This document shows, in pieces, positions 1 to 64,000 of a DNA stretch of 64,000 bases. The notes under the pieces are model-generated. The model saw nothing but the letters and a program-made list of their open reading frames with translations, did no database searches and had not been told where the DNA came from. Origin of the DNA: Candidatus Uhrbacteria bacterium RIFCSPHIGHO2_02_FULL_46_47 (lineage in GTDB: Bacteria; Patescibacteriota; Patescibacteriia; GWA2-47-26). A program made the translations under genes and the position numbers. Every line of letters starts with the position of its first letter. The first letter of the stretch is position 1. The DNA is taken from NCBI GenBank assembly GCA_001790815.1, contig MGDU01000010.1, positions 2,621 to 66,620 on the forward strand. Reading direction: 5' to 3'.

Positions 1-193
1 TGTGGAAAACCCAAAGTTTGTAATGGTAACCCGTATTGATCGTCCCAAGGATGTCCAATTTGCCGAGTCCTCGGCCGCCCCGCTTTTTGGCGAAATTGCG
101 CGATTTTTACTGCAATATTACGAGATTAAGCCAACCCGGCCGATTGTACAACACTGAGTGTGGTACAATATACGGAAGCTCAGCCTCCGTAAT

Positions 194-904
194 ATGCGCA
201 ATATCAATTTCTATAATGGAGGATTTTATCACATTTATAATCGCGGTGCATTAAAAGAACCGATTTTTTTAGAAGTGAATGACTATGTGCGATTTGTGCA
301 TGATCTGTACGAATTTAACGATGTAAATTATACTATTGATTTTCGGAAGATAACAGGAAGCTCAGCTTCCGTTGCATCCACGGAAGCTGAGCTTCCGAGC
401 ATTAAAAAGCCGCAGCGTGAGCCGGTGGTGGCGATCATATCATGGTGCTTGATGCCAAATCATTTTCATCTTTTCTTACAACAGCTGAAGGATGGTGGTA
501 TAAGTTTTTTTATGCATAAACTCGGCACCGGATACACCAACTATATTAATCGAAAATATGAAGAGCGGAGCGGACACCTTTTTCAAGGAAGATTTAAGGC
601 AAAACATATTGGGCAAGAAGGATATTTTTTACATATTTCGCGTTATATTCATCTGAATCCTGTGGATTTGATTGAGTCAGGATGGAAAGAAGATGGGATC
701 AAAGATTGGAATAAAATACAAGAATTTTTGGAAAATTACCGTTGGTCTAGTTACCAAGATTGGGTTGGGAAGAAAAATTTTCCATCTGTGTTGAATTTGA
801 ATGGAGTGGAGAAGATTTTTGAAGGTGCAGAAAAATATACAAGGTTTATGAAAGAATGGGCAACTGGAAATTATCAGCCGATAAAAAGTTTAGTTGCGGG
901 ATAA
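194..904 (+). CDS. REP-associated tyrosine transposase (RAYT, Y1 HuH transposase, IS200-like)
   Basis: Motif I FYHIYNRG, HuH motif MPNHFHLFL, catalytic-Tyr region SRYIHLNP. Start moved from 158 to the Met preceding motif I; about 17 aa (ITGSSASVASTEAELPS) between motif I and HuH are encoded by an inserted REP doublet. Confidence 0.8.
   Translation: MRNINFYNGGFYHIYNRGALKEPIFLEVNDYVRFVHDLYEFNDVNYTIDFRKITGSSASVASTEAELPSIKKPQREPVVAIISWCLMPNHFHLFLQQLKDGGISFFMHKLGTGYTNYINRKYEERSGHLFQGRFKAKHIGQEGYFLHISRYIHLNPVDLIESGWKEDGIKDWNKIQEFLENYRWSSYQDWVGKKNFPSVLNLNGVEKIFEGAEKYTRFMKEWATGNYQPIKSLVAG
356..396. repeat. REP-like palindrome doublet (family A, GGAAGCTCAGCTTCC) in-frame inside the RAYT gene
   Basis: Two 15-bp palindromes in inverted orientation separated by 11 nt; same element at 909-948 and 62243-62279. 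Confidence 0.8.
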
Positions 905-908
905 TATT

Positions 909-948
909 CGAAGCTGAGCTTCCGTAAATTACGGAAGCTCAGCTTCCG
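909..948. repeat. REP-like palindrome doublet (family A) downstream of RAYT
   Basis: cgaagctgagcttccg-taaatta-cggaagctcagcttccg, a 40-bp composite palindrome. Confidence 0.8.
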
Positions 949-999
949 ATCCATCACTTATTGTGGATAACTTTGAAATGCCATTTAATGACGTTTTTA

Positions 1000-1008
1000 T
1001 GGTATAAT
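1000..1008 (+). promoter_or_regulatory. extended -10 promoter (TGgTATAAT) for the giant surface protein gene
   Basis: Perfect TGnTATAAT 18 nt upstream of the ATG at 1026, with a GGAGGG RBS at 1015-1020. Confidence 0.5.
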
Positions 1009-1025
1009 ATCAAGCGGAGGGACAT

Positions 1026-4000
1026 ATGAGGAAAATATCCCTATTTCTCCTATTTCTTTTAATAGGAGGCGCTGTCATATTTGGCCGTGCCTTAACGGTT
1101 TTTGCTGTTGCCGGGATTCCAAAAGTAATTAATCACCAAGGACGGCTTCTTGACAGTAGTGGCAATTTGCTTGGCGGATCCGGGACCAATTATTGTTTCC
1201 GATTTTCCATTTATGATGATGTAACCGTGGGCGCTCCGGACACCAAAGTTTGGCCAGCTGGCACGCCTTCTACCATGACCGCGCAGGTGCGCAATGGGGT
1301 GTTTAATGTAGGGATAGGGGATACGGCGGCCGGCGGCGATACACTGGATTTTAATTTTCAAGATAATGATACTGTATTTTTGAATGTGGAAGTTGCCGCG
1401 CAAATAAGTAGCTCATGCGCAGGAGTAACATTTGAAACTTTAAGTCCGCGCCAGCGCGTAGCTTCTTCCGGGTACGCGATTAATGCTGATACAGTTGACG
1501 GGCTTAATCCCGGCACTGGCGCGAACAATCTTTTGAAACTTGGTTCATCCGGCGAGATCGCGCTTGGCGGAACTACTTATTTGACTGCCGCCGGCGCGCT
1601 TTCAAACATCGCAAGTCTTACCGGTTCAGGCGCGCTGACTATTACTTCAAGCGCCTCTGGCGCGATTACTCTTGATGCCGCTTCAAATGTGGTTGCTATT
1701 GCGGCGGGCGATGAATTACAACTTGGCACGGCCGCGGCAGACCCTACTGGCGCAAACGGCCGCGTATTTTATAACACGGCAACCAATAAGTTCCGCTGTT
1801 ATGAAAATGGCGCGTGGGCTAATTGCATTGGCGCGGGCGGGAGCAGTACTTTGCAAGATGCCTATGGCAATGGAAATACCATTACCACAACTGATGCCCG
1901 CAACATTCTTTTTTCACTTGCAGATACTGCGACAGATTCGGATTTTATCATAGATCTTTTAGGCACTGGCAACATATTTGAAGTGCGCGATAGCGGCGTA
2001 GCTGTCGTGACTGTGGCCGATGGCGGCGCGACAACCTTTACCGGCGCGGTTACAGCCAATGGTAATATCAATTTTGACGATGCTGGCGCAGATACGATTT
2101 CAATCGGCGCTGCAGCAGATACCGTGACAATTACCTCTGACACCCTGTCTTTGACCGACAATAACTGGACAATTTCCACAGTGGGCGCGGCTTCTTTTGC
2201 CTCGCTTTCGGTGGGCGGCGTTTCTGATCCCTACGTGGACGAAACCGGAGACACCATGACCGGATCACTGACTTTCTCCGCAGTTGCCACTGACCTTACC
2301 ACTGGCGTGAATGAAGCCCTGACCATCTCTCCCAATGGCACTGGCGACTTGGTGGTTGACACAGACGCTGACACCACCCTGACCTTAAACGGCGGAGGAG
2401 ACGGAGTTGATTCTCTGGTGCTTACCGACGGCGATATTCTTGTTTCTGACGGCGATCTTGACCTTTCCGGCGGGGACTTCAATGTTACGCTGGATGCCGG
2501 CGATACGGCCAACATTTCCAAAACCTCAGCCAATGCCGGGGATGTGGTGGCTTTAGCCGGCACCTCAGTCAATGCCATTGACGTGCTGGATCTCTCCGCC
2601 ACCTCTATAGCTGACGCGGTAGCGGATGCCATAAACGGCTTGGTAATTAACTGGACTGAATCCACTGACGCTGACACTTTCACTGCCTTAAACATCGGCA
2701 ATACCACCACCACCAATTCCGCCACCACCGGCATTTCCCTCGGCACAGGTTACGACACCGACTTAAACGCCACGACCGACCTGACTCTGGGCATCGGCGG
2801 AACGAATGAACTCACCATCACCTCCACGGCCACATCTCCCTCCACCTCAGACGGCAATGCTCTGGGCACCACCTCCTTAATGTGGGGCGATCTGTTCCTG
2901 GCCTCGGGCGGAGTGATCAACTTTGACAATGGGGATGTTACCCTCACCCATGCCGCTAATGCGCTCACCATGGCTGGAGGAAATCTAACAGTTACTCAAC
3001 CTGTGTTTACTTCCGGTTCGCCTTTCGGCTTAACCTTCACCGGCGGGGCGCATACCACGCTTGCGGCTGGAACGCAGGCAAAAGACATATACTTCAATCT
3101 TGGACGGACAGTGCAGTTTGCAACCGGAGCGTTGGCTAATCAGGAAGTAATTACGATTGACGCTCCGACTTACGCTTTCGTGGGAGCCTCAACGCTTACA
3201 GAGGCAACAACATTAAACATCTCCGGTGCGCCTCAACAAGGCACAAACGCCACGATTACAAACGCTTACGGACTTACGATTAGCCAAACCAATTACGCTA
3301 GCGCAAATGCCGTCCAGTCATTGATTGAAATGCCCGGGATTTCCAACGGAGCCGGAGCAATAACATCCCGTATAGGATTAATCATTGCTGATGCGGGCGC
3401 TAACATATCGCTTGGCAATCAAACCGCTACGCTTACTTTACTTAAAGGGCTTAGTATCAATACGGTAACCTATGAGTCCACCACAAATACCCGAACTGTC
3501 ACAAACGCGATAGGGGCAACCATAGCCGCGCCGTCTTCAGGTACGAATGTGACAATGAACACCGTTGTTGCTCTTGTCCTTGGCGATGACAACACACAGG
3601 CTAGCCAAACAGGATTTGCGTACGCGGATTTGGTAACCGGCGGCAACACTTTGACGCTTACTGGCACAACACAGCTCACCAACGTGCCTTCAATTTCTAG
3701 TGTCAATGTTGGCGCAACTACGATAACGGACGCTTCGGCGATTACGGTAGACAGCGTGGCCAGTGTTTATATTGAGGGAGCTCCAATCGCGGCAGGGTCG
3801 GTGACGCTTACGAATGCTTATGCGTTGTGGGTGGATGCGGGGGCTATTAGATTTGATGATCAAATCCAATGGGGAGCAGGTGTTGCAGTTACAGCAGGGA
3901 ATTATTCTGTCGGGAGAAACGCTGATGGTACGAATCTATTGCAACTTAACGTGCCAACTGGCTCAACACACGAGTTTTCCGTGAACGATGTTTCCCAAGT

Positions 4001-7000
4001 CAATGTGGGATTGGGCGGATTTAGCTTCCCTACTGGTGCCGCAATAACCGCGGCTGGTTATCAAGTTCTCCGCGATGCCGATGGAACGAATCAATTGCAT
4101 TTTAATGTTCCGACTGGAGCCACCTTTGAATGGTCGGTAAATGATGTTGCGGAGATGACGCTTTCGGCAACGGCGGTGAATTTTCAGAACAATTCCTTGA
4201 CTACGACTGGCGGTGGTTCGCTTACCGGTACTTGGACTGATTTGGGAAGCGTAACAACGATAGATATTAACGGCGGCACCATTGATGGCGCGACAATCGG
4301 CGGAGCGGTTGCAGGTGCAATCACTGGTACAACTATCACCGCTAATACCAATTTTGTCCCGGACGCGGATGACGGAGCTGGACTGGGTATTTCTGGTACA
4401 GCTTTCTCAGATTTGTTCTTAGCTTCTGGCGCAGTCATCAACTTCGCGGCTGGCGATGTAACGCTCACGCACGCTTCCAACTCCCTCGCAGTAGCCGGCG
4501 GCGACCTGAATGTGGATATTATTGATGGGCAAACTATTAACCTGGACGGGGATGCCAGCCCGACTGCGGATCTGGTAACCATTGGCTCTGGGGACACTTC
4601 GGCCACCGGCGGAGTGGACGCGCTACAGCTTACTTTCGGAACCTCCAATGTTTCAGGAAATGTCATTGATATTACACCGAGTTATGCCGGCGGAGCTACG
4701 GATCTTCTTTCCTACAAAATCATTGATATTGACGCTTTTTCTCCCACCAACGGCGCTGGCACTGATGGAGTTACTGGGATTGACTTTGGCGCGCTGACTG
4801 ACCCAGGCGCCACCATCAATTCTTTTGCCATGAATTTTGGCACGGGTTGGGACACGGATATCAACGCCGTTACCTCTTTGGAAATTGGCATTGGCGGCAC
4901 CAATGAGCTGGCACTCACGGCCACGGCTCTTGCTCCCTCCACCTCGGACGGCAATGCCCTGGGCACCACCGCCTTGATGTGGTCCGACCTGTTCCTCGCT
5001 TCGGGTGGAGTGATCAACTTTGACAACGGAGATGTTACTTTGACGCATGCGGCCAATGCGTTGACCATGGCTGGAGGAAACTTGACCGTCACCCAGCCGG
5101 TGTTTACTTCAGGTTCTCCTACCGGCTTGACCTTTACTGGCGGGGCGCATACAACACTTGCGGCGGGAACACAGGCAATAGACATAAACTTCAATCTTGC
5201 CCGAACAGTTCAATTCGCCACTGGCGCGTTAGCCAACCAAAGCGCGATAAACATCAGCGCGCCGACTTATGGTTTTGTCGGGGCTTCAACACTTACTACT
5301 GCGGAGTTGCTTACGTTAAGCGGATTTCCTCAGGCCGGAACAAACGCCACAATTACAAACGAGCGGATACTCCATATTGCCTCAGGCACAGCCAATGCCG
5401 GTATCGCATACAGTTTTTTCATTGATATGCCGGGGATTGCCAACGGCTTTGGCGCAATGACGAGCTTAGAGGGCATAATGCTCTCTGCGGGAGGCAATGT
5501 TTCTTTAGGGAACCAAACTGCTACTCTTTCTAATCTGATTGGGCTTAGCATTGATACTGTAACTTACGAGTCCACGACAAATGTAAGAACAGTGACAAAT
5601 GCAGTGGGAATGGTAATCTCTGCGCCATCTTCCGGTTCAAATGTCGTGATGAACACAGTGATAGCGGGCGCCTTTGGCGGAGATACAACGCAGGTGAGCC
5701 AGACAGCATTCCAATATGTGGATATTTTAACCGGCGGCAATACCCTGACGCTTACCGGCACAACGCAATTAACAGGAGCACCTTCAATTTCCAGCATTGC
5801 TGTTGATCCAATTACCATTACCGACGCTTCGGCAGTAACGGTTGATAACGCGGCAAGCGTGTACATCACGGGCGCGCCTATTGCGGCAGGGTTAGTTACG
5901 CTTACCAATGCTTATGCGCTTTGGGTTGATGCTGGGGCTATTAGATTTGATGACCATGTTCAATGGGGAGCAGGCGTTGCGGTTACAGCAGGAAATTATT
6001 CTGTCGGAAGAAATGCGGATGGTACGAATCTATTGCAGTATAACGTCCCGACTGGCTCAACGCATGAGTTTTCCGTGAATGATGTTTCCCAAGTCAATGC
6101 GGGATTGGGCGGATTTAGTTTCCCTACTGGTGCCGCAGTTACGGCGGCTGGTTATCAAGTTCTCCGCGATGCAGATGGTACAAATCAACTACATTTCAAT
6201 GTGCCCACAGGAGCTACCTTTGAATGGAGTGTAAACGATGTTGCCGAGATGACGCTTTCCGCAACGGCGGTGAACTTCCAGAATAATTCCTTGACTACGA
6301 CTGGCGGCGGTTCTCTTACGGGTACTTGGTCGGATTTGGGAAGTGTAACAACGATAGATATAAATGGAGGTACGGTGGACGGAGTAACGATTGGCGGAGC
6401 AGTGGCTGGAGCGATTACGGGAACGACCATCACAGCTACTACAAGTTTTGTAAGTGCAGTAGGTTCTGCCGCCGCTCCTACTTACACTTTCACAGGCGAT
6501 ACGAATACAGGAATGTCCGCGGCTACGGCTGATACGCTTATTCTCTCCACAGCTGGTGTCGCAGGATTAACGATTGATCCGACCCAGGACTTTACCCTAA
6601 CACAAGGCGTTTCTGCGACTGGTTCTCCTACCGGCCTTACCTTTACCGGTGGGGCGCATACTACGCTCGCGGCCAGTACAGAGGCGAGAGATGTTTACTT
6701 TGACCTTTCCAGAACAGTGCAGTTTGCAACAGGTGATATTACAGTGCAACGAGCAATGGTTATTGACGCGCCGACTTACGCGGCAGTTGGAGCAAGCAAC
6801 TTCACGCATACTTATGGTGTAGTCATTGACGGTGCGCCCAATCCGGGTACGAATGTTACATTTACCGGAATTTCCTCGGCTTTGAATATCGGGAATATGG
6901 ATAACGGGAACAATTATAGTCAAACAGAAGTTATTCATGGAATCGCCATGATTCCGGGTATTGCCAATGGTACGGGTGCCGTGGCAGAGCGCGGAGCATT

Positions 7001-10000
7001 TACCACTGCTCCGCCTGATTCAGGAATCCACCTTGGCAATCAAACCGCGACTTTGGATCTTCTTTATGGAATGGGTGCATTTGGCGGCCCGGTTGATTCA
7101 ACTACCAATACCCGCACGGTTACAAATGCCGCCACGCTTTATATTGATGGGCCGTTCAGCAATGCCGGAAATGTCACTTTCACCAACGGGCCTTATTCGC
7201 TTTGGGTGGATGCGGGGGCTATTAGATTTGATGATCAAATCCAATGGGGAGCAGGAGTTGCAGTTACAGCAGGGAATTATTCTGTTGGGAGAAACGCAGA
7301 TGGTACTAACTTAATGCAATTTAATGTACCTACTGGAGCGGCTTTTGAGTTCTCAATCAACGATGTTGCTCAAATTACTGGTGGTCTAGGGGCATGGAAT
7401 TATGCGGCTGGAGCTAGTTTTGCTGGAGGAGCCGCAAATTACATCATCGGAAGAAATGCTGACGGAACAAACCTCATGCAGTATAACGTCCCAACAGGAG
7501 CTTCGCATGAGTTTTCAATCAATGATGTTGCGCAAATAGCTATAGGTGGAGGTCAATTTTCCTTCATCACGGGTACGGCGACCGCTGGGGCTAGTTATTC
7601 TGTTGGACGAAATGCCGATGGTACGAATTTAATGCAGTACAATGTTCCGACTGGAGCTTCGCATGAGTTCTCTGTGAATGATGTTACCGAAATGACCCTC
7701 TCCGCAACAGCGGTGAATTTTCAGGATAATTCAATCACTACGACTGGCGGCGGTTCGCTTACGGGCACTTGGACTGACTTGGGTTCAGTTACCACGGTAG
7801 ACATCAACGGCGGAACGATTGATGGTGTAACTATTGGCGGAGCAGTTGCAGGGGCAATCACTGGTACAACTATCACAGTTAATACTAATCTTGTGCCAGA
7901 CGCGAATGACGGTGCAGGTCTTGGTATTTCTGGCACAGCATTTAGTGACTTGTTCTTAGCTTCTGGGGGAGTCATTAACTGGGCGGCAGGGGATGTAACA
8001 CTTACTCATGCCACAGATGCGCTCACCATGGCTGGAGGAAACTTGACCGTTACCCAGCCTGTGTTCACTTCCGGCTCACCCACCGGTCTTACCTTCACGG
8101 GCGGGGCGCATACCACGCTAACGGCTGGCAATCTTATTGATGTCAACTTCAACCTTGCTCGCACTGTTCAATTCACAACAGGTGCCGCGTTTGATTATTA
8201 CGGGGTTCAGATTTCGGCTCCGACTCTTGGAGCCACCGCCGCCACACAGACCATCTCAGGAACTACAATGTTTATCGGTGGCGGTCCAATAGCTGGAACG
8301 AATGTAACATTGAGTGGAAGCACCGCGCTAGAAGTGGACGGCTGGTTTTCCAATTCAGATATCGCGGATACCGTGTTTATTGATTATCCAGAGATCGCTA
8401 CTGGATTTGGCGCGGCGACAGAACGAGCCGCCTTAAGGATCGGAGGTGATACCTTCATTCTTGGTAATCAGACCGCCACTTTGACCGATCTGGCGGCCAT
8501 TAGCATTGGTCAAGCTACTTTCACATCCACCGACCTTGTCCGAACTGTTACCAATCCAAGCGCAATTTACATCGAGGGCGCGCCAGTGGCGAGTACGAAT
8601 GTTACTTTCACCAACGGGCCTTATTCCCTTTTTGTGGATGCCGGCGCCGCGCGGTTTGACGGCGCGGTGGCTTTGGGCGCCCAGCAATCGCTTACGGTGA
8701 ACTCAACCACCCCATCTGTTTCAGCTGGTTCCCACTTTGTTACGGCCAATTCTGCTGGAACGGTTATTAGCAATTTCACCAGCGGCCACAATGGGCAGAT
8801 CCTTGTCGTGGAAATCAACGACGCCAATACTGATTTTGACTGCACCGCTTCAAACCTTAATTGCGGTGGCGCGGACATCACCACTCCCGCGGCCGGAGAT
8901 CTTTTCACCTTCGCGTACGACGGCACGAACTGGAACCTCATCAACTGGATGGATACCTCCGCGACCCAAACCGGCGCGGATATTGCGGAATATATGTATG
9001 CGGATGCGGAGATTGCGCCAGGAACTGTGGTAGTGGCGCACCCAACGCGCAAAGAAGCTGTTATGGCGGGCGCGAAAGCTTATGACGCGACAGTGGTGGG
9101 CATTATTTCAGACGTTGAAGGTAAGTTGAGCGATATTCGACCGGGTCTCGTGCTTGGTGAAGGTCGCGGTAATGTGCCGGTCACTCTTGCCGGACGCGTG
9201 ATGGCGGCGTTTGATTTACAAAATGGTCTAGCATTTCCGGGCGATCCGCTTACCACCAGTACTAACGGCCGGCTGATGGTGGCTAAAAAAGCCGGCCCGA
9301 TTGTGGGCAAGGCCTTGAGTTTGGCCGAAAACGGATATGTGGTCGCTATGGTGAGCGTGGGTTGGTACAATCCCACGGATCTTTCACAAGTAAGCCAGGA
9401 GATGGAGGATTTGCGCGAACAAGTAAGAATCGCGCAAGCGGAAACTGCTCCAATAGAATTTACGCTGGAAGCCATGCAAAAGTTGGATGTTCGGGTTGCT
9501 AATCTTGAAACTTTGATTGCCGAACCGATAGAAGAGTTGTCAATACTTTCCAATCGCGTGGGAACCCTTGCGGATGCTTATGCGGAGGCGATAATATGGC
9601 GCGCAAGTGTTGAGACACAACTTATCGCGTTTACTGGTCGAACTGATACGCTGGAGGCGCGGGTAAATGCGATTGATCCTGTGCTTGAGGATTTGAAAAA
9701 TCGTTTGAGCGCGGTTGAGAATCCGTCACTGAGTGATGGTTCGGAAAATCACTCAGTGACAACGTTGGATTTGAGTAAGCTGGAATTGTCAGGCAGTTTG
9801 ACATTGCAAAGTGGGGCAACGATTTCCGGTGGTTTGCGCGTGGATAGCGTGAGCGCAATAGGGGATCTGCTGGCACTGATGAGTGATGTGAACTTTATTG
9901 GCCGGCCGTACTTTAACGCGGATACCGGAGGATTCGCACTTGTGAAAAAAGGTGAACGTGAGGTGCGAGTGGCGTTTACGCAAGAGTATTTGGAACAGCC

Positions 10001-10649
10001 GGTGGTAAACGCGACAATTTCACTTGAAGCCCTTGATGAATCAGCGCTTACGGAAGATCAGCGCGCTTTGCTTGATGAAGCGCAGAAAAAAGATTTGCTT
10101 GCCCAGATGCAGAGCGAACAAGAAGAGGCGCTTTTTACAAGTGGGGTGCGCTACTTGGTAACGCGCAAGAGTACCAAAGGATTTACGATTCTTTTGAGCG
10201 CGGCCGCTCCATCAGATGTGCGATTTAGCTGGATCGCGCTGGCAGTGAAGAACGCACGAACGCACACGAAAGTTGAAGATACACTAACGGACACGAACAC
10301 AAGTAGCGCGGCACTTGATGTGCCGCTGGAGGCACCCTCACCCCCGCAGTCATCCGACGCGGCTACGAACCCTCTCCCTGCGGGAGAGGGAGTAGTTTCT
10401 CCTCCGGATGATGCGGCGGTTCTTGAACCTGCCACAGAGCCCACGCCGGAAGGGCTAAGTCCTGTCGCAGGGCTTAGCCCTGAAACCAGCAACGCCCCAG
10501 AACCTGCACCTGAGCCAGTCGGGTCATCCGACCCGACTGCCCCGTCGGATGACGGGGCAGAACCCGCACCGGAAACCGCACCAGAGGCCACGCCAACCTC
10601 TGATATTTCATCCACAGATAGCATAGTTGCCACAGAGGAAACGCCATGA
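1026..10649 (+). CDS. giant (3207 aa) secreted/surface repeat protein, fibre/adhesin-like
   Basis: N-terminal signal/TM ([14 protein letters not shown]). Thr/Gly/Ala/Asn-rich beta-repeat modules are reiterated ([44 protein letters not shown] x3-4; [36 protein letters not shown] x3+). A C-terminal globular segment ([23 protein letters not shown]...WYNP) is followed by a coiled coil and a Pro/Ala/Glu-rich tail. The strand is uninterrupted for 9.6 kb. Confidence 0.85.
2791..8130 (+). repeat. intragenic long tandem/mosaic repeats (about 2.1-kb period) within the giant gene
   Basis: 2791-4886 vs 4887-6980 align with roughly 80-85% DNA identity, by eye. A third partial copy with extra [23 protein letters not shown] sub-repeats lies at about 7190-8130. 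Confidence 0.75.
9723..9760. repeat. palindromic insertion element, family D (TCACTGAGTGAT..ATCACTCAGTGA), in-frame in the giant gene
   Basis: 14-bp perfect inverted repeat with 11-nt spacer; encodes [14 protein letters not shown] near-identical copy sits at 13290-13328. Confidence 0.75.
10335..10391. repeat. GC-rich palindromic insertion element, family C, in-frame in the giant-gene tail
   Basis: CCCTCACCCCC...CCCTCTCCCTGCGGGAGAGGGAG; encodes [20 protein letters not shown]. Confidence 0.6.
10452..10483. repeat. palindromic insertion element, family B (GGGCTTAGCCC pair), in-frame in the giant-gene tail
   Basis: agggctaagtcct..cagggcttagccctg; encodes [10 protein letters not shown]. Confidence 0.7.
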
Positions 10650-10687
10650 TATCATCATAATGATATTTACTCGCCATCATAAAATAT

Positions 10688-10969
10688 ATGAGTAATACGA
10701 TTGAAGTTACCACAAATGACATAATGGAGTTTTTGAAGGATAACATGGTGACGAAGGAGGATTTACGGGATGAAATTAAGAAGGTAAAAGATGAGATTCT
10801 TTCGCAACTGGCGGTAATGCAAAAAGAACTGGAAGACATTAAAGCGCGCCTTGATGATATTGAAGAAAGATTGAAAGATGACACGGATGCGCTCGCGCGC
10901 GATGTATTGCAATTGAGAGAGCGTGTGGTTGTGCTTGAAAAACAGCTTGGCATTCAAGTATTAATGTAA
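10688..10969 (+). CDS. small coiled-coil protein, hypothetical
   Basis: 93-aa ORF with heptad-like charged repeats (KEDLRDEIKKVKDEILSQLAVMQKELEDIKARLDDIEERLKD). Confidence 0.4.
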   Translation: MSNTIEVTTNDIMEFLKDNMVTKEDLRDEIKKVKDEILSQLAVMQKELEDIKARLDDIEERLKDDTDALARDVLQLRERVVVLEKQLGIQVLM

Positions 10970-11085
10970 TAATTTAAAAATAAGTATACAACTATGGGAA
11001 ATGCAAAACGACTCGCTACTCCTGAACCAACAACCGAGCCAGTTGCCACCGAAACCCAGCCGTGATATTATGACAGTTACTAAAT

Positions 11086-11133
11086 GTAGTCGCAGGTCTT
11101 TAGCCTGCGCGCAACCTAAAGAGTTGCGGCTAC
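11086..11133. repeat. REP/BIME-like element, family E (GTAG..hairpin(TCTTTAG loop)..hairpin(CTAAAGA loop)..CTAC)
   Basis: gtagtcGCAGGtctttagCCTGCgcGCAACctaaagaGTTGCggctac: two stem-loops with the conserved loop and different stems. Confidence 0.7.
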
Positions 11134-11153
11134 CTAATTATAATAAATAAAAT

Positions 11154-11549
11154 ATGGGAAATGCAAAACGTTTTGTTCCCCTAATTCTTTTTTTGCTACT
11201 TGTGGCCTCTGTCGCAGGAAATGCAATGCTGTATAAAAAGCTCAGAGTCCTTAAGCAAAATCCGCAAATGCTTGCACAAGAAGAAAATAAAGCCCTAGTT
11301 GCTAAAGTAGGCCAATTAATTGTTTTGCCTGAAGGCGAGGAGCCAACTGTTGCAACGGTAAATGAGCCGGAAAAACTCAAAGATCAGCCATTTTTCGCAA
11401 ATGCAAAACAAGGCGACAAGGTCTTGATTTACACTAAAGCGAAAAAAGCAATTTTGTATCGCACGGCGGAAAATAAGATTGTTGAAGTCGCGCCGGTAAA
11501 TATTGGTGAACAGCCAGCCGTAAGCGCGCCAGAGGCGCCTAAGGAATAG
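11154..11549 (+). CDS. small membrane-anchored protein, hypothetical
   Basis: 131 aa with N-terminal TM (FVPLILFLLLVASVAG); bracketed by inverted family-E elements. Confidence 0.5.
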   Translation: MGNAKRFVPLILFLLLVASVAGNAMLYKKLRVLKQNPQMLAQEENKALVAKVGQLIVLPEGEEPTVATVNEPEKLKDQPFFANAKQGDKVLIYTKAKKAILYRTAENKIVEVAPVNIGEQPAVSAPEAPKE

Positions 11550-11552
11550 TTT

Positions 11553-11607
11553 GTAGCCGCAACTCTTTAGGTTGCGCAATTGACGCCGGCTAAAGACCGG
11601 CGACTAC
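11553..11607. repeat. REP/BIME-like element, family E (inverted relative to the 11086 copy)
   Basis: gtagccGCAACtctttagGTTGCgcaattgacGCCGGctaaagaCCGGCgactac. Confidence 0.7.
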
Positions 11608-11620
11608 TAGATAACACGAA

Positions 11621-11666
11621 CCCTCACCCTCAATCCCTCTCCCCGAGGGAGAGGAAAGGTGAGGGG
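11621..11666. repeat. GC-rich palindromic element, family C (intergenic copy)
   Basis: ccctcaccctcaatccctctccccgagggagaggaaaggtgagggg: nested inverted repeats. Confidence 0.7.
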
Positions 11667-11718
11667 CACGCAAAGGGTATGGCAAAAACCATGCCTTTTT
11701 GGTATGATAAGGGAATGT

Positions 11719-13026
11719 ATGAAATTACAATGTTCGCGTTCGTTCGTCCTTCTGTTCGTGTTCTTTAGTGTGTTTGCGCCTTTGGCGCAAGCAACGGATT
11801 TTACCAGCACGAATTTTATTTTGCGTGACCCAGTTGTGACAATTGAAGGAGGGTATTCAAGCTCAACAAATTTCCAATTTTTCAGCAGCACTGGTCAGAC
11901 CGCGATCGGAGAGACTACCAGCACAAGCTTTACCCAGCGCTCCGGATTTTTATATTTTCCAACAGCAACAACGCCGGCCATTGCCGCAACAGCCGGAAAT
12001 GGTGAAGTGAGTTTGAGCTGGAGCGCGGCGACTGGCTCGCTTGGTAATGTGACAAATTATCGCGTTGGCACCGCAACAGTTTCCGGCGGACCGTATACTT
12101 ATGAGTCAGTTGGAAATGTTTTGACTTTTACCAAAACAGGACTTACTAATGGCACAACATATTATTTTGTCGTGCAAGCGCAGGCCGCAACTGAAACCGT
12201 GGCAACTTCCGCGCAGGTCTCAGCCACGCCTGCCGCGCCCGCGCCGTCCGGTGGAGGCGGAAGCGCTGTTATTGCAACATCTGCTCCCTCTGGCGCAAGT
12301 GTAATGCTTTCCGGGTGGGCCTATCCATTAAGCAATGTCGTGGTACTCAAAGACGCGCAAGTGGCAATGCGCACCATTGCCGGTCCGGACGCGAAGTTTA
12401 CTGTTGCGGTCTCCGGGCTTTCCGCGGGAACCTATACATTTTCCGCGTACGCGGAAGATAATATAGGGCGGCGTTCACAATTGTTTAATTTCAGTATTTT
12501 TGCAACACAAAATGCCAGTACGCAAATTGGCGGGATATTTATCGCGCCCAGCATTGCAACCGACAAGGTACATGTCCGCGCGGGCGATGATATTGCCATT
12601 TTTGGGCAAAGCGTTCCCAATGGAGAAATCACTATCGCGGTTAATTCGCCGGAAGAGATTTTTGTAAAAACCGCTTCGGATGGAAATGGCGCGTACTTGT
12701 ACAACTTTGATACTGCGCAACTTACGACAGGGGAACATTTTACCAAATCAAAAGCGCGCCTTAACGGCGAAGTAAGCCCGTTTGGGGTCGCGGTGAGGTT
12801 TGGCGTTGGCAAGGAGAATATTTCTTCAGTTGCCGCGCCATGTCCCAAAACGGCCGATCTTAATAACGATTGCAAGGTGAACTTGATTGATTTTTCAATC
12901 GCGGCGTATTGGTATAAACGCGAGCTCAGTACTGCGTTTGCGGAACTGGAAAAAACGCGCTTGAATGGTGATGGGAAAATTGATTTGGTGGATTTTTCTA
13001 TCATGGCGTTTTATTGGACGGGATGA
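11719..13026 (+). CDS. secreted protein with fibronectin type III-like domain and C-terminal dockerin-like double Ca-binding repeat
   Basis: Signal peptide MKLQCSRSFVLLFVFFSVFAPLAQA. Fn3-like GEVSLSWSAATGS..NGTTYYFVVQAQA. C-terminal DLNNDCKVNLIDFSIAAYW / LNGDGKIDLVDFSIMAFYW matches the type I dockerin duplicated-segment pattern. Start chosen at the Met before the signal peptide (ORF track 11659). Confidence 0.6.
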   Translation: MKLQCSRSFVLLFVFFSVFAPLAQATDFTSTNFILRDPVVTIEGGYSSSTNFQFFSSTGQTAIGETTSTSFTQRSGFLYFPTATTPAIAATAGNGEVSLSWSAATGSLGNVTNYRVGTATVSGGPYTYESVGNVLTFTKTGLTNGTTYYFVVQAQAATETVATSAQVSATPAAPAPSGGGGSAVIATSAPSGASVMLSGWAYPLSNVVVLKDAQVAMRTIAGPDAKFTVAVSGLSAGTYTFSAYAEDNIGRRSQLFNFSIFATQNASTQIGGIFIAPSIATDKVHVRAGDDIAIFGQSVPNGEITIAVNSPEEIFVKTASDGNGAYLYNFDTAQLTTGEHFTKSKARLNGEVSPFGVAVRFGVGKENISSVAAPCPKTADLNNDCKVNLIDFSIAAYWYKRELSTAFAELEKTRLNGDGKIDLVDFSIMAFYWTG

Positions 13027-13028
13027 TT

Positions 13029-13056
13029 GAATGTAAAATGAAAAATGTAAAATTAA
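13029..13056 (+). promoter_or_regulatory. family G element: tandem TGTAAAAT extended -10-like boxes overlapping an MKNVKL start codon
   Basis: gaaTGTAAAATgaaaaaTGTAAAATta; copies at 15334, 20651, 39928, 55365. Confidence 0.45.
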
Positions 13057-13940
13057 AAATTATTGTTGTCCTAATGGTGCTCGCGCCTAATTTTGCGTAC
13101 GGAGCGGAGTTTTATTTTGGCACACAATCAAAAGAAATCGGCGTGGGGCAATTGGGAGAGGTCGGAGTGTTTTTAAATACTGATGATGCGCAGATTAACG
13201 CGATTGAAGGAAAAATTATATTTTCCGATAGTGTGACGGTGAAAGAAATTCGCGAAGGCGGTTCAATGATTAGTTTGTGGGTTGAGAATCCGTCACTGAG
13301 TGATGATGACCCTAATCACTCAGTGACGATCATGTTTAGCGGGATTATCCCCGGCGGCTACACCGGTAATCGCGGATATTTGTTCTCGATAATATTTGAA
13401 AAAACTAAAGTCGGCGATGTGAAAATTGAAGTGAATGATGCGCGCGCATTGCTTAATGACGGGCAGGGGACATCGACTGAAGTACGCGTATCGCCACTCA
13501 CGCTTGCGGTCGTAGAAAAAACTGGGGCGCCGGGATATTTGCCGCCTTATGATAATGAGCCGCCGGAATCATTTGTGCCGGAGATTGCGCAAGATCCGAA
13601 TTTATTTGATGGAAAATGGTTTGTTACATTTGCCACGCAGGATAAAATTTCTGGAATTGATCGTTATGAAATCGCATTTGGTTCACTTGGCAATTTCGTT
13701 CGTGTTGAAAGTCCGTTTGTCTTGCCACTCTGGAAACAGCTGGCTGGTGGAATTGTTAGGATTAAAGCCATTGATCGCGCTTCAAACGTTCGCATTGAAA
13801 CTTTACCAATCGCCATACCTTTGCCCTGGTATGAAGATTATCGGATTTGGGGTATAATCCTAGGAGGAGCTATTATTGTATACCTCATATTTCGTCTATG
13901 GAAGCAAAAACAAATAAAACACACAAAAAAACACGAATAG
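13038..13940 (+). CDS. membrane-anchored protein with cohesin-like domain
   Basis: Signal MKNVKLKIIVVLMVLAPNFAYG. Domain GVGQLGEVGVFLNTDDAQINAIEGKIIFSDSVTVKEI...VKIEVNDARALLNDG fits the cohesin beta-sandwich pattern; C-terminal TM (IWGIILGGAIIVYLIF). Contains the in-frame family D palindrome (PSLSDDDPNHSVT). Confidence 0.5.
   Translation: MKNVKLKIIVVLMVLAPNFAYGAEFYFGTQSKEIGVGQLGEVGVFLNTDDAQINAIEGKIIFSDSVTVKEIREGGSMISLWVENPSLSDDDPNHSVTIMFSGIIPGGYTGNRGYLFSIIFEKTKVGDVKIEVNDARALLNDGQGTSTEVRVSPLTLAVVEKTGAPGYLPPYDNEPPESFVPEIAQDPNLFDGKWFVTFATQDKISGIDRYEIAFGSLGNFVRVESPFVLPLWKQLAGGIVRIKAIDRASNVRIETLPIAIPLPWYEDYRIWGIILGGAIIVYLIFRLWKQKQIKHTKKHE
13290..13328. repeat. palindromic insertion element, family D, in-frame in the cohesin-like gene
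   Basis: ccgtcactgagtgat-gatgaccctaa-atcactcagtgacg. Confidence 0.75.
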
Positions 13941-15331
13941 CAACACGAAAGTACACGAAACTTTTAGTGTTTTTTAGTTTATTACTCGTGCCTTTTAGTG
14001 TAGTAAAAGCGGCGCCGGCAAGTTTGTTTTTATCTCCGGCTTCCGGAACATACGGATTGAACCGTACGTTTTCGGTTGATATTGTAGTGGCAACTCCGGG
14101 TGAATCCATGAACGCAGTCCAAGGTACAGCGCGGTTTGACGCGGATCGCTTGGAAGTAGTTTCCTTAAATAAGGACGGATCAATTTTAAGTCTTTGGATT
14201 CAGGAGCCCAGGTTTTCTAATCGTGAGGGGACTGTAACATTTGAAGGGATACGGTTAAATCCCGGTTATCAAGGTACGGCGGGGAAATTGCTTACGGTCG
14301 TATTTAAAACCAGAGCGCTGGGAACCGCGAAACTGAATTTTTCATCCGCGTCAGTTTTGGCAAATGACGGCAAGGCAACCAATATCATTACGGCGCTGGG
14401 AACCGCGGCGTATCAAATCGTAGTGCCGGAGCTTGCGCCGGAGGAAATTGACGCGACAGAAGGCGTTTTGCGCGAAACTAATATTATTTCTCCCACCCAT
14501 AGTAATCCGGAAAAATGGTACGCGCTTCGGGCGGTTCAATTTGAATGGACGTTGCCTTCTTCGATTGATGGCGCATCCTTTGTCGTCAATCAAGAGCCGG
14601 ATACTACTGTGCGAGAAAAATCGTTCGGACGATTATCAAGTTATACCTACGAGGTTGCCGAGGACGGCCTATGGTATTTTCACCTGCGCCTGCGCAATCC
14701 CAAGGGATGGGGACTGACCAGCCATTTCAAATTCCAGGTTGATACCGTTGCGCCCGAGCCATTTACTATCTCGTTTATTGATGGCAGAGAAACTGATCTG
14801 CCCCAGCCGCGGATTTTTTTCTTTGCCAATGATGCAGTTTCGGGAATTGAATATTATGAGGTAAAGGTAGATGAGGGCAGTTTTTTCAGAGTCGCCCCTG
14901 AGGAGCTTATGAGCGCGCCAGTATCTCTTCCCTCGCTTTCTCCCGGCATACATACAGCGTTTGTGTATGCCTATGATCGCGCTGGCAATGTTAGGAGTTC
15001 GGCTGAAGAATTTTCCGTTGTGGCGCCAAAAGCAACGCGTTCGGTTTTGCGCATTGGAAAAGTACAGGTGCCTTATTTTGCGGTTGTCGCAATCTTGATT
15101 GGATTTGCCCTTGCGCTTATTTTCATTTTGTTGCTAGCCTGGTGGCAATTCTTACGTTTTCGCAAAAAACTCAAAAAAGAAGCGCATGAGGTGGAAGAGG
15201 TTCTGCATAAATCTCTTGATCGGATACGCGAGGATGCCGGTAGAAGGTCTGGTAAGATTAAAAAAGACGCTGATGACGCGGAAAAGGCGGTGCGGAAAGA
15301 GATTGAGGATATTGAAAAGGAGGTGAAGTGA
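13898..15331 (+). CDS. membrane-anchored protein with cohesin-like domain (paralog of 13038 gene) and charged C-terminal tail
   Basis: Signal-anchor KLLVFFSLLLVPFSVVKA. Domain FSVDIVVATPGESMNAVQGTARFDADRLEVVSLNKDG..GKLLTVVFKTRALGTAKLNF; C-terminal TM (VVAILIGFALALIFILLLAWW) then a Lys/Glu-rich tail. Start uncertain (ORF track 13847; overlaps the upstream gene). Confidence 0.5.
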   Translation: MEAKTNKTHKKTRIATRKYTKLLVFFSLLLVPFSVVKAAPASLFLSPASGTYGLNRTFSVDIVVATPGESMNAVQGTARFDADRLEVVSLNKDGSILSLWIQEPRFSNREGTVTFEGIRLNPGYQGTAGKLLTVVFKTRALGTAKLNFSSASVLANDGKATNIITALGTAAYQIVVPELAPEEIDATEGVLRETNIISPTHSNPEKWYALRAVQFEWTLPSSIDGASFVVNQEPDTTVREKSFGRLSSYTYEVAEDGLWYFHLRLRNPKGWGLTSHFKFQVDTVAPEPFTISFIDGRETDLPQPRIFFFANDAVSGIEYYEVKVDEGSFFRVAPEELMSAPVSLPSLSPGIHTAFVYAYDRAGNVRSSAEEFSVVAPKATRSVLRIGKVQVPYFAVVAILIGFALALIFILLLAWWQFLRFRKKLKKEAHEVEEVLHKSLDRIREDAGRRSGKIKKDADDAEKAVRKEIEDIEKEVK

Positions 15332-15333
15332 CG

Positions 15334-15367
15334 GAATGTAAAATTAAAAATGTAAAATGAAAAATGA
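15334..15367 (+). promoter_or_regulatory. family G element (tandem TGTAAAAT boxes) at the murF start
   Basis: ggaaTGTAAAATtaaaaaTGTAAAATgaaaaatg; supplies the MKNE.. start. Confidence 0.45.
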
Positions 15368-16763
15368 GTGTATGAAGGAAGTAGTAATATCTATCCTCCA
15401 GGTATTTGCCAAGCTCATTTTGCAAAAATATAAACCCACTATTGTCGCTATAACCGGTTCGGTTGGAAAAACGTCAACCAAAGAGGCAATTTACGCGGTT
15501 CTTGCTTCAAAATTTTCCGTACGCGCGACGCCCAGAAATTATAATAATGAATTGGGCGTACCGCTGACTATAATTGGAGCAGGACTTAGCCCTGAGCGTG
15601 AAAGGGCTAAGTCCTTGTTTCTTGGAAAGTCACCTTTTCGCTGGTGTAGAGTATTTTGCAGAGCATTGTGGCAAATTATCATGCCTGCGCGCTATCCGGC
15701 AATATTAGTGCTGGAGATGGGAGCAGATCGGCCAAAAGACATACAAAAACTCGTAAAACTTGCTCCGCCAAAAATTGGGGTGGTAACTGCTATTGCGCCA
15801 GTGCATACTGAATTTTTTGGCGATGTGGAAAAAGTGGCGCGTGAAAAAAGGCGTCTTGTTGAAGCAGTGCCAAAGCAGGGGACAGTGGTATTAAATATAG
15901 ATGATGAAATGGTGCGTGAGTTTGCAAAGCATGCAAAAAGTACGGTTGTTGGTTATGGAATTGAGAGCAATGAGGCAGAAGTAAGGGCAGTTGAGGTGCA
16001 TGATGATATTGAAATAGGGGGAAGCCGAACCTCCGATGCTTCGGAGGTTCGGCTTCCAGACATTGAATTAGGCAGTATTCATTTCAAAATTATAACTGAC
16101 GGCTCTGCCGTGCCCGTGCATTTGCCTAGTGTGTTGGGCCACGCCCACGTGTACGCGGCGCTTGCCGCTTGCGCAGTGGGACGCGCGTTTGGAATGCACA
16201 TGGTTGAAATTTCCCGTGCGCTGTTAAATTATGCTCCGCCTCCCGGCCGCATGCGAATTATTGCTGGCATTAAAAATACGGTGATCATTGACGATACTTA
16301 CAATGCTTCTCCGCGGGCAACTGTAGCCGCCCTTGAAACACTTGGAGGGCTAAGCCCTTTTTCAAAATCAGGGCTTAGCCCTGTGCGTTACGCCGTGCTT
16401 GGCGATATGCTGGAGTTAGGGCCTTATACAGAATCCGGCCATCGCGAAGTGGGCCGCGTTGCGGCGCAAAATGCCGATGTAGTTATTGGCGTGGGTGTCA
16501 GTGCGCAATGGCTTGTTGATGAGGCAAATAAAACCCGTCTAAATTTACCCTCTGCTGAAGGAAATTTTGTCGGGCATTTGCATACCCATGACGAAGCCGA
16601 ACATTTTTTGCAGGAGCGAATACGGCCGGGCGATGTGATACTGATCAAAGGATCTCAAAGCATGCGCATGGAGAAGCTCGTCAAAGGTCTAATGGCTGAA
16701 CCTTTGCGCGCGGATGAATTATTATGCCGACAAGAAAAAGAATGGTTGACACGACAACACTAA
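15357..16763 (+). CDS. murF: Mur ligase family protein, MurF-like (UDP-MurNAc-pentapeptide synthetase)
   Basis: P-loop ITGSVGKTSTKE and MurF-type NNELGVPLT motif. The usual N-terminal domain is missing, and it carries two in-frame family B palindromes (GLSPERERAKSL; GGLSPFSKSGLSP). Confidence 0.65.
   Translation: MKNECMKEVVISILQVFAKLILQKYKPTIVAITGSVGKTSTKEAIYAVLASKFSVRATPRNYNNELGVPLTIIGAGLSPERERAKSLFLGKSPFRWCRVFCRALWQIIMPARYPAILVLEMGADRPKDIQKLVKLAPPKIGVVTAIAPVHTEFFGDVEKVAREKRRLVEAVPKQGTVVLNIDDEMVREFAKHAKSTVVGYGIESNEAEVRAVEVHDDIEIGGSRTSDASEVRLPDIELGSIHFKIITDGSAVPVHLPSVLGHAHVYAALAACAVGRAFGMHMVEISRALLNYAPPPGRMRIIAGIKNTVIIDDTYNASPRATVAALETLGGLSPFSKSGLSPVRYAVLGDMLELGPYTESGHREVGRVAAQNADVVIGVGVSAQWLVDEANKTRLNLPSAEGNFVGHLHTHDEAEHFLQERIRPGDVILIKGSQSMRMEKLVKGLMAEPLRADELLCRQEKEWLTRQH
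15581..15615. repeat. family B palindrome in-frame in murF
   Basis: aggacttagccct-gagcgtgaa-agggctaagtcct (12-bp perfect inverted repeat). Confidence 0.75.
16347..16383. repeat. family B palindrome pair in-frame in murF
   Basis: gggctaagccc..agggcttagccctg. Confidence 0.75.
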
Positions 16764-16795
16764 GTGATGTACAACACGCAGTGTTGTACGTGTTA

Positions 16796-16870
16796 GGCCC
16801 TATCGTCTAGTCCGGTCTAGGACATCTGCTTCTCAGGCAGAAGACCGGGGTTCAAATCCCCGTGGGGCTA
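16796..16870 (+). tRNA. tRNA-Glu (anticodon CUC)
   Basis: 75 nt: acceptor GGCCCTA/TGGGGCT (2 G-U), D-arm GTCTAG..GAC, anticodon stem TCTGC/GCAGA with loop TTCTCAG (U33, CTC, A37), T-arm CGGGG-TTCAAAT-CCCCG, discriminator A. CCA is not encoded. Confidence 0.75.
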
Positions 16871-16879
16871 TGGTATAAT
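16871..16879 (+). promoter_or_regulatory. extended -10 promoter (TGgTATAAT) immediately after the tRNA, for the 16909 gene
   Basis: Perfect TGnTATAAT 30 nt upstream of the ATG at 16909. Confidence 0.5.
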
Positions 16880-16908
16880 TAAACTATAATTCAATAATTA
16901 CTAATTTT

Positions 16909-18129
16909 ATGCCCAATCTTTGTTATTTTTGCCATTTTCATCGTGGGGATAAGAAGGAGAAAACAATTAAAATCGGGGGAAGTCTTTTAGTCGCAATAGC
17001 GCTTTTTATATTTGGATTTTCCATACAAATAAGTTCAGCGTCCGAGCAAGAGGCAGATTTTCTCGCCGCGTTAGTTCCTGAACCGGGATATTTGATAATG
17101 GCCGCAACCGACGCGGAAACAACAATGCCCGCGCCAATGTCTGTTTCCGAGCCGACTGCGCAAAGCGGCGGCACGGAAACAAAGTGTCCGTCGGGCGAAG
17201 AATATGGGAAAAACGATCAAGGGCAAATGACCTGTGTTAGGCGCGAAGAGGGTATGGAAATGAAAGGAGAAATGGACAATGAAAAGCAGGATGCGCAACG
17301 GGAGGAATTTGAAAAAGCGCAAATGGAGCGCGAGCGGAATGAGATTTTAAAGCGCCAACTTCCGCAACAGCGCCGGGAGCTTAACAAAGTTGTCAAGCAA
17401 TTAAAACGATTGAAAGGCGCCGATGACGATGTTGCATCCGCGCAAATAATTGCGGAATCTTTGAATACTCATGAGAGCGCGATTAAGAACGCGCGGGAAG
17501 TAGAGGATATGCGCGACGCGATTTCCGCGTATCGCGAAGACGAGATGTGGGAAAAGATTAATGATGTGCGGCGAAAAGTAGAGCTTCCGCGGGAACTAAA
17601 CTCTCTTTATAAAGAGTTGAAAAAAATTGAAAAAATATTGGCAACCAAATCATACCAAAAGCTTGGCTATAATTTAGAGGCGGTAAAAGCGCGATTGCAG
17701 GAATTATTTGCGATGCACAGCTCAGCCAAAGCCGCCTACGCAGAAGGAAACTTTGAAGACGCGGAAGCAACGCTTCAGGAGTTTCATAATAATTTTCCGG
17801 GCAATCTTCTTGGCGCGCTTGGCCGTTTGCGCGATATGCGCAATCAATTGCGCGGCATTAAAGATAAAGACTTCAAAGCCGATATAGAAGATTTACTGCA
17901 GGATCCGCTTGCGGACATTAATAGCGGTGAATGGCAAGACGCGCGTGAGTCGCTGGATGCGATTTGGCGCGAGCTTGGGCCGGTCGTTTGGCAGAAAATT
18001 ATGCGCAGTGAGAAAAACCGCAGCGGCGTGCCAGAAGAGATGTTTGAAAAGATTCAGAAACTGAAAGAAAAACTTGGTGAAGAAGGAGAAGAACCGCAAA
18101 CGCAAATGCCGCAGTCAACACCACAATAA
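16909..18129 (+). CDS. secreted/membrane-anchored Glu/Lys/Arg-rich coiled-coil protein, hypothetical
   Basis: N-terminal TM (LLVAIALFIFGFSIQISSA) followed by about 300 aa of highly charged predicted coiled coil. Confidence 0.55.
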   Translation: MPNLCYFCHFHRGDKKEKTIKIGGSLLVAIALFIFGFSIQISSASEQEADFLAALVPEPGYLIMAATDAETTMPAPMSVSEPTAQSGGTETKCPSGEEYGKNDQGQMTCVRREEGMEMKGEMDNEKQDAQREEFEKAQMERERNEILKRQLPQQRRELNKVVKQLKRLKGADDDVASAQIIAESLNTHESAIKNAREVEDMRDAISAYREDEMWEKINDVRRKVELPRELNSLYKELKKIEKILATKSYQKLGYNLEAVKARLQELFAMHSSAKAAYAEGNFEDAEATLQEFHNNFPGNLLGALGRLRDMRNQLRGIKDKDFKADIEDLLQDPLADINSGEWQDARESLDAIWRELGPVVWQKIMRSEKNRSGVPEEMFEKIQKLKEKLGEEGEEPQTQMPQSTPQ

Positions 18130-18140
18130 ATGAGGAGACC

Positions 18141-18377
18141 ATGCCGCTCAACACCGAGGAAAGAGTTGCGCGTGAGATCGAAGATGAGTTCATACGTCTG
18201 CAAAGCCAGGGCAAGATCTTGGAGGGGGTAAAGCTCAAGATCGTGCAGGAAAGGAGTCAGGATCCGGAATTTGTTTGGCAGATTGCGGCGTACAACGCGA
18301 TAACCCTTCATCGGATAATCCAGATCGAGTCCAAGCCGTTTAAGCTCAGAAGGCAGTCGTGGATTACCCTGCCGTAA
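18141..18377 (+). CDS. small hypothetical protein
   Basis: 78-aa ORF with GAGGAG RBS 5 nt upstream; followed by a strong terminator. Confidence 0.45.
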   Translation: MPLNTEERVAREIEDEFIRLQSQGKILEGVKLKIVQERSQDPEFVWQIAAYNAITLHRIIQIESKPFKLRRQSWITLP

Positions 18378-18406
18378 GCGCGCCTCGCCGCGGCAGTCTG
18401 TACATG

Positions 18407-18440
18407 GCCAAGGTGGCAGAAGAGCACCTTGGCTTTTTTC
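18407..18440 (+). terminator. rho-independent terminator
   Basis: GCCAAGGTG-gcagaagag-CACCTTGGC followed by TTTTTTCATT. Confidence 0.7.
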
Positions 18441-18494
18441 ATTGAGTTTGTTATACTGGAAGATGTCAATATGCCCGCCTAAGTTTTTGCACAT

Positions 18495-18758
18495 ATGTTC
18501 TCGTACGTGTATATTTTAAGAAGCGAAAAAGATGGCAAGATGTATATAGGATGCACTGATAATCTACAAAAACGCCTACGAGAACATAACGCAGGTGGGT
18601 CATTTGCCACACAAACCAGGATACCGCTAACGCTTATTTACTATGAAGCTTATCCCCATAGAAAAGATGCTGAACAACGCGAGAAATTTTTCAAAACAGG
18701 ATGGGGTAGACAATATATGCAACGAGCTCTAAAACATTACTTTAGTGCAAAAATTTAG
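18495..18758 (+). CDS. GIY-YIG nuclease domain protein
   Basis: YVYILRSEKDGKMYIGCTDNLQKRLREHN matches the GIY-YIG core (GIY..YIG..R..H/N). Confidence 0.75.
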   Translation: MFSYVYILRSEKDGKMYIGCTDNLQKRLREHNAGGSFATQTRIPLTLIYYEAYPHRKDAEQREKFFKTGWGRQYMQRALKHYFSAKI

Positions 18759-18764
18759 GCGGGT

Positions 18765-19037
18765 ATGACGAATGTGGATGAATTAAAAAGCAAGCTTACG
18801 CAGGAGAATTTTACCGAAGTTTGGCTGCGCACTGAGCCGGCAGGGTATGCCTATGATGATCATACCCATCCGGTGGATACGGTATATATTGTAATAACCG
18901 GCGAACTGGTTACCAATACCGGCGGAAAAGAAGCAACGATCGGGCCGGGTCAGCGCTGGGATGTTCCGAAAAATATGCCGCATTCCTCGCACATTGGTCC
19001 TGAGGGATGCACCTATCTCACTGGCGTAAAAATGTGA
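18765..19037 (+). CDS. cupin domain protein
   Basis: 90 aa; His-rich cupin motifs (HTHPVDTVYIVITGE ... GPGQRWDVPKNMPH). Confidence 0.6.
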   Translation: MTNVDELKSKLTQENFTEVWLRTEPAGYAYDDHTHPVDTVYIVITGELVTNTGGKEATIGPGQRWDVPKNMPHSSHIGPEGCTYLTGVKM

Positions 19038-19055
19038 GTGTAGTATAGTAGATGT

Positions 19056-19607
19056 ATGTTAGGGGGAATACAGCAGTTAGTCTCAAGCATCAATTGGTCT
19101 CGGCCAAGCTGGGATTTATTCATTTTTTTGTTTTTCTTTATTATCGCGTTTTTGTACGGTTTTTCTTTGGGACGCGACCGTATTTTAGTGATTTTAGTTT
19201 CCATCTATATTGCCCTGGCGGTAGTTCCCGCCTTTCCTTATCTTGATCGTCTACATCTTGATGTGTCAGTGCAGGGTTTTGCATTCCGCGTAACCTCGTT
19301 TTACATTGTATTCGTAGTTTTGTTTTTCCTGTTATCTCGCTCCGCGCTTGTGAATCTCTTGGGCGCGCAAAACACAGGAGTGGGAGATCGTTTAATTGAG
19401 GTTATTATTTTTAGTATTTTGCACGTTGGACTTTTAGTTTCTGTTACGCTCTCTTTTTTACCTCAAAATGCCCTGATGCAGCTTTCTACCGGCACGCGCG
19501 AAGTATTTACCTCTGATATGGGCAAGTTTTTGTGGCTTGTCGCGCCGGTAATCGCAATGATTATATCTTCACACCATCGATGGCGAAGAGGAGGATTCCA
19601 GGGCTAA
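19056..19607 (+). CDS. integral membrane protein (4-5 TM), possibly CvpA-like
   Basis: Multiple hydrophobic helices; the stop codon lies inside a family B palindrome. Confidence 0.45.
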   Translation: MLGGIQQLVSSINWSRPSWDLFIFLFFFIIAFLYGFSLGRDRILVILVSIYIALAVVPAFPYLDRLHLDVSVQGFAFRVTSFYIVFVVLFFLLSRSALVNLLGAQNTGVGDRLIEVIIFSILHVGLLVSVTLSFLPQNALMQLSTGTREVFTSDMGKFLWLVAPVIAMIISSHHRWRRGGFQG

Positions 19608-19636
19608 GCCCTGTGGCATCTTAGGGCTTAGCCCCG
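19599..19636. repeat. family B palindrome pair (intergenic, overlapping the stop of the 19056 gene)
   Basis: cagggctaagccctg-tggcatct-tagggcttagccccg. Confidence 0.75.
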
Positions 19637-19642
19637 TATGTG

Positions 19643-19651
19643 TGCTATAAT
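19643..19651 (+). promoter_or_regulatory. extended -10 promoter (TGcTATAAT)
   Basis: 21 nt upstream of the ATG at 19673. Confidence 0.45.
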
Positions 19652-19672
19652 GGAGTGATATATAGTATAGTT

Positions 19673-20644
19673 ATGTTGTCCAGAAAACAACTCTCCATTT
19701 CGATTATTTCCTCCTTACTGATTAGTGTGGGCGGGGCATTTGTGCTGGGAGGAGTGCAGGCGCAAGTAACCTGTACAACCGATGCGAATTGCGTGAGTCT
19801 TGGCCCGGAATTTCGCTGTGTGTCCAGTCGCTGTAATCTTCCGCCGCCGATTTGGAATGTGGATGGAACAGGACTGGCAAGTGGCGGTCAAAACGCGCAG
19901 ATTTTTTTAACCGGTAGCGCCGCCACGAATTCAGCGCGATTTGGAAATTTGCAAATTGGTTTTGGAAATCAAATTAACAATCTTGCAACAAGCGGTACTG
20001 CGCGCGAAGTTGCTGTACAATATCAAAGTGGCAATCAGGGGTTTACAGTGTATAATGGAGGTACAGAGCCACGTCTGCGTGTGGATAGCGCTGGCAATGT
20101 AAGCATTGCGCAAGGGCTGAATGTAGGAGGCGCGACTGGCGCAGGCGCAGGGGAAATTCTTGCATCAGGCAATATCCAAAGTACAGCCGGTATGATTCGC
20201 GGAAATTTTGTGGCTAGTGATGGGACAGTTTGCGCAAGCGGACAAATTCTTCAGCGCAGTGGCGCCGCCTGGGTGTGCGCAGCGCTTGCCGGGCCATGCA
20301 ATGGCGCGGTGTATGAGCAACCTTCGGCGCTTTCAAGGGACGGCAATCGCGGAGGATATTTGAGCGCCCGTATTGAATGTCCTCCTGCAATGCATATCTG
20401 CACAACATCGGAGATTCTTGAAAGCATACAATGCGGCGCGTTTTCTGGAAATGATACCAACGGAGGAGCGCCGATGTGGATTAACAATCTTGCGCCATCT
20501 CTTCCAACGCCGACCAATGACTGTGGAGGTTGGACAACAAATGCAAGCGCCTCTGTAGGAGTGGTGTATACTTATAATGCGGCCGGAGGAGTGGCCGGCA
20601 CTGCCGGATGCAATAGTGTACTTAAATTCGCCTGTTGTCAATGA
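19673..20644 (+). CDS. secreted Cys-rich fibre-like protein, paralog 1 (conserved C-terminal ..SEILESIQCG..NDCGGW..FACCQ domain)
   Basis: Signal peptide, then a Cys-rich N-terminus and Gly/Ala/Asn repeats. The C-terminal about 110 aa are shared with the 20667 and 22271 proteins (HxCTTSEILESIxCG, NDCxGW, ACCQ end). Start at the Met after the promoter (ORF track GTG 19640). Confidence 0.6.
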   Translation: MLSRKQLSISIISSLLISVGGAFVLGGVQAQVTCTTDANCVSLGPEFRCVSSRCNLPPPIWNVDGTGLASGGQNAQIFLTGSAATNSARFGNLQIGFGNQINNLATSGTAREVAVQYQSGNQGFTVYNGGTEPRLRVDSAGNVSIAQGLNVGGATGAGAGEILASGNIQSTAGMIRGNFVASDGTVCASGQILQRSGAAWVCAALAGPCNGAVYEQPSALSRDGNRGGYLSARIECPPAMHICTTSEILESIQCGAFSGNDTNGGAPMWINNLAPSLPTPTNDCGGWTTNASASVGVVYTYNAAGGVAGTAGCNSVLKFACCQ

Positions 20645-20650
20645 TATGAC

Positions 20651-20687
20651 AAATGTAAAATTCAAAATGCAAAATGTAAAATTATTG
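20651..20687 (+). promoter_or_regulatory. family G element (tandem TGTAAAAT boxes) at the start of paralog 2
   Basis: aaaTGTAAAATtcaaaatgcaaaaTGTAAAATtattg; gives the MQNVKLLLL start. Confidence 0.45.
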
Positions 20688-22268
20688 TTACTGTTTGGAG
20701 CATTTTTAATTTCAGCGTCTTCAGCGCAGGCTCAAGTCAGTTATTGCGCGCCGGGAACAACTGCCTGCTCGCAAGGATGTACACTTGGCGTTAATTGTAC
20801 CAGTTGCTGGAGCGCGCCGACATGTACGATTACTGGGCAAACCGCGCCCACTTGTGGATCATGTCAGTGTCCATCTGGCCAGATTGTTTGTGGAAGCGCG
20901 TGTCAGCTTCCGGCCGCAACTTCTGGCCAACCGTGCGATGCTGGGCAGGGGGCTGGATCAGGAACGTTTGATAGTTGTGGAGTATGTCAGGCAAATGCGC
21001 CGCGCTATGCTACCCGGCAATACTCATTTCCGGGCACTGCGGAAGACGGATATATTAATATCAAAGGAAATCTTCGCACTTCTTCTGATATGTATCTTAC
21101 TTCTGGCAAAGCAATTCGGGTTGACGGAAGCGGTGCAACACCTACTATATTGAATATCGGAAATTTTACCGGCACAGGCGGGGTAAATGTGACTATCCTT
21201 GGCACACTTGCCCTTGATGCGCTTACCGCTGATCGCGTAACTGGAGATGAGCTTTGCATTGGCGTGGATTGCCGCACCAGTTGGCCTGTGGCAGAGGGAG
21301 GGGGACTAACTGGAAGCGGCACTGCCAACCAAGTGGCATTTTTCACCAGCGCATCAAACCTTGATTCTGATGCTAATCTTTTTTGGGATAACATAAATAA
21401 GCGGCTTGGCATTGGCACTGCCACTACCCCAGGCAGTACGCTTACGGTTCGACGCTCTGCCGCCGGAGTCGCGTTTGCGGTGCGCAATACCGGTGATAAC
21501 GCTAACACATTCGCGATTACTGACACCGGATTACTTACTGTGGGCGTTGTGCCGTGGGCGCAGTTACGCGACATTCCTTCCGCATGCGCATCTGGCAAGT
21601 TTGTTATAGATATTGAAAGCGGTACTTGCGCTTTGCCAAGCTCCGCGGCTGAATCCGACCCAGTTTACCTGGCATGGTATAATAGCGCTAACCCCGGTAT
21701 CTCCAATTTAAAAGTTGTCGGTGGCGGAGCTTTTGGCGGGTATACGCCGGATGCAACATGGAAGATAACCACGCCAAACATTTACATTGGTGATCCGGCA
21801 GTAGGTGGTACAATCATCGGCGCAGGTTCTGGCCAAAGCGCCGGAGATATTACCACGGATGGAAATCTTGTAGTAAAAGGTTGTTTTGGGGCAATTTATC
21901 GCGGGGGAACATTGAGTACATATCAAGGAAATGTAAGTTATACAGATCCGGTATTGGGAACTTTGAACGGCTATAAAGCCGTGAATGAAATTTGCAAAGA
22001 TTCTGCGGGTATATTAAGTGGAAGCCATGTCTGCAGTGTGCAAGAAATTTTGGAAAGCATCAAATGCGGCGCAGCACTTCCGGGAACTGGCATTGTATGG
22101 GTGCAAGATGGCCCTCCTGGATTTACGGCGAACGTAAACGATTGTATTGGATGGACTTCCGCGGCTGGCGACTCTTATGGACGATACTGGGCGTTTGACG
22201 CAAATGGCGGCCAAGCATGGGTGCAACCTTGCAATGGTTTAGCCCGCGCGTTTGCTTGTTGCAAATAA
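20667..22268 (+). CDS. secreted Cys-rich fibre-like protein, paralog 2
   Basis: Signal MQNVKLLLLFGAFLISASSAQA and Cys-rich module (CAPGTTACSQGCTLGVNCTSCW..). Fibre-like repeats (IKGNLRTSSDMYLTSGKAIRVDGSG; IGTATTPGSTLTV) and conserved C-terminal domain ending FACCK. Confidence 0.65.
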   Translation: MQNVKLLLLFGAFLISASSAQAQVSYCAPGTTACSQGCTLGVNCTSCWSAPTCTITGQTAPTCGSCQCPSGQIVCGSACQLPAATSGQPCDAGQGAGSGTFDSCGVCQANAPRYATRQYSFPGTAEDGYINIKGNLRTSSDMYLTSGKAIRVDGSGATPTILNIGNFTGTGGVNVTILGTLALDALTADRVTGDELCIGVDCRTSWPVAEGGGLTGSGTANQVAFFTSASNLDSDANLFWDNINKRLGIGTATTPGSTLTVRRSAAGVAFAVRNTGDNANTFAITDTGLLTVGVVPWAQLRDIPSACASGKFVIDIESGTCALPSSAAESDPVYLAWYNSANPGISNLKVVGGGAFGGYTPDATWKITTPNIYIGDPAVGGTIIGAGSGQSAGDITTDGNLVVKGCFGAIYRGGTLSTYQGNVSYTDPVLGTLNGYKAVNEICKDSAGILSGSHVCSVQEILESIKCGAALPGTGIVWVQDGPPGFTANVNDCIGWTSAAGDSYGRYWAFDANGGQAWVQPCNGLARAFACCK

Positions 22269-22270
22269 AT

Positions 22271-23950
22271 ATGCGCAAAATTTCCATTTTTGTTATTTTA
22301 TTAAGCGGGTCAGCTATTTTTGCGCTTGCAAACCCGGCCAATGCTCAGCGCAATACCACTTGCGCAACAAGTGGAGGTGGCCGTAATTGCACAAATGAGC
22401 AACCCGCCGGCCAGACTTGGTATTATTGCGGAGGCACATGCCGTTTGCTTCCTGCTGATCCCGGAGCGCCATTTTCTCTGAATTGCGCCTCCTGCGTTTG
22501 GCAATGCCCGTCTGGAACTACGCTTTGCGGTTCTACAAATACCTGCGTAACCAATCTTGCGTGTCCATCGGGCACTACATTTGATGCGTGTTCTAATAGC
22601 TGCTCAACCCCCTACATTCTTAGAAATCAATTAACGCCGCAGGCAGATACTTATCTCAAAATTACCGGCAACTTGGAAAGCACAAGCGGGGATTTATATT
22701 TGGCAAACACAAAAGCCATACGGATTGACGCAACCGGCGCAAGTGTTTTGAATTTGGGGAATTATACCGCGGCAGGAACGGATTTTAATTTAACACTTCA
22801 CGGAAAACTGGAGACATCATTGACTTTACAAAATGTTGATCCAGTTTATGGCACAGATAAAGACCGCTGGCGACTGCGTTTGGATAATGCCGCGAATGAT
22901 TTTCAGATTATGCGCGTACGTTGGCCTAGTGAAGTTACGAGAATGGAAGATATGGTAGCGTGGTTTGATTACACAACCGGCGGTTTAGGATCCTCATACA
23001 GTATTACTACCAAATCCATTTTGCCACAAGGAGGTGGTGCCCAAATACTTTTGTTAGGCGACATTGATGATACAATACGCGTATCGAACAATTTGCGCGT
23101 GGATGGAAGCGCGGTACTTGGAGCTGCAACTCCAGCCGCTACTGCGCTATTGGACCTCACTTCTACGACAAAAGGTTTATTGCCGCCACGCATGACTACT
23201 GCGCAAAGAAACGGCGTAGTTTCGCCAGCCGCTGGCCTGACCATTTATAATACTAGTACCAATGAACTCAATGTGTACAAAGGTGCGTCCGGGTGGCAGG
23301 CCGTTGGTGCTGCCGCAGCGGAAACTGACCCGATTTATACAGCATGGTATACTGGAGGCAATCCGACTTTACAGAGTTTATCTATAAGTAATCTTACTGT
23401 CACAGGCACTACCACAACTCCAACACTTTGTTTAGGAGTAAACTGCCGTGGTAGCTGGCTTTCCGCAGGCAAATACTTGACAATTAATGCGGGAACAAAC
23501 ACGATTTCCGCAGTTGATTCAGCCGGTTGTTTTGGTCCAAAATTTACCGGACTTACCACAAGTGCGGGTGTAGGTGGAGTAGTACCAAGTACAGGAAGTT
23601 TTGCCAGTGGACGAACTAACGGAGATATTGCCTTTAATAGCGTTCAACAATACCGTGCCGCAAATTCAGCGTGCGCTGCCGCGCATCCGGGCAGTCATCT
23701 TTGCACAACTGCGGAAATTTTAAATTCTATCAACTGTGAAAGTTCAACAGTACTAAATAGCGCGCTTGAGGAATCCTGGATTTCCAATGGCGCACCCGCT
23801 CTTCCAGCGCAAACCAACGATTGTCAGGGTTGGAATTACGGCGTGTTATCCGCATCATTTAATGGCGTTGCATGGGCATTTGGAACTGATGGCGGAGCCG
23901 GGTGGGCAAGAGCTTGTTCAGAGATAAAACCATTAGCATGTTGTCAATAA
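22271..23950 (+). CDS. secreted Cys-rich fibre-like protein, paralog 3
   Basis: Signal MRKISIFVILLSGSAIFALANPANA, Cys-rich N-terminus, ITGNLESTSGDLYLANTKAIRIDATG repeat, C-terminal domain ending LACCQ. Confidence 0.65.
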   Translation: MRKISIFVILLSGSAIFALANPANAQRNTTCATSGGGRNCTNEQPAGQTWYYCGGTCRLLPADPGAPFSLNCASCVWQCPSGTTLCGSTNTCVTNLACPSGTTFDACSNSCSTPYILRNQLTPQADTYLKITGNLESTSGDLYLANTKAIRIDATGASVLNLGNYTAAGTDFNLTLHGKLETSLTLQNVDPVYGTDKDRWRLRLDNAANDFQIMRVRWPSEVTRMEDMVAWFDYTTGGLGSSYSITTKSILPQGGGAQILLLGDIDDTIRVSNNLRVDGSAVLGAATPAATALLDLTSTTKGLLPPRMTTAQRNGVVSPAAGLTIYNTSTNELNVYKGASGWQAVGAAAAETDPIYTAWYTGGNPTLQSLSISNLTVTGTTTTPTLCLGVNCRGSWLSAGKYLTINAGTNTISAVDSAGCFGPKFTGLTTSAGVGGVVPSTGSFASGRTNGDIAFNSVQQYRAANSACAAAHPGSHLCTTAEILNSINCESSTVLNSALEESWISNGAPALPAQTNDCQGWNYGVLSASFNGVAWAFGTDGGAGWARACSEIKPLACCQ

Positions 23951-23953
23951 TTT

Positions 23954-26182
23954 ATGCCAATACCAACATTGAAATATAGGTTTATTTTCACAGTGATTGC
24001 GCTTGCGTTTGGAATTTTTGTTTTACCATCCGCAGGGTTTGCTTATGGTGTTTGCGGTGCGAATACGCTTCTGTATTGTACTGGGCCATGTCAGTCTGTC
24101 TCTACATGGACTTCATCATATAATTGCGCTTCTGGCGCAACGAGCGTGTGCGGAACAGCAACTGATTGGCGGTCAAACTCAAATTGTGTTGCCAAAGAAT
24201 TTTCTTATAGCACAAGCAGTGGCGATGGTTCTTGCGCCTGTACTTGTCCAGCCGGATTTTCCACTAATTGCGGAACATATTGTTTAAATACTCCTGCCAC
24301 ATCATGTTACGGTTCAAATTGCACGGGTGGAATATGCAATTCCGGATACACCCGTAACTCGTGCGGACAATGCGTTCCCGCAACATACACTCCCACCTAT
24401 CTTGATTACTATCAAACCCCGCAATCTGGCAGTATAAACATCGGTGGAAGTGCAACGGTTGGCGGAAATATTTATACTAACGCGATCTACTCCGGCGCCG
24501 GCGGCGCAGCAAATATTTGGATGGGGGATAGTGATGATACTTTGCAAGTGAATGGAAATATCACTATTGGCAGTAGCAAAAGTCTTACTCTTGGAAGTGT
24601 GGCAAGAACATCTTGGCCAATCGGACTTCCAGCAGGTACTTCCGGTCAAACGCTTCGGCACGACGGCACAAACTGGGTTGCCAATAGCATACTGTATAAC
24701 AATGGAACTAATGTTGGCATTGGCACAACTACTCCCGGAACAAAATTGGATGTGGTAGGAACACTGAAAACGACCGGATTTCAATTGGGATCTTCCGCAT
24801 CCGTCGGACAAGTTCTCACAACCGATGCCTCTGGAGTCGGCACTTGGCAAACGTCGCCAGCCACGATAGGCGGAAGCGGAACTGTAAATACGCTTGCAAA
24901 ATTTACCGGAGGAACAGTGCTTGGTAATTCACAAATCGTTGATGATGGCGTAAATACTGGAATTGGCACCATGGCACCAGATACAAAATTACACATAACA
25001 GGTGGTAATAATGCGACATTAGCAAATGGATCAGGGTATGTAGTCATAGGAAATACTGCGGGAGGCAATGTTGTATTGGATAGTTGGGGAATGATGACGC
25101 GCAGTAATGGTGGAAAAGGGTTAATGTTTTTGCAAAATAATGGCGGTGATATTCTAGTTCACAATGCCCAAGGGGGAAGTTCAGTTTTTTCTATCAAGGA
25201 TTCCGGTAGGGTAGGAGTTGGAACAAGTTCTCCAGAAGAGAAACTTGAGGTATGGGAGGGCAGTGCCGGCCCTACTCGTCTGCGTATCAGGGATATGGAT
25301 GCAGGACAGAACCCAGAATTACAATTGTATTATGGGGGAACTAGTGGCAGTGATCATTGGGCGTTTTTCGTCGATAAAGCAAATAACAATTCATTGACAG
25401 TGTGGCAAGGGTCAGACATTTCTGGCACATCAATTATGGAACTTGATTCTTTGGGAAATTTAACAGTTATGGGAAATACTACAACAAACAATATCACTGC
25501 TGATAATCTTATAATAAATGCGGGTGGTGAAGTAATAGTGCCAGGTGGAATCCAAACATTGCCATCTTATACATTCACTGGCGATACCAACACCGGTATC
25601 TACAGCGGCAATGCGGATACTCTACGCTTTTCAACTGCCGGTGCGTCAAGATTAGAAATTAATTCAAGCGGTGATGTCACGATTAATAGCGGCAATGCAC
25701 TAAAATTTACCACTAACAACGTTGCTGCGCCTTCCGCAACAGATAGTTTAGTTGGAACAAGACTACTTCTTTATCCCAATGCTGCGCCTTCGCATTATGC
25801 AATCGGCGTTCAATCTAGTAATATGTGGTTTAATTCGTATAGTGGTTATAAATTTTATAGTAATGTTCAGCAAAAAGCTGAATTAACTAATGAGGGGACG
25901 CTTGATTTGGAGGGTGGTTTGATCGCCGGGACAGGAAATAAAATCATTGTCAATACCGCTGGCGGACTTAAAATGGAAGAACTTGCAAACGAAGATTGGG
26001 ATCAGAATGGTGATGGGAAGTTAATTATTGGGGTATTGGGTGGAGTTAGCTGTGCAAATGTCTGTGCTAGTCATGGCTTACCTTGTTGGGCCGCGTACAC
26101 CTTAGCAGGTGCTGTGAGAGGATTATCAGGAGATGGTTGTTCCTCAACGAGTGGCTATGCATATTGTTGGTGTGGGTCATAG
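23954..26182 (+). CDS. secreted Cys-rich fibre-like protein, paralog 4 (divergent C-terminus)
   Basis: Signal/TM FIFTVIALAFGIFVLPSAGFA and Cys-rich N-terminus. Tail-fibre-like GIGTTTPGTKLDVVGTLKTTG and PxxKLHITGG repeats; Cys-rich C-terminal end (CANVCASHGLPCW..YAYCWCGS). Confidence 0.65.
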   Translation: MPIPTLKYRFIFTVIALAFGIFVLPSAGFAYGVCGANTLLYCTGPCQSVSTWTSSYNCASGATSVCGTATDWRSNSNCVAKEFSYSTSSGDGSCACTCPAGFSTNCGTYCLNTPATSCYGSNCTGGICNSGYTRNSCGQCVPATYTPTYLDYYQTPQSGSINIGGSATVGGNIYTNAIYSGAGGAANIWMGDSDDTLQVNGNITIGSSKSLTLGSVARTSWPIGLPAGTSGQTLRHDGTNWVANSILYNNGTNVGIGTTTPGTKLDVVGTLKTTGFQLGSSASVGQVLTTDASGVGTWQTSPATIGGSGTVNTLAKFTGGTVLGNSQIVDDGVNTGIGTMAPDTKLHITGGNNATLANGSGYVVIGNTAGGNVVLDSWGMMTRSNGGKGLMFLQNNGGDILVHNAQGGSSVFSIKDSGRVGVGTSSPEEKLEVWEGSAGPTRLRIRDMDAGQNPELQLYYGGTSGSDHWAFFVDKANNNSLTVWQGSDISGTSIMELDSLGNLTVMGNTTTNNITADNLIINAGGEVIVPGGIQTLPSYTFTGDTNTGIYSGNADTLRFSTAGASRLEINSSGDVTINSGNALKFTTNNVAAPSATDSLVGTRLLLYPNAAPSHYAIGVQSSNMWFNSYSGYKFYSNVQQKAELTNEGTLDLEGGLIAGTGNKIIVNTAGGLKMEELANEDWDQNGDGKLIIGVLGGVSCANVCASHGLPCWAAYTLAGAVRGLSGDGCSSTSGYAYCWCGS

Positions 26183-26208
26183 TAGTGTTTGAAGGAATTC
26201 TAGGACAG

Positions 26209-26240
26209 CGCGAAGTCAAGCTTTGCGCTGTTTTTGTGAT
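26209..26240 (+). terminator. rho-independent terminator of the paralog-4 gene
   Basis: ACAGCGCgaagtcaagctttGCGCTGT followed by TTTTTG. Confidence 0.6.
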
Positions 26241-26334
26241 ACCGTCAAATTAGGAGGTTCTTAATGAAAAGAGCATTGACAATTTTGCTCGTGCTGGGCT
26301 GTGCGGACACCCGCTATCAGCCGAGCACCTCCCC

Positions 26335-26592
26335 AAACCCCTGCGGACGATTTGCGACGGCCGCACACAATCGTCCGCAACCGTCAACGCTCCTTCCGCT
26401 AATTTACCTTAGCCCGACTGAAATTCGCCCACGGCGAATTTGGGCGGGTCCGCCCTTTTTCCCAACCACTGCTCGTCTCCTCCCCGGAGCTCCGAGCAGC
26501 TTTCATTTTTTTCATCATACTATTGTGCCACCCACCTCGCGACCACCAATTTGCTATGCGGACAAAACGCGACGGTCGTCGCAAATCGTCCG
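26335..26592. repeat. highly structured noncoding segment bounded by 27-bp inverted repeats (GCGGACGATTTGCGACGGCCG)
   Basis: Inverted copies at 26335-26362 and 26565-26592. Internal hairpins (AATTCGCC-cac-GGCGAATT; GGGCGGgtCCGCCC + TTTTT; CTGCTCG..CGAGCAG) and an ATCGTCCGC motif repeated four times. Confidence 0.45.
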
Positions 26593-26766
26593 CACCAGCC
26601 AACGCCCATTGCGCATTTTGCACATTTTTTCATTGCTTTTTTGTTTTTGTGAATGTGCTATACTGATTTACTATGGTATCTCATCTCTATAACTCATATA
26701 TTAAGCGCAAGGAGAGATTTTCGGCTGGTTATCATAATTTGTACAATTCTCTTCCATTCAACACAT

Positions 26767-26798
26767 AACAAAAATCTCACGATCGTGAGATTTTTGTT
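26767..26798. promoter_or_regulatory. perfect 32-bp palindrome with TCACGATCGTGA core
   Basis: AACAAAAATCTCACGA|TCGTGAGATTTTTGTT. Confidence 0.55.
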
Positions 26799-26942
26799 AT
26801 AAACTGCCGCGAAGTCATTAGCGCACGCCAGCTGACTTTCGCAAATTATTCACTCCATAATATCATGCGCGAAAAGGAGGTTGTGGATAAGTCTATTTCA
26901 ATATGCATATCAAATGTGATACGATGGCCACACTTATCAATA

Positions 26943-26971
26943 ACAAAAAAGTCACGATCGTGAACTTTTTG
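26943..26971. promoter_or_regulatory. palindromic operator-like site (TCACGATCGTGA core) 10 nt upstream of the wHTH/Cas2-like gene
   Basis: acaaaaaagtcacgatcgtgaactttttg; a near-identical direct copy is downstream at 27607-27638. Confidence 0.55.
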
Positions 26972-26980
26972 CGATAGATT

Positions 26981-27628
26981 ATGGCGCAGCGTTTAAAGAA
27001 TTCAAAGCAAAAGTCCGCGAAATCGCAATCCAATGCCAGCCGCGCATCTAGGAGTCGTATGCTATCATCTGCCCGTGTGTATCTTCAGGATTTTGCGCAC
27101 GAGTTCTCGGTTTTTACCGGTGCGATATCAGGACGGCATCCTATGGGTTTTGCTGAGTACGAAGATAAGTTGGTCGCGCAAGAGGCGCGTGAGCGCAAAG
27201 CGCGACTTTACGAATTAAGGCGGCGCAAATGGATTGAAACAAAAAAGATAGGGGAGCGCTTGCTTGTGCGGCTTACAAAACAGGGCTGGCAACGCGCCCT
27301 TCGCGACCAAATTCGCTGTACTTCCGTAAAATGTAAAGACGGAATTTGCATTGTGGTTTTTGATGTGCCGGAATCCGAGCGACATGTTCGCGATGCCCTG
27401 CGCGAGATTTTGCAAAGTTGTAATTTTACAATGCTGCAAAAAAGCGTGTGGGTGAGCCGCAAAGATATTATCAAGCCGCTTTGCGCGCTTTTGCAGGGCG
27501 CGAAGCTTGAGCGCTGGGTTCGCATATTGGTTGGCAAAGAGCTTACAAGTTCATTTCTTAGGCGCACTATTACGCGCGCTCAAGCATCCACCGCATCCGC
27601 GATTGCAACAAAAAAGTCACGATCGTGA
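26981..27628 (+). CDS. winged-helix + Cas2-like domain protein (PaaX-like architecture?), paralog 1
   Basis: The C-terminal GICIVVFDVPESERHVRDALREILQSCNFTMLQKSVWV matches the Cas2 beta1-alpha1..QxSV core including the conserved Asp. The N-terminal half is Lys/Arg-rich with a wHTH-like wing (KKIGERLLVRLTKQGWQ). Confidence 0.6.
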   Translation: MAQRLKNSKQKSAKSQSNASRASRSRMLSSARVYLQDFAHEFSVFTGAISGRHPMGFAEYEDKLVAQEARERKARLYELRRRKWIETKKIGERLLVRLTKQGWQRALRDQIRCTSVKCKDGICIVVFDVPESERHVRDALREILQSCNFTMLQKSVWVSRKDIIKPLCALLQGAKLERWVRILVGKELTSSFLRRTITRAQASTASAIATKKSRS

Positions 27629-27638
27629 ACTTTTTGTT
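27607..27638. promoter_or_regulatory. palindromic site (TCACGATCGTGA core) downstream of paralog 1, about 90 bp upstream of cysS
   Basis: aacaaaaaagtcacgatcgtgaactttttgtt. Confidence 0.55.
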
Positions 27639-27705
27639 ATGCATTAAATTGCACGATAATTTCCATCTACGGGTTTTGTGATAGGTTTTATGAAATTTAT
27701 GAGTG

Positions 27706-27714
27706 TGATATACT
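27706..27714 (+). promoter_or_regulatory. extended -10 promoter (TGaTATACT) for cysS
   Basis: 12 nt upstream of the ATG at 27726. Confidence 0.4.
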
Positions 27715-27725
27715 GCGAATGATCT

Positions 27726-29381
27726 ATGTTCAAGCTTTATAATTCCTATACCAAGCGCAAGGAGGGGTTTCGGCCCGCCCATCAAGTGGGCGAGGCTCGC
27801 CTCCGGCGGCCGCTAAAGGATAAGCAGGTGGGGATGTATAATTGCGGGCCCACGGTCTATGACTATGTGCATATTGGAAATTTGCGCGCGTTTTTGTTTG
27901 CCGATATTTTGCGGCGGTATTTGGAATATCGTAGATACAAAGTGAAACAGGTGATGAATATTACTGATGTGGGGCATATGGTTGCCGATGGTGAAAATGG
28001 TGAGGATAAAATGTCCGTGGCAATGCGTCGAGAGGGTAAAGGGCCGGCGGAAGTCGCGCGTTTTTACGAAAAAGCATTTTTTCAAGACATCAATACGCTC
28101 GGTATCAAGCCAGCCTGGAAATATCCGCGTGCCACTGAGCATATTCCGGAGATGATCGCGCTAATTAAAAAATTACTCAAACGCGGGCATGCGTATTTGG
28201 TGGCGGAATCTGCACCACCCCTAACCCCTCCTCCACAAGGAGGGGAAACGAATCAATTTCCTCCCCTGCCCGAGGGGAGGTTAGGAGGGGTGGGAGCTTC
28301 TGTTTATTACGACTTATCTACTTTTCCAAACTACGGCAAACTTTCCGGAAACAAAGTAGATGATCTCATTCCCGGAGCACGAGTGGATGTTATTCATGAA
28401 AAACGCAATCCGTATGATTTCGCGCTGTGGATTTATAAACCGGAGCATGTTTTAAAATGGAGTGCGCCATGGGGCGCGGGATATCCGGGCTGGCATTTAG
28501 AGTGTTCTGCAATGTCCATGAAATATCTTGGGCAAACGCTTGATATCCACACAGGCGGCGAAGATAATAAGTTCCCGCATCATGAGTGCGAGATCGCGCA
28601 GTCAGAGGGCGCAACCGGCAAGCCATTTGCGCGCTATTGGTTGCATGTCAAACATTTACTGGTTGATGGCAAAAAAATGTCAAAATCGCTGGGAAATTTT
28701 TATACTCTGAAAGATTTACTGCAAAAAGGATATTCAGCGCGCGCGATTCGTTATGCGCTTATTTCAACGCACTATCGGGAAACTCTGAATTTTACTTTGG
28801 AAAGCGTGAAGGCGGCGGAGAATGCGTTGCAAAGGGTGGATGAGGTGGTGGATAGGTTGCATCCCCCCTCACCCCAACCCTCTCCCGCACGGGGAGAGGG
28901 AGTAAAGCGCATTCCCTCGCCCTTCATGGGAGAGGGGCAGGGTGAGGGTTTTGCGCGATTGGTCGCACGCACCCGCAAGGATTTTATTGCCGCCATGGAT
29001 GATGATTTAAATGTTTCAAAGGCGCTGGCAGTGATGTTTGAATTGGTGAAAAAAATCAATAAAGTAATGGATAGACCCTCACCGGTCCTTCGGACACCCT
29101 CTCCCGAAGGGGTCGAAGACGGGCCGAGCGAGCGCAGGCCCCGGGGAGGGGTGGGTGAGGGGTTGAAATTGCTGATGGAATTTGATGAGGTGCTGGGATT
29201 GGGGATTGGAAAAAGTGAAAAGCGCACTGTGCCAGAAGAAATTATGAAATTAGTGCAAGAGCGTGAAAAAGCGCGCAATAAAAAAGATTTTGGCCGTGCT
29301 GATGCGTTGCGTAAAGAAATTGCAGAACATGGCTATATTTTGGAAGACACAGCGCAAGGTCCGAGGGTGAAATTAAAATAG
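27726..29381 (+). CDS. cysS: cysteine--tRNA ligase (CysRS) with three in-frame palindromic insertions
   Basis: N-terminal [16 protein letters not shown] (class I HIGH), KMSKS present (KKMSKSLGN). At 551 aa vs about 460 typical, the excess comes from three family C elements encoding P/G/E-rich loops. Confidence 0.9.
28214..28295. repeat. family C palindromic element in-frame in cysS (1 of 3)
   Basis: caccaccctaacccctcctccacaaggagggg...cctcccctgcccgaggggaggttaggaggggtggga; encodes [28 protein letters not shown]. Confidence 0.8.
28863..28948. repeat. family C palindromic element in-frame in cysS (2 of 3)
   Basis: cccccctcaccccaaccctctcccgcacggggagaggg...gggagaggggcagggtgaggg; encodes [22 protein letters not shown]. 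Confidence 0.8.
29077..29162. repeat. family C palindromic element in-frame in cysS (3 of 3)
   Basis: ccctcaccggtccttcggacaccctctcccgaagggg...ccccggggaggggtgggtgagggg. Confidence 0.8.
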
Positions 29382-29418
29382 AAGAGCCGCCGCGAGGTTG
29401 AGCCAAGCGGCGGCGTGC
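29376..29418 (-). terminator. rho-independent terminator (minus strand) for the response-regulator gene
   Basis: Minus-strand GCCGCCGCttggctcaacctcGCGGCGGC followed by TCTTCTATTTT; overlaps the cysS stop. Confidence 0.45.
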
Positions 29419-29579
29419 TAAAGAACGGATCTCAGCGCAAGCGCTATAGGTGCTTGAGTTCTGCGCGGATTGCGATGAGCGGCTGTCCTGTTGGGAAGGG
29501 CTTTGGAACAAAGGTCGTGATGATTCCTTCATGAAGGAGATCACGCCCTCCTTCCTCATACCCACGATGGGTGTTGAAG

Positions 29580-30017
29580 CTACTGCGCCGCGGCGATTGA
29601 TGGCTTGAGCACGGCGCGGAAATCGCCAGTCGTAAATGGCTTGGGAATGAAGCCGGCGATGAGCGCCCTCAGCTCATCGGTTAGCAAGTGACTGTCAGCG
29701 CCCGACATCACGAACACTCGTAGATCTCTGTATTCCTTGAGTGCTTCAGCGACGATTGCACAGCCATTTTCACCATTGAGTCCGATGTCGCTTACCAGAA
29801 TATCAAATGGTTCGCCCTCTGCTTTGGCCTGCGCAAGTGCCGTACGGACTGCGCTTCCGAAGCCGTGCTCGCCCGCCTCAATGATGGTAACGACCGTGTA
29901 TCCGTCTGCCTCAAGGATACCCTCAAGGATGCGTAGGACTACTCTTGCCACCATCGGCTCATCATCTACAACGAGGATGTTTAGCAGTCTTTTTTCCACG
30001 TTTCCTCCAATGTACAA
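29580..30017 (-). CDS. single-domain response regulator (CheY-like receiver)
   Basis: VVDDEP..D..(acidic pocket), conserved T/S and K positions of REC domains. The gene and its 3' UTR are visibly more GC-rich than their surroundings. Confidence 0.75.
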   Translation of the reverse strand: MYIGGNVEKRLLNILVVDDEPMVARVVLRILEGILEADGYTVVTIIEAGEHGFGSAVRTALAQAKAEGEPFDILVSDIGLNGENGCAIVAEALKEYRDLRVFVMSGADSHLLTDELRALIAGFIPKPFTTGDFRAVLKPSIAAAQ

Positions 30018-30081
30018 GTCTGGCTCTATTTAAGCACACTAAGAAGAGTTTGTCAACTCTTCTTGTTTTGTTTTTGTATTA

Positions 30082-31017
30082 TTAAAGCCATTTTTTCTTT
30101 TTGAATATCCCAATTACCACAAGCGTGCCAAGCATCATCAGCCCAAGAATCGCCCAAAAATCATACAGTTTGCCAATAAGCGGTGTTGAATATGCAGGAA
30201 TAATGAAAAGATTGGAAAATAAAGTCAACCCCAAAAGAATAATGGAAAAAATTGTAAGCGTTTTCATGATATCATTCAGACGGAGCGAAAGCAGGGTAGA
30301 GTGAGTATCTTGCACTGCATCAATGGCGCTATTATATGTTTCAAGGTGATCCCAGATTTCTTTGGTGTGATCAATTAGACGATCATAGGTATGCAAAGAA
30401 TCGTCAGACACTTTCATGTAATGTGGTAAAAGATTTATGAGGCGTCGCAAGAGATCACGATGCGGCTGCATGGCCTTGCGAAAGGTGACAACATTATTTT
30501 TAAGGCGCAAGATTTCATAGACAGTTTCTTTGGTTCTGCCATGGAGTACTTTTGTGTGCAAAGTATCGATGTCATTTGAAATATGAAAGATCATGGGGAA
30601 GCAGGCATCAAAAAGCTCGTCAAGAAGCTGGGAAATAAAACGCGTTGGATCTGCCATAAGATCGTCGCGATGATCCGGTTTTAGCTCCAGGAGCTGGAAG
30701 AAATTTTTAAGGTCCATAAAACTATTTTCATGAACAGTAATAACCTTGTTTTTGAAAATGAAAAAATCAATTTCTTGCTGTTCTATTTCGCGAGTTTTTT
30801 GGTTAAAAAGCGGGAAAACAAAGATTGCAAAAATATACTTGCGATCAAGCCGCGGCACTACTTTGGGGCGCTGGATAGGCGGCAAACAATCCTTAAGATC
30901 AAGCGGGTGCAAATTATAGGCCTTTTCCAAGTATTGCAGTTCTTCCCCGCTCGTTTTAACCGCATTTATCCATTGATAGCGTTTTCCTTTCAGGGTGTGG
31001 ATAGTTGATGGCGTCAT
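30082..31017 (-). CDS. CorA/ZntB-like divalent cation transporter (divergent, no canonical GMN)
   Basis: About 250-aa cytoplasmic N-terminal domain plus two C-terminal TM helices (LTIFSIILLGLTLF..; WAILGLMMLGTLVVIGIF) and a KKKW tail, which is the CorA topology. The GMN motif is not seen. Confidence 0.45.
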   Translation of the reverse strand: MTPSTIHTLKGKRYQWINAVKTSGEELQYLEKAYNLHPLDLKDCLPPIQRPKVVPRLDRKYIFAIFVFPLFNQKTREIEQQEIDFFIFKNKVITVHENSFMDLKNFFQLLELKPDHRDDLMADPTRFISQLLDELFDACFPMIFHISNDIDTLHTKVLHGRTKETVYEILRLKNNVVTFRKAMQPHRDLLRRLINLLPHYMKVSDDSLHTYDRLIDHTKEIWDHLETYNSAIDAVQDTHSTLLSLRLNDIMKTLTIFSIILLGLTLFSNLFIIPAYSTPLIGKLYDFWAILGLMMLGTLVVIGIFKKKKWL

Positions 31018-31028
31018 AGATATATCTC

Positions 31029-31037
31029 ATTATAGCA
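31029..31037 (-). promoter_or_regulatory. extended -10 promoter (TGcTATAAT, minus strand) for the CorA-like gene
   Basis: Reverse complement of attatagca; ATG 11 nt downstream. Confidence 0.45.
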
Positions 31038-31042
31038 AACTA

Positions 31043-31051
31043 TGGTATACT
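31043..31051 (+). promoter_or_regulatory. extended -10 promoter (TGgTATACT, plus strand) upstream of family E repeats and the 31176 gene
   Basis: Divergent from the CorA-like promoter; places the family E hairpins in a 5' UTR. Confidence 0.4.
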
Positions 31052-31066
31052 TTACTAATTATTAAG

Positions 31067-31175
31067 GTAGTCGCCGCTCTTTAGGCGGCGCGCAGGCTAA
31101 AGACCTGCGGCTACATATGGCACAAGTAGTCGCCGCTCTTTAGGCGGCGCGCAGGCTAAAGACCTGCGGCTACAT
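31067..31175. repeat. two tandem 60-bp copies of the family E REP/BIME-like element
   Basis: gtagtcGCCGCtctttagGCGGCgcGCAGGctaaagaCCTGCggctacatatggcacaag x2; the second copy ends 2 nt before the ATG at 31176. Confidence 0.8.
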
Positions 31176-31652
31176 ATGGCACAAGAAGAAAAACCAAAAA
31201 TAGTCCCAACTGAACAACCGCCGGAAATAGAAAAAATTCCTGAAGCGCCAAAAGAGGCGCCTGTCCTTGAGGTTCCAATGGAACGTCCGCCTGCGGAAAA
31301 AGAATTGCCGGCAAAAGCGCCGCCGCCAATTGCGCCGGCAGTGTTGCCGCCGGCAGTACCAGCAGATCCAGTGCTTAAGCAAATTGAAACAATCCTTGCG
31401 GAGGATTTGGAAGAGGTTTATGCGCAACTTCCGCCAGAGCTTAAGCCAAAGTTTAAGGTCAAGGGCGAGGAAGTCGCGAGCGCAATTCGCACTATGATGG
31501 CAACTGCCAAGATTAAAGCGCGCAAAGTATTAAAGCTCATTGCGCAGTGGCTCAAAATTATTCCGGGTGTGAACAAATTTTTTCTGGAACAAGAAGCCGC
31601 GATCAAAGCGCAGAAAATTATGGCTGTCGCGCAGGAGGAGAAGGAAGTATGA
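31176..31652 (+). CDS. Pro/Ala/Glu/Lys-rich protein, hypothetical
   Basis: 158 aa; a low-complexity PEAPKE/PPAV N-terminal half, then a helical C-terminal half. Confidence 0.5.
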   Translation: MAQEEKPKIVPTEQPPEIEKIPEAPKEAPVLEVPMERPPAEKELPAKAPPPIAPAVLPPAVPADPVLKQIETILAEDLEEVYAQLPPELKPKFKVKGEEVASAIRTMMATAKIKARKVLKLIAQWLKIIPGVNKFFLEQEAAIKAQKIMAVAQEEKEV

Positions 31653-31732
31653 TGCCAATATACGAATTTCATGCCAATCTACAAATTGCAAATTCGTATT
31701 TGTAGATTTGAATAAGATTTGTAGATTTGCAT
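31652..31732. repeat. family F intergenic element (ATGCCAATCTACGAATTTCATGCCAATCTACAAAT...ATTTGTAGATTTGAATAAGATTTGTAGATTTGCAT)
   Basis: Contains four TTTGTAGATT/AATCTACAAA half-sites in inverted arrangement. Begins at the stop of the upstream gene and ends 8 nt before the next ATG; copies at 40973 and 48320. Confidence 0.75.
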
Positions 31733-31739
31733 TACATTT

Positions 31740-34286
31740 ATGCTACAGTTCGCAATCAATATCACTCCGCCGGAAATACCATCCGCCGGATTTATCACGG
31801 CAGGAATTATTGTGGGATTTTATGGTGGCATTATTGCGGCCGTATTTGCCGCGCGCGCGGCATTGCGCTTTTGGTATAAAAAAGCCATTGGGCTTAAAAA
31901 AACTATTCTTCTTGTAAGCGTGCCAAAGGAGGCCGCTGAGAAAAAATCAGAACTTGAAAAACAAAAAGCGCTCCAAGAGATTCAAGAGGATATCGCGGTC
32001 GGGGAAAAATTATTTGCCGCAATCGGCGGTCTGCGAGCGGAGCGTGGAATTATCGCTTGGTTTTTAGGGCGTTCTGATCTTTTTTCATTTGAGATTGTTG
32101 TGAAGGGCGGATTAATTTGGTTTTATGTCGCGACCCACCCCAAATATAAAGATTATGTTATACAGCAAATCCAAGCGTTGTATCACAATGCTCAAGTTGA
32201 AGAAGTTGAGGACTATAATATTTTTACTTCCAAAGGCGCGATTGCCGGCGGCTATCTCACGCTTAAGCGTCCAACACTTTTTCCACTCAAAACTTATCGC
32301 AAACTTGAAGCTGATCCGCTTGATGGCTTAGCAAACGCGCTTTCACGTATTGATAAAGCAGATGGCGCGGCTATTCAGTTTGTCGTACGCTCCGCGCGCA
32401 AAAAATGGCGCAAGTACGGCGCAAAAGTTGCTATTGAAATGCAAAAAGGAAAAAGCGCGCATGAGGCAATGGCATCTATTTCAATATTTAAAGGATTTAG
32501 CAAAGCGTTTAAGACCAGTAAAAAAGGCCCGGGTGGAGCGCCAGCTGAGGAGCAATCAAAAAGATTTTTGTCAGCCATGGAGCAGGAACAGCAAAAAGCA
32601 ATTCAGGAAAAAGCATCAAAAGCCGGGCTGGACATGAATATCCGGGTGATAACCGCGGCAAAAACCGGAACACAAGCGCATGAATATCTAAAAAATATAA
32701 TGAACGCGTTTGTGCAGTATGATTGGTTTGAGTATGGAAACAGTTTTGGGAAATCCTATCCGCGCTTAACTTCGTTTATTGCGCGCGATTTTATTTATCG
32801 CGGCTGGCGTCAAAAGCGCCGCGTAACACTGGGCGCGGAAGAGGCGGCCTCGGTTTGGCATTTGCCGCTGCCTACCACTGAGACGCCGAATATCCGCTGG
32901 CTTCTCGCGCGTAAAGCGCCTGCGCCGGTAAATGTCCCCAAAGAAGGAATTACACTTGGCTACAATCGCTACCGCGGCATTGATACAGTGATAAAACTCA
33001 AACGCGATGATCGCCGGCGGCATCTCTACATTATCGGTAAATCCGGAACAGGAAAATCTGTGTTTATTGAAAATCTGGCAATTCAGGATATTCGCGCTGG
33101 CGAAGGCGTATGTGTGGTGGATCCGCATGGTGATTTGATTGAGCATATTTTGGCCGCGGTGCCCAAAGAACGGATTGATGATGTGATTATTTTTGATCCT
33201 TCGGATTTGGAGCGGCCGGTGGGGCTTAATATGCTGGAGGCAAAAGACGAAGGCACTAAGGATTTTGCCGTGCAGGAAATGATCGCGATTTTTTACAAAC
33301 TATTTCCTCCAGAAATGATTGGTCCGATGTTTGAACATAATATGCGCAATGTGATGCTCACGCTCATGTCAGATCCCAATGAAAATGGCACCATTGCGGA
33401 AATCCCGCGCATGTTTTCCGACGCGGATTATCAAAAGTTCTGGGTGGCCAAGCTTAAAGATCCGGTAGTGCGCGCGTTTTGGGAAAAAGAAATGGCAAAA
33501 ACCAGCGATTTTCATAAATCAGAAATGCTTGGTTACTTAATTTCAAAAGTCGGTCGATTTGTGGAAAACGCGATGATGCGCAATATTATTGGCCAGCAAA
33601 ACTCCGGCTTTGATATTCGCGAAGTCATGGATAAAAAGAAAGTGCTTTTGGTAAATCTTGCCAAAGGAAAAACCGGAGAGGTGAACTCCAATTTGCTCGG
33701 GCTTATTATTGTATCAAAACTGCAGATGGCGGCTCTTGGCCGCGCGGATTTGCCAGAGGCGGAGCGGCACGATTTTTATCTTTATATTGATGAGTTTCAA
33801 AACTTTATTACTGATTCTATTGCCACGATTTTATCTGAGGCGCGCAAATACCGTTTGTGTCTTATTATCGCGCACCAATATATGGGACAACTGTCTGGCG
33901 GAAAAGAAGGCGGACAAGATACCAAGATTCGTGATGCCGTGCTTGGAAATGCCGGGACCATGTCGTCATTTCGCATCGGCGTTGAAGACGCGGAAGTTAT
34001 GGCAAAAGAATTCGCGCCGGTATTTAATGAGTATGACATGATCAACATTGAGCAATATACGGCATACATAAAATTGTTGGTGGACAATCAATCAACCAGG
34101 CCGTTTAATATGCACACTTATCCGCCCATAAAAGGCGATCCAAAAATTGCCGAAGCAATAAAACAACTTTCGCGCCTGAAATACGGCCGCGATCGCGCGA
34201 TTGTGGAAGCAGAGATTTTGGAACGCTCGCAGTTGGGCGAGCCGGAGCGAACTGCCGGACCTTTGGTAGGGGAGCGCGGATTATGA
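31740..34286 (+). CDS. membrane-anchored FtsK/HerA-superfamily P-loop ATPase (DUF87/TraG-VirD4-like)
   Basis: N-terminal TM (ITAGIIVGFYGGIIAAVFAA), Walker A YIIGKSGTGKSVF, HerA/DUF87-type VVDPHGDL motif, Walker B LYIDEFQNF; 848 aa. Confidence 0.55.
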   Translation: MLQFAINITPPEIPSAGFITAGIIVGFYGGIIAAVFAARAALRFWYKKAIGLKKTILLVSVPKEAAEKKSELEKQKALQEIQEDIAVGEKLFAAIGGLRAERGIIAWFLGRSDLFSFEIVVKGGLIWFYVATHPKYKDYVIQQIQALYHNAQVEEVEDYNIFTSKGAIAGGYLTLKRPTLFPLKTYRKLEADPLDGLANALSRIDKADGAAIQFVVRSARKKWRKYGAKVAIEMQKGKSAHEAMASISIFKGFSKAFKTSKKGPGGAPAEEQSKRFLSAMEQEQQKAIQEKASKAGLDMNIRVITAAKTGTQAHEYLKNIMNAFVQYDWFEYGNSFGKSYPRLTSFIARDFIYRGWRQKRRVTLGAEEAASVWHLPLPTTETPNIRWLLARKAPAPVNVPKEGITLGYNRYRGIDTVIKLKRDDRRRHLYIIGKSGTGKSVFIENLAIQDIRAGEGVCVVDPHGDLIEHILAAVPKERIDDVIIFDPSDLERPVGLNMLEAKDEGTKDFAVQEMIAIFYKLFPPEMIGPMFEHNMRNVMLTLMSDPNENGTIAEIPRMFSDADYQKFWVAKLKDPVVRAFWEKEMAKTSDFHKSEMLGYLISKVGRFVENAMMRNIIGQQNSGFDIREVMDKKKVLLVNLAKGKTGEVNSNLLGLIIVSKLQMAALGRADLPEAERHDFYLYIDEFQNFITDSIATILSEARKYRLCLIIAHQYMGQLSGGKEGGQDTKIRDAVLGNAGTMSSFRIGVEDAEVMAKEFAPVFNEYDMINIEQYTAYIKLLVDNQSTRPFNMHTYPPIKGDPKIAEAIKQLSRLKYGRDRAIVEAEILERSQLGEPERTAGPLVGERGL

Positions 34287-34906
34287 TTCTTCTAACAGTT
34301 TTTTACGGTGTTTTCCTTTTGGGAATTGGTTTTTTAGGTTTTTCCATGCTTTCGAGTTTGCGCGCGGAGGCGCCGTATGTTCCAACCGGAAGGCGAGATT
34401 TGAAAAAAATCCTGGAAGCGGCGGAAATTAAACCCGGCGAAGTATTTTATGATTTAGGAAGCGGTGATGGCCGTGCTGTGCGCGCGGCGGCGCGTTTGGG
34501 TGCGCGCGCTGTGGGATTTGAACAGTCGTGGTTGCTGGTTTGGTGGTCGCGGCTGTGGTGGCGCACTGCCACCACCCGGCAGTGTGGATTCGGAAGGAAC
34601 GCAAGGGTCCTCTTTCGGCCTTCGGCCTGCAGACGCTCCCAATCCTTCCTCACCACACCGCCGAGCGTTGGCAGTGCTTCTTTTTTAAAAAAGAATTATT
34701 TACGGGAAAATTTGTCTGATGCGGATGTGATTTTTTGTTATTTAATGCCCAAAGCCATGGAACATTTGAAGGAAAAATTTGAAACCGAACTTAAGCCCGG
34801 TACGCGTATTTTTTCCCGTGCTTTTAAAATTCCGGGCTGGACGCCGCAGGCGCGTTTACAGTTTTCCCGCCGCGCCCCGCCGGTGTATGTGTATGTGAAA
34901 GAGTAG
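34283..34906 (+). CDS. class I SAM-dependent methyltransferase (with internal palindrome-rich insertion)
   Basis: Motif I VFYDLGSGDGRAVRAAARLGARAVGFE. The central about 50 aa (WWSRLWWRTATTRQCGFGRNARVLFRPSACRRS) are encoded by GC-rich hairpin DNA (34530-34680) and look inserted. Confidence 0.5.
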   Translation: MILLTVFYGVFLLGIGFLGFSMLSSLRAEAPYVPTGRRDLKKILEAAEIKPGEVFYDLGSGDGRAVRAAARLGARAVGFEQSWLLVWWSRLWWRTATTRQCGFGRNARVLFRPSACRRSQSFLTTPPSVGSASFLKKNYLRENLSDADVIFCYLMPKAMEHLKEKFETELKPGTRIFSRAFKIPGWTPQARLQFSRRAPPVYVYVKE

Positions 34907-34956
34907 CACACATTGCAAAATGGGAGACGTTGCGATGCGTTGAAAATATGCAAAAA

Positions 34957-34998
34957 CCGTGATTGTCAACTATTCACGATCGTGATAAACTGACAAGC
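34957..34998. promoter_or_regulatory. nested palindromic operator-like site (TGATTGTCA..TCACGATCGTGA..TGACAAGCA) immediately upstream of wHTH/Cas2-like paralog 2
   Basis: Ends 1 nt before the ATG at 35000. Confidence 0.55.
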
Positions 34999-34999
34999 A

Positions 35000-35620
35000 G
35001 TGAAGCACCCCAAAATTGAGCAAAAAAATATGAGTCTGAAATTAAAACTAAAACAGTGGGAAATTTCACTGTTGGAATGGGAACTTGCGCATCCTCAGGA
35101 AGAGAGTGTGCATGTGTCGCGTACTCGCAAGTGGACAAGCACTGGGCTTGGCCCCGAAGTCTATGCCGCGGAGCAACGCTATTGGACGCGCAAGAAATTG
35201 GTGGCCAAGCAAAAAATGCTTGCCCAGCGCCTCGCATACCTAAAGCGACATCATTATTTGGAGCGCGTTAAGGAAGCGGATCACACTTTTGAAAAACTGA
35301 CCGCGCGCGGAAAGTTTGAAGTATTGCGCCTTCAGTTCGCGCTGCATATGCAGGCACAGCGTCACAAACCATGGAATGGAAAATTTTATTTGGTGGTATT
35401 TGATATTCCGGAAACAATGCGCCGATATCGCGATTTTTTCCGAAAACTGCTGAAAAGCAACGGTTTTAAGTTCTTGCAGTTGAGCGTGTGGATGACGCGC
35501 TATGACCCGCGCCCGGCGCTTGACGATATAGTGCGTTATCTAAAATTGCAGATACATTATGAACTAATGGAAATTGATTGCGGCGGTTGCAGCCCGCGCG
35601 TGCAACGGAAGATTAGGTAG
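35000..35620 (+). CDS. winged-helix + Cas2-like domain protein, paralog 2
   Basis: C-terminal KFYLVVFDIPETMRRYRDFFRKLLKSNGFKFLQLSVWM (Cas2-like core); N-terminal Lys-rich plus a wHTH-like segment. Confidence 0.6.
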   Translation: MKHPKIEQKNMSLKLKLKQWEISLLEWELAHPQEESVHVSRTRKWTSTGLGPEVYAAEQRYWTRKKLVAKQKMLAQRLAYLKRHHYLERVKEADHTFEKLTARGKFEVLRLQFALHMQAQRHKPWNGKFYLVVFDIPETMRRYRDFFRKLLKSNGFKFLQLSVWMTRYDPRPALDDIVRYLKLQIHYELMEIDCGGCSPRVQRKIR

Positions 35621-35642
35621 TTTGTGCGAAAATCTCCAAAAA

Positions 35643-35687
35643 TGTGATTGTCAAATACTCACGATCGTGATAAACTGACAATCAGTG
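35643..35687. promoter_or_regulatory. nested palindrome TGATTGTCA-N21-TGACAATCA with central TCACGATCGTGA (direct repeat of the 34957 site)
   Basis: tgattgtcaaatactcacgatcgtgataaactgacaatca. Confidence 0.55.
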
Positions 35688-35732
35688 CCGCATGTGATTT
35701 GCGAGTTTTTGTGACAGGATAAAAAACTTTCT

Positions 35733-35768
35733 AAATTAAAAGAAGCGCGTCCTGCGAAGCAGGCGCGC
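35733..35768 (-). terminator. rho-independent terminator (minus strand) for the AIRS-family gene
   Basis: Minus-strand GGCGCGCCTGC-ttc-GCAGGACGCGC followed by TTCTTTTAATTT. Confidence 0.5.
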
Positions 35769-35780
35769 CTAGAAACCTTC

Positions 35781-36896
35781 TTAACGAACGCCCAAGGTTG
35801 AACCGTCGTACTCCAGTCCCTTGGGTTGGATGACCACTTTCTTTTCTTCGCCGCGCTTTTCGATGTGGCCGGCGCGCATGGCTTTGAAATCGCACTGCTC
35901 GGCAAGTGTGATTACCTGTTCCACATCGGCCGTTGGTACATAAAGCGCAAAACCCGCGCCCATGTTGAAGTTGCCGTACATCTCTGTGTCGTTTACCGGA
36001 CCGCACTCCTGGATGAAGCGAAAGATCGGCTGGGGTTCCGGGATTTTTTCCAGCAGATACACGAACGGTTCGCGCGCGCGCATGAGCTTGCGCCAGCCGT
36101 GTCCGGTGATGTTCACCGTGTAGTGTATACTCACGCCATGGTTGAGGCAATCCTCAACAAGTGCGACGTAGATGTATGTCGGATCCAGCAGTGCCTCACC
36201 GTATGTCCGCCCATCAGGAAGCTGAGTGAGATATCCTTCGGGCAAATTGTCGGCAATCGTCCGCGCCATCGTGAGGCCGTTCGCGTGAATCCCGGAACTC
36301 TCGACAAGAACGATCGCGTCGCCGTGTTGGATTTTGCTCGGTGTGATGAGTCGTTCTTTAGGCTGCACCAGGCCGATCGCCGAACCGGAAAGTACCACTG
36401 CTTCGGGTACCACTACACCCTTGAGTGTTGGTGTTTCACCGCCGCCCCAGACACAGCGGGCGAGTATGCACGCTTGTTTCCATCCATGGATTAGATCACT
36501 ACAACGTCGCGTGTCTTGGAACCAATCGGACGCGCCAACCGCAAGATGCATCGCCACCGAAAGCGGCAGAGCACCAAGCGTGATCATATCGTTTACGATC
36601 ATCGCCACAGTGTCCTGTGCAATCTGGTCGTAATAGGACTTGCCGGTGAGTTTGTACATCGCGTCGGCAACGAGATTCTTCGTACCCAGCCCTTCCTCAA
36701 CATGGGCAAGGAAACGGTCACCGGCGTCGATGAGGTACGCGCTCTCACCGCGACTCATTAGAACTTCCGATAAACCGAGTCGAGCGACGTTGATTGCTGT
36801 TTCCATCGCGGCAAGTTGTGCCTCGCGCTTGAACGGATCCATGGCATCGTAGTCCACACCTGTACCGGCGTAGGTTATTGCCTGTTTCTCGCTCAT
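35781..36896 (-). CDS. AIR synthase-related (PurM-like) ATP-binding protein
   Basis: N-terminal YAGTGVDYDAMDP resembles the PurM N-terminus (YKDAGVDIDAGN); two-domain PurM/ThiL/HypE-family layout; 371 aa. Confidence 0.55.
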   Translation of the reverse strand: MSEKQAITYAGTGVDYDAMDPFKREAQLAAMETAINVARLGLSEVLMSRGESAYLIDAGDRFLAHVEEGLGTKNLVADAMYKLTGKSYYDQIAQDTVAMIVNDMITLGALPLSVAMHLAVGASDWFQDTRRCSDLIHGWKQACILARCVWGGGETPTLKGVVVPEAVVLSGSAIGLVQPKERLITPSKIQHGDAIVLVESSGIHANGLTMARTIADNLPEGYLTQLPDGRTYGEALLDPTYIYVALVEDCLNHGVSIHYTVNITGHGWRKLMRAREPFVYLLEKIPEPQPIFRFIQECGPVNDTEMYGNFNMGAGFALYVPTADVEQVITLAEQCDFKAMRAGHIEKRGEEKKVVIQPKGLEYDGSTLGVR

Positions 36897-37037
36897 AGTC
36901 GCACTCTTTCTCCTACTTGTGCGTGGATTTGAGTCAATGATCTACTAGCCAGCCCCATGATATTAACATAATTCCTTACAGTTGCAAAATGCGTGGTGCC
37001 GTGGTACGCTGTAAATAGACAAATACCCATACAAAAT

Positions 37038-37574
37038 ATGCCAAACAAAAATGATGAGCTTGCCTTACAGCTTGCGGAATTTCGAAAAAAAATTGATGCG
37101 GCGCAGAAGATGATGGAGCAGGGCGATGTAGAGCAAGCTGAGGCATTCATAGCTGATTTGCGCGCGCACAGTCATGCCACGCAACCCACCCCAGTGCCGG
37201 ATGGGAGTCGTATAATTGAAGGCGTGTTTGACGGACAGCGCATGATTGGCGCGGACGGAAAACAGTATTTAGTGCCGCCAAATTATGCGTCGAAGTCAAA
37301 GTTGGTGGAGGGTGATATGATGAAGCTCTCTATAACTTTGCAAGGCGCGTTTATTTATAAACAAATCGGACCTATTGAGCGCAAACGAGTGGCATGCACG
37401 CTCACCAAAGATGGCGAGGGATTGTGGCATGCAACTGATGGCGTGCATGAATGGCGCCTTTTGACTGCGGCAGTAACATTTTTTAAAGGCAAAGCCGGAG
37501 ATGAGGTAATTATTTTCTTGCCAGGCGATGCTCCCTCAAAATGGGCAGCAGTGGAAAACATTATTGCAAAATAA
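37038..37574 (+). CDS. hypothetical protein
   Basis: 178-aa ORF; start moved to the Met after the promoter-like region (ORF track 36993). Confidence 0.45.
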   Translation: MPNKNDELALQLAEFRKKIDAAQKMMEQGDVEQAEAFIADLRAHSHATQPTPVPDGSRIIEGVFDGQRMIGADGKQYLVPPNYASKSKLVEGDMMKLSITLQGAFIYKQIGPIERKRVACTLTKDGEGLWHATDGVHEWRLLTAAVTFFKGKAGDEVIIFLPGDAPSKWAAVENIIAK

Positions 37575-37577
37575 TCT

Positions 37578-39224
37578 ATGGCATTAGCACTCTATCGCAA
37601 ATATCGTCCCCAAACCTTTCGGGAAATTACCAATCAGAATCATGTCAAAATAACTCTTGAGCGAGAGGTTGCGCAAGAAAAGGTAGCACACGCCTACCTT
37701 TTTTCAGGTCCGCGAGGAACGGGAAAGACTTCGCTCGCGCGCATTTTGGCAAAAGCAGTGAATTGTCAGGGCTTAGCCCTGGACGCAAAAGGGCTAAGCC
37801 CTAGACAAAATGGTGAGCCGTGCAATAAATGCGAGGCATGCAATACTATTACGGAGGGACGTGCGCTGGATGTTATTGAAATTGACGCCGCTTCATATAC
37901 CGGCGTAGATAATGTGCGCGAAACCATTGTTGAAACGGCGAAATTCGCGCCCTCGCGCCTTAAGTGCAAGGTATTCATTATTGATGAGGTGCATATGCTC
38001 TCAAATGCGGCCTGGAACGCGCTTTTGAAAATAATGGAGGAGCCTCCCGCGCATGTTATTTTTGTACTGGCCACAACCGAGGTGCATAAAGTTCCGGCAA
38101 CGATTCTCTCACGCTGTCAGCGATTTGATTTTCATCGTATTCGCCCCTCTGACATGGTTGCGCGGTTGAAATTTATCGCGGCGCAGGAAAAAGTAAAAGT
38201 TGCAACGCCAGTGCTTCAATCTGTGGCGCGATTTGCCGAAGGGTGCGTACGCGACGCTGAAAGTTTGCTGGAGCAATTATTTTCATTGGGAGAAAAGGAA
38301 ATTACCGAAGATGTGGCATCACTGGTACTTCCGCGCACTTCCATGCCGCTCGCGCTGGATTTACTGGAGTGTATAAGCGCGGGTGAGGTTAGACGCGCGC
38401 TTTTGCTTATCGGGTCGCTTACGGATCAAGGGATAGATCTTCCGCAATTTTCCAGCGACTTGCTGGAATTGTTGCGCAATGTGCTTCTGATTAAAAATGG
38501 CGGCAAGGACATGGTGGTTTCCGCGACAGACGCGTCCACATTTGAGCGTTTGGAAAAAATTAGCGACGGCTGGACAATGCCGCGGATACTCTTCATCGTT
38601 GATACATTTGTAAAAGCCAAACAAGGACTCAAGGGCGCAACCATTCCGCAATTGCCATTGGAGATTGCTGTAGTGGAGGCGGGGGAGGAAGGGCGCGCCG
38701 GTCAGCCGGAAGATCTGCCTCGAACACGCGTCGGCGCAACATTTACCCTGTACGATGACTCATCTCGCCGCGCTCCCGCTCGCCCCGCCTCAACGACTCC
38801 ATTAAAAGAGACCCAGATTTCGGCGGGGCTGCGCGAGGGTTCTCGGCAGTCCTCCCAGCCGCCCGTCGCGCCAAAAGTGAAGAGGAATGAAAATAACAAT
38901 GCGGTATTATCTTTGCAAGATCTCCAGGCCAAATGGCCGGAGGTGTTAAAGCGCGCGCAAGAAGAGAATCATTCACTGCCATTTTTGCTTTCCACAAGTG
39001 AACCAATGCGGATGGAAGGCGATACCATTCATGTTGGCGTGCAATATCCGTTTCATTGCGATAAATTAAATGAGCCAAAATCCCGTGCGGTACTTGAAAA
39101 GATTGTAAGTGATGTATATGCCATGCCACTGCGCATCCAAGGGGTAATTTCCGCCCGGCCGTCTGAAAAAGATAATTCAGTGGAGGATGTTTTAAAAACA
39201 CTTGGCGGGCGACTTGTTGGATAA
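37578..39224 (+). CDS. dnaX: DNA polymerase III subunit gamma/tau
   Basis: YRPQTFREI, GPRGTGKTS Walker A, zinc module CNKCEACN, IIDEVHMLS Walker B, SRCQRF sensor; carries one in-frame family B palindrome (QGLALDAKGLSPRQ). Confidence 0.9.
   Translation: MALALYRKYRPQTFREITNQNHVKITLEREVAQEKVAHAYLFSGPRGTGKTSLARILAKAVNCQGLALDAKGLSPRQNGEPCNKCEACNTITEGRALDVIEIDAASYTGVDNVRETIVETAKFAPSRLKCKVFIIDEVHMLSNAAWNALLKIMEEPPAHVIFVLATTEVHKVPATILSRCQRFDFHRIRPSDMVARLKFIAAQEKVKVATPVLQSVARFAEGCVRDAESLLEQLFSLGEKEITEDVASLVLPRTSMPLALDLLECISAGEVRRALLLIGSLTDQGIDLPQFSSDLLELLRNVLLIKNGGKDMVVSATDASTFERLEKISDGWTMPRILFIVDTFVKAKQGLKGATIPQLPLEIAVVEAGEEGRAGQPEDLPRTRVGATFTLYDDSSRRAPARPASTTPLKETQISAGLREGSRQSSQPPVAPKVKRNENNNAVLSLQDLQAKWPEVLKRAQEENHSLPFLLSTSEPMRMEGDTIHVGVQYPFHCDKLNEPKSRAVLEKIVSDVYAMPLRIQGVISARPSEKDNSVEDVLKTLGGRLVG
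37767..37801. repeat. family B palindrome pair in-frame in dnaX
   Basis: cagggcttagccctg-gacgcaaa-agggctaagccct. Confidence 0.8.
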
Positions 39225-39234
39225 CAGTGAAAAT

Positions 39235-39900
39235 ATGAAAAGTTCTTTAGTCCAATTTCATAGTTTAAAGTTTCAAAAAAAGAAATTTCGCGCGCTAGTT
39301 GCCAAACATTTTGGTCCGCAAGATCAAAAGAAAATAATAGATGCGTTTATTTTTGCGGAGCGCGCGCACACTTTACAGCGGCGCGATGAGGGAGACGCCT
39401 ACATTATTCATCCAATTAGAGTTGCAATTACGCTTCTTGATAATATAGGAACTTGGGATAGTGATATTGTAGGTGCCGCGCTTTTACATGACGTAATTGA
39501 GGATTGCGGCGTGCGACGCGCAACTCTGCAAAAACGTTTTGGAAAACGCGTTACCCACTTTGTTGAAGCTCTTACGCGTAGAAGAGAAAAAGGAGAAACC
39601 GAAGTTGAGAAAGAAAAACGCAAGATTGCAAAACTCAAAACATTGCAAAAATATCCGTTTGAAGTGCAACTAATCAAATGCGCGGATATTCTTGATAATT
39701 TGCGATGCGCGGCGGACGTGCCGTGGTGGGCCTGGACTCCTATTGCGCGAAAAAAATTTCCGCGATGGCGCCGCGAATTTCATGTCGCAGCGGAATTCGC
39801 GAAAAGTGTTCATCCTATTTTATATCGTGAAATACGCGACGCGCTTCGGCTGTTTGAAGTAAAACGAATGGTGCGCGGCCTTGTACGCCTCGGGTTTTAA
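39235..39900 (+). CDS. HD-domain hydrolase (SpoT/RelA-type (p)ppGpp hydrolase-like)
   Basis: HTLQRRDEGDAYIIHPIRVA .. AALLHDVIEDC (HD motif); start placed after the dnaX stop. Confidence 0.65.
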   Translation: MKSSLVQFHSLKFQKKKFRALVAKHFGPQDQKKIIDAFIFAERAHTLQRRDEGDAYIIHPIRVAITLLDNIGTWDSDIVGAALLHDVIEDCGVRRATLQKRFGKRVTHFVEALTRRREKGETEVEKEKRKIAKLKTLQKYPFEVQLIKCADILDNLRCAADVPWWAWTPIARKKFPRWRREFHVAAEFAKSVHPILYREIRDALRLFEVKRMVRGLVRLGF

Positions 39901-39927
39901 ATGTTATACTAAATGGGGAATCATATG

Positions 39928-39960
39928 AATGTAAAATGTAAAATGAAAAATGTAAAATTA
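39928..39960 (+). promoter_or_regulatory. family G element (three TGTAAAAT boxes) at the start of the 39943 gene
   Basis: gaaTGTAAAATGTAAAATgaaaaaTGTAAAATta. Confidence 0.45.
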
Positions 39961-40971
39961 TTGCGCCTCGCTCAGTGTGCATTTTTAATTTTTAATTTTA
40001 CATTTTTAATTCAATTTGCACAGGGCGGTGAATTTGAGGTTGATTTGGGACTGCGTTTCGAAGATATTTTGATAGTGCCAGCCTTACCTATTGCTGGACA
40101 AACTGCGCGTATATACGCGACCGTGCATAATTTTGGAACCAAAGATGCTTTAGGAAAAGTTTCATTTTATCAAGGGCCATTTCTTATTGGTCAGTTACAG
40201 ATTGTATCTGTTAAGGCGCAAGGATTTGCCGATGAAGTATTTATTGATTTTACGGTGCCGGACGGCCCATTTAATATCTTGGTCAAATTAAGTGAAATAT
40301 CTCCTGCCGACCAAAATTCAGGCAATGACGATACAGTGACTCCGCTTAAAGAACCGCTCCCGGATCAAGATCATGATGGGATTATTGATGAACGCGATAG
40401 TTGTATTTCAGTTGTAAATGCGGACCAAGCAGATCACGATGGAGATGGACGTGGAGATGCGTGTGATCCGGATTCTGATAATGATGGACTCGCAGATATT
40501 GACGAAGTCGCGCGCGGATTAAATCCGTTGAATCCCGATACTGATAATGATGGTATGATTGACAGTAAAGATCCGCATCCTCTCAAAGCCGATCCTTCGC
40601 CGCTAGCAAAGAAAGATACGCCGGTAAAAGTCGCAAAAGTTACAGAGACGCAAAAATCACAGTCTGGCGGTGCGGCAGTGGAGGGTGCAAAAAATGATAA
40701 TGCAGCTTCGGAAACTATGGTAGACACGCGCAGTACACCTGAGGCATCAGCTCCGCTTGCCACAGCAGTGCTGGATAAGGAAGATTCTGTACGCGCGGAA
40801 GAAGAATCAATTATTTCAGCTGAATACGCGACTATAATTACGCCGCAGACAAAAATTCCGAAAATACCGCGCGGAGGTTTTTCAAAGCTTTGGGTTGCAG
40901 CCGTATTTTCTACAATATTTGCAGGCGTATTTTCATTTTTAGCGCTGCGTATGAAAACTCCCAAAGAATGA
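39943..40971 (+). CDS. secreted membrane-anchored protein with thrombospondin type 3-like Ca-binding Asp repeats
   Basis: Signal MKNVKLLRLAQCAFLIF. Repeats DQDHDGIIDERD / DHDGDGRGDACDPDSDNDGLADIDE / DTDNDGMIDSKD; C-terminal TM (LWVAAVFSTIFAGVFSFLAL). Confidence 0.6.
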   Translation: MKNVKLLRLAQCAFLIFNFTFLIQFAQGGEFEVDLGLRFEDILIVPALPIAGQTARIYATVHNFGTKDALGKVSFYQGPFLIGQLQIVSVKAQGFADEVFIDFTVPDGPFNILVKLSEISPADQNSGNDDTVTPLKEPLPDQDHDGIIDERDSCISVVNADQADHDGDGRGDACDPDSDNDGLADIDEVARGLNPLNPDTDNDGMIDSKDPHPLKADPSPLAKKDTPVKVAKVTETQKSQSGGAAVEGAKNDNAASETMVDTRSTPEASAPLATAVLDKEDSVRAEEESIISAEYATIITPQTKIPKIPRGGFSKLWVAAVFSTIFAGVFSFLALRMKTPKE

Positions 40972-40972
40972 A

Positions 40973-41053
40973 ATGCCAATCTACGAATTTCATGCAAATC
41001 TACAAATCGCGAATTTGTATTTGTAGATTTGAATAAGATTTGTAAATTTGCAT
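40973..41053. repeat. family F intergenic element, copy 2 (immediately upstream of murJ)
   Basis: atgccaatctacgaatttcatgcaaatctacaaatcgcgaatttgtatttgtagatttgaataagatttgtaaatttgcat. Confidence 0.75.
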
Positions 41054-41057
41054 TGTC

Positions 41058-42710
41058 GTGGTTCAATGGTTCAATTCTAAAATAGAAAGCATTGCAGGTG
41101 CCGCGGTAATTTTGGCCGGGGCATCTTTCGCATCTAAAATTTTAGGGCTGCTGCGCAATCGCGTGCTTGCTGGCGCGTTTGGCGCTTCAGATACGCTGGA
41201 TGCTTATTATGCCGCCTTCCGCATTCCGGACGCAATTTTTCAGTTTGTGGTCTTAGGCGCGCTCTCGGCCGGGTTTATTCCGGTATTTATGGAGTTGATG
41301 GCGCACACCCCCTCACCTCAATCCTCTCCCTCAGGGAGAGGGCAGGGTGAGGGCAATTCTCAGTGGCAAGTGGCTTCAACCGTGCTAAACGCGCTCGTCA
41401 TAATTCTTGCCGTTTTTGCCACGGTCTTTGCAATTTTCGCTCCACAGCTTCAAATGCTTATTGCCCCCGGATTTAATGGCGAAAAACTCGCGCTGACCAT
41501 ACAATTCGCGCGCATCATGGCGCTTAGCCCTATTTTTTTGGGAATCTCCGCGGTATTTTCCGGAATTTTGCAATCCTATCGCCGTTTTGTAATTTACGCG
41601 CTGGCCCCGCTTTTTTATAATGTAGGCATAATTTTCGGCGCGCTTTGGCTTGTGCCGATTTTTGGAGTTTTGGGATTGGCACTTGGCGTTGTAATAGGCG
41701 CGCTAATGCACATGGCCGTGCAAATTCCAAATGTGCGCCGTGTTGGATTTCGCTGGCGGCCTATTTTAGATTTAAAAAGCCAAGCCGTACGCAAAATCGG
41801 AGTGCTTTCCATGCCGCGCTTGCTTGGTTTGGCTGTAACTCAAGTCAATTTATTCGCGATTACACTTTTAGCTTCAAAATTGTCTTCCGGAAGTTTGTCA
41901 ATATTTAATCTGGCAAATGACATTCAAAGCGTACCCATAGGACTTTTTGCGATTTCCCTTGCCACCGCCGCGTTTCCGGCCTTTTCCGAATTTGCCACGC
42001 GTAAAGATAACGATGGATTTAGAAAAAGTTTTTCTTCTACGGCGCGCCTCATTTTGTTTTTAACCATTCCATTTGCCATCCTGCTTTTGCTTTTGCGGGC
42101 CCAAGTTGTACGCGTGCTTTTGGGGTCCGGAAAATTTGATTGGGCAGATACTATAGCTACCGCGGACACGCTTGCATTTTTTAGCTTAAGTTTGTTTGCC
42201 CAGGCGCTATTGCCCCTTTTGGCACGCGCATCCTACGCATTGAAGGATACATTGTCGCCGCTTCTGGCCGGTGCCGCAGGAGTCGCGGCCAATGTCATAC
42301 TCGCTTTGTATTTTCGCGGACCTTTTGGGATTGCCGGGTTGGCGCTTGCGTTTTCATTCGCGATGCTTATAAATTTAGGGATACTTTGGCTTATGCTTCG
42401 TGCGCGTCTGCGCTCGCTTGACGAGGCGCAAATTGTTCCCGCGCTTTTTAAAATCTCCGGAGCGGCGCTGGCCATGGCACTTGTCGTGCAGGCCACAAAG
42501 TATTGGCTTGCCCCGCAAGTGAATATGCAAACCGGGGTAGGAGTTTTAACGCAAGGATTTGTCTCGGGCACCCTCGGTCTTACTGTATTTTTAATTACCG
42601 CGCTGGCCATGGGCTCAGACGAAGCCCGCGCCATTAAGAATGCTTTTACCAAGCGCCTTTTCCGCGGGAAAGATGTCCGGCCAGTGGAAATCGTGGAGCC
42701 CCGCGGATGA
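41058..42710 (+). CDS. murJ: lipid II flippase MurJ (MviN)
   Basis: GTG start; N-terminal ASKILGLLRNRVLAGAFGASDTLDAYYAAFRIPD is the MurJ signature and the protein has about 14 TM segments. A family C element is inserted in-frame (HTPSPQSSPSGRGQGEGNSQ). Confidence 0.85.
   Translation: MVQWFNSKIESIAGAAVILAGASFASKILGLLRNRVLAGAFGASDTLDAYYAAFRIPDAIFQFVVLGALSAGFIPVFMELMAHTPSPQSSPSGRGQGEGNSQWQVASTVLNALVIILAVFATVFAIFAPQLQMLIAPGFNGEKLALTIQFARIMALSPIFLGISAVFSGILQSYRRFVIYALAPLFYNVGIIFGALWLVPIFGVLGLALGVVIGALMHMAVQIPNVRRVGFRWRPILDLKSQAVRKIGVLSMPRLLGLAVTQVNLFAITLLASKLSSGSLSIFNLANDIQSVPIGLFAISLATAAFPAFSEFATRKDNDGFRKSFSSTARLILFLTIPFAILLLLLRAQVVRVLLGSGKFDWADTIATADTLAFFSLSLFAQALLPLLARASYALKDTLSPLLAGAAGVAANVILALYFRGPFGIAGLALAFSFAMLINLGILWLMLRARLRSLDEAQIVPALFKISGAALAMALVVQATKYWLAPQVNMQTGVGVLTQGFVSGTLGLTVFLITALAMGSDEARAIKNAFTKRLFRGKDVRPVEIVEPRG
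41308..41352. repeat. family C palindromic element in-frame in murJ
   Basis: cccctcacctcaatcctctccctcagggagagggcagggtgaggg. Confidence 0.8.
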
Positions 42711-42779
42711 TACGTGGGGCGGGATTGACAAAATAGGGTAAGAAGCGCAGGGTGGAAGTAGTTCCTAGGAGGAAAAATC

Positions 42780-43736
42780 ATGCAATCACGGCCAAGGCGC
42801 ACTCTCTATCAAGATAGGACATGGCTTAAGGTGCGGCTAAAGCGCGGCTTGACCGCGCCTCAGATTGCAAATCAGGTCAAAGTCAGCACGCCTACCATAA
42901 CACGATGGATCGCGATTCATGACCTTGTTGGATGTTCCTTGCGCGCGATTTGTCGCAATTATCTGAACAGACGCGCGCGGGCAACCTATGCCAATAGAGC
43001 GTGGCTTCGCGCAGAACTTGCGGCAGAACACACCTACAAAGAGATTGCCAAAAAGGTAGGCGTTTATCCGCTTACCATTGCCAATTGGGCCTTGCGGTTC
43101 AAGTTGGCTAATGGGCACCTTTCTCATACTGCCACTTGTACCTACGCCAATCAGAAGTGGCTGGCCGCCCAGATTGCGCGCGGGTTTCTTGATAGGCAAA
43201 TTGCTCACGAAACCGGCGTAACAGCTCACACTATAGAATATTGGCGCAAGCAGTTTGGCATCAGGTGCCCGCCGCGGCAGCGACCACCGAGAAATCTGAA
43301 GGAGCGGCGTGCTTTTGGGACGTGGCTTGCGCCGCGCCTGCATCGCTTAGCGCTCCCGGAGACACAAGGCGCTGCCCTTTGCGCGTATTACGCAGTAAAC
43401 GGCACTTTCTGTGAGCAGAAGCAATTGGCACAAGAGCAGGGAGTGACTCCGCATGGTATTGATTATCGCAGAACCAAAGCACTTGCGGTCATACTGGATA
43501 CCTTTGGCATGGGACAGCTCGCAAGATTTCCGGAGATAGTTAAGCGACGAAAAACACTTCAAGCGTTTGTGCCAAAGAAACAAACACACACGCTACGCAC
43601 ATATCGTGATAAGGCGTGGCTTAGGGCGCGCGTTGCGCGCAACTTATCCGACAAGCAAATCGCGAGCGAGGTTGGAAACACTAGTTTTACAACTATCGCG
43701 CATTGGCGTCGATCTTTTGGGATCACAAGGAGGTAG
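42780..43736 (+). CDS. protein built from tandem helix-turn-helix repeats (5-6 units, about 46 aa each), IS3-OrfA-like HTH
   Basis: Repeats of the form Y.N..WL...LA....K(E/Q)IA...GV...TI..W...FGI (e.g. YANRAWLRAELAAEHTYKEIAKKVGVYPLTIANWALRF). No transposase catalytic domain follows. Confidence 0.55.
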   Translation: MQSRPRRTLYQDRTWLKVRLKRGLTAPQIANQVKVSTPTITRWIAIHDLVGCSLRAICRNYLNRRARATYANRAWLRAELAAEHTYKEIAKKVGVYPLTIANWALRFKLANGHLSHTATCTYANQKWLAAQIARGFLDRQIAHETGVTAHTIEYWRKQFGIRCPPRQRPPRNLKERRAFGTWLAPRLHRLALPETQGAALCAYYAVNGTFCEQKQLAQEQGVTPHGIDYRRTKALAVILDTFGMGQLARFPEIVKRRKTLQAFVPKKQTHTLRTYRDKAWLRARVARNLSDKQIASEVGNTSFTTIAHWRRSFGITRR

Positions 43737-43893
43737 CGTTGAATTCATATGCCGACCGCGTCATCCCAGCGGCCGGCCTTATTTTTGACAATAAAGCGGT
43801 GTGGGCATTTTTTTATAAATACCGCATTCTCCAATTCGCGCGAATTGGAGAATGCATTCTGCGATTCTGCGGAATTGCGGAATGATGGCGGAA

Positions 43894-44300
43894 TAAAAAA
43901 AGCGCCCACCCCGAGAGTCCATTGGGTGGGCATTTACGCCGTGCGATCATGCAATGTGCCTGTTCCCAGGCCTGCTCCAGGTCCCACTGGAGAGAGGGCG
44001 GGCTCTCGTCGGTCTCAATGAGCCCTAGTTGCTGATGCACTTGTGGCTAGCTGTACTGTACGACCTTGCGGTCGGAAGGAGCAAATAAAGGGCGCCGGGT
44101 TCACCGCCGGTACGGCGCCCGAGAAACAATTACGGTGCGGGGAGTACCGGACTCCCACACAGAGCCGAGTCGTGCGCGTTCACGATCTCGGAGCATTCCA
44201 GCACGCCTAGTTGGCTCCCTTGCGAGAGTTGACCGCGCATCGGTCGTGCCGGCGGCCATTTTAAGGCCCACACATTTTTCTTATTTTTGACTTTTACTTC
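43894..44300 (-). ncRNA. candidate structured ncRNA of about 400 nt, family unassigned (RNase P RNA-like size, motifs inconclusive)
   Basis: Minus-strand consensus -35 TTGACA (44331-44336), 17-nt spacer, -10 TAAACT (44308-44313). The 0.6-kb gap has no credible ORF, is GC-rich and full of perfect hairpins including GNRA/GGAA tetraloops. It ends in a strong minus-strand terminator (43894-43931). Confidence 0.4.
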
Positions 44301-44307
44301 TGAATGC

Positions 44308-44336
44308 AGTTTAGCATAATCTGAATGCCTTGTCAA
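44308..44336 (-). promoter_or_regulatory. sigma70-like promoter (-35 TTGACA / -10 TAAACT) driving the minus-strand ncRNA
   Basis: The palindromic core CTTGTCAAG also supplies TTGTCA as a -35 for the plus strand, with TATGGT as a -10 just before lepA. Confidence 0.45.
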
Positions 44337-44366
44337 GGGGGGTAGAAATGGGGTATGGTGGGAGAC

Positions 44367-46337
44367 ATGGAACAATCGAAAATTCGGAATTTTTGCATTA
44401 TCGCCCATATTGATCATGGAAAGTCCACGCTCGCGGATCGGTTTTTGGAATTGACCGGAACAGTAGAAAAGCGGCAGATGAAAGAACAGCTTTTGGATCA
44501 GATGGATATTGAACGCGAGCGCGGCATCACTATCAAACTCGCTCCAGTCCGCATGAACTACGTACTACATACTACCCCCTACGTACTTAACCTAATTGAC
44601 ACCCCCGGCCACGTTGACTTCACTTACGAAGTTTCGCGTTCACTGGCGGCAGTGGAAGGCGCGATTTTACTGGTTGATGCAACTCAAGGCGTGCAAGCCC
44701 AAACTATTGGTAATCTTTATCTTGCGCTAGAGCAAAATCTCACAATTATTCCAGTGGTAAATAAAATTGATTTGCCCAGTGCCGATGTTGCTAAGACAAA
44801 GGCAGAACTCATGCATTTAATCGGATGCAAAGAAGAGGAGATTTTGGCAGTTTCCGGACGAACTGGTGAAGGTGTGCCGGAATTGTTGGAGGCGATTGTG
44901 GAACGCGTGCCAGCCCCTCACCCCAACCCTCTCCCACAAGGGGAGAGGGAGTTACAGAAATACCCCACTCCCTTAATGGGAGGGGATAAAGGGGGGGGTG
45001 TTTCGCTTCGGGCCTTAATCTTTGACTCCATTTATGACACGTATCGCGGAGTGGTGGCGTATGTGCGGGTATTTGACGGTGAAATAAAAAAGGGCGAGAA
45101 AATCATTTTCATGGCCACCAAGGCGCAAAGCGAAGCGCTGGAAGTTGGATTTTTCAAACCAAAATTTGTTCCCTCCGATTCACTTGGAGCCGGTGAGATC
45201 GGTTATATTGTGACTGGGCTTAAAGATATTGCCGGATGCCGCGTTGGAGATACTATTACGGGCTACACGCTACACGCTACAAGCTACACGGTTGAACCCC
45301 TTCCCGGCTATAAAGAAGTAAAACCCATGGTGTTTGCCGGAATTTTTCCAAAAGTAGGGGATGAGTATTCGCAACTGCGCGAGGCCATGGGAAAACTCAA
45401 ACTCAATGACGGCGCGCTTAGCTATGAGCCGGAAAAATCCACTGCGCTGGGATTTGGATTCCGCTGCGGATTTTTAGGACTTTTACATTTGGAAATTGTA
45501 GAAGAGCGTTTGCGTCGCGAGCATAACGTTGAAGTAATTACAACAGTTCCATCTGTGGCGTATCGGGTTAGCAAAACTGATGGTCAAGTGATGATAATCA
45601 AAGGCGCGCAGGAATTGCCTGATCAAAATTATATTCAAAAAATTGAAGAGCCGTGGGTCAAAATTGATGTGGTGGTGCCAAAAAAATACATTGGCGGAGT
45701 GATGCAGTTGGTACAAGAGAAAAGGGGAGTGTATGTGAATACGGAGTACATGCTACCCTCACCCCAACCCTCTCCCATAAGGGGCGAGGGAGAAAATCAG
45801 GTTCCCTCTCCCTCCATGGGAGAGGGAGATTCGGCCATGGACGAATCGGGTGAGGGGCGCGTAATTTTGCATTACGAACTCCCGCTTGCCTCAATTCTTG
45901 TGGATTTTTATGATAAACTCAAAAGCGTTTCTTCTGGTTATGCCTCGCTCAATTATGAATTGACCAAATACAAGGAAGCAGATGTGGTGCGACTTGATAT
46001 TTTAGTGGCTGAAGATCAGGTTGAGGCGCTGGCCACGGTTGTTTATAGCGATAGCGCGCAAGACTCGGGTCGTAAAATTGTGGAGGCGCTTAAAAAAACT
46101 TTGCCGCGCCAGCAATTTGAAATTAAAATCCAGGCCGCGCTGGGCGGAAAAATTATTGCTTCCGAACGCATTTCACCTTTGCGCAAAGATGTGACGGCCA
46201 AGCTTTATGGCGGCGATGTGACGCGCAAAATGAAACTTTTGGAAAAACAGAAAAAAGGCAAGAAAAAAATGGCGGCCATGGGCCACGGGGCAGTGGATAT
46301 TCCACCAGCGGCCTACCTTGCGGTACTGAAACGTTGA
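44367..46337 (+). CDS. lepA: elongation factor 4 (LepA) with two in-frame palindromic insertions
   Basis: MEQSKIRNFCIIAHIDHGKSTLADR (G1), DTPGHVDF (G3), NKID (G4). Family C insertions encode PAPHPNPLPQGERELQKYPTPLMGGDKGGGVS and LPSPQPSPIRGEGENQVPSPSMGEGD... Start taken at the homologous Met (ORF track 44355). Confidence 0.9.
   Translation: MEQSKIRNFCIIAHIDHGKSTLADRFLELTGTVEKRQMKEQLLDQMDIERERGITIKLAPVRMNYVLHTTPYVLNLIDTPGHVDFTYEVSRSLAAVEGAILLVDATQGVQAQTIGNLYLALEQNLTIIPVVNKIDLPSADVAKTKAELMHLIGCKEEEILAVSGRTGEGVPELLEAIVERVPAPHPNPLPQGERELQKYPTPLMGGDKGGGVSLRALIFDSIYDTYRGVVAYVRVFDGEIKKGEKIIFMATKAQSEALEVGFFKPKFVPSDSLGAGEIGYIVTGLKDIAGCRVGDTITGYTLHATSYTVEPLPGYKEVKPMVFAGIFPKVGDEYSQLREAMGKLKLNDGALSYEPEKSTALGFGFRCGFLGLLHLEIVEERLRREHNVEVITTVPSVAYRVSKTDGQVMIIKGAQELPDQNYIQKIEEPWVKIDVVVPKKYIGGVMQLVQEKRGVYVNTEYMLPSPQPSPIRGEGENQVPSPSMGEGDSAMDESGEGRVILHYELPLASILVDFYDKLKSVSSGYASLNYELTKYKEADVVRLDILVAEDQVEALATVVYSDSAQDSGRKIVEALKKTLPRQQFEIKIQAALGGKIIASERISPLRKDVTAKLYGGDVTRKMKLLEKQKKGKKKMAAMGHGAVDIPPAAYLAVLKR
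44914..45000. repeat. family C palindromic element in-frame in lepA (1 of 2)
   Basis: cccctcaccccaaccctctcccacaaggggagagggag...gggaggggataaaggggggggtg. Confidence 0.8.
45756..45857. repeat. family C palindromic element in-frame in lepA (2 of 2)
   Basis: ccctcaccccaaccctctcccataaggggcgagggag...ctccatgggagagggag...gggtgagggg. Confidence 0.8.
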
Positions 46338-46458
46338 TGATATAGTATTCAACCATTATGAAACGCAAGACATTTCAGCGTGCCTGGACAGTAGTCGTAA
46401 TCATTATGATTGCGGCGATGATTTTATTTACCATCGTGCCGTATCTGTTCTAGTGAAC

Positions 46459-46481
46459 GCCGGCTAAAGACCGGCGACTAC
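46459..46481. repeat. family E REP-like half element (single hairpin + GACTAC) 8 nt upstream of recJ
   Basis: GCCGGctaaagaCCGGCgactac. Confidence 0.65.
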
Positions 46482-46488
46482 ATTTAAT

Positions 46489-48315
46489 ATGGAAAAGAAT
46501 TGGGTACTTTTGGAAAACGCGCCGGAGGATTGGCAAGGTCAAATGCCAGAGGTGTCTGCTATTTTGCGGCAGATTTTGTGGACTCGTGGATTGCGAACTA
46601 AGGCCGAGGCAGAACAATTTTTACATCCTAGTTTTGAAAAGGATCTGCATGATCCTTTTTTGTTTAAGGACATGGAAAAAACAGTGGCGCGGCTGTTTGC
46701 GGCAATTGAGAAAAAGGAGAAAATTTTTGTGTATGGCGATTATGACGCGGATGGCGTACCGGGCGCGGCTATTTTGAAAACTACCCTGGACGCGCTTGGC
46801 GCGGTTACGGATATTTATATTCCGCATCGCGAAAAAGAAGGATATGGACTAAATAGCGGCGCCATTGCCTATATGGCCGAGCAAAATGGCAAGATAGTGA
46901 TTACTTGCGACTGTGGGATTAGCAATGCGTCAGAAGTGGCTGAGGCGCGCGCAAAAGGAATTGATGTAATCATCACTGACCATCATCGCATACCTGAAAT
47001 AGTACCCAAACCATTTGCAATTTTGCATCCATTAATTCCCGGAGAAAAATATCCGAACAAGTTTTTAACCGGCGGTGGCGTGGCGTATAAGCTGGCGTGC
47101 GCGCTTTTACAAACCGCGCATAACTCCCCCCAACCCCCTCTTACCTTAAGAGGGGGAGAGGATCTTGAAGGATTTGAAAAGTGGTTGTTGGATTTGGTGG
47201 CCATATCAACTGTGGCGGATGTGGGGAAACTTCTGGATGAGAATCGAACGCTTGTAAAATATGGACTTACCGTACTTAACAAAACCCGCCGGCTAGGTTT
47301 GCAAAAACTTATTGAAGCCGCAGGAATAAAGCTGGGTGCGCTAGACACTTATTCAATCGGCTGGCAAATCGCTCCGCGTATCAATGCCGCCGGCCGCATG
47401 GATCATGCCAATGCCGCTTTTCAATTGCTGATGGCCACTGACGCGGAAGAAGCGCAGCGTCTTGCGGCACAGTTGAACGAATCAAATGTGGCGAGACAAA
47501 AGGAAACCGATCGCGCGTTAAAGGAGGCGAGGGAACAAATTATGAAGGGATTACTCTCACCTCAATCCTCTCCCATAAAGGGAGAGGAAGTAACGCAACC
47601 CCCCTCGCACCTTGCGGGAGAGGGTCGGGGTGAGGGGGAATTACCGTACCTCCTTGCCGCGTATAATCCTTCCTGGAATCCCGGAGTGATTGGGTTGGTA
47701 GCTGGACGGCTTATGGAAGAATTTCGGCGGCCGGTACTTATCTGCACGCGCAATGAAGGCGGAAAATTTATGGCCTCGGCACGATCAATTTCAGAATTTA
47801 ATATTATTGAAGCGCTCGCCTCATCAAAAGAATATCTTTTGAAATTTGGCGGGCACCCCAAAGCCGCTGGTTTTTCTGTTGAAAGCGAAGAGAAATGGCA
47901 TGCACTTATTGCGCATTTGCAGGAACTCGCGCACAAAGCGCTCCATGCTGTTGATGTGCGGCCAACGCTCTATATTGACGCGGATCTTATACTTGCGCAA
48001 GTAGATTGGAATTTAGTTTCTGATGTGCAAGCGCTTGAGCCGTGCGGGGAAGGCAATCCGCGTCCGCGGTTTTTAATACATGGCATAACCGTGCTTGGAT
48101 TTGATACTGTAGGAAATGGCGGGAAGCACTTGCGTCTTACGGTTACTGATGAAACGCAAAAGCCGCGCAAAATGATTGGATTTAATTGTGGAAGCTGGTG
48201 CGAGCGGTTAAAAATCGGCGACTTGATTGATGTGGTCGTTGAAGTTGGAGTAAATGAATGGAATGGAAATCGTGATATTGAGATGCGAATTGTGGATTTA
48301 AGATTCCATCAATAA
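46489..48315 (+). CDS. recJ: single-stranded-DNA-specific exonuclease RecJ (DHH family) with two in-frame palindromic insertions
   Basis: VYGDYDADGVPGAAIL, ITDHH (DHH motif), DHHA1 region GGHPKAAG; insertions AHNSPQPPLTLRGGEDLEG and LSPQSSPIKGEEVTQPPSHLAGEGRGEGE. Confidence 0.85.
   Translation: MEKNWVLLENAPEDWQGQMPEVSAILRQILWTRGLRTKAEAEQFLHPSFEKDLHDPFLFKDMEKTVARLFAAIEKKEKIFVYGDYDADGVPGAAILKTTLDALGAVTDIYIPHREKEGYGLNSGAIAYMAEQNGKIVITCDCGISNASEVAEARAKGIDVIITDHHRIPEIVPKPFAILHPLIPGEKYPNKFLTGGGVAYKLACALLQTAHNSPQPPLTLRGGEDLEGFEKWLLDLVAISTVADVGKLLDENRTLVKYGLTVLNKTRRLGLQKLIEAAGIKLGALDTYSIGWQIAPRINAAGRMDHANAAFQLLMATDAEEAQRLAAQLNESNVARQKETDRALKEAREQIMKGLLSPQSSPIKGEEVTQPPSHLAGEGRGEGELPYLLAAYNPSWNPGVIGLVAGRLMEEFRRPVLICTRNEGGKFMASARSISEFNIIEALASSKEYLLKFGGHPKAAGFSVESEEKWHALIAHLQELAHKALHAVDVRPTLYIDADLILAQVDWNLVSDVQALEPCGEGNPRPRFLIHGITVLGFDTVGNGGKHLRLTVTDETQKPRKMIGFNCGSWCERLKIGDLIDVVVEVGVNEWNGNRDIEMRIVDLRFHQ
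47125..47161. repeat. family C-like palindromic element in-frame in recJ (1 of 2)
   Basis: ctccccccaaccccctcttaccttaagagggggagagg. Confidence 0.7.
47556..47638. repeat. family C palindromic element in-frame in recJ (2 of 2)
   Basis: ctcacctcaatcctctcccataaagggagagg...cttgcgggagagggtcggggtgaggggg. Confidence 0.8.
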
Positions 48316-48319
48316 TATG

Positions 48320-48408
48320 ATGCCAATATACGAATTTCATGCCAATCTACAAATAACAAATAATTCATTCGCAATTCGTAGATTAGCATAAGATTTGTAG
48401 ATTTGCAT
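48320..48408. repeat. family F intergenic element, copy 3 (immediately upstream of rnhA)
   Basis: atgccaatatacgaatttcatgccaatctacaaataacaaataattcattcgcaattcgtagattagcataagatttgtagatttgcat. Confidence 0.75.
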
Positions 48409-48416
48409 CATATTTT

Positions 48417-48863
48417 ATGCACTACATAACTTACACTGATGGTGGGGCGCGGGGGAATCCGGGGCCGGCCGGGATTGGGGTTGTGATTTATTCATTAAAA
48501 CATGAAAACATTAAAGCATTAAAGCATGCGAAGGAAGATTTGGAATTAGTGGAGAAGTTTGGAAAGTATATTGGCAAAACTACTAATAATCAAGCAGAAT
48601 ACAACGCGCTTTTAGCGGCACTCAAGCGCGTGCATGAGCTTGGCGCAACTGAGGTGCATTGTATGCTTGACAGTGAGCTGGTGGTAAAACAGCTAAATCG
48701 TGAATATAAAGTGCGGGATCCGGATATCGCGCTGATTTTTACCAAAGTTTGGAATGAGATAATCAATTTTAAAAAAGTTACTTTTACGCATATTCCGCGA
48801 GAGAAAAATAAAGAAGCAGATCAGATGGTAAACGAAGCGATTGATCGTGCACAACATGGTTAG
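48417..48863 (+). CDS. rnhA: ribonuclease HI
   Basis: YTDGGARGNPGPAGIGVVI (DxxGG..NPG), NNQAEYNALLAAL (E), LDSELVVKQL (D), HIPREKNKEADQMVNEA (H..D). Confidence 0.9.
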   Translation: MHYITYTDGGARGNPGPAGIGVVIYSLKHENIKALKHAKEDLELVEKFGKYIGKTTNNQAEYNALLAALKRVHELGATEVHCMLDSELVVKQLNREYKVRDPDIALIFTKVWNEIINFKKVTFTHIPREKNKEADQMVNEAIDRAQHG

Positions 48864-48866
48864 ACA

Positions 48867-48875
48867 TGCTATAAT
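48867..48875 (+). promoter_or_regulatory. extended -10 promoter (TGcTATAAT) 6 nt upstream of the ATG at 48882 (near-leaderless)
   Basis: TGCTATAATacaggcATG. Confidence 0.5.
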
Positions 48876-48881
48876 ACAGGC

Positions 48882-51182
48882 ATGAAGCGGTTTCTCAAAA
48901 CCATGCAAAAGGGAAGCCAATTTTCCGTTATATACGGCGCCTTTGCGCTGTTGTTTTTAATTTTAGGCAGCTCATGGCTTGTACAAATAGATCTTCACGG
49001 CCTCGCGCAGGCGCAAAGCACACCACCAAATTATGCGGGATTTTTGTGGAGTGACACAATCGGCTGGATCAGCATGAATTGCAGCAATGATTGGGATAAT
49101 AATACGGCAACGCCACCAGAGGAGCGTTGCAGTGGTGAGGGCGGCGCGTATGGCGTGACGGTTGAGGTAAATCCTGTAACGCTTATTGGTACAATTAGCG
49201 GTGCGGCATGGTCACCAAATATTGGGCTTGTATGTTTTGGAGAAACCTGTGGGGCATGTTCCGGAGTAAGCTGTGACGGCAGACCTGAAGGCAGTCCGGT
49301 TGAGGCTCGATTTGACATGAATAATTTGCAGTGCGCGCCTTCGTCCGCTTCGTGCACGCGGCAAGTTGCGTATGTGCAAGGATATGCCCGCGTAGAAACG
49401 CAAGCCAATGAAAGCGGAGCAAATCTTGGCGGCTGGATTAAACTAAGCGGCACAGCGCCGGGCAATACGCCGATTCAAGTTGGCGCATGGCAAAATGAGT
49501 CCGGCACAACAAGTTTATCCGGTTCTGGTTGGCAGCAAAATAGCGATAGAGGCGGAATTGGCTGGGTTTATTTTGATGAAGGCCCGCCGGGAAATGCGAA
49601 TTGCGTGACAAATTGCGGAGGCGATAATGATGTGATCGTTACATTGCCGCCGGATCAAGAAACTGGTTGCGGCGATGGCCCGATTGCCTGCTGTAGTAAT
49701 TTGGTAGACGATGACCGTGACCGAAGCTATACAACTACTGATGAAAAAGATTTGGCTGGCGCGCTTGACGCAACCACAACCGGGGTTGATTGCCAAGATT
49801 ATGACTGCGCCGGCATGCCCAATTGTCCTTCAAGGGAGAACCAAAATCCGGATGGAACTCCCGCTCCAGCGCAATGTTTTGATGGGGTTGATGTTGATAA
49901 TGATCTTGACGCATGGGTGCGCGGCGGTGCGCCTGCCCAAGGCGCCGGAGTTGATTGCAGTGATACTGATTGCATCGGTGCAGAAAATCCTACAGATTCA
50001 ACAGAGCGTTGTGTAACAGTGGAGGCCTCAAATGAATTTAATTATTGTACTGATGGAATTGATAATGACAGAAATAATGATGCAGACTGCTTGGATTCTG
50101 CGTGCGGTTCATTTGTGGCGTGTGTTCAAAGCAATATTATAGGTGATGGCCCAGCAGACGGGGCAGAAGATGACCATCCTAATTGTGAGGGCGTGTGCAA
50201 ATCATCTGATCCTGCAGATATAGGACAGCCAAACTATTGTGCAGATAATGATAATGATAAAGTGTGTGACTTTGCGGACAATTGCGGAAAACTAGGTACA
50301 ACGCTTGTTGCAAATGAGAATCAAACTGATGTGAATGCTAATGGTGTTGGTGATGCCTGTGATGCATTCCTTGAAACGCGGGAAGGATCAATTTATGGCG
50401 GCGGATTCCGGGCGCCAGCTCGTCCGCGCGGATCAAATGCGACATTTTGTCTTCTTTCATCAGGTGCGATAGAAAATTTCAGATCAGAAACTGAAAGATG
50501 TGAATTGACGCTTGGTTTGCGCGCGCGCGAGTTTTTGCTGCTGCAGTACGGCGATGCATTGGCATTATGGAGTCAAGCTTTGCGCGCCCGTATTGATTAT
50601 ACGAAGTTGCGCCAGACTGCGGTTCAGCCGCTTCCTGCGAACCTTTCCGATTTGGGCTTAGCGGCAAATGCTGGCAAGGTATTTTATCATCAAGGTGATC
50701 TTGTTGTTGATCAAGAAATACTTTGGCAAAATGGAGTGCAAAATGGAGCACGAACAATTCTTGTTGATGGAAATATTACTTTTCGCGCGCCCTCACATTA
50801 TGATCCGACTCCGCTTTTGCCCGGTGCGCCTCTTCGTCAACTTGCCTCAGTTGCCTGGATTGCTGTTGGAGATGCTAGCGGGACAAAAGGCAATATTATC
50901 ATTGATCCAGCGGTTGGCGGTCATCCATCAGAAGATATGGTTGGCGCGTTTATCGCGTCAAATAGGATATCAACAGGACAGAGTAGTGAAGCACTGACGA
51001 TAAAGGGACTTGCAGTAGCCAGGCGGTTTAATTTTGAACGCACCTATGTAAGTCCGCCAGCCTTGCCTGCGCGCGGAGCAGAGCTTATTATCTATGACGG
51101 CCGAACAATCTTAAATCCGCCGCCTGGGCTTGCTGATCTTGTAAAAGCCCTACCAGTCTCCAAAGTAGTAGCACCACAGTAG
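48882..51182 (+). CDS. large secreted Cys/Asp-rich protein with thrombospondin type 3-like Ca-binding repeats (possible pilus-associated adhesin)
   Basis: Signal-anchor FSVIYGAFALLFLILGSSWLV; many Cys; Asp-rich loops (DNDNDKVCDFADNCG, NENQTDVNANGVGDACD, DVDNDLD); 766 aa; sits directly upstream of pilMNO. Confidence 0.5.
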   Translation: MKRFLKTMQKGSQFSVIYGAFALLFLILGSSWLVQIDLHGLAQAQSTPPNYAGFLWSDTIGWISMNCSNDWDNNTATPPEERCSGEGGAYGVTVEVNPVTLIGTISGAAWSPNIGLVCFGETCGACSGVSCDGRPEGSPVEARFDMNNLQCAPSSASCTRQVAYVQGYARVETQANESGANLGGWIKLSGTAPGNTPIQVGAWQNESGTTSLSGSGWQQNSDRGGIGWVYFDEGPPGNANCVTNCGGDNDVIVTLPPDQETGCGDGPIACCSNLVDDDRDRSYTTTDEKDLAGALDATTTGVDCQDYDCAGMPNCPSRENQNPDGTPAPAQCFDGVDVDNDLDAWVRGGAPAQGAGVDCSDTDCIGAENPTDSTERCVTVEASNEFNYCTDGIDNDRNNDADCLDSACGSFVACVQSNIIGDGPADGAEDDHPNCEGVCKSSDPADIGQPNYCADNDNDKVCDFADNCGKLGTTLVANENQTDVNANGVGDACDAFLETREGSIYGGGFRAPARPRGSNATFCLLSSGAIENFRSETERCELTLGLRAREFLLLQYGDALALWSQALRARIDYTKLRQTAVQPLPANLSDLGLAANAGKVFYHQGDLVVDQEILWQNGVQNGARTILVDGNITFRAPSHYDPTPLLPGAPLRQLASVAWIAVGDASGTKGNIIIDPAVGGHPSEDMVGAFIASNRISTGQSSEALTIKGLAVARRFNFERTYVSPPALPARGAELIIYDGRTILNPPPGLADLVKALPVSKVVAPQ

Positions 51183-51189
51183 TGAGATA

Positions 51190-51198
51190 TGGTATAAT
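51190..51198 (+). promoter_or_regulatory. extended -10 promoter (TGgTATAAT) for the pilM operon
   Basis: 18 nt upstream of the ATG at 51217. Confidence 0.5.
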
Positions 51199-51216
51199 AC
51201 TGCGAACAAGCAAAGT

Positions 51217-52290
51217 ATGAGCATATTTAAACGAAAACAAAAAGGGCATATCGGAATTGATTTTGGCGCAGGAGGAATTAAGATAATACAGCTTCAACCT
51301 GGCGATGGCCGGGGAAATCTTTTTACTTATGGATTTTCCGAGCGAACGCCTGAAGAGATGGGAGTAGATTATATTGAAAATCCAGAGGCAACCGCCGCAC
51401 TTTTAAAAACGATTTGTTCAAAAGCGCGTACGACTACTACTTCCGCGGTAGCCGCGCTTCCTATTCCAACTGTATTTTCCGCGGTTCTCTCTATTGCGCC
51501 AGTGCCAAAAAAAGAGCTTGCCAAAGCTGTTGAGTGGGAAGCGAAAAAATTGATACCTTTGCCGCTTGAGGAAGTTACGCTTGATTTTAAAGAGCTTAGA
51601 TTTCCAGATGAAGAAACCACGGCTAAAAAGACATTTGGAGAAAAGCAGATCTCAGTGCTTTTAACCGCGGCGCCAAAGAGCGTAATTGATAAATATGTGG
51701 CGATCGCAAAGGCCGCAGGACTTACTCTTACTTCACTTGAGACAGAAGCATTTGCACTTATTCGTGCGATGGTAGGTGTTGATCCAGCTCCGGTGATTAT
51801 TGTGGATATGGGAGCGGTGCGTTCCAATATTTTATTTGTGGATCGCGGAATACCTATGCTTATTCGTTCAGTAGAAATCGGAGGAAAAAAATGCACGGAG
51901 GCAATCGCAAGCGCACTTTCAATTGATATGAACCGCGCTGAGGCGATGAAGCGCGATTTGGGAATTGCTCCGCTTCCCGGAAGCGCTCCCGGACAGATGC
52001 CGACACTTTTAAAAGATGTGCTTACTCCGCTTTTGAATGAAATGAAGTACAGTTTTAACGTATATAGAACCCGCAGTGTCATCGCGCGTCCGCCGGAGAA
52101 AATCATTCTTTCTGGCGGAGGCGCGGGATTGCCCGGACTGAGCGAACTTATAACCTCGGAATTTAATATTAAGAGTTTTTTGGGGAATCCATGGGAGAGA
52201 GTGAATTTTCAGGATGATTTAATACCACTTTTGTACACATTTGGAAGCAGATTTGCAGTAGCAATCGGTCTAGCGTTGCGAAACGCATAA
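51217..52290 (+). CDS. pilM: type IV pilus assembly protein PilM (actin-like ATPase fold)
   Basis: IGIDFGAGGIKIIQL N-terminal phosphate-1 motif, about 355 aa; followed by the pilN/pilO pattern. Confidence 0.8.
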   Translation: MSIFKRKQKGHIGIDFGAGGIKIIQLQPGDGRGNLFTYGFSERTPEEMGVDYIENPEATAALLKTICSKARTTTTSAVAALPIPTVFSAVLSIAPVPKKELAKAVEWEAKKLIPLPLEEVTLDFKELRFPDEETTAKKTFGEKQISVLLTAAPKSVIDKYVAIAKAAGLTLTSLETEAFALIRAMVGVDPAPVIIVDMGAVRSNILFVDRGIPMLIRSVEIGGKKCTEAIASALSIDMNRAEAMKRDLGIAPLPGSAPGQMPTLLKDVLTPLLNEMKYSFNVYRTRSVIARPPEKIILSGGGAGLPGLSELITSEFNIKSFLGNPWERVNFQDDLIPLLYTFGSRFAVAIGLALRNA

Positions 52291-52317
52291 GTCTGTAAGA
52301 TCTGTCGCACTTATAAT

Positions 52318-52917
52318 ATGGCGGCGAAAAAAACAAAAAAAATTGAAGAGGTGCGAGTTAGCTTATTGCCGGAAGAAAAGGTAGTATCCAAAATTGAATC
52401 TCGGCGAACCGAGCGAATTCTTACTGCTATTCTCGCGGGGACGATATTAATAATTGTATCAGCAACTATATATTTGCGCGCCGGAGCCGCGCGCGCTATA
52501 TCACAAGCAAAGATACAGGAAAACGCGCTTGCCGCGCTTAATTTAGAGCTTGCCAAAGTTGAGACATCAGTGCGCACAGGAGGAAATGTTGGCCAGAGAA
52601 TTGAATTTGCAAAACGCAGTTTGCAAAACCATATTGCCGCTGAGCGCGTTGCGGATGTTTTAGAATCATCCACAGTGCCGGAAGTGTATTTTACGCAATT
52701 TGCCGCAAATACTGACGGCACGCTTATACTTTCCGCGCGAGGAAAGAATTTTCAAGCAGTAACGCGTCAGATACTGGCCTGGAATACGCATCCGCAAATT
52801 GCGCACTCGCGTGTTTCAGGCGTATCCGCAACTGTTGATAAACTCGGGAATGTGGAAGGCATTGATTTTAGCGTTACGCTCACGCTTAAGGAGGGCACAC
52901 TGATTTGGAAACCATAA
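52318..52917 (+). CDS. pilN: type IV pilus assembly protein PilN-like
   Basis: Short cytoplasmic N-terminus, single TM (ILTAILAGTILIIVSATIYL), periplasmic coiled coil; sits between pilM and pilO. Confidence 0.6.
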   Translation: MAAKKTKKIEEVRVSLLPEEKVVSKIESRRTERILTAILAGTILIIVSATIYLRAGAARAISQAKIQENALAALNLELAKVETSVRTGGNVGQRIEFAKRSLQNHIAAERVADVLESSTVPEVYFTQFAANTDGTLILSARGKNFQAVTRQILAWNTHPQIAHSRVSGVSATVDKLGNVEGIDFSVTLTLKEGTLIWKP

Positions 52918-52922
52918 TTTAT

Positions 52923-53612
52923 ATGCCCGCATTATTTACAAAGCAGTATAGAATATTAATTCTTGCCTCAGCAATTATCGCGGTTGGAATCGGCGGTTAT
53001 TTTTTCGGTGTGCGGTCAAACATCGCGGAATTTCGCAGTGCCAATGGCGAACTTGCTAAGTTCAAAGAAACGCGCGAAGTCACACAGGAGAAAATTGTAG
53101 AAGCGCGCGCAGTTGCGGCGCAGGCGACCGCCGGCACGCCAGCTGAAATTATTAAACTGCAATCTTTGTTTGTGCGTCAGAGCGAAATCGCGGAGCTGAT
53201 AAATATTATTGGTAACCGCGCGCAGACGGCTCGCTTTCTTCTGACCAATCTTGAAATTAGCACTGAGAAAGCAGAACGTAATGATGCTCGTGCGCTTCAA
53301 ACAGTGCGCGCGCAGGCGCAGCTTAAAGGCGGAGGTTATCGCGAACTTAAAGAGCTTTTGAAGCTTTTAACAGTCGCGGTTCCGCTCCTTGAGGTAAATT
53401 CGTTTACCTTTGATCCCAAAAGCACAACGGTCAGCATCAACTTAAGCGCACAGCGTATTTCGCAAGAGGCGTCTGCTTTAGTTCCTGTGGATACGGCATT
53501 CTTTAGCGACCCACGATTCAAAGCGCTTGGAGCGCCGGTGCTATTGCCTCAAAAAGAGCCAGTGGGACGAGAAAATCCGTTCGCGACATTTGAATCTCAA
53601 AAGAGCCAATAA
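52923..53612 (+). CDS. pilO: type IV pilus assembly protein PilO-like
   Basis: Single TM (ILILASAIIAVGIGGYFFGV) plus coiled coil; position in operon. ATG at 52923 chosen (ORF track TTG 52905). Confidence 0.55.
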   Translation: MPALFTKQYRILILASAIIAVGIGGYFFGVRSNIAEFRSANGELAKFKETREVTQEKIVEARAVAAQATAGTPAEIIKLQSLFVRQSEIAELINIIGNRAQTARFLLTNLEISTEKAERNDARALQTVRAQAQLKGGGYRELKELLKLLTVAVPLLEVNSFTFDPKSTTVSINLSAQRISQEASALVPVDTAFFSDPRFKALGAPVLLPQKEPVGRENPFATFESQKSQ

Positions 53613-53615
53613 GCT

Positions 53616-55364
53616 ATGGCTGTTCAAACTACTTTTAAAAATGAATTTCTTGATTTTTTAGTTAGAGAAAAGGTATTGAGCACAGAAAAAGTCGGTGAGT
53701 TGGAGTCACGTGCTAAACAAGAAGGCAGTACAGTTGAGCAAGTATTGACAAAGGATAGAATTATTTCTGAAGAGGAACTTACTTCAAAAAAGGCAAAATT
53801 TTTCGGTCTTCCCTATATTGATTTGACCGGAATTAAAATTGATCAGGCAACTTTGGGACTTATTCCAAAAGCAGTGGCTGAAAACTATCGTGTAATCGCG
53901 TTTGATCGCGATGCCGCGCAGCTTAATGTTGCGATTTACGATCCTCGCAATTTTCAAGCCATGGCTGCCCTTGATGTGCTGGCCGTGAAAAGTAATCTGC
54001 GCATCAAATATTATCTTACCTCGCTTAGTAGTTTTACCTCCGCAGTAAAGGTATACGCGGAGCTGACAAAAGAGGTCGCGGAGGTTATTGAGGTTGTGCG
54101 CAGAGAAAAGGTACGTGAGGCGCCAAAAGAAGAGGCGGCAGTGCCGGTTGAGGAGGTAATTAAGGGCGCTCCGGTTTCCCGCATCGTTTCAGTTATAATG
54201 CGGCATGCTTATGAAGGAAAGGCCTCCGATATTCATATAGAACCTTATCGCGGTGAGACGCGCGTGCGTTATCGCATTGATGGAGTGCTAAAAACTTCGC
54301 TGGCTCTTCCGGAAGAATTGCATTCCGCAATCGTCTCGCGCGTGAAAGTGCTGGCGAATTTAAAGCTGGATGAGACGCGCATTCCGCAAGACGGCCGCAT
54401 TACCGAGGAGATTGGCGGAAGGCCGATTGATTTTCGCGTTTCAACTTTGCCTCTTCAGGAAGGCAAAGAAAAAGTGGTGATGAGGATTTTGTCCACCGAA
54501 CGCACCCCGACTTTGGAAGAATTGGGATTTCATCCGGAACATATTAAAATCATAGACAGCAACATAAAAAAGCCGCACGGACTTTTGCTTATTTCCGGGC
54601 CAACCGGAGCCGGAAAATCAACCACCCTTTACGCGGTTTTAAGCATGCTTAATCGCGAGGGAATAAATATCATTACTTTGGAAGATCCGATTGAGTATTT
54701 TATTGCCGGCATTAATCAATCGCAAATTCGCCCGGAGGTTGGATATACTTTCGCAACCGGTCTGCGCTCAATTTTGCGGCAAGATCCGAATATAATTATG
54801 GTTGGCGAGATCCGCGACGCGGAAACCGGAGAACTTGCGGTGCATGCCGCGCTTACCGGACATTTGCTTTTGACCACTATTCACACCAACGACGCCCTGG
54901 GGGTAGTGCCGCGGCTGATTGATTTGAAGGCCGAGCCGTTTTTGCTCGCGGCAACATTTAACGTGGCAATCGCGCAGAGACTCGCGCGCAAAATTTGCCC
55001 GGATTGCAAAGGGCCGGCAGAAGTGCCTTTAAATGTGGTAGAACAGATGCGCAGTGAACTGCGCGCTACCCCGACGCGCTTTGTGCCATCTGGGCTTGAC
55101 GTAAATGGTCCCTTGACATTTTATCGTGGTCAAGGATGTCCAAAGTGTGGTACACTTGGATATAAGGGGCGCGTTGCGGTTGCCGAGATTTTGCAGGGAA
55201 CTGTGAATTTGAATCGATTGATTGCGATTGGATTTCCACAGGCCGAAGTTGTCGCGGAAACGCAAAGTCAAGGGATGATTACAATGAAGCAGGACGCGCT
55301 TCTAAAAGCCATTCAAGGATTTACCACTATTGAAGAAGTGATGCGTATTAGCAAGGAACAATAA
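53616..55364 (+). CDS. pilB: type IV pilus assembly ATPase PilB (GspE family)
   Basis: GspE_N domain, Walker A LLISGPTGAGKSTTLYAVL, ITLEDPIEY, Walker B IMVGEIRD, tetracysteine CPDCKG..CPKCG. Confidence 0.9.
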   Translation: MAVQTTFKNEFLDFLVREKVLSTEKVGELESRAKQEGSTVEQVLTKDRIISEEELTSKKAKFFGLPYIDLTGIKIDQATLGLIPKAVAENYRVIAFDRDAAQLNVAIYDPRNFQAMAALDVLAVKSNLRIKYYLTSLSSFTSAVKVYAELTKEVAEVIEVVRREKVREAPKEEAAVPVEEVIKGAPVSRIVSVIMRHAYEGKASDIHIEPYRGETRVRYRIDGVLKTSLALPEELHSAIVSRVKVLANLKLDETRIPQDGRITEEIGGRPIDFRVSTLPLQEGKEKVVMRILSTERTPTLEELGFHPEHIKIIDSNIKKPHGLLLISGPTGAGKSTTLYAVLSMLNREGINIITLEDPIEYFIAGINQSQIRPEVGYTFATGLRSILRQDPNIIMVGEIRDAETGELAVHAALTGHLLLTTIHTNDALGVVPRLIDLKAEPFLLAATFNVAIAQRLARKICPDCKGPAEVPLNVVEQMRSELRATPTRFVPSGLDVNGPLTFYRGQGCPKCGTLGYKGRVAVAEILQGTVNLNRLIAIGFPQAEVVAETQSQGMITMKQDALLKAIQGFTTIEEVMRISKEQ

Positions 55365-55438
55365 GAATGTAAAATGTAGAATGTAAAATGAAAAATGAAA
55401 ACGTAATTTTGCATTTTAAATTTTAAATTTTACATTTA
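55365..55438. promoter_or_regulatory. family G element (TGTAAAAT boxes in both orientations) between pilB and the receiver gene
   Basis: agaaTGTAAAATgtagaaTGTAAAATgaaaaatgaaaacgtaattttgcattttaaATTTTACAtt; contains a decayed MKNENV mini-ORF. Confidence 0.45.
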
Positions 55439-55443
55439 TCCAT

Positions 55444-55836
55444 ATGGCTCAAGGAACAAAAATGAAAATACTTATTGTTGAAGATGATACATTTTTGGCC
55501 GGAATTTACGCTAATAAATTTGAAAAAGAAGGTTTTGAGGTGGCGCTTGCCACTGACGGCGAAATGGCGCTTAAACTGGCGAAAAAGGAAGCGCCGCATA
55601 TAATACTGCTGGATATTCTTTTGCCCAAACTGGATGGTTTTGAAGTCCTGGAAAAATTAAAAAGTGACGCGGGAACAAAAGCTATTCCGGTAATTTTGCT
55701 GACCAATCTTGGACAAAAAGAAGATGTTGATAAAGGGCTGAAACTTGGCGCGGCGGATTATCTTATCAAAGCGCATTTTATGCCTGCCGAAACCGTAGAG
55801 AAAGTAAAGAAAGTTTTGGCCGCATCCGGACGATAA
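55444..55836 (+). CDS. single-domain response regulator (CheY/PilH-like receiver) inside the pilus operon
   Basis: KILIVEDD..D(55)ILLP..T..K REC-domain motifs. Confidence 0.8.
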   Translation: MAQGTKMKILIVEDDTFLAGIYANKFEKEGFEVALATDGEMALKLAKKEAPHIILLDILLPKLDGFEVLEKLKSDAGTKAIPVILLTNLGQKEDVDKGLKLGAADYLIKAHFMPAETVEKVKKVLAASGR

Positions 55837-55846
55837 ATTTTCGCCT

Positions 55847-57043
55847 ATGGCAATATTTCGCTATAGGGCAAAAGACAAATCCGGCCGTATGGCCGTTGGC
55901 CGGGCTGAAGCGCCGAATTTGGCAAGTGCAGAGCAAGCGCTGGAGGATCGCGGCTTGAATATTGTTCTGCTTGAAGAAATCGCGCCGCGCTGGCGCATCC
56001 CCCTTGCCGGACGCGTAACCGCGCGCGATATTGTTATTTTTTCCCGCCAGTTATCCGTATTGACTTCAGCTAATGTTACCTTGGTTCAGGGTTTGCGCAC
56101 TTTGCAGGACCAAACTCCCAATCGCGAACTTGGCAAAATTTTGAAAGAAGTCGCGGATGATGTGGAAGCCGGCACGCGGCTAAGTATCGCGCTTGGCAAG
56201 CATCCGCGGGTTTTTAATCGTTTTTTTGTGAGTATGGTAAAGTCCGGCGAGACCGCTGGCCGGCTTGCTGAAGTATTGAATTTTTTGGCGGATCAAACCG
56301 AGAAAGAATATGATTTGGTTTCCAAGGTGCGCGGCGCCATGCTTTACCCCGCGTTTATCGTAACCGGCATGATTATCATCAGTGTCGTGCTTTTGATTTT
56401 TGTGATTCCGCGGTTGACTTCCGTGCTGTTGGAGTCCGGCGCCACGCTTCCGCTTACCACCCGCATGCTTATTGGCGCGTCGTCATTCATGCGCAATTTT
56501 TGGTGGCTTTTGATTATTTTGATAGTCGGCGCGATTGTATTGTTCCGTTTGGCGCTAAGGCAGTCCGATTTTCGTGAATCCTATGACAAGCTGAAATTGC
56601 GTATACCGATTTTCGGCTCGCTTTTACAAAAAATTTACCTTGCGCGCATGACTCGCAGTTTGCACATTTTGCTTTCCGGTGGCGTGGATGTGGTTGGGTC
56701 TTTGGAGGTGGTGGGGGAGGTGGTTGGCAATGAGTATTACGCGCGGATGATACGCGAAACTCAGCGCGAAGTTGCGGATGGAAATTCCATAAATACCATA
56801 ATTCAACAAAGCTCGCTTGTTCCGGCCATGGTTTCGCAAATGTTGGCAGTAGGCGAGGAAAGCGGTCAGATGACACAAATTCTTGATAAATTAACTTCAT
56901 TTTATACGCGTGAGGTGGATAATGGCGTAACTACGCTGGTGTCCATTATTGAGCCGCTTTTGATGGTGATAATCGGGCTTGGAGTTGGAATGATTGTGGC
57001 TTCTATAATTTTGCCCATGTACAAACTTGCCGGGTCATTTTGA
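55847..57043 (+). CDS. pilC: type IV pilus platform protein PilC (GspF family)
   Basis: Two GspF-type repeats and 3 TM segments (e.g. AFIVTGMIIISVVLLIFVIP); 398 aa. Confidence 0.85.
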   Translation: MAIFRYRAKDKSGRMAVGRAEAPNLASAEQALEDRGLNIVLLEEIAPRWRIPLAGRVTARDIVIFSRQLSVLTSANVTLVQGLRTLQDQTPNRELGKILKEVADDVEAGTRLSIALGKHPRVFNRFFVSMVKSGETAGRLAEVLNFLADQTEKEYDLVSKVRGAMLYPAFIVTGMIIISVVLLIFVIPRLTSVLLESGATLPLTTRMLIGASSFMRNFWWLLIILIVGAIVLFRLALRQSDFRESYDKLKLRIPIFGSLLQKIYLARMTRSLHILLSGGVDVVGSLEVVGEVVGNEYYARMIRETQREVADGNSINTIIQQSSLVPAMVSQMLAVGEESGQMTQILDKLTSFYTREVDNGVTTLVSIIEPLLMVIIGLGVGMIVASIILPMYKLAGSF

Positions 57044-57066
57044 TAGATGACAACACCGAGTCAATC

Positions 57067-57120
57067 GTAGTCGCGGATTTTGTAGTCGACGGCTTTAGCC
57101 GGCGCGCGCGAACTGACGAC
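57067..57120. repeat. degenerate family E REP-like element after pilC
   Basis: gtagtcgcggattttgtagtcgacGGCtttagCCggcgcgcgcgaactgacgac. Confidence 0.5.
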
Positions 57121-57140
57121 TTTGTGCAGTCACAAAAATA

Positions 57141-57149
57141 TGCTATACT
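57141..57149 (+). promoter_or_regulatory. extended -10 promoter (TGcTATACT) 6 nt upstream of the pilin ATG (near-leaderless)
   Basis: TGCTATACTatacctATG. Confidence 0.5.
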
Positions 57150-57155
57150 ATACCT

Positions 57156-57626
57156 ATGTGGATAAGTCGAAATAGAACCGGAAAAGGTTTTACGCTCATT
57201 GAGCTTCTTGTGGTGATTGCGATTATAGGCATATTGACCACTGTGGCCACATTGTCGCTGATTCAGGCACGGCGTCGGGCGCGAGATACCAAACGCGTTT
57301 CCGATATTCAGCAGGTGCGCAACGCGCTGCTCATTTACTCAAATCAGCGGGCAACTTATCCGGCAACTCCTGTTGGCGGCGTCATATTGGGAAGCGGGGA
57401 TGCAAAGTGCCTGGATGATTCTGTTGCAGGATTTAACGTGGTATGCGGCGCTGGCGGAGAACTTGTGATTATGCAAAGGGTTCCTGCTGATATTGTTGGC
57501 GGCGCGAGTTACACATACAGTAAAACCGGAGCGCAGAATTATGCCATCACGTTTACATTGGAAGGAAATGTTGAAAATTTAAGTGGAAATTGTACTGCGA
57601 CAGAAAGTGGAATTACTTGTCCATAA
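57156..57626 (+). CDS. type IV pilin (major pilin candidate 1)
   Basis: Prepilin leader ...GKG|FTLIELLVVIAIIGIL (class III signal, Glu5). Confidence 0.85.
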   Translation: MWISRNRTGKGFTLIELLVVIAIIGILTTVATLSLIQARRRARDTKRVSDIQQVRNALLIYSNQRATYPATPVGGVILGSGDAKCLDDSVAGFNVVCGAGGELVIMQRVPADIVGGASYTYSKTGAQNYAITFTLEGNVENLSGNCTATESGITCP

Positions 57627-57641
57627 AGGTCGAATCAAAGT

Positions 57642-57738
57642 GTAGCCGCCGGTCTTTAGCCGGCGCACTTGCTCAAAGTAGATTGTAGCCGCCGGTCTTT
57701 AGCCGGCGCACTCGCGCAGCTTAAAGCGCTGCGGCTAT
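57642..57738. repeat. family E REP-like cluster: two identical GTAGCCGCCGGTCTTTAGCCGGCGCAC units plus a third hairpin
   Basis: 57642-57668 and 57685-57711 are identical; 57714-57738 is GCGCAGCttaaagcGCTGCGgctat. Confidence 0.75.
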
Positions 57739-57760
57739 AATAATTAAAATATAATAAACT

Positions 57761-58243
57761 ATGAAACAATATAAAAAAGGATTCACCCTTATAGAATTGC
57801 TTGTCGTGATTGCAATTATCGGCATCTTGTCAACCTTGGCAGTTGTCTCACTCGGAAACGCGCGAGTGCGTGCAAGGGATTCAAAACGAACAGCGGATAT
57901 GCGTTCACTCCAAAGCGCATTGGAAATTTTCTACACAGATCGCGCGGCTTACCCAGTTCTAAATCCGGGGGCAAACATAGAGGATCAATATCTTTGCAAT
58001 ACCTCGGGGGTTACTGCATTCCAAGCTGGGGTATGTACAACCGCATCTGACCAGTTGATTCGCGTGCCACGCGATCCATCGTCAAATTCCGGTAATACGG
58101 ATTCCAATGTATACACGTATACTAGTATAAGTGGAAGCAATACTTATAAAGTTGCCTTTACGCTGGAGCAAGCAGTTGGTACATTACCATCAGGCGCAAA
58201 TTGTCTTACAACGGGAGGCCTTGCAGGTGGTGCTTGCCCATAA
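57761..58243 (+). CDS. type IV pilin (major pilin candidate 2)
   Basis: KKG|FTLIELLVVIAIIGILS prepilin leader. Confidence 0.85.
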   Translation: MKQYKKGFTLIELLVVIAIIGILSTLAVVSLGNARVRARDSKRTADMRSLQSALEIFYTDRAAYPVLNPGANIEDQYLCNTSGVTAFQAGVCTTASDQLIRVPRDPSSNSGNTDSNVYTYTSISGSNTYKVAFTLEQAVGTLPSGANCLTTGGLAGGACP

Positions 58244-58271
58244 AGTTGTATTGTATTACAAGGGCTCGCAA

Positions 58272-58306
58272 GGATTACCCTATATGGGTAGTCCTTTGTG
58301 TTTTAT
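58272..58306 (+). terminator. rho-independent terminator after pilin 2
   Basis: GGATTACCC-tata-TGGGTAGTCC followed by TTTGTGTTTTAT. Confidence 0.45.
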
Positions 58307-58322
58307 GGTATAATGGCATACT

Positions 58323-59117
58323 ATGATGGGCATTGTTTTTATAGCCGGTCTTGCAATTGGCAGCTTTTTAAATGCGTATATTTGGCGCTTGCATAGCGGT
58401 GGATCTGTGTGGCGGGGGAGGTCGTATTGTCCAAAATGCAAAAAAGGTCTTGCCTGGTACGAGCTTATTCCACTTGTATCATTCTTTGTACAACTTGGCC
58501 GATGTCGCGGTTGCAATCAAAAAATAGATTGGCAATATCCGTTGGTAGAGTTTGTCACTGGGATTTTGTTTATATTGGTTTTTGTGAATATAAAGCAAAT
58601 GGCGCTTGCGCCGCTTTGGCGCGAAGATCTTGCTATTGTAGTATCCTGGTACTTACTCGCAGTGCTCACGATACTGTTTGTATTTGATCTTCGTTATGGT
58701 CTTGTTCCGGATGAAGCGGTGTTGCCGGCTATTGTAATCGCGATGGCGTACAACATCATCTTGAGCTATGGTAAAAATCCAAACCATAACTACTTACTAC
58801 CTACTACTTACTACCTACTCGCAGTCGCAATTGGCGCGGGATTTTTCGCCTTGCAATACTGGTTTTCAAAAGGAAAGTGGCTAGGGGCAGGTGATATACG
58901 CATTGGCGCGCTTATGGGCGCGATGGTTGGTTGGCCGTATATTTTTGAAGCAATTATCATTTCTTACATAATCGGCGGATTTGTCGGTGTGTTTCTTTTA
59001 ATAAACGGCAGGAAGAAATTTGGACAAACATTGCCGCTTGGGACATTTCTTACTCTTGGTACCGCAATTGTATTTTTATATGGCGAACAATTATGGCGCG
59101 CGTATTGGAAAATATGA
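58323..59117 (+). CDS. pilD: prepilin peptidase PilD (A24 family)
   Basis: N-terminal tetracysteine CPKCKK..CRGCNQ and a membrane core with conserved Asp residues; 264 aa. Confidence 0.85.
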   Translation: MMGIVFIAGLAIGSFLNAYIWRLHSGGSVWRGRSYCPKCKKGLAWYELIPLVSFFVQLGRCRGCNQKIDWQYPLVEFVTGILFILVFVNIKQMALAPLWREDLAIVVSWYLLAVLTILFVFDLRYGLVPDEAVLPAIVIAMAYNIILSYGKNPNHNYLLPTTYYLLAVAIGAGFFALQYWFSKGKWLGAGDIRIGALMGAMVGWPYIFEAIIISYIIGGFVGVFLLINGRKKFGQTLPLGTFLTLGTAIVFLYGEQLWRAYWKI

Positions 59118-59800
59118 ATCACGAATCAGGAATTTGGAATCATGGATTGCGAAAAAATCATAATTCATTATTCATAATTCATAATTCGCGTAAATCCGCA
59201 GGATTTACGCTTTTGGAGCTTCTTGTTTCTATCAGCATTTTTGTTATAATTACGACCGCGGTTGTAATTAATTATCGCAGTGGGGAGCAAAGCGCGCAAT
59301 TGCGCCTTGGCGCGGAAAATCTGGCAAGCACACTGCGGCTTTTGCAAACAATGGCGCAAAGCGGTAAAACAGTGGAGTTGTGCGATACCCAGGACGCAGA
59401 TGGCACGCCAGATCAATACGCAAACCAAGTATGCACGGTAGGCAGTGGAGTAAACTGCGACAGCGCATGCACTCAGCGTGTTCCAACCGGCGGATATGGC
59501 ATGTCTATAGTAAATGGCGCAGTATTATTATTTGCGGATGGAAACAATAATCATGTTTTTGATACAGGTGAGGAATTGGCAAATGTGAAAACAGATTTTC
59601 CGCAAAACATTGTAATTGGCGTTATAACCGAAACCGAAGATGCACAATTGGCCATTGTGTTTTTGCCGCCAGATGCAGAAATTTTGGTAAATGGAGCGCA
59701 AGCCGCAAGTAATGTATACATCACAGCACAGCATGAAAAAAGCGGGGATAATCGCACGATTGTTGTACGTCCCGCAAGCGGTCGTATTGATGTGAAATAA
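59114..59800 (+). CDS. minor pilin/pseudopilin (prepilin-type N-terminus)
   Basis: SAG|FTLLELLVSISIFVIITTAV; ATGA overlap with the pilD stop. Confidence 0.7.
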   Translation: MNHESGIWNHGLRKNHNSLFIIHNSRKSAGFTLLELLVSISIFVIITTAVVINYRSGEQSAQLRLGAENLASTLRLLQTMAQSGKTVELCDTQDADGTPDQYANQVCTVGSGVNCDSACTQRVPTGGYGMSIVNGAVLLFADGNNNHVFDTGEELANVKTDFPQNIVIGVITETEDAQLAIVFLPPDAEILVNGAQAASNVYITAQHEKSGDNRTIVVRPASGRIDVK

Positions 59801-59806
59801 AATAGT

Positions 59807-60382
59807 ATGCTGAAACGTGGTTTTGGGCTACTGGAAACTATTATTGCGCTGGGAGTAATTATAACTGGGCTTGTTTCAGTTATTTCGCTTAGTATTGCAA
59901 ATCTAACAAATGAGCGCGACACGGCGATGCGCTACCAAGCAGTTAATCTTGCGCGCGAAGGAATTGAGCTTGTGCGCAATATTCGCGATAGCAACTGGCT
60001 TGCTGGTACGGATACCTGGCAAGGAATTCCGCCAGGAGGAGGGGATTTTACTATACAATTCAATCCAGAAACTCAAAAGTTTGCGTTTGCGCCTGCAGGC
60101 GGTGAAGAGTCTGTTGAAGGCGCGCGCGTTGCACAGTGCGGAGATGGAATCTATATCCAACCGAGCAGTTTTATTTGCGATAAAATTACCCCATTTTCAA
60201 GAACGCTGAATCTTACGTTCAAAAGCTGTGTAGGAGAATTTTCAGGCGATGAATTCGCCTCTGTATGCGAAGCGGCTGGGAATCCCACTCCCCCGGTTGC
60301 CCTTGAGATTTCGTCCACTGTTAGTTGGAATCAAGGAGCAAAAAATATCACGATTACTGATATCCTATATGACTGGCGATAA
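59807..60382 (+). CDS. minor pilin-like protein
   Basis: KRG|FGLLETIIALGVIITGLVSVISL prepilin-like N-terminus. Confidence 0.65.
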   Translation: MLKRGFGLLETIIALGVIITGLVSVISLSIANLTNERDTAMRYQAVNLAREGIELVRNIRDSNWLAGTDTWQGIPPGGGDFTIQFNPETQKFAFAPAGGEESVEGARVAQCGDGIYIQPSSFICDKITPFSRTLNLTFKSCVGEFSGDEFASVCEAAGNPTPPVALEISSTVSWNQGAKNITITDILYDWR

Positions 60383-60950
60383 AAACGGCTTTACACTGAT
60401 GGAGATGCTGGTTTCACTTGCGCTTTTTTCAGTGGTTGTTACGATTTCAACAGATCTTTTCTTTACCTTCCAGCGCGTTTCTCGCAAAACAGAGAGCTTT
60501 GAGCATTTAGTTTCAGATGCGAGATTGATTATTGAGCAAATTGCGCGCGAAGTGCGGGAAGGTACGATCCATTACAGTGCATATCCAACTCTGCCGTTGA
60601 ATACGCCGCAAACCACGCTTAAGATATTAGATAGTTCCGCAGTTCCGGTTGAATTTGCCTTTAACGCATCTTGTCCGGATAATAGCGAGTTCCCATGTCT
60701 TACGATTGCGCGTGGCGGTTCTCCGGAGCGGCTTTCCGGCGTGGATACGCGAGTTATCAACGCGCAATTCTTCATTTCCCCAACACTAGATCCATTTAAC
60801 TTTTCAGCAGATACCGGAAATTATTTAGCCGATAGCCAACCGCGCGTAACAGTCGCGCTATCGCTTGATAATGGCAAAGACGCCGGCGATCCAAATTATA
60901 TTCGTTATGATGTTCAAACCACAATATCAAGCCGCGTTTATCGGCGGTAA
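60369..60950 (+). CDS. minor pilin-like protein
   Basis: KNG|FTLMEMLVSLALFSVVVTIS; start at the ATG overlapping the upstream stop (ORF track 60249). Confidence 0.65.
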   Translation: MTGDKNGFTLMEMLVSLALFSVVVTISTDLFFTFQRVSRKTESFEHLVSDARLIIEQIAREVREGTIHYSAYPTLPLNTPQTTLKILDSSAVPVEFAFNASCPDNSEFPCLTIARGGSPERLSGVDTRVINAQFFISPTLDPFNFSADTGNYLADSQPRVTVALSLDNGKDAGDPNYIRYDVQTTISSRVYRR

Positions 60951-61743
60951 CCCTACCCAACCTCCCTCACCCGGCCTGCGGCCACCCTCTCCCTCAGGGA
61001 GAGGGGAGGGTGAGGGGAAAAAAGGAGAGAGGAGGGGTTACTCCTTGCTTTTGGCCGTGCTGATTACCAGCACTGTTCTTTCAGCCGCTTCTGCGCTAGC
61101 CACTATTATTATTTCGGAAATTCGGCAAACGCGGCAAACTGCCGGCGCAATCCAAGCTCGCGCAAGCGCAGAACAAAAAACCGAGCGCGTTTTGTATTTA
61201 TTGCGCAAGACAGAATTGCCACTTGATCAGATTGCCGGCGCAACCGGTGCGGCCGTTTCATCTTCGCAAGATCCACAATATTTTAGCATTCAGGAAAATG
61301 ATTTTGTGTCATTGCCCATTAGCGTAGACGGGGAAGTATCCGATATTGCGCCGCGCATTACTACCATTACTACATGGAAGCCGGCAGAGGCATGCGCAAG
61401 CGCAAGCGCAAGCTGGATTGAGGTAACACCGATTTCATGGAACGGTGCGGAATTTATTTCACAACGATACCCGTATTCTCACAGCGACTTTACATCCGAA
61501 GGTCAGTTGCGTATTGCATTTCCGGCTGGTGGAACGCCGGTTGAAATGCGCATCCGCGCTTTGTATTGCGACATTGATAATCTTGCCGTAGAAGATATTC
61601 CCGGACGCGTGCGCATCGTGGCTTCTGGGCAATCCGGAGACGTGAGCCAGTCCTTGCAGACGCTTATGGTTCGCCGTCCTCCAGCGTCAGGATTATTTGA
61701 TTTTGTCATTTTTTCAGAATCCGAAATCAAAAAAGGACTATGA
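60865..61743 (+). CDS. pilus-associated membrane-anchored protein (PilX/GspK-like position); start ambiguous
   Basis: Hydrophobic anchor GYSLLLAVLITSTVLSAASALATIIISE. The ORF N-terminus runs through a family C element (60951-61017); an alternative TTG start at 61045 has a GGAGAGGAGGGG RBS. Confidence 0.5.
   Translation: MIMAKTPAIQIIFVMMFKPQYQAAFIGGNPTQPPSPGLRPPSPSGRGEGEGKKGERRGYSLLLAVLITSTVLSAASALATIIISEIRQTRQTAGAIQARASAEQKTERVLYLLRKTELPLDQIAGATGAAVSSSQDPQYFSIQENDFVSLPISVDGEVSDIAPRITTITTWKPAEACASASASWIEVTPISWNGAEFISQRYPYSHSDFTSEGQLRIAFPAGGTPVEMRIRALYCDIDNLAVEDIPGRVRIVASGQSGDVSQSLQTLMVRRPPASGLFDFVIFSESEIKKGL
60951..61017. repeat. family C palindromic element at the junction of minor pilin genes
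   Basis: ccctacccaacctccctcacccggcctgcggccaccctctccctcagggagaggggagggtgagggg. Confidence 0.8.
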
Positions 61744-63830
61744 TTAAAGATGAAGCAAAAAAGCGAATTGAGAAATTGCGCGAGGGAATTAATCGCTATC
61801 GATATCAGTATCATGTACTGGATAAGCTTGAAATTTCCGAAGCCGCGCTGGACTCATTAAAGCACGAGCTTTTTAAGCTGGAACAAGAGTATCCGGAATT
61901 TATCACGTCGGATTCGCCAACTCAGCGGGTTGGCGGAAAGCCTCTGCCGGAATTTAAAAAAGTGACGCATAAGGTGCCCATGCTTTCCATGGAAGATGTG
62001 TTTTCGCCGCAGGAACTTACGGCATGGCTCACAAGAATTGAGCGGCACTATCCTAATGGCCATTTTGATTTTTACGCGGAAGTTAAAATGGACGGATTGG
62101 CTGTATCGCTTATTTATAAAAATGGCATACTGCATACCGGATCTACGCGTGGAGATGGAAAAGTGGGGGAGGATGTAACGCAGAATTTGAAAACAATTGA
62201 AGCCATCCCATTGCGCTTGCGTGTACCAAGCGAATCAGAAATCCGGAAGCTGAGCTTCCCAGGGGGAAGCTCAGCTTCCTTATATCTTACAATTACCAAT
62301 GCTATTGAACACGGCGAGATTGAAATTCGCGGTGAAGCGTACATGTCCAAGAAAACTTTTGAGGAGCTTAATTACGAGCAAAAGAAAAAGGGCGAAGAAT
62401 TATTTGCCAATCCGCGCAATGCCGCCGCCGGGGCAATTCGCCAGCTGGATCCTAAAATCAGTGCCTCGCGCCGACTTTCATTTTTTGGTTATGCGCTTTT
62501 GTTTCCTCCCCTGCCTGAGGGGAGGATTAAGGAGGGGTGGGAGACCCACGAGCAAGCGCACGAACTTATAAAATTATTCGGAATTCCGGTGAATTCGGAA
62601 AATAAGCACTGTAAAACTCTTGATGACGTAGTGCAATTTCATGAGCACGTTTATAAAAAGCGTGAAAAGCTCCCATATTGGACTGATGGTATTGTCGCGG
62701 TTATAAATAATGACGCGACGTTTGAGCGGCTTGGGGCGGTTGGTAAAGCGCCGCGCGGGATGATTGCGTATAAATTTCCGGCGCAACAGGCAACCACAAA
62801 AGTAAAAGAAGTGCGCTGGCAAGTCGGCCGTACTGGCGCGCTTACGCCCGTTGCGGTAATGGATCCGGTTTTTGTGGCCGGAACAACCGTTCAGCACGCT
62901 ACCCTGCATAATATGGATGAGATTGAGCGACTTGGTCTGAAAATAGGGGATACGGTAATTTTGGAAAAAGCCGGCGACATTATTCCAAAAATTGTGAAGG
63001 TTTTGTCAAAACTGCGCACTGGCCATGAAAAAATAATCCACACGCCAACGCATTGTCCGGCTTGCGGAAGTAAGGTCACGCGCGCGGAGGGCGAGGTTGC
63101 AATAGTTTGCAATAAAAAAAATTGTCCGGCAAAACATCTGGAAAATATCACGCATTTTGTTTCCAAAAAAGCCATGGATATTGACGGACTTGGCTATAAA
63201 ATAGTGGAACAGTTAATGAATGCGGGGTTTATTGCCACGCCGGCAGATATTTATAAACTGACCAAGTCAGATTTGATTGATTTAGAACGGTTTGGCGAAA
63301 AATCCGCGGAAAATCTGATTGCCGCCATTAATAAAGCACGCACGCCCCAGCTTTCACGTTTTATTTTTGCGCTGGGTATTAAACATGTGGGTGAGGAAAC
63401 TGCGGTGGATTTGGCCAACACTTTTGGCACGCTTAAAAAAATACGCGGAGCCGCGCTTGAAGAGCTTGAAGCCGTACCGAATATCGGTGAAGTAGTGGCG
63501 CGATCATTGCACGAGTATTTTTCGGACAAGCACAATCAAAAATTAATTGATGATTTGCTTGATGCAGGGGTTAGAGCTGAAGAAGTGCATATTAGGCGCC
63601 ATCAACCTTTTACGGGAAAAACATTCGTATTGACCGGCGGCCTGGAAACCATGACGCGCGATGAAGCCAAAGAAAAAATCCGCGCCTTAGGCGGCGATAT
63701 TTCCGGCTCGGTTTCCAAAAACACCGATTATGTCGTCGTCGGCACCGACCCCGGCGACAAATACGAAAAGGCCAAAAAACTCGGAATTAAAACACTAGAT
63801 GAGAAAACGTTTCGGGGCATGCTAAAATAA
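61740..63830 (+). CDS. ligA: NAD-dependent DNA ligase LigA with two in-frame palindromic insertions
   Basis: Adenylation motif KMDG (EVKMDGLAVSL), Zn finger CPACGS..C, HhH and C-terminal BRCT (FTGKTFVLTG). Insertions: family A REP doublet (KLSFPGGSSASLY) and family C ([15 protein letters not shown]). Confidence 0.9.
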   Translation: MIKDEAKKRIEKLREGINRYRYQYHVLDKLEISEAALDSLKHELFKLEQEYPEFITSDSPTQRVGGKPLPEFKKVTHKVPMLSMEDVFSPQELTAWLTRIERHYPNGHFDFYAEVKMDGLAVSLIYKNGILHTGSTRGDGKVGEDVTQNLKTIEAIPLRLRVPSESEIRKLSFPGGSSASLYLTITNAIEHGEIEIRGEAYMSKKTFEELNYEQKKKGEELFANPRNAAAGAIRQLDPKISASRRLSFFGYALLFPPLPEGRIKEGWETHEQAHELIKLFGIPVNSENKHCKTLDDVVQFHEHVYKKREKLPYWTDGIVAVINNDATFERLGAVGKAPRGMIAYKFPAQQATTKVKEVRWQVGRTGALTPVAVMDPVFVAGTTVQHATLHNMDEIERLGLKIGDTVILEKAGDIIPKIVKVLSKLRTGHEKIIHTPTHCPACGSKVTRAEGEVAIVCNKKNCPAKHLENITHFVSKKAMDIDGLGYKIVEQLMNAGFIATPADIYKLTKSDLIDLERFGEKSAENLIAAINKARTPQLSRFIFALGIKHVGEETAVDLANTFGTLKKIRGAALEELEAVPNIGEVVARSLHEYFSDKHNQKLIDDLLDAGVRAEEVHIRRHQPFTGKTFVLTGGLETMTRDEAKEKIRALGGDISGSVSKNTDYVVVGTDPGDKYEKAKKLGIKTLDEKTFRGMLK
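62243..62279. repeat. family A REP palindrome doublet inserted in-frame in ligA
   Basis: ccggaagctgagcttcc-caggg-ggaagctcagcttcc, identical in type to the RAYT-flanking elements. Confidence 0.85.
62505..62543. repeat. family C-like palindromic element in-frame in ligA
   Basis: cctcccctgcctgaggggaggattaaggaggggtgggag. Confidence 0.75.
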
Positions 63831-63920
63831 ATTACCCAGGGTAAAATCATTTGTATTTGAATACATTGAATGAATAACAGTCACAATAACAAAAGTGATA
63901 GTAAAATACGCTGAACGGAT

Positions 63921-63956
63921 AATTATTCACGATCGTGAGTAATAAGTTGTTATGAC
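63921..63956. promoter_or_regulatory. third copy of the TCACGATCGTGA palindrome/operator-like site, immediately upstream of a truncated third paralog
   Basis: aattattcacgatcgtgagtaataagttgttatgacaatg, resembling the 35643 site. Confidence 0.5.
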
Positions 63957-64000
63957 AATGAGAAAGAAAATACAAAAGAAAAAATCAAGGCAGGCGGAAT
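63957..64000 (+). CDS. 5' end of a third wHTH/Cas2-like paralog (truncated by the window end)
   Basis: MRKKIQKKKSRQAE.. Lys-rich N-terminus like the 26981/35000 proteins, directly after the palindromic site. Confidence 0.35.

Follow-up and report, generated by a model that had tools for sequence, protein, structure and literature searches.

A predicted secretin-less type IV pilus operon of Candidatus Uhrbacteria and its accessory genes

Type IV pili without the secretin PilQ are already known from the candidate phyla radiation (CPR) (PMC6744442), where they serve in host binding and motility (PMC12206443, PMC9894109) and have been proposed to take up DNA (PMC6744442). We analyzed a pilus locus within a 64,000-nt stretch of DNA (“the window”) from a Candidatus Uhrbacteria genome, the source being an uncultured groundwater bacterium. 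As in the type IVa-like pili of Nanosynbacter lyticus TM7x (locus 1, PMC12206443), of TM7i (PMC9894109) and of a CPR-wide survey (PMC6744442), PilM, PilN, PilO, PilB, PilC and PilD are encoded together with several pilins, and PilQ is absent. Both this locus and those systems have a PilX-like minor pilin with an alpha1 helix, a beta-jelly-roll and an atypical signal, and in both the pilins diverge outside the N-terminus. What is new here is the accessories. A large secreted solenoid protein (X) heads the operon, and the slot between pilB and pilC holds a receiver, whereas a Curtissbacteria locus (L009) and a Saccharimonadales locus (L010) have a second T2SSE ATPase there. Neither the receiver in this slot nor the operon-heading solenoid protein is mentioned in PMC12206443, PMC9894109 or PMC6744442, and the two conserved accessory genes are apparently undescribed.

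Table 1. Features of the pilus locus and of its surroundings, by position in the window.
Feature	Position	Strand	Basis or detail
Y1-transposase gene	158-904		flanked by own hairpins
Pilus locus, Candidatus Uhrbacteria (CPR)	48882-61743	+	
Promoter-like site of X	48848..48875	+	TGCACA, 16 nt, TG-extended TATAAT; ends 6 nt before ATG
Protein X, 766 aa, secreted	48882..51182	+	signal peptide; no Pfam/NCBIfam match
Extended -10 box, 18 nt before pilM	51190..51198	+	TGgTATAAT, read from sequence
pilM, actin-like cytoplasmic component	51217..52290	+	PF11104, 3.5e-39, full length
pilN-like, 199 aa	52318..52917	+	position, size, motif; one transmembrane helix; N-terminal VSLLPEE
pilO-like, 229-235 aa	52905..53612	+	conserved position; start TTG 52905 or ATG 52923
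pilB, assembly ATPase	53616..55364	+	T2SSE 4.3e-116; MshEN 3e-10
Family C palindrome, AT-rich, fills pilB-receiver spacer	55365..55440	.	MFE -19.2 kcal/mol, z -5.5
Stand-alone receiver (CheY-like), domain only	55444..55836	+	PF00072, 1.6e-24
pilC, platform protein	55847..57043	+	T2SSF, two stretches, 3.1e-53
Family A hairpin, pilC-pilin 1 spacer	57082..57108	.	single degenerate copy; sequence
Extended -10 box, 6 nt before pilin 1	57141..57149	+	TGcTATACT, sequence
Pilin 1, GspG-like	57156..57626	+	KG↓FTLIE; N_methyl 5e-09; TIGR01710 partial; TIGR02532
Family A palindromes, pilin 1-pilin 2 spacer	57642-57665 (half unit), 57685-57738 (full unit)	.	
Pilin 2, pilin 1 paralogue	57761..58243	+	N_methyl 8e-10
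Intrinsic terminator after pilin 2	58270..58306	+	11-bp stem + T-run; top of terminator scan
Extended -10 box, 8 nt before pilD	58306..58314	+	TGgTATAAT, sequence
pilD, prepilin peptidase/N-methyltransferase	58323..59117	+	A24_N_bact 5.8e-30; Peptidase_A24 4.5e-13
Minor pilin 1, GspH/FimU-like	59093..59800	+	leader 29-36 aa; N_methyl 2.6e-07; GspH 1.4e-3 (weak)
AT-rich palindrome, translated, minor pilin 1 leader	59123-59187		segment 59080-59210, z -4.1
Minor pilin 2, PilV-like	59807..60382	+	MLKRG↓FGLLE; TIGR02523, 6.8e-5, below cut-off
Minor pilin 3, PilW/ComGF-like	60369..60950	+	MTGDKNG↓FTLME; N_methyl 4.3e-07; TIGR02532
Minor pilin 4, PilX/GspK-like	60910..61743	+	no Glu5; G↓YSLLLAV; alternative start TTG 61045
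Family B palindrome, GC-rich, in frame, minor pilin 4 leader	60951..61035	.	MFE -60.2 kcal/mol, z -3.3

The gene order on the + strand is X-pilM-pilN-pilO-pilB-receiver-pilC-pilin 1-pilin 2-pilD-minor pilins 1-4, and it is the same in other Uhrbacteria genomes; open reading frames (ORFs) and Pfam or NCBIfam profile matches bear out the order and coordinates first assigned to positions 48882-61743. Pfam searches of all larger ORFs and tblastn detected neither a secretin nor a second T2SSE ATPase (pilT) in the window, in agreement with the initial annotation. Its view that this suits a monoderm envelope agrees with PMC6744442, in which candidate-phyla bacteria are reported to have a monoderm-like one. 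The locus had also been called complete, which is correct for the assembly genes but does not extend to a retraction ATPase, absent from the window.

The pilN-like and pilO-like proteins match no Pfam or NCBIfam profile, and their ORFs (52318-52917 and 52905-53612) fit PilN and PilO by position. The pilN-like gene keeps its position and size in all related loci, and VSLLPEE in its product resembles the PilM-binding INLLP motif; the pilO-like protein is 35-42% identical in relatives (tblastn). Read from the sequence, PilB contains GPTGAGKS, DPIE, IIMVGEIRD, TGHLLLTTIHT and CxxC...CxxC, with Walker A and B, Asp box, His box and tetracysteine all intact, and PilD has the Cys pairs CPKC and CRGC and the Asp motifs DLRYGLVPD and GAGDIR. 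The frameshifts or lost pilB and pilD catalytic residues named at the outset as marks of decay were not found in these ORFs and motifs. On sequence grounds, the gene cluster is intact, and it encodes a type IV pilus machine of a known kind that does without a secretin. It is probably functional, giving type IVa-like pili to a Candidatus Uhrbacteria cell that lacks an outer membrane. PilM, PilN, PilO and PilC would form the membrane platform, PilB would power assembly, and PilD would cleave and methylate both GspG-like pilins as well as all four minor ones.

The two pilins are 43% identical to each other and both are retained in the related loci L007, L012, L013 and L014; orthologues of pilin 1 are 60-65% identical. 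The four minor pilins (GspH-, PilV-, PilW- and PilX/GspK-like) may together form a priming or tip complex. A longer ORF for minor pilin 3, starting at 60249, is an artefact; the MTGD start is conserved in relatives. GspG is the best-scoring model for both pilins; the matches of minor pilins 1 and 3 to GspH/I/J or ComG models are weak, and all of these scores lie below cut-off. These matches, the lack of pilT in the window and the proposal of DNA uptake as a CPR pilus role (PMC6744442) would suit a short pseudopilus of type II secretion or competence type, used for protein export or DNA uptake in place of long adhesive or motile pili. We consider such a structure quite unlikely: PilM and PilN are separate proteins, as in type IVa systems, and there is no GspL fusion; long pili and twitching are documented for cultivated CPR whose machinery is homologous (PMC12206443, PMC9894109); and the two pilin genes look well expressed, with promoters and a terminator of their own.

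The promoter-like site before X is the best match in the promoter scan (10/12, with TG). The initial annotation saw here a near-leaderless promoter, and this is likely because an extended -10 box is kept 4-6 nt before the start in diverged relatives, with TGnTATAMT in this position in L007 and L008. Boxes similar to that of pilM precede pilM in L007, L008 and L013. The conserved elements around the pilins are a promoter before pilin 1 (TGCTATAMT in L007, L012 and L013; TGGTATACT in L014), a terminator after pilin 2 (a stem-loop with T-run that has an equivalent in all five genomes) and a promoter before pilD, whose -10 box is conserved in L007, L012, L013 and L014. Transcription would run in several units (X; pilMNOB-REC-C; the pilins; pilD and the minor pilins), each read from a TG-extended -10 promoter with a very short leader or none.

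The phospho-acceptor pocket of the receiver is intact (D14/D15, D57, T85, K107). This is the best-conserved protein of the locus, being 78-85% identical in Uhrbacteria-type loci and exceeding PilB and PilC, and its gene follows pilB in 32/43 loci. The distant CPR loci L009 and L010, which are without a receiver, have the second T2SSE ATPase right after pilB, and in L040, L052 and L067 such an ATPase is placed after the receiver. The gene for X immediately precedes pilM in 72/72 loci. Although both genes had been listed as unusual points, they are by these comparisons conserved parts of the pilus operon of the lineage and no oddities of one genome. We infer that the receiver, adjoining pilB, tunes PilB (and PilT where present) in a phosphorylation-dependent manner. 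The window contains no histidine kinase gene. The best solved relatives of the receiver are generic receivers, and nothing in its sequence links it specifically to PilG or PilH.

Several palindrome families occur in the locus. Family C, with further copies in the window at 13024, 15329, 20646 and 39922, fills a spacer that in relatives is 13-52 nt long and lacks this palindrome. The palindromes at 55365-55440 and in the minor pilin 1 leader are additional to the hairpins first noted. Those hairpins had been described as arrays on both sides of pilin 1. The array between the pilins stands, with 2.5 family A copies (MFE -47.8 kcal/mol, z -2.5), but the pilC-pilin 1 spacer, with its one degenerate copy, folds no better than shuffled sequence (z -0.16) and in relatives contains other repeats or none. 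All family A half-units in the window are intergenic (12/12), and family A has no match in related loci.

The hairpins are copies of genome-wide mobile palindrome families and probably not dedicated regulators. The suggestion that they set pilin stoichiometry loses its footing, as such copies are absent or replaced at the equivalent sites of related genomes. In E. coli operons, REP elements are known to make the mRNA upstream of them more stable. By analogy, the palindromes could be selected regulators that adjust the proportions of pilin 1, pilin 2 and minor pilins through mRNA stabilisation or attenuation of read-through, and indeed the pilin 1-pilin 2 spacer folds better than shuffles, and in the window and L013 the usual RBS before pilin 2 is replaced by hairpins and AT-rich promoter-like sequence. 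We regard this as unlikely, however, given that the same families are spread throughout the window, that at these sites related genomes either lack a repeat or carry another one, that the pilC-pilin 1 spacer is not unusually structured and that no T-run follows the hairpins (terminator scan).

The leaders of the minor pilins are also affected. An insertion at the junction of minor pilins 3 and 4 had been noted initially and is present; the change of start that it was said to cause in the last gene is not clear, as it adds a net 81 nt, or 27 in-frame codons, to the insertion-free form (comparison with L012, L013 and L014). It sits after the overlapping ATG, which is conserved, and before the G↓Y site, and G-Y-[AS]-L-L-L is kept through synonymous changes. 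Leaders of at least 27 residues, carrying different repeat families, occur in 12/33 homologues of minor pilin 4, and in L012-L014 the leaders of minor pilins 1, 3 and 4 hold in-frame repeats between the conserved start and the G↓F/Y site. Minor-pilin leaders are recurrent insertion sites in related genomes, and conservation of the frame suggests that the long leaders are translated. Alternatively, TTG 61045, the start chosen by Prodigal and preceded 9 nt upstream by AGGAGG, could give a leaderless, unprocessed minor pilin 4. The only in-frame ATG is separated from the mature N-terminus by a palindrome of -60 kcal/mol, and gene callers disagree on the start. These points might even suggest a decaying locus whose last minor pilin was inactivated by repeat insertions, but every ORF is intact with every catalytic motif present, the insertion amounts to exactly 27 codons, none of them a stop, in-frame leader repeats recur in many genomes, and the mature protein is well conserved with a confident AF2 model (pLDDT 82), which makes decay very improbable. 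We favor an intact, tightly packed operon in which palindromes would persist nowhere but in spacers and, without breaking the frame, in cleavable minor-pilin leaders, the extra leader peptide being removed by PilD processing.

Protein X has no Pfam match, even at E<=10 or across its family. It consists of a signal peptide, a beta-rich N-domain (~54-231), Cys/Asp-rich repeats (~260-450), a TSP3-like repeat (~453-493) and a C-terminal beta-solenoid with the invariant tail YDGR...NPPPGxxD. An AxA cleavage site lies near residue 45, and AxA occupies -3/-1 in 16/16 N-terminally complete homologues; X would be exported by Sec and cut there. Homologues range from ~390 to 1800 aa, with variable N-terminal parts and the conserved C-domain at the C-terminus. 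The label “Ca-binding” had rested on motifs and finds no Pfam match, but family-profile positions ~421-458 match genuine TSP_3 repeat proteins; the TSP3-like modules probably bind Ca. The C-domain, about as conserved as PilN and PilO, is predicted as an ice-binding-protein-like beta-solenoid in a model of X of only moderate confidence (pLDDT 62, pTM 0.37), and its best pilus-related structural match is the tip protein ComZ.

The ComZ solenoid is likewise ice-binding-protein-like and tip-placed (PMC6561018), and cyanobacterial PilX solenoids have been proposed as a PilY1 replacement (bioRxiv 10.64898/2026.02.12.705559). The early suggestion of a tip adhesin is a reasonable reading in view of the solenoid fold shared with ComZ and cyanobacterial PilX, and we tentatively propose that X, itself not a pilin, attaches to the tip complex of minor pilins and acts there as an adhesin or plug, in the role that PilY1 or the ComZ/PilX solenoid has in other systems. 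Against a tip role, X is always encoded beside pilMNO and never beside the minor pilins, so neighborhood logic favors a basal-body or envelope role; moreover, beta-solenoids are common in surface proteins, and the resemblance to ComZ may go no further than fold class.

Diderm bacteria have pilMNOPQ operons. The constant position of X directly before pilM recalls these, and X could be an extracytoplasmic basal part, a guide or anchor that spans the cell wall or S-layer, works with PilMNO and functionally replaces PilP, PilQ or TsaP where the cell lacks an outer membrane. C-domain conservation close to that of PilN and PilO, a Saccharimonadales locus in which a likely remote homologue (hhalign probability 84%) precedes pilM, and many structural matches of X to beta-helix proteins, which often bind or cut polysaccharides, point the same way. 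The conserved AxA cleavage site speaks against a membrane anchor, however, the combination of variable N-terminal part and conserved C-domain over so wide a size range looks like a modular adhesin, and the closest pilus-related structural match is a tip protein; we therefore hold a basal role to be doubtful, and somewhat less likely than docking at the tip.

Compared with PilY1/PilC of proteobacterial type IVa pili, X is also a large, Sec-exported non-pilin. As in those proteins, X combines a C-terminal domain that is conserved with N-terminal modules that vary and with Asp-rich motifs of the Ca-binding type, in a system of four core minor pilins. Unlike PilY1/PilC, its C-domain is predicted to be a triangular beta-solenoid and not a beta-propeller, it has no vWA domain, its gene precedes pilM and is not in the minor-pilin cluster, and no sequence similarity was detected. 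In ComZ of Thermus thermophilus (PDB 6qvi) and cyanobacterial PilX, the solenoid is inserted in a pilin fold, whereas here it belongs to a protein of its own that has an ordinary signal peptide, and the PilX-like minor pilin bears a beta-sandwich instead.

As with PilG/PilH of Pseudomonas and the PixG/PixE-type proteins of cyanobacteria, a CheY-like protein is tied to pilus motor genes, but here it is encoded between the motor genes and not in a Chp-type chemosensory operon, without a specific sequence relationship to those proteins and with no kinase nearby. The palindromes are short and multicopy, as REP/RAYT and Rickettsia palindromic elements are. Family A keeps strictly to intergenic DNA, as REPs do, and family B lies within lepA, recJ, cysS, murJ and minor pilin 4 without a break in frame, as do Rickettsia elements in genes. 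The Y1-transposase gene of the window, with hairpins of its own on its flanks, is a further parallel. This locus differs from both systems in that several unrelated families share one small genome and prepilin leaders are repeatedly used as insertion sites.

Fourteen consecutive plus-strand genes fill positions 48882-61743 of the window. The initial annotation had described them as a secretin-less type IV pilus locus, and both this observation and its core interpretation were borne out, with genes and order as claimed (see the table of features). Neither Pfam nor NCBIfam matched PilN, PilO or minor pilin 4, even at E<=10. The pair of genes that follows pilM was provisionally assigned to PilN and PilO based on size, a single transmembrane helix and position; the former begins with VSLLPEE, which we take to resemble the PilM-binding INLLP motif. 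Class III signals (G/F-x-x-x-E and a hydrophobic helix) are carried by pilins 1 and 2 and by minor pilins 1-3. The catalytic residues of the motor ATPase and the prepilin peptidase are in place. A decayed locus is ruled out by the intact motifs of PilB (Walker A, Asp box, Walker B, His box and tetracysteine), PilD (Cys pairs CPKC and CRGC; Asp motifs DLRYGLVPD and GAGDIR) and the stand-alone CheY-like receiver encoded between pilB and pilC. A long ORF at 60249-60950 was rejected as the true gene start of minor pilin 3, whose start codon, an ATG at 60369, is conserved.

Features of the pilus locus and in-frame palindromes of family B in the window (a slash marks the G/F or G/Y site)
Feature	Position	Strand	Evidence
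X, 766-aa secreted protein	48882-51182	+
PilM			PF11104, 3.5e-39
PilB-type assembly ATPase			T2SSE 4.3e-116 and MshEN (Pfam/NCBIfam)
Receiver	55444-55836	+	PF00072, 1.6e-24
PilC platform			two T2SSF stretches, PF00482, 3.1e-53
Pilin 1			N_methyl / TIGR02532
Pilin 2			N_methyl / TIGR02532
PilD			both A24 domains, PF06750 and PF01478
Minor pilin 1	59093-59800	+	N_methyl / TIGR02532; weak GspH match
Minor pilin 2	59807-60382	+	MLKRG/FGLLE, weak PilV match; class III signal read by sequence
Minor pilin 3	60369-60950	+	N_methyl / TIGR02532; MTGDKNG/FTLME
Minor pilin 4	60910-61743	+	G/YSLLLAV, without Glu5
TG-extended -10	6 nt before X start
TG-extended -10	18 nt before pilM
TG-extended -10	6 nt before pilin 1
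TG-extended -10	8 nt before pilD
Family B, giant ORF	10340-10392
Family B, cysS	28861-28949
Family B, murJ	41310-41356
Family B, lepA	44914-44990; 45755-45850
Family B, recJ	47554-47641
Family B look-alike, recJ	~47120-47160		shorter, weaker
Family B look-alike, ligA	~62505-62545		shorter, weaker

As the initial annotation stated, the window contains neither pilQ nor pilT. Pfam found no secretin domain in window ORFs of at least ~110 aa, an absence expected for the candidate phyla radiation (CPR) (PMC6744442). Pfam on sizeable ORFs and tblastn with the locus proteins found no second T2SSE ATPase gene in the 64-kb window, ruling out a pilT concealed there, and further pilins were not found in the window either (Pfam on other sizeable ORFs; tblastn with the locus proteins). 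Secretin-less pili with PilMNO, PilB, PilC and PilD have been described as widespread in CPR (PMC6744442), and in cultured Saccharibacteria they have been shown to power attachment to the host as well as twitching (PMC12206443, PMC9894109). Because such pili have already been described, the locus is a new member of a known system. A literature search on pili of Uhrbacteria gave no specific result.

The source is Candidatus Uhrbacteria bacterium RIFCSPHIGHO2_02_FULL_46_47, a CPR member, as named in the NCBI entry for minor pilin 4. An identical PilB is encoded by GenBank contig MGEO01000008.1 and by several metagenome contigs, and six near-identical contigs from other samples (L001-L006) are 99.9-100% identical to the window across the aligned stretches, within which no presence/absence polymorphism of repeats was seen. 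Three other Uhrbacteria-type contigs (L007, L013 and L014) have the order RNase H, X, pilM-N-O-B, receiver, pilC, two pilins, pilD, four minor pilins and ligA in common, the L007 contig stopping inside pilD. A scan of the genome collection with PilC as the single query protein returned three distant loci only, informative solely for the presence of a second ATPase between pilB and pilC in other CPR. In a related Uhrbacteria genome (L012, GCA_016203545.1, 1-2768) rpoB is directly followed by pilB, so that the genes for X and PilMNO must lie at another place in that genome.

The gene upstream of pilM encodes the secreted protein X, for which searches of Pfam and NCBIfam gave no hit up to E<=10; 17 family members searched singly gave none at E<=0.01. 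In the family alignment, an A/V-x-A motif follows the N-terminal hydrophobic segment in all 16 N-terminally complete sequences and is a signal-peptidase I site. Next come a beta-rich domain with W-S-x-x-x-G-W-I motifs, a region rich in Cys and Asp in which Cys and D-N-D positions are invariant, a single unit DNC....NP.Q.D....G.GDACD, and a C-terminal domain that closes with a nearly invariant YDGR...NPPPG(L/F)xD. The window copy has 32 Cys and 64 Asp. The family profile matched 1,639 proteins at E<=1e-30 among 1.84 billion representatives. One class comprises proteins of ~390-1800 aa with the C-terminal domain match at their own C-terminus; the other comprises giant proteins whose matches are confined to profile positions ~421-458 and recur many times; one of these proteins has 33 Pfam TSP_3 repeats. 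Since this stretch of the profile matches bona fide TSP_3 repeat proteins, X probably carries one thrombospondin-type-3-like unit. The earlier description of X as Ca-binding thus has motif support but no significant Pfam TSP_3 match, the score on X falling below significance and the window copy being degenerate (NENQTDVNANGVGDACD); judged from sequence, Ca binding is plausible.

A metagenome scan with the X-family alignment as query gave 80 loci, and in 72/72 of those with at least 700 nt downstream the next gene on the same strand is pilM (median gap 103 nt). In a Saccharimonadales locus, the 819-aa gene before pilM aligns to the end of the solenoid of X (hhalign probability 84%, E 7e-6), and its product is likely a remote X homologue. 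X is a conserved part of the pilus system; its place in the machine we infer. We tentatively suggest that it is a PilY1-like tip adhesin or plug, and the cleavable signal, the conserved C-domain combined with variable N-terminal modules, and the parallel with ComZ and PilX speak for the tip. These features weigh against a basal, cell-wall-associated component, a reading that we consider somewhat less likely and that draws on the strict linkage of X with pilMNO and not with the minor pilins.

The receiver is a 130-aa protein consisting of a receiver domain only, with an intact pocket (D14/D15, D57, T85 and K107). Across Uhrbacteria-type loci its identity to the window copy is 78-85%, compared with 67-76% for PilB and 61-75% for PilC. 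It follows pilB in 32 of the 43 metagenome loci that extend far enough; the gene after it is pilC in five loci and a second T2SSE ATPase in three (L040, L052 and L067). In one Curtissbacteria and one Saccharimonadales locus, the pilB-pilC slot is occupied by the second ATPase alone. The nearest solved relatives of the receiver are generic (PleD, PhoP and CheY), and a kinase gene is absent from the window. Its position and conservation suggest that the receiver would be a phosphorylation-dependent modulator of the motor ATPases.

A near-leaderless promoter had been assigned to X. TG-extended -10 boxes lie close to the starts of X, pilM, pilin 1 and pilD, none of which has a ribosome-binding site ahead of it, and diverged relatives have equivalent boxes before X, pilin 1, pilD and, L014 excepted, pilM. 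The box before X is therefore conserved but not special to it, short or absent leaders apparently being a genome-wide habit. A strong terminator follows pilin 2 in 5/5 genomes compared. Elsewhere in the window, many plus-strand starts (e.g., 1026, 11154, 16909, 19056, 27726 and 39913) have a TATAAT-like box 2-20 nt ahead of them, often with the TG extension, and most genes lack a Shine-Dalgarno sequence, which together suggests that leaderless or short-leader mRNAs are widespread in this organism.

Several palindrome families occur in the window. Family A (GTAGYCGC...TCTTTAG...GCG) has 12 half-units, 12/12 of them intergenic. REP-like arrays had been proposed for two spacers of the operon: the one between pilin 1 and pilin 2 was recovered as three family A half-units (57642-57738; z of the fold versus shuffled sequence -2.5), whereas the pilC-pilin 1 spacer has one degenerate copy and a fold no stronger than that of shuffled sequence (z -0.16). 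The spacer between pilB and the receiver is taken up by one copy of the AT-rich family C (z -5.5). At these positions family A is missing from related genomes, which have other repeats or short spacers there, and in three of them pilin 2 has a ribosome-binding site (AAAGGGGGTGAGACA) instead of hairpins. As the hairpins are not kept in relatives, we regard them as mobile palindrome insertions; an influence on pilin ratios, if there is one, would be incidental. An Rfam scan of the window found a single tRNA and nothing else; the hairpins thus fit no described RNA family.

At the boundary of minor pilins 3 and 4 lies an insertion of the GC-rich family B (60951-61035; MFE -60 kcal/mol, z -3.3). 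Minor pilin 4 of L012 reads MMFKPQFPAAPTGDRS-G/YALLLAV, with an ATG that overlaps the end of the preceding gene and only 4 nt between the stop of that gene and the Gly codon; the window has 85 nt at that place, a net gain of 81 nt or 27 stop-free codons. The motif G-Y-[AS]-L-L-L is maintained in four genomes by synonymous changes, which shows that this motif is translated. In the window, none of the codons ATG, GTG and TTG occurs in frame from that stop to the Gly codon. Two readings of the start remain: ATG 60907 or 60910, with a leader of 43-44 aa (including the stretch PSPSGRGEGEGKK), or TTG 61045, which lies behind AGGAGG and three codons inside the mature part. Prodigal calls TTG 61045 and NCBI ATG 60910. 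The insertion reported in the initial annotation is confirmed; the changed start of the final gene given there is not clearly supported.

Long leaders are not confined to the window. In 33 minor pilin 4 homologues with a recognisable G/Y, leaders range from 6 to 52 residues (median 21); 12 of the 33 have at least 27, and the translated repeats in these twelve come from at least four families. In-frame palindromes also sit in the leaders of minor pilins 1, 3 and 4 of L012, L013 and L014 and of minor pilin 1 of the window, between the conserved start (e.g., MTGD) and the G/F site. On the simplest reading, with overlapping genes in the operon, the leader would be the one coding stretch where added residues do no harm, presumably because PilD removes them. 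In minor pilin 1, a perfect 10-bp inverted repeat (GCGTAAATCC GCA GGATTTACGC, 59188-59210) lies across the G/F codons, directly after the AT-rich palindrome of the leader.

Family B palindromes, with a GC-rich layout CCCTCACCCC..CCCTCTCCC-loop-GGGAGAGGG..GGGGTGAGGG, are also inserted in frame in other genes of the window (table). They read stop-free as P-S-P...G-E-G-type peptides, e.g., PSPQPSPxRGEGE, and the usual Pfam domains flank the inserts on both sides. In L013, a copy at 7258-7344 splits the N-domain of PilD. A literature search on in-frame palindromes in these bacteria gave no specific result. An IS200/Y1-transposase-like gene (158-904; PF01797, 5.9e-11) contains and is flanked by another hairpin, GGAAGCTSAGCTTCC (positions 174, 356, 382, 909 and 933; 7 matches versus 0.05 expected), and may be a REP-associated transposase. 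The ligA gene carries an in-frame pair of GGAAGCTSAGCTTCC hairpins (62245-62279), and its Pfam adenylation-domain match falls into two stretches.

Three unrelated genes, encoding a TrwB-like ATPase, MurJ and RNase H, each have a palindrome of the form ATGCCAATCTACAAAT ... ATTTGTAGATTTGCAT (31645-31739, 40967-41054 and 48314-48415) that stops a few bases short of the start codon; this family might serve as a mobile promoter or operator module. Palindromes centred on TCACGATCGTGA (26756-27654 and 34960-35684) bracket each of two PaaX/Cas2-like genes (26981-27628 and 35000-35620) and look like operator sites of an autoregulated module; related loci have a third such gene after ligA. A 3207-aa ORF (1026-10649) that Pfam does not match, with a signal peptide and internal direct repeats of ~2.1 kb period (66-89% identical), probably encodes a giant surface protein. 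Predicted surface proteins with Ca-binding-type modules are encoded at 39913-40971 and 11659-13026, one with TSP_3 (1.1e-05), the other with fn3, Big_6 and a weak dockerin. An 848-aa protein (31740-34286), whose ATPase domain is of the TrwB/VirD4 coupling-protein type (3.7e-09), is encoded in an otherwise minimal genome and may belong to a system for DNA transfer or secretion.

A joint reading of the locus, which we offer as speculative, would make X the recognition head of the pilus, the receiver a phospho-switch between extension and retraction, and the prepilin leaders palindrome-safe sites. The head would be a non-pilin, PilY1-like protein with an ice-binding-protein-like solenoid and exchangeable N-terminal adhesive modules, serving host or surface recognition in Parcubacteria-type CPR; palindromes in the leaders would be translated and then cut away by PilD. 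The X-pilM linkage, the pilB-adjacent receiver and the leader palindrome sinks are undescribed in the literature searched, coverage of which was incomplete. Specialist attention is merited by the pairing of X with pilM in every informative locus, together with a solenoid reminiscent of tip proteins, by the conserved receiver beside pilB, and by the leaders as palindrome sinks. Among the candidate means by which ultra-small host-dependent bacteria find and hold their hosts and take up DNA, type IV pili rank first, and X and the receiver offer well-defined targets for genetics and cryo-tomography in those few relatives that can be cultivated. The leader insertions matter for annotation, gene callers placing these start codons differently, and show palindromic mobile DNA being tolerated naturally within coding sequence.

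PilB, PilC, PilD and the pilins agree with a type IVa-like pilus in its monoderm (CPR) form, of which the retraction ATPase PilT was not seen in the 64-kb window. The system differs from a diderm type IVa pilus, whose PilQ secretin was not found in the window. The G/Y site without Glu5 in minor pilin 4 resembles GspK and PilX. PilY1 has a C-terminal beta-propeller with a Ca-binding loop and is encoded in the minor-pilin cluster, whereas X has a predicted beta-solenoid as its C-domain, is encoded before pilM and is not matched by the PilY1 profile. DUF3494 ice-binding proteins resemble X by fold only, with no profile match. ComZ and solenoid-PilX have an ice-binding-protein-like beta-solenoid in common with the predicted C-domain of X; their solenoid lies within a pilin fold with an alpha1 helix, whereas X has a Sec-type signal and is modelled without a pilin helix. 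Family A, like REP elements, is a multi-copy imperfect palindrome confined to intergenic DNA, but unlike in REP/RAYT systems the Y1_Tnp gene is flanked by the GGAAGCTSAGCTTCC hairpin and not by family A. Family B, like the Rickettsia palindromic elements, lies in frame within otherwise conserved or essential genes.
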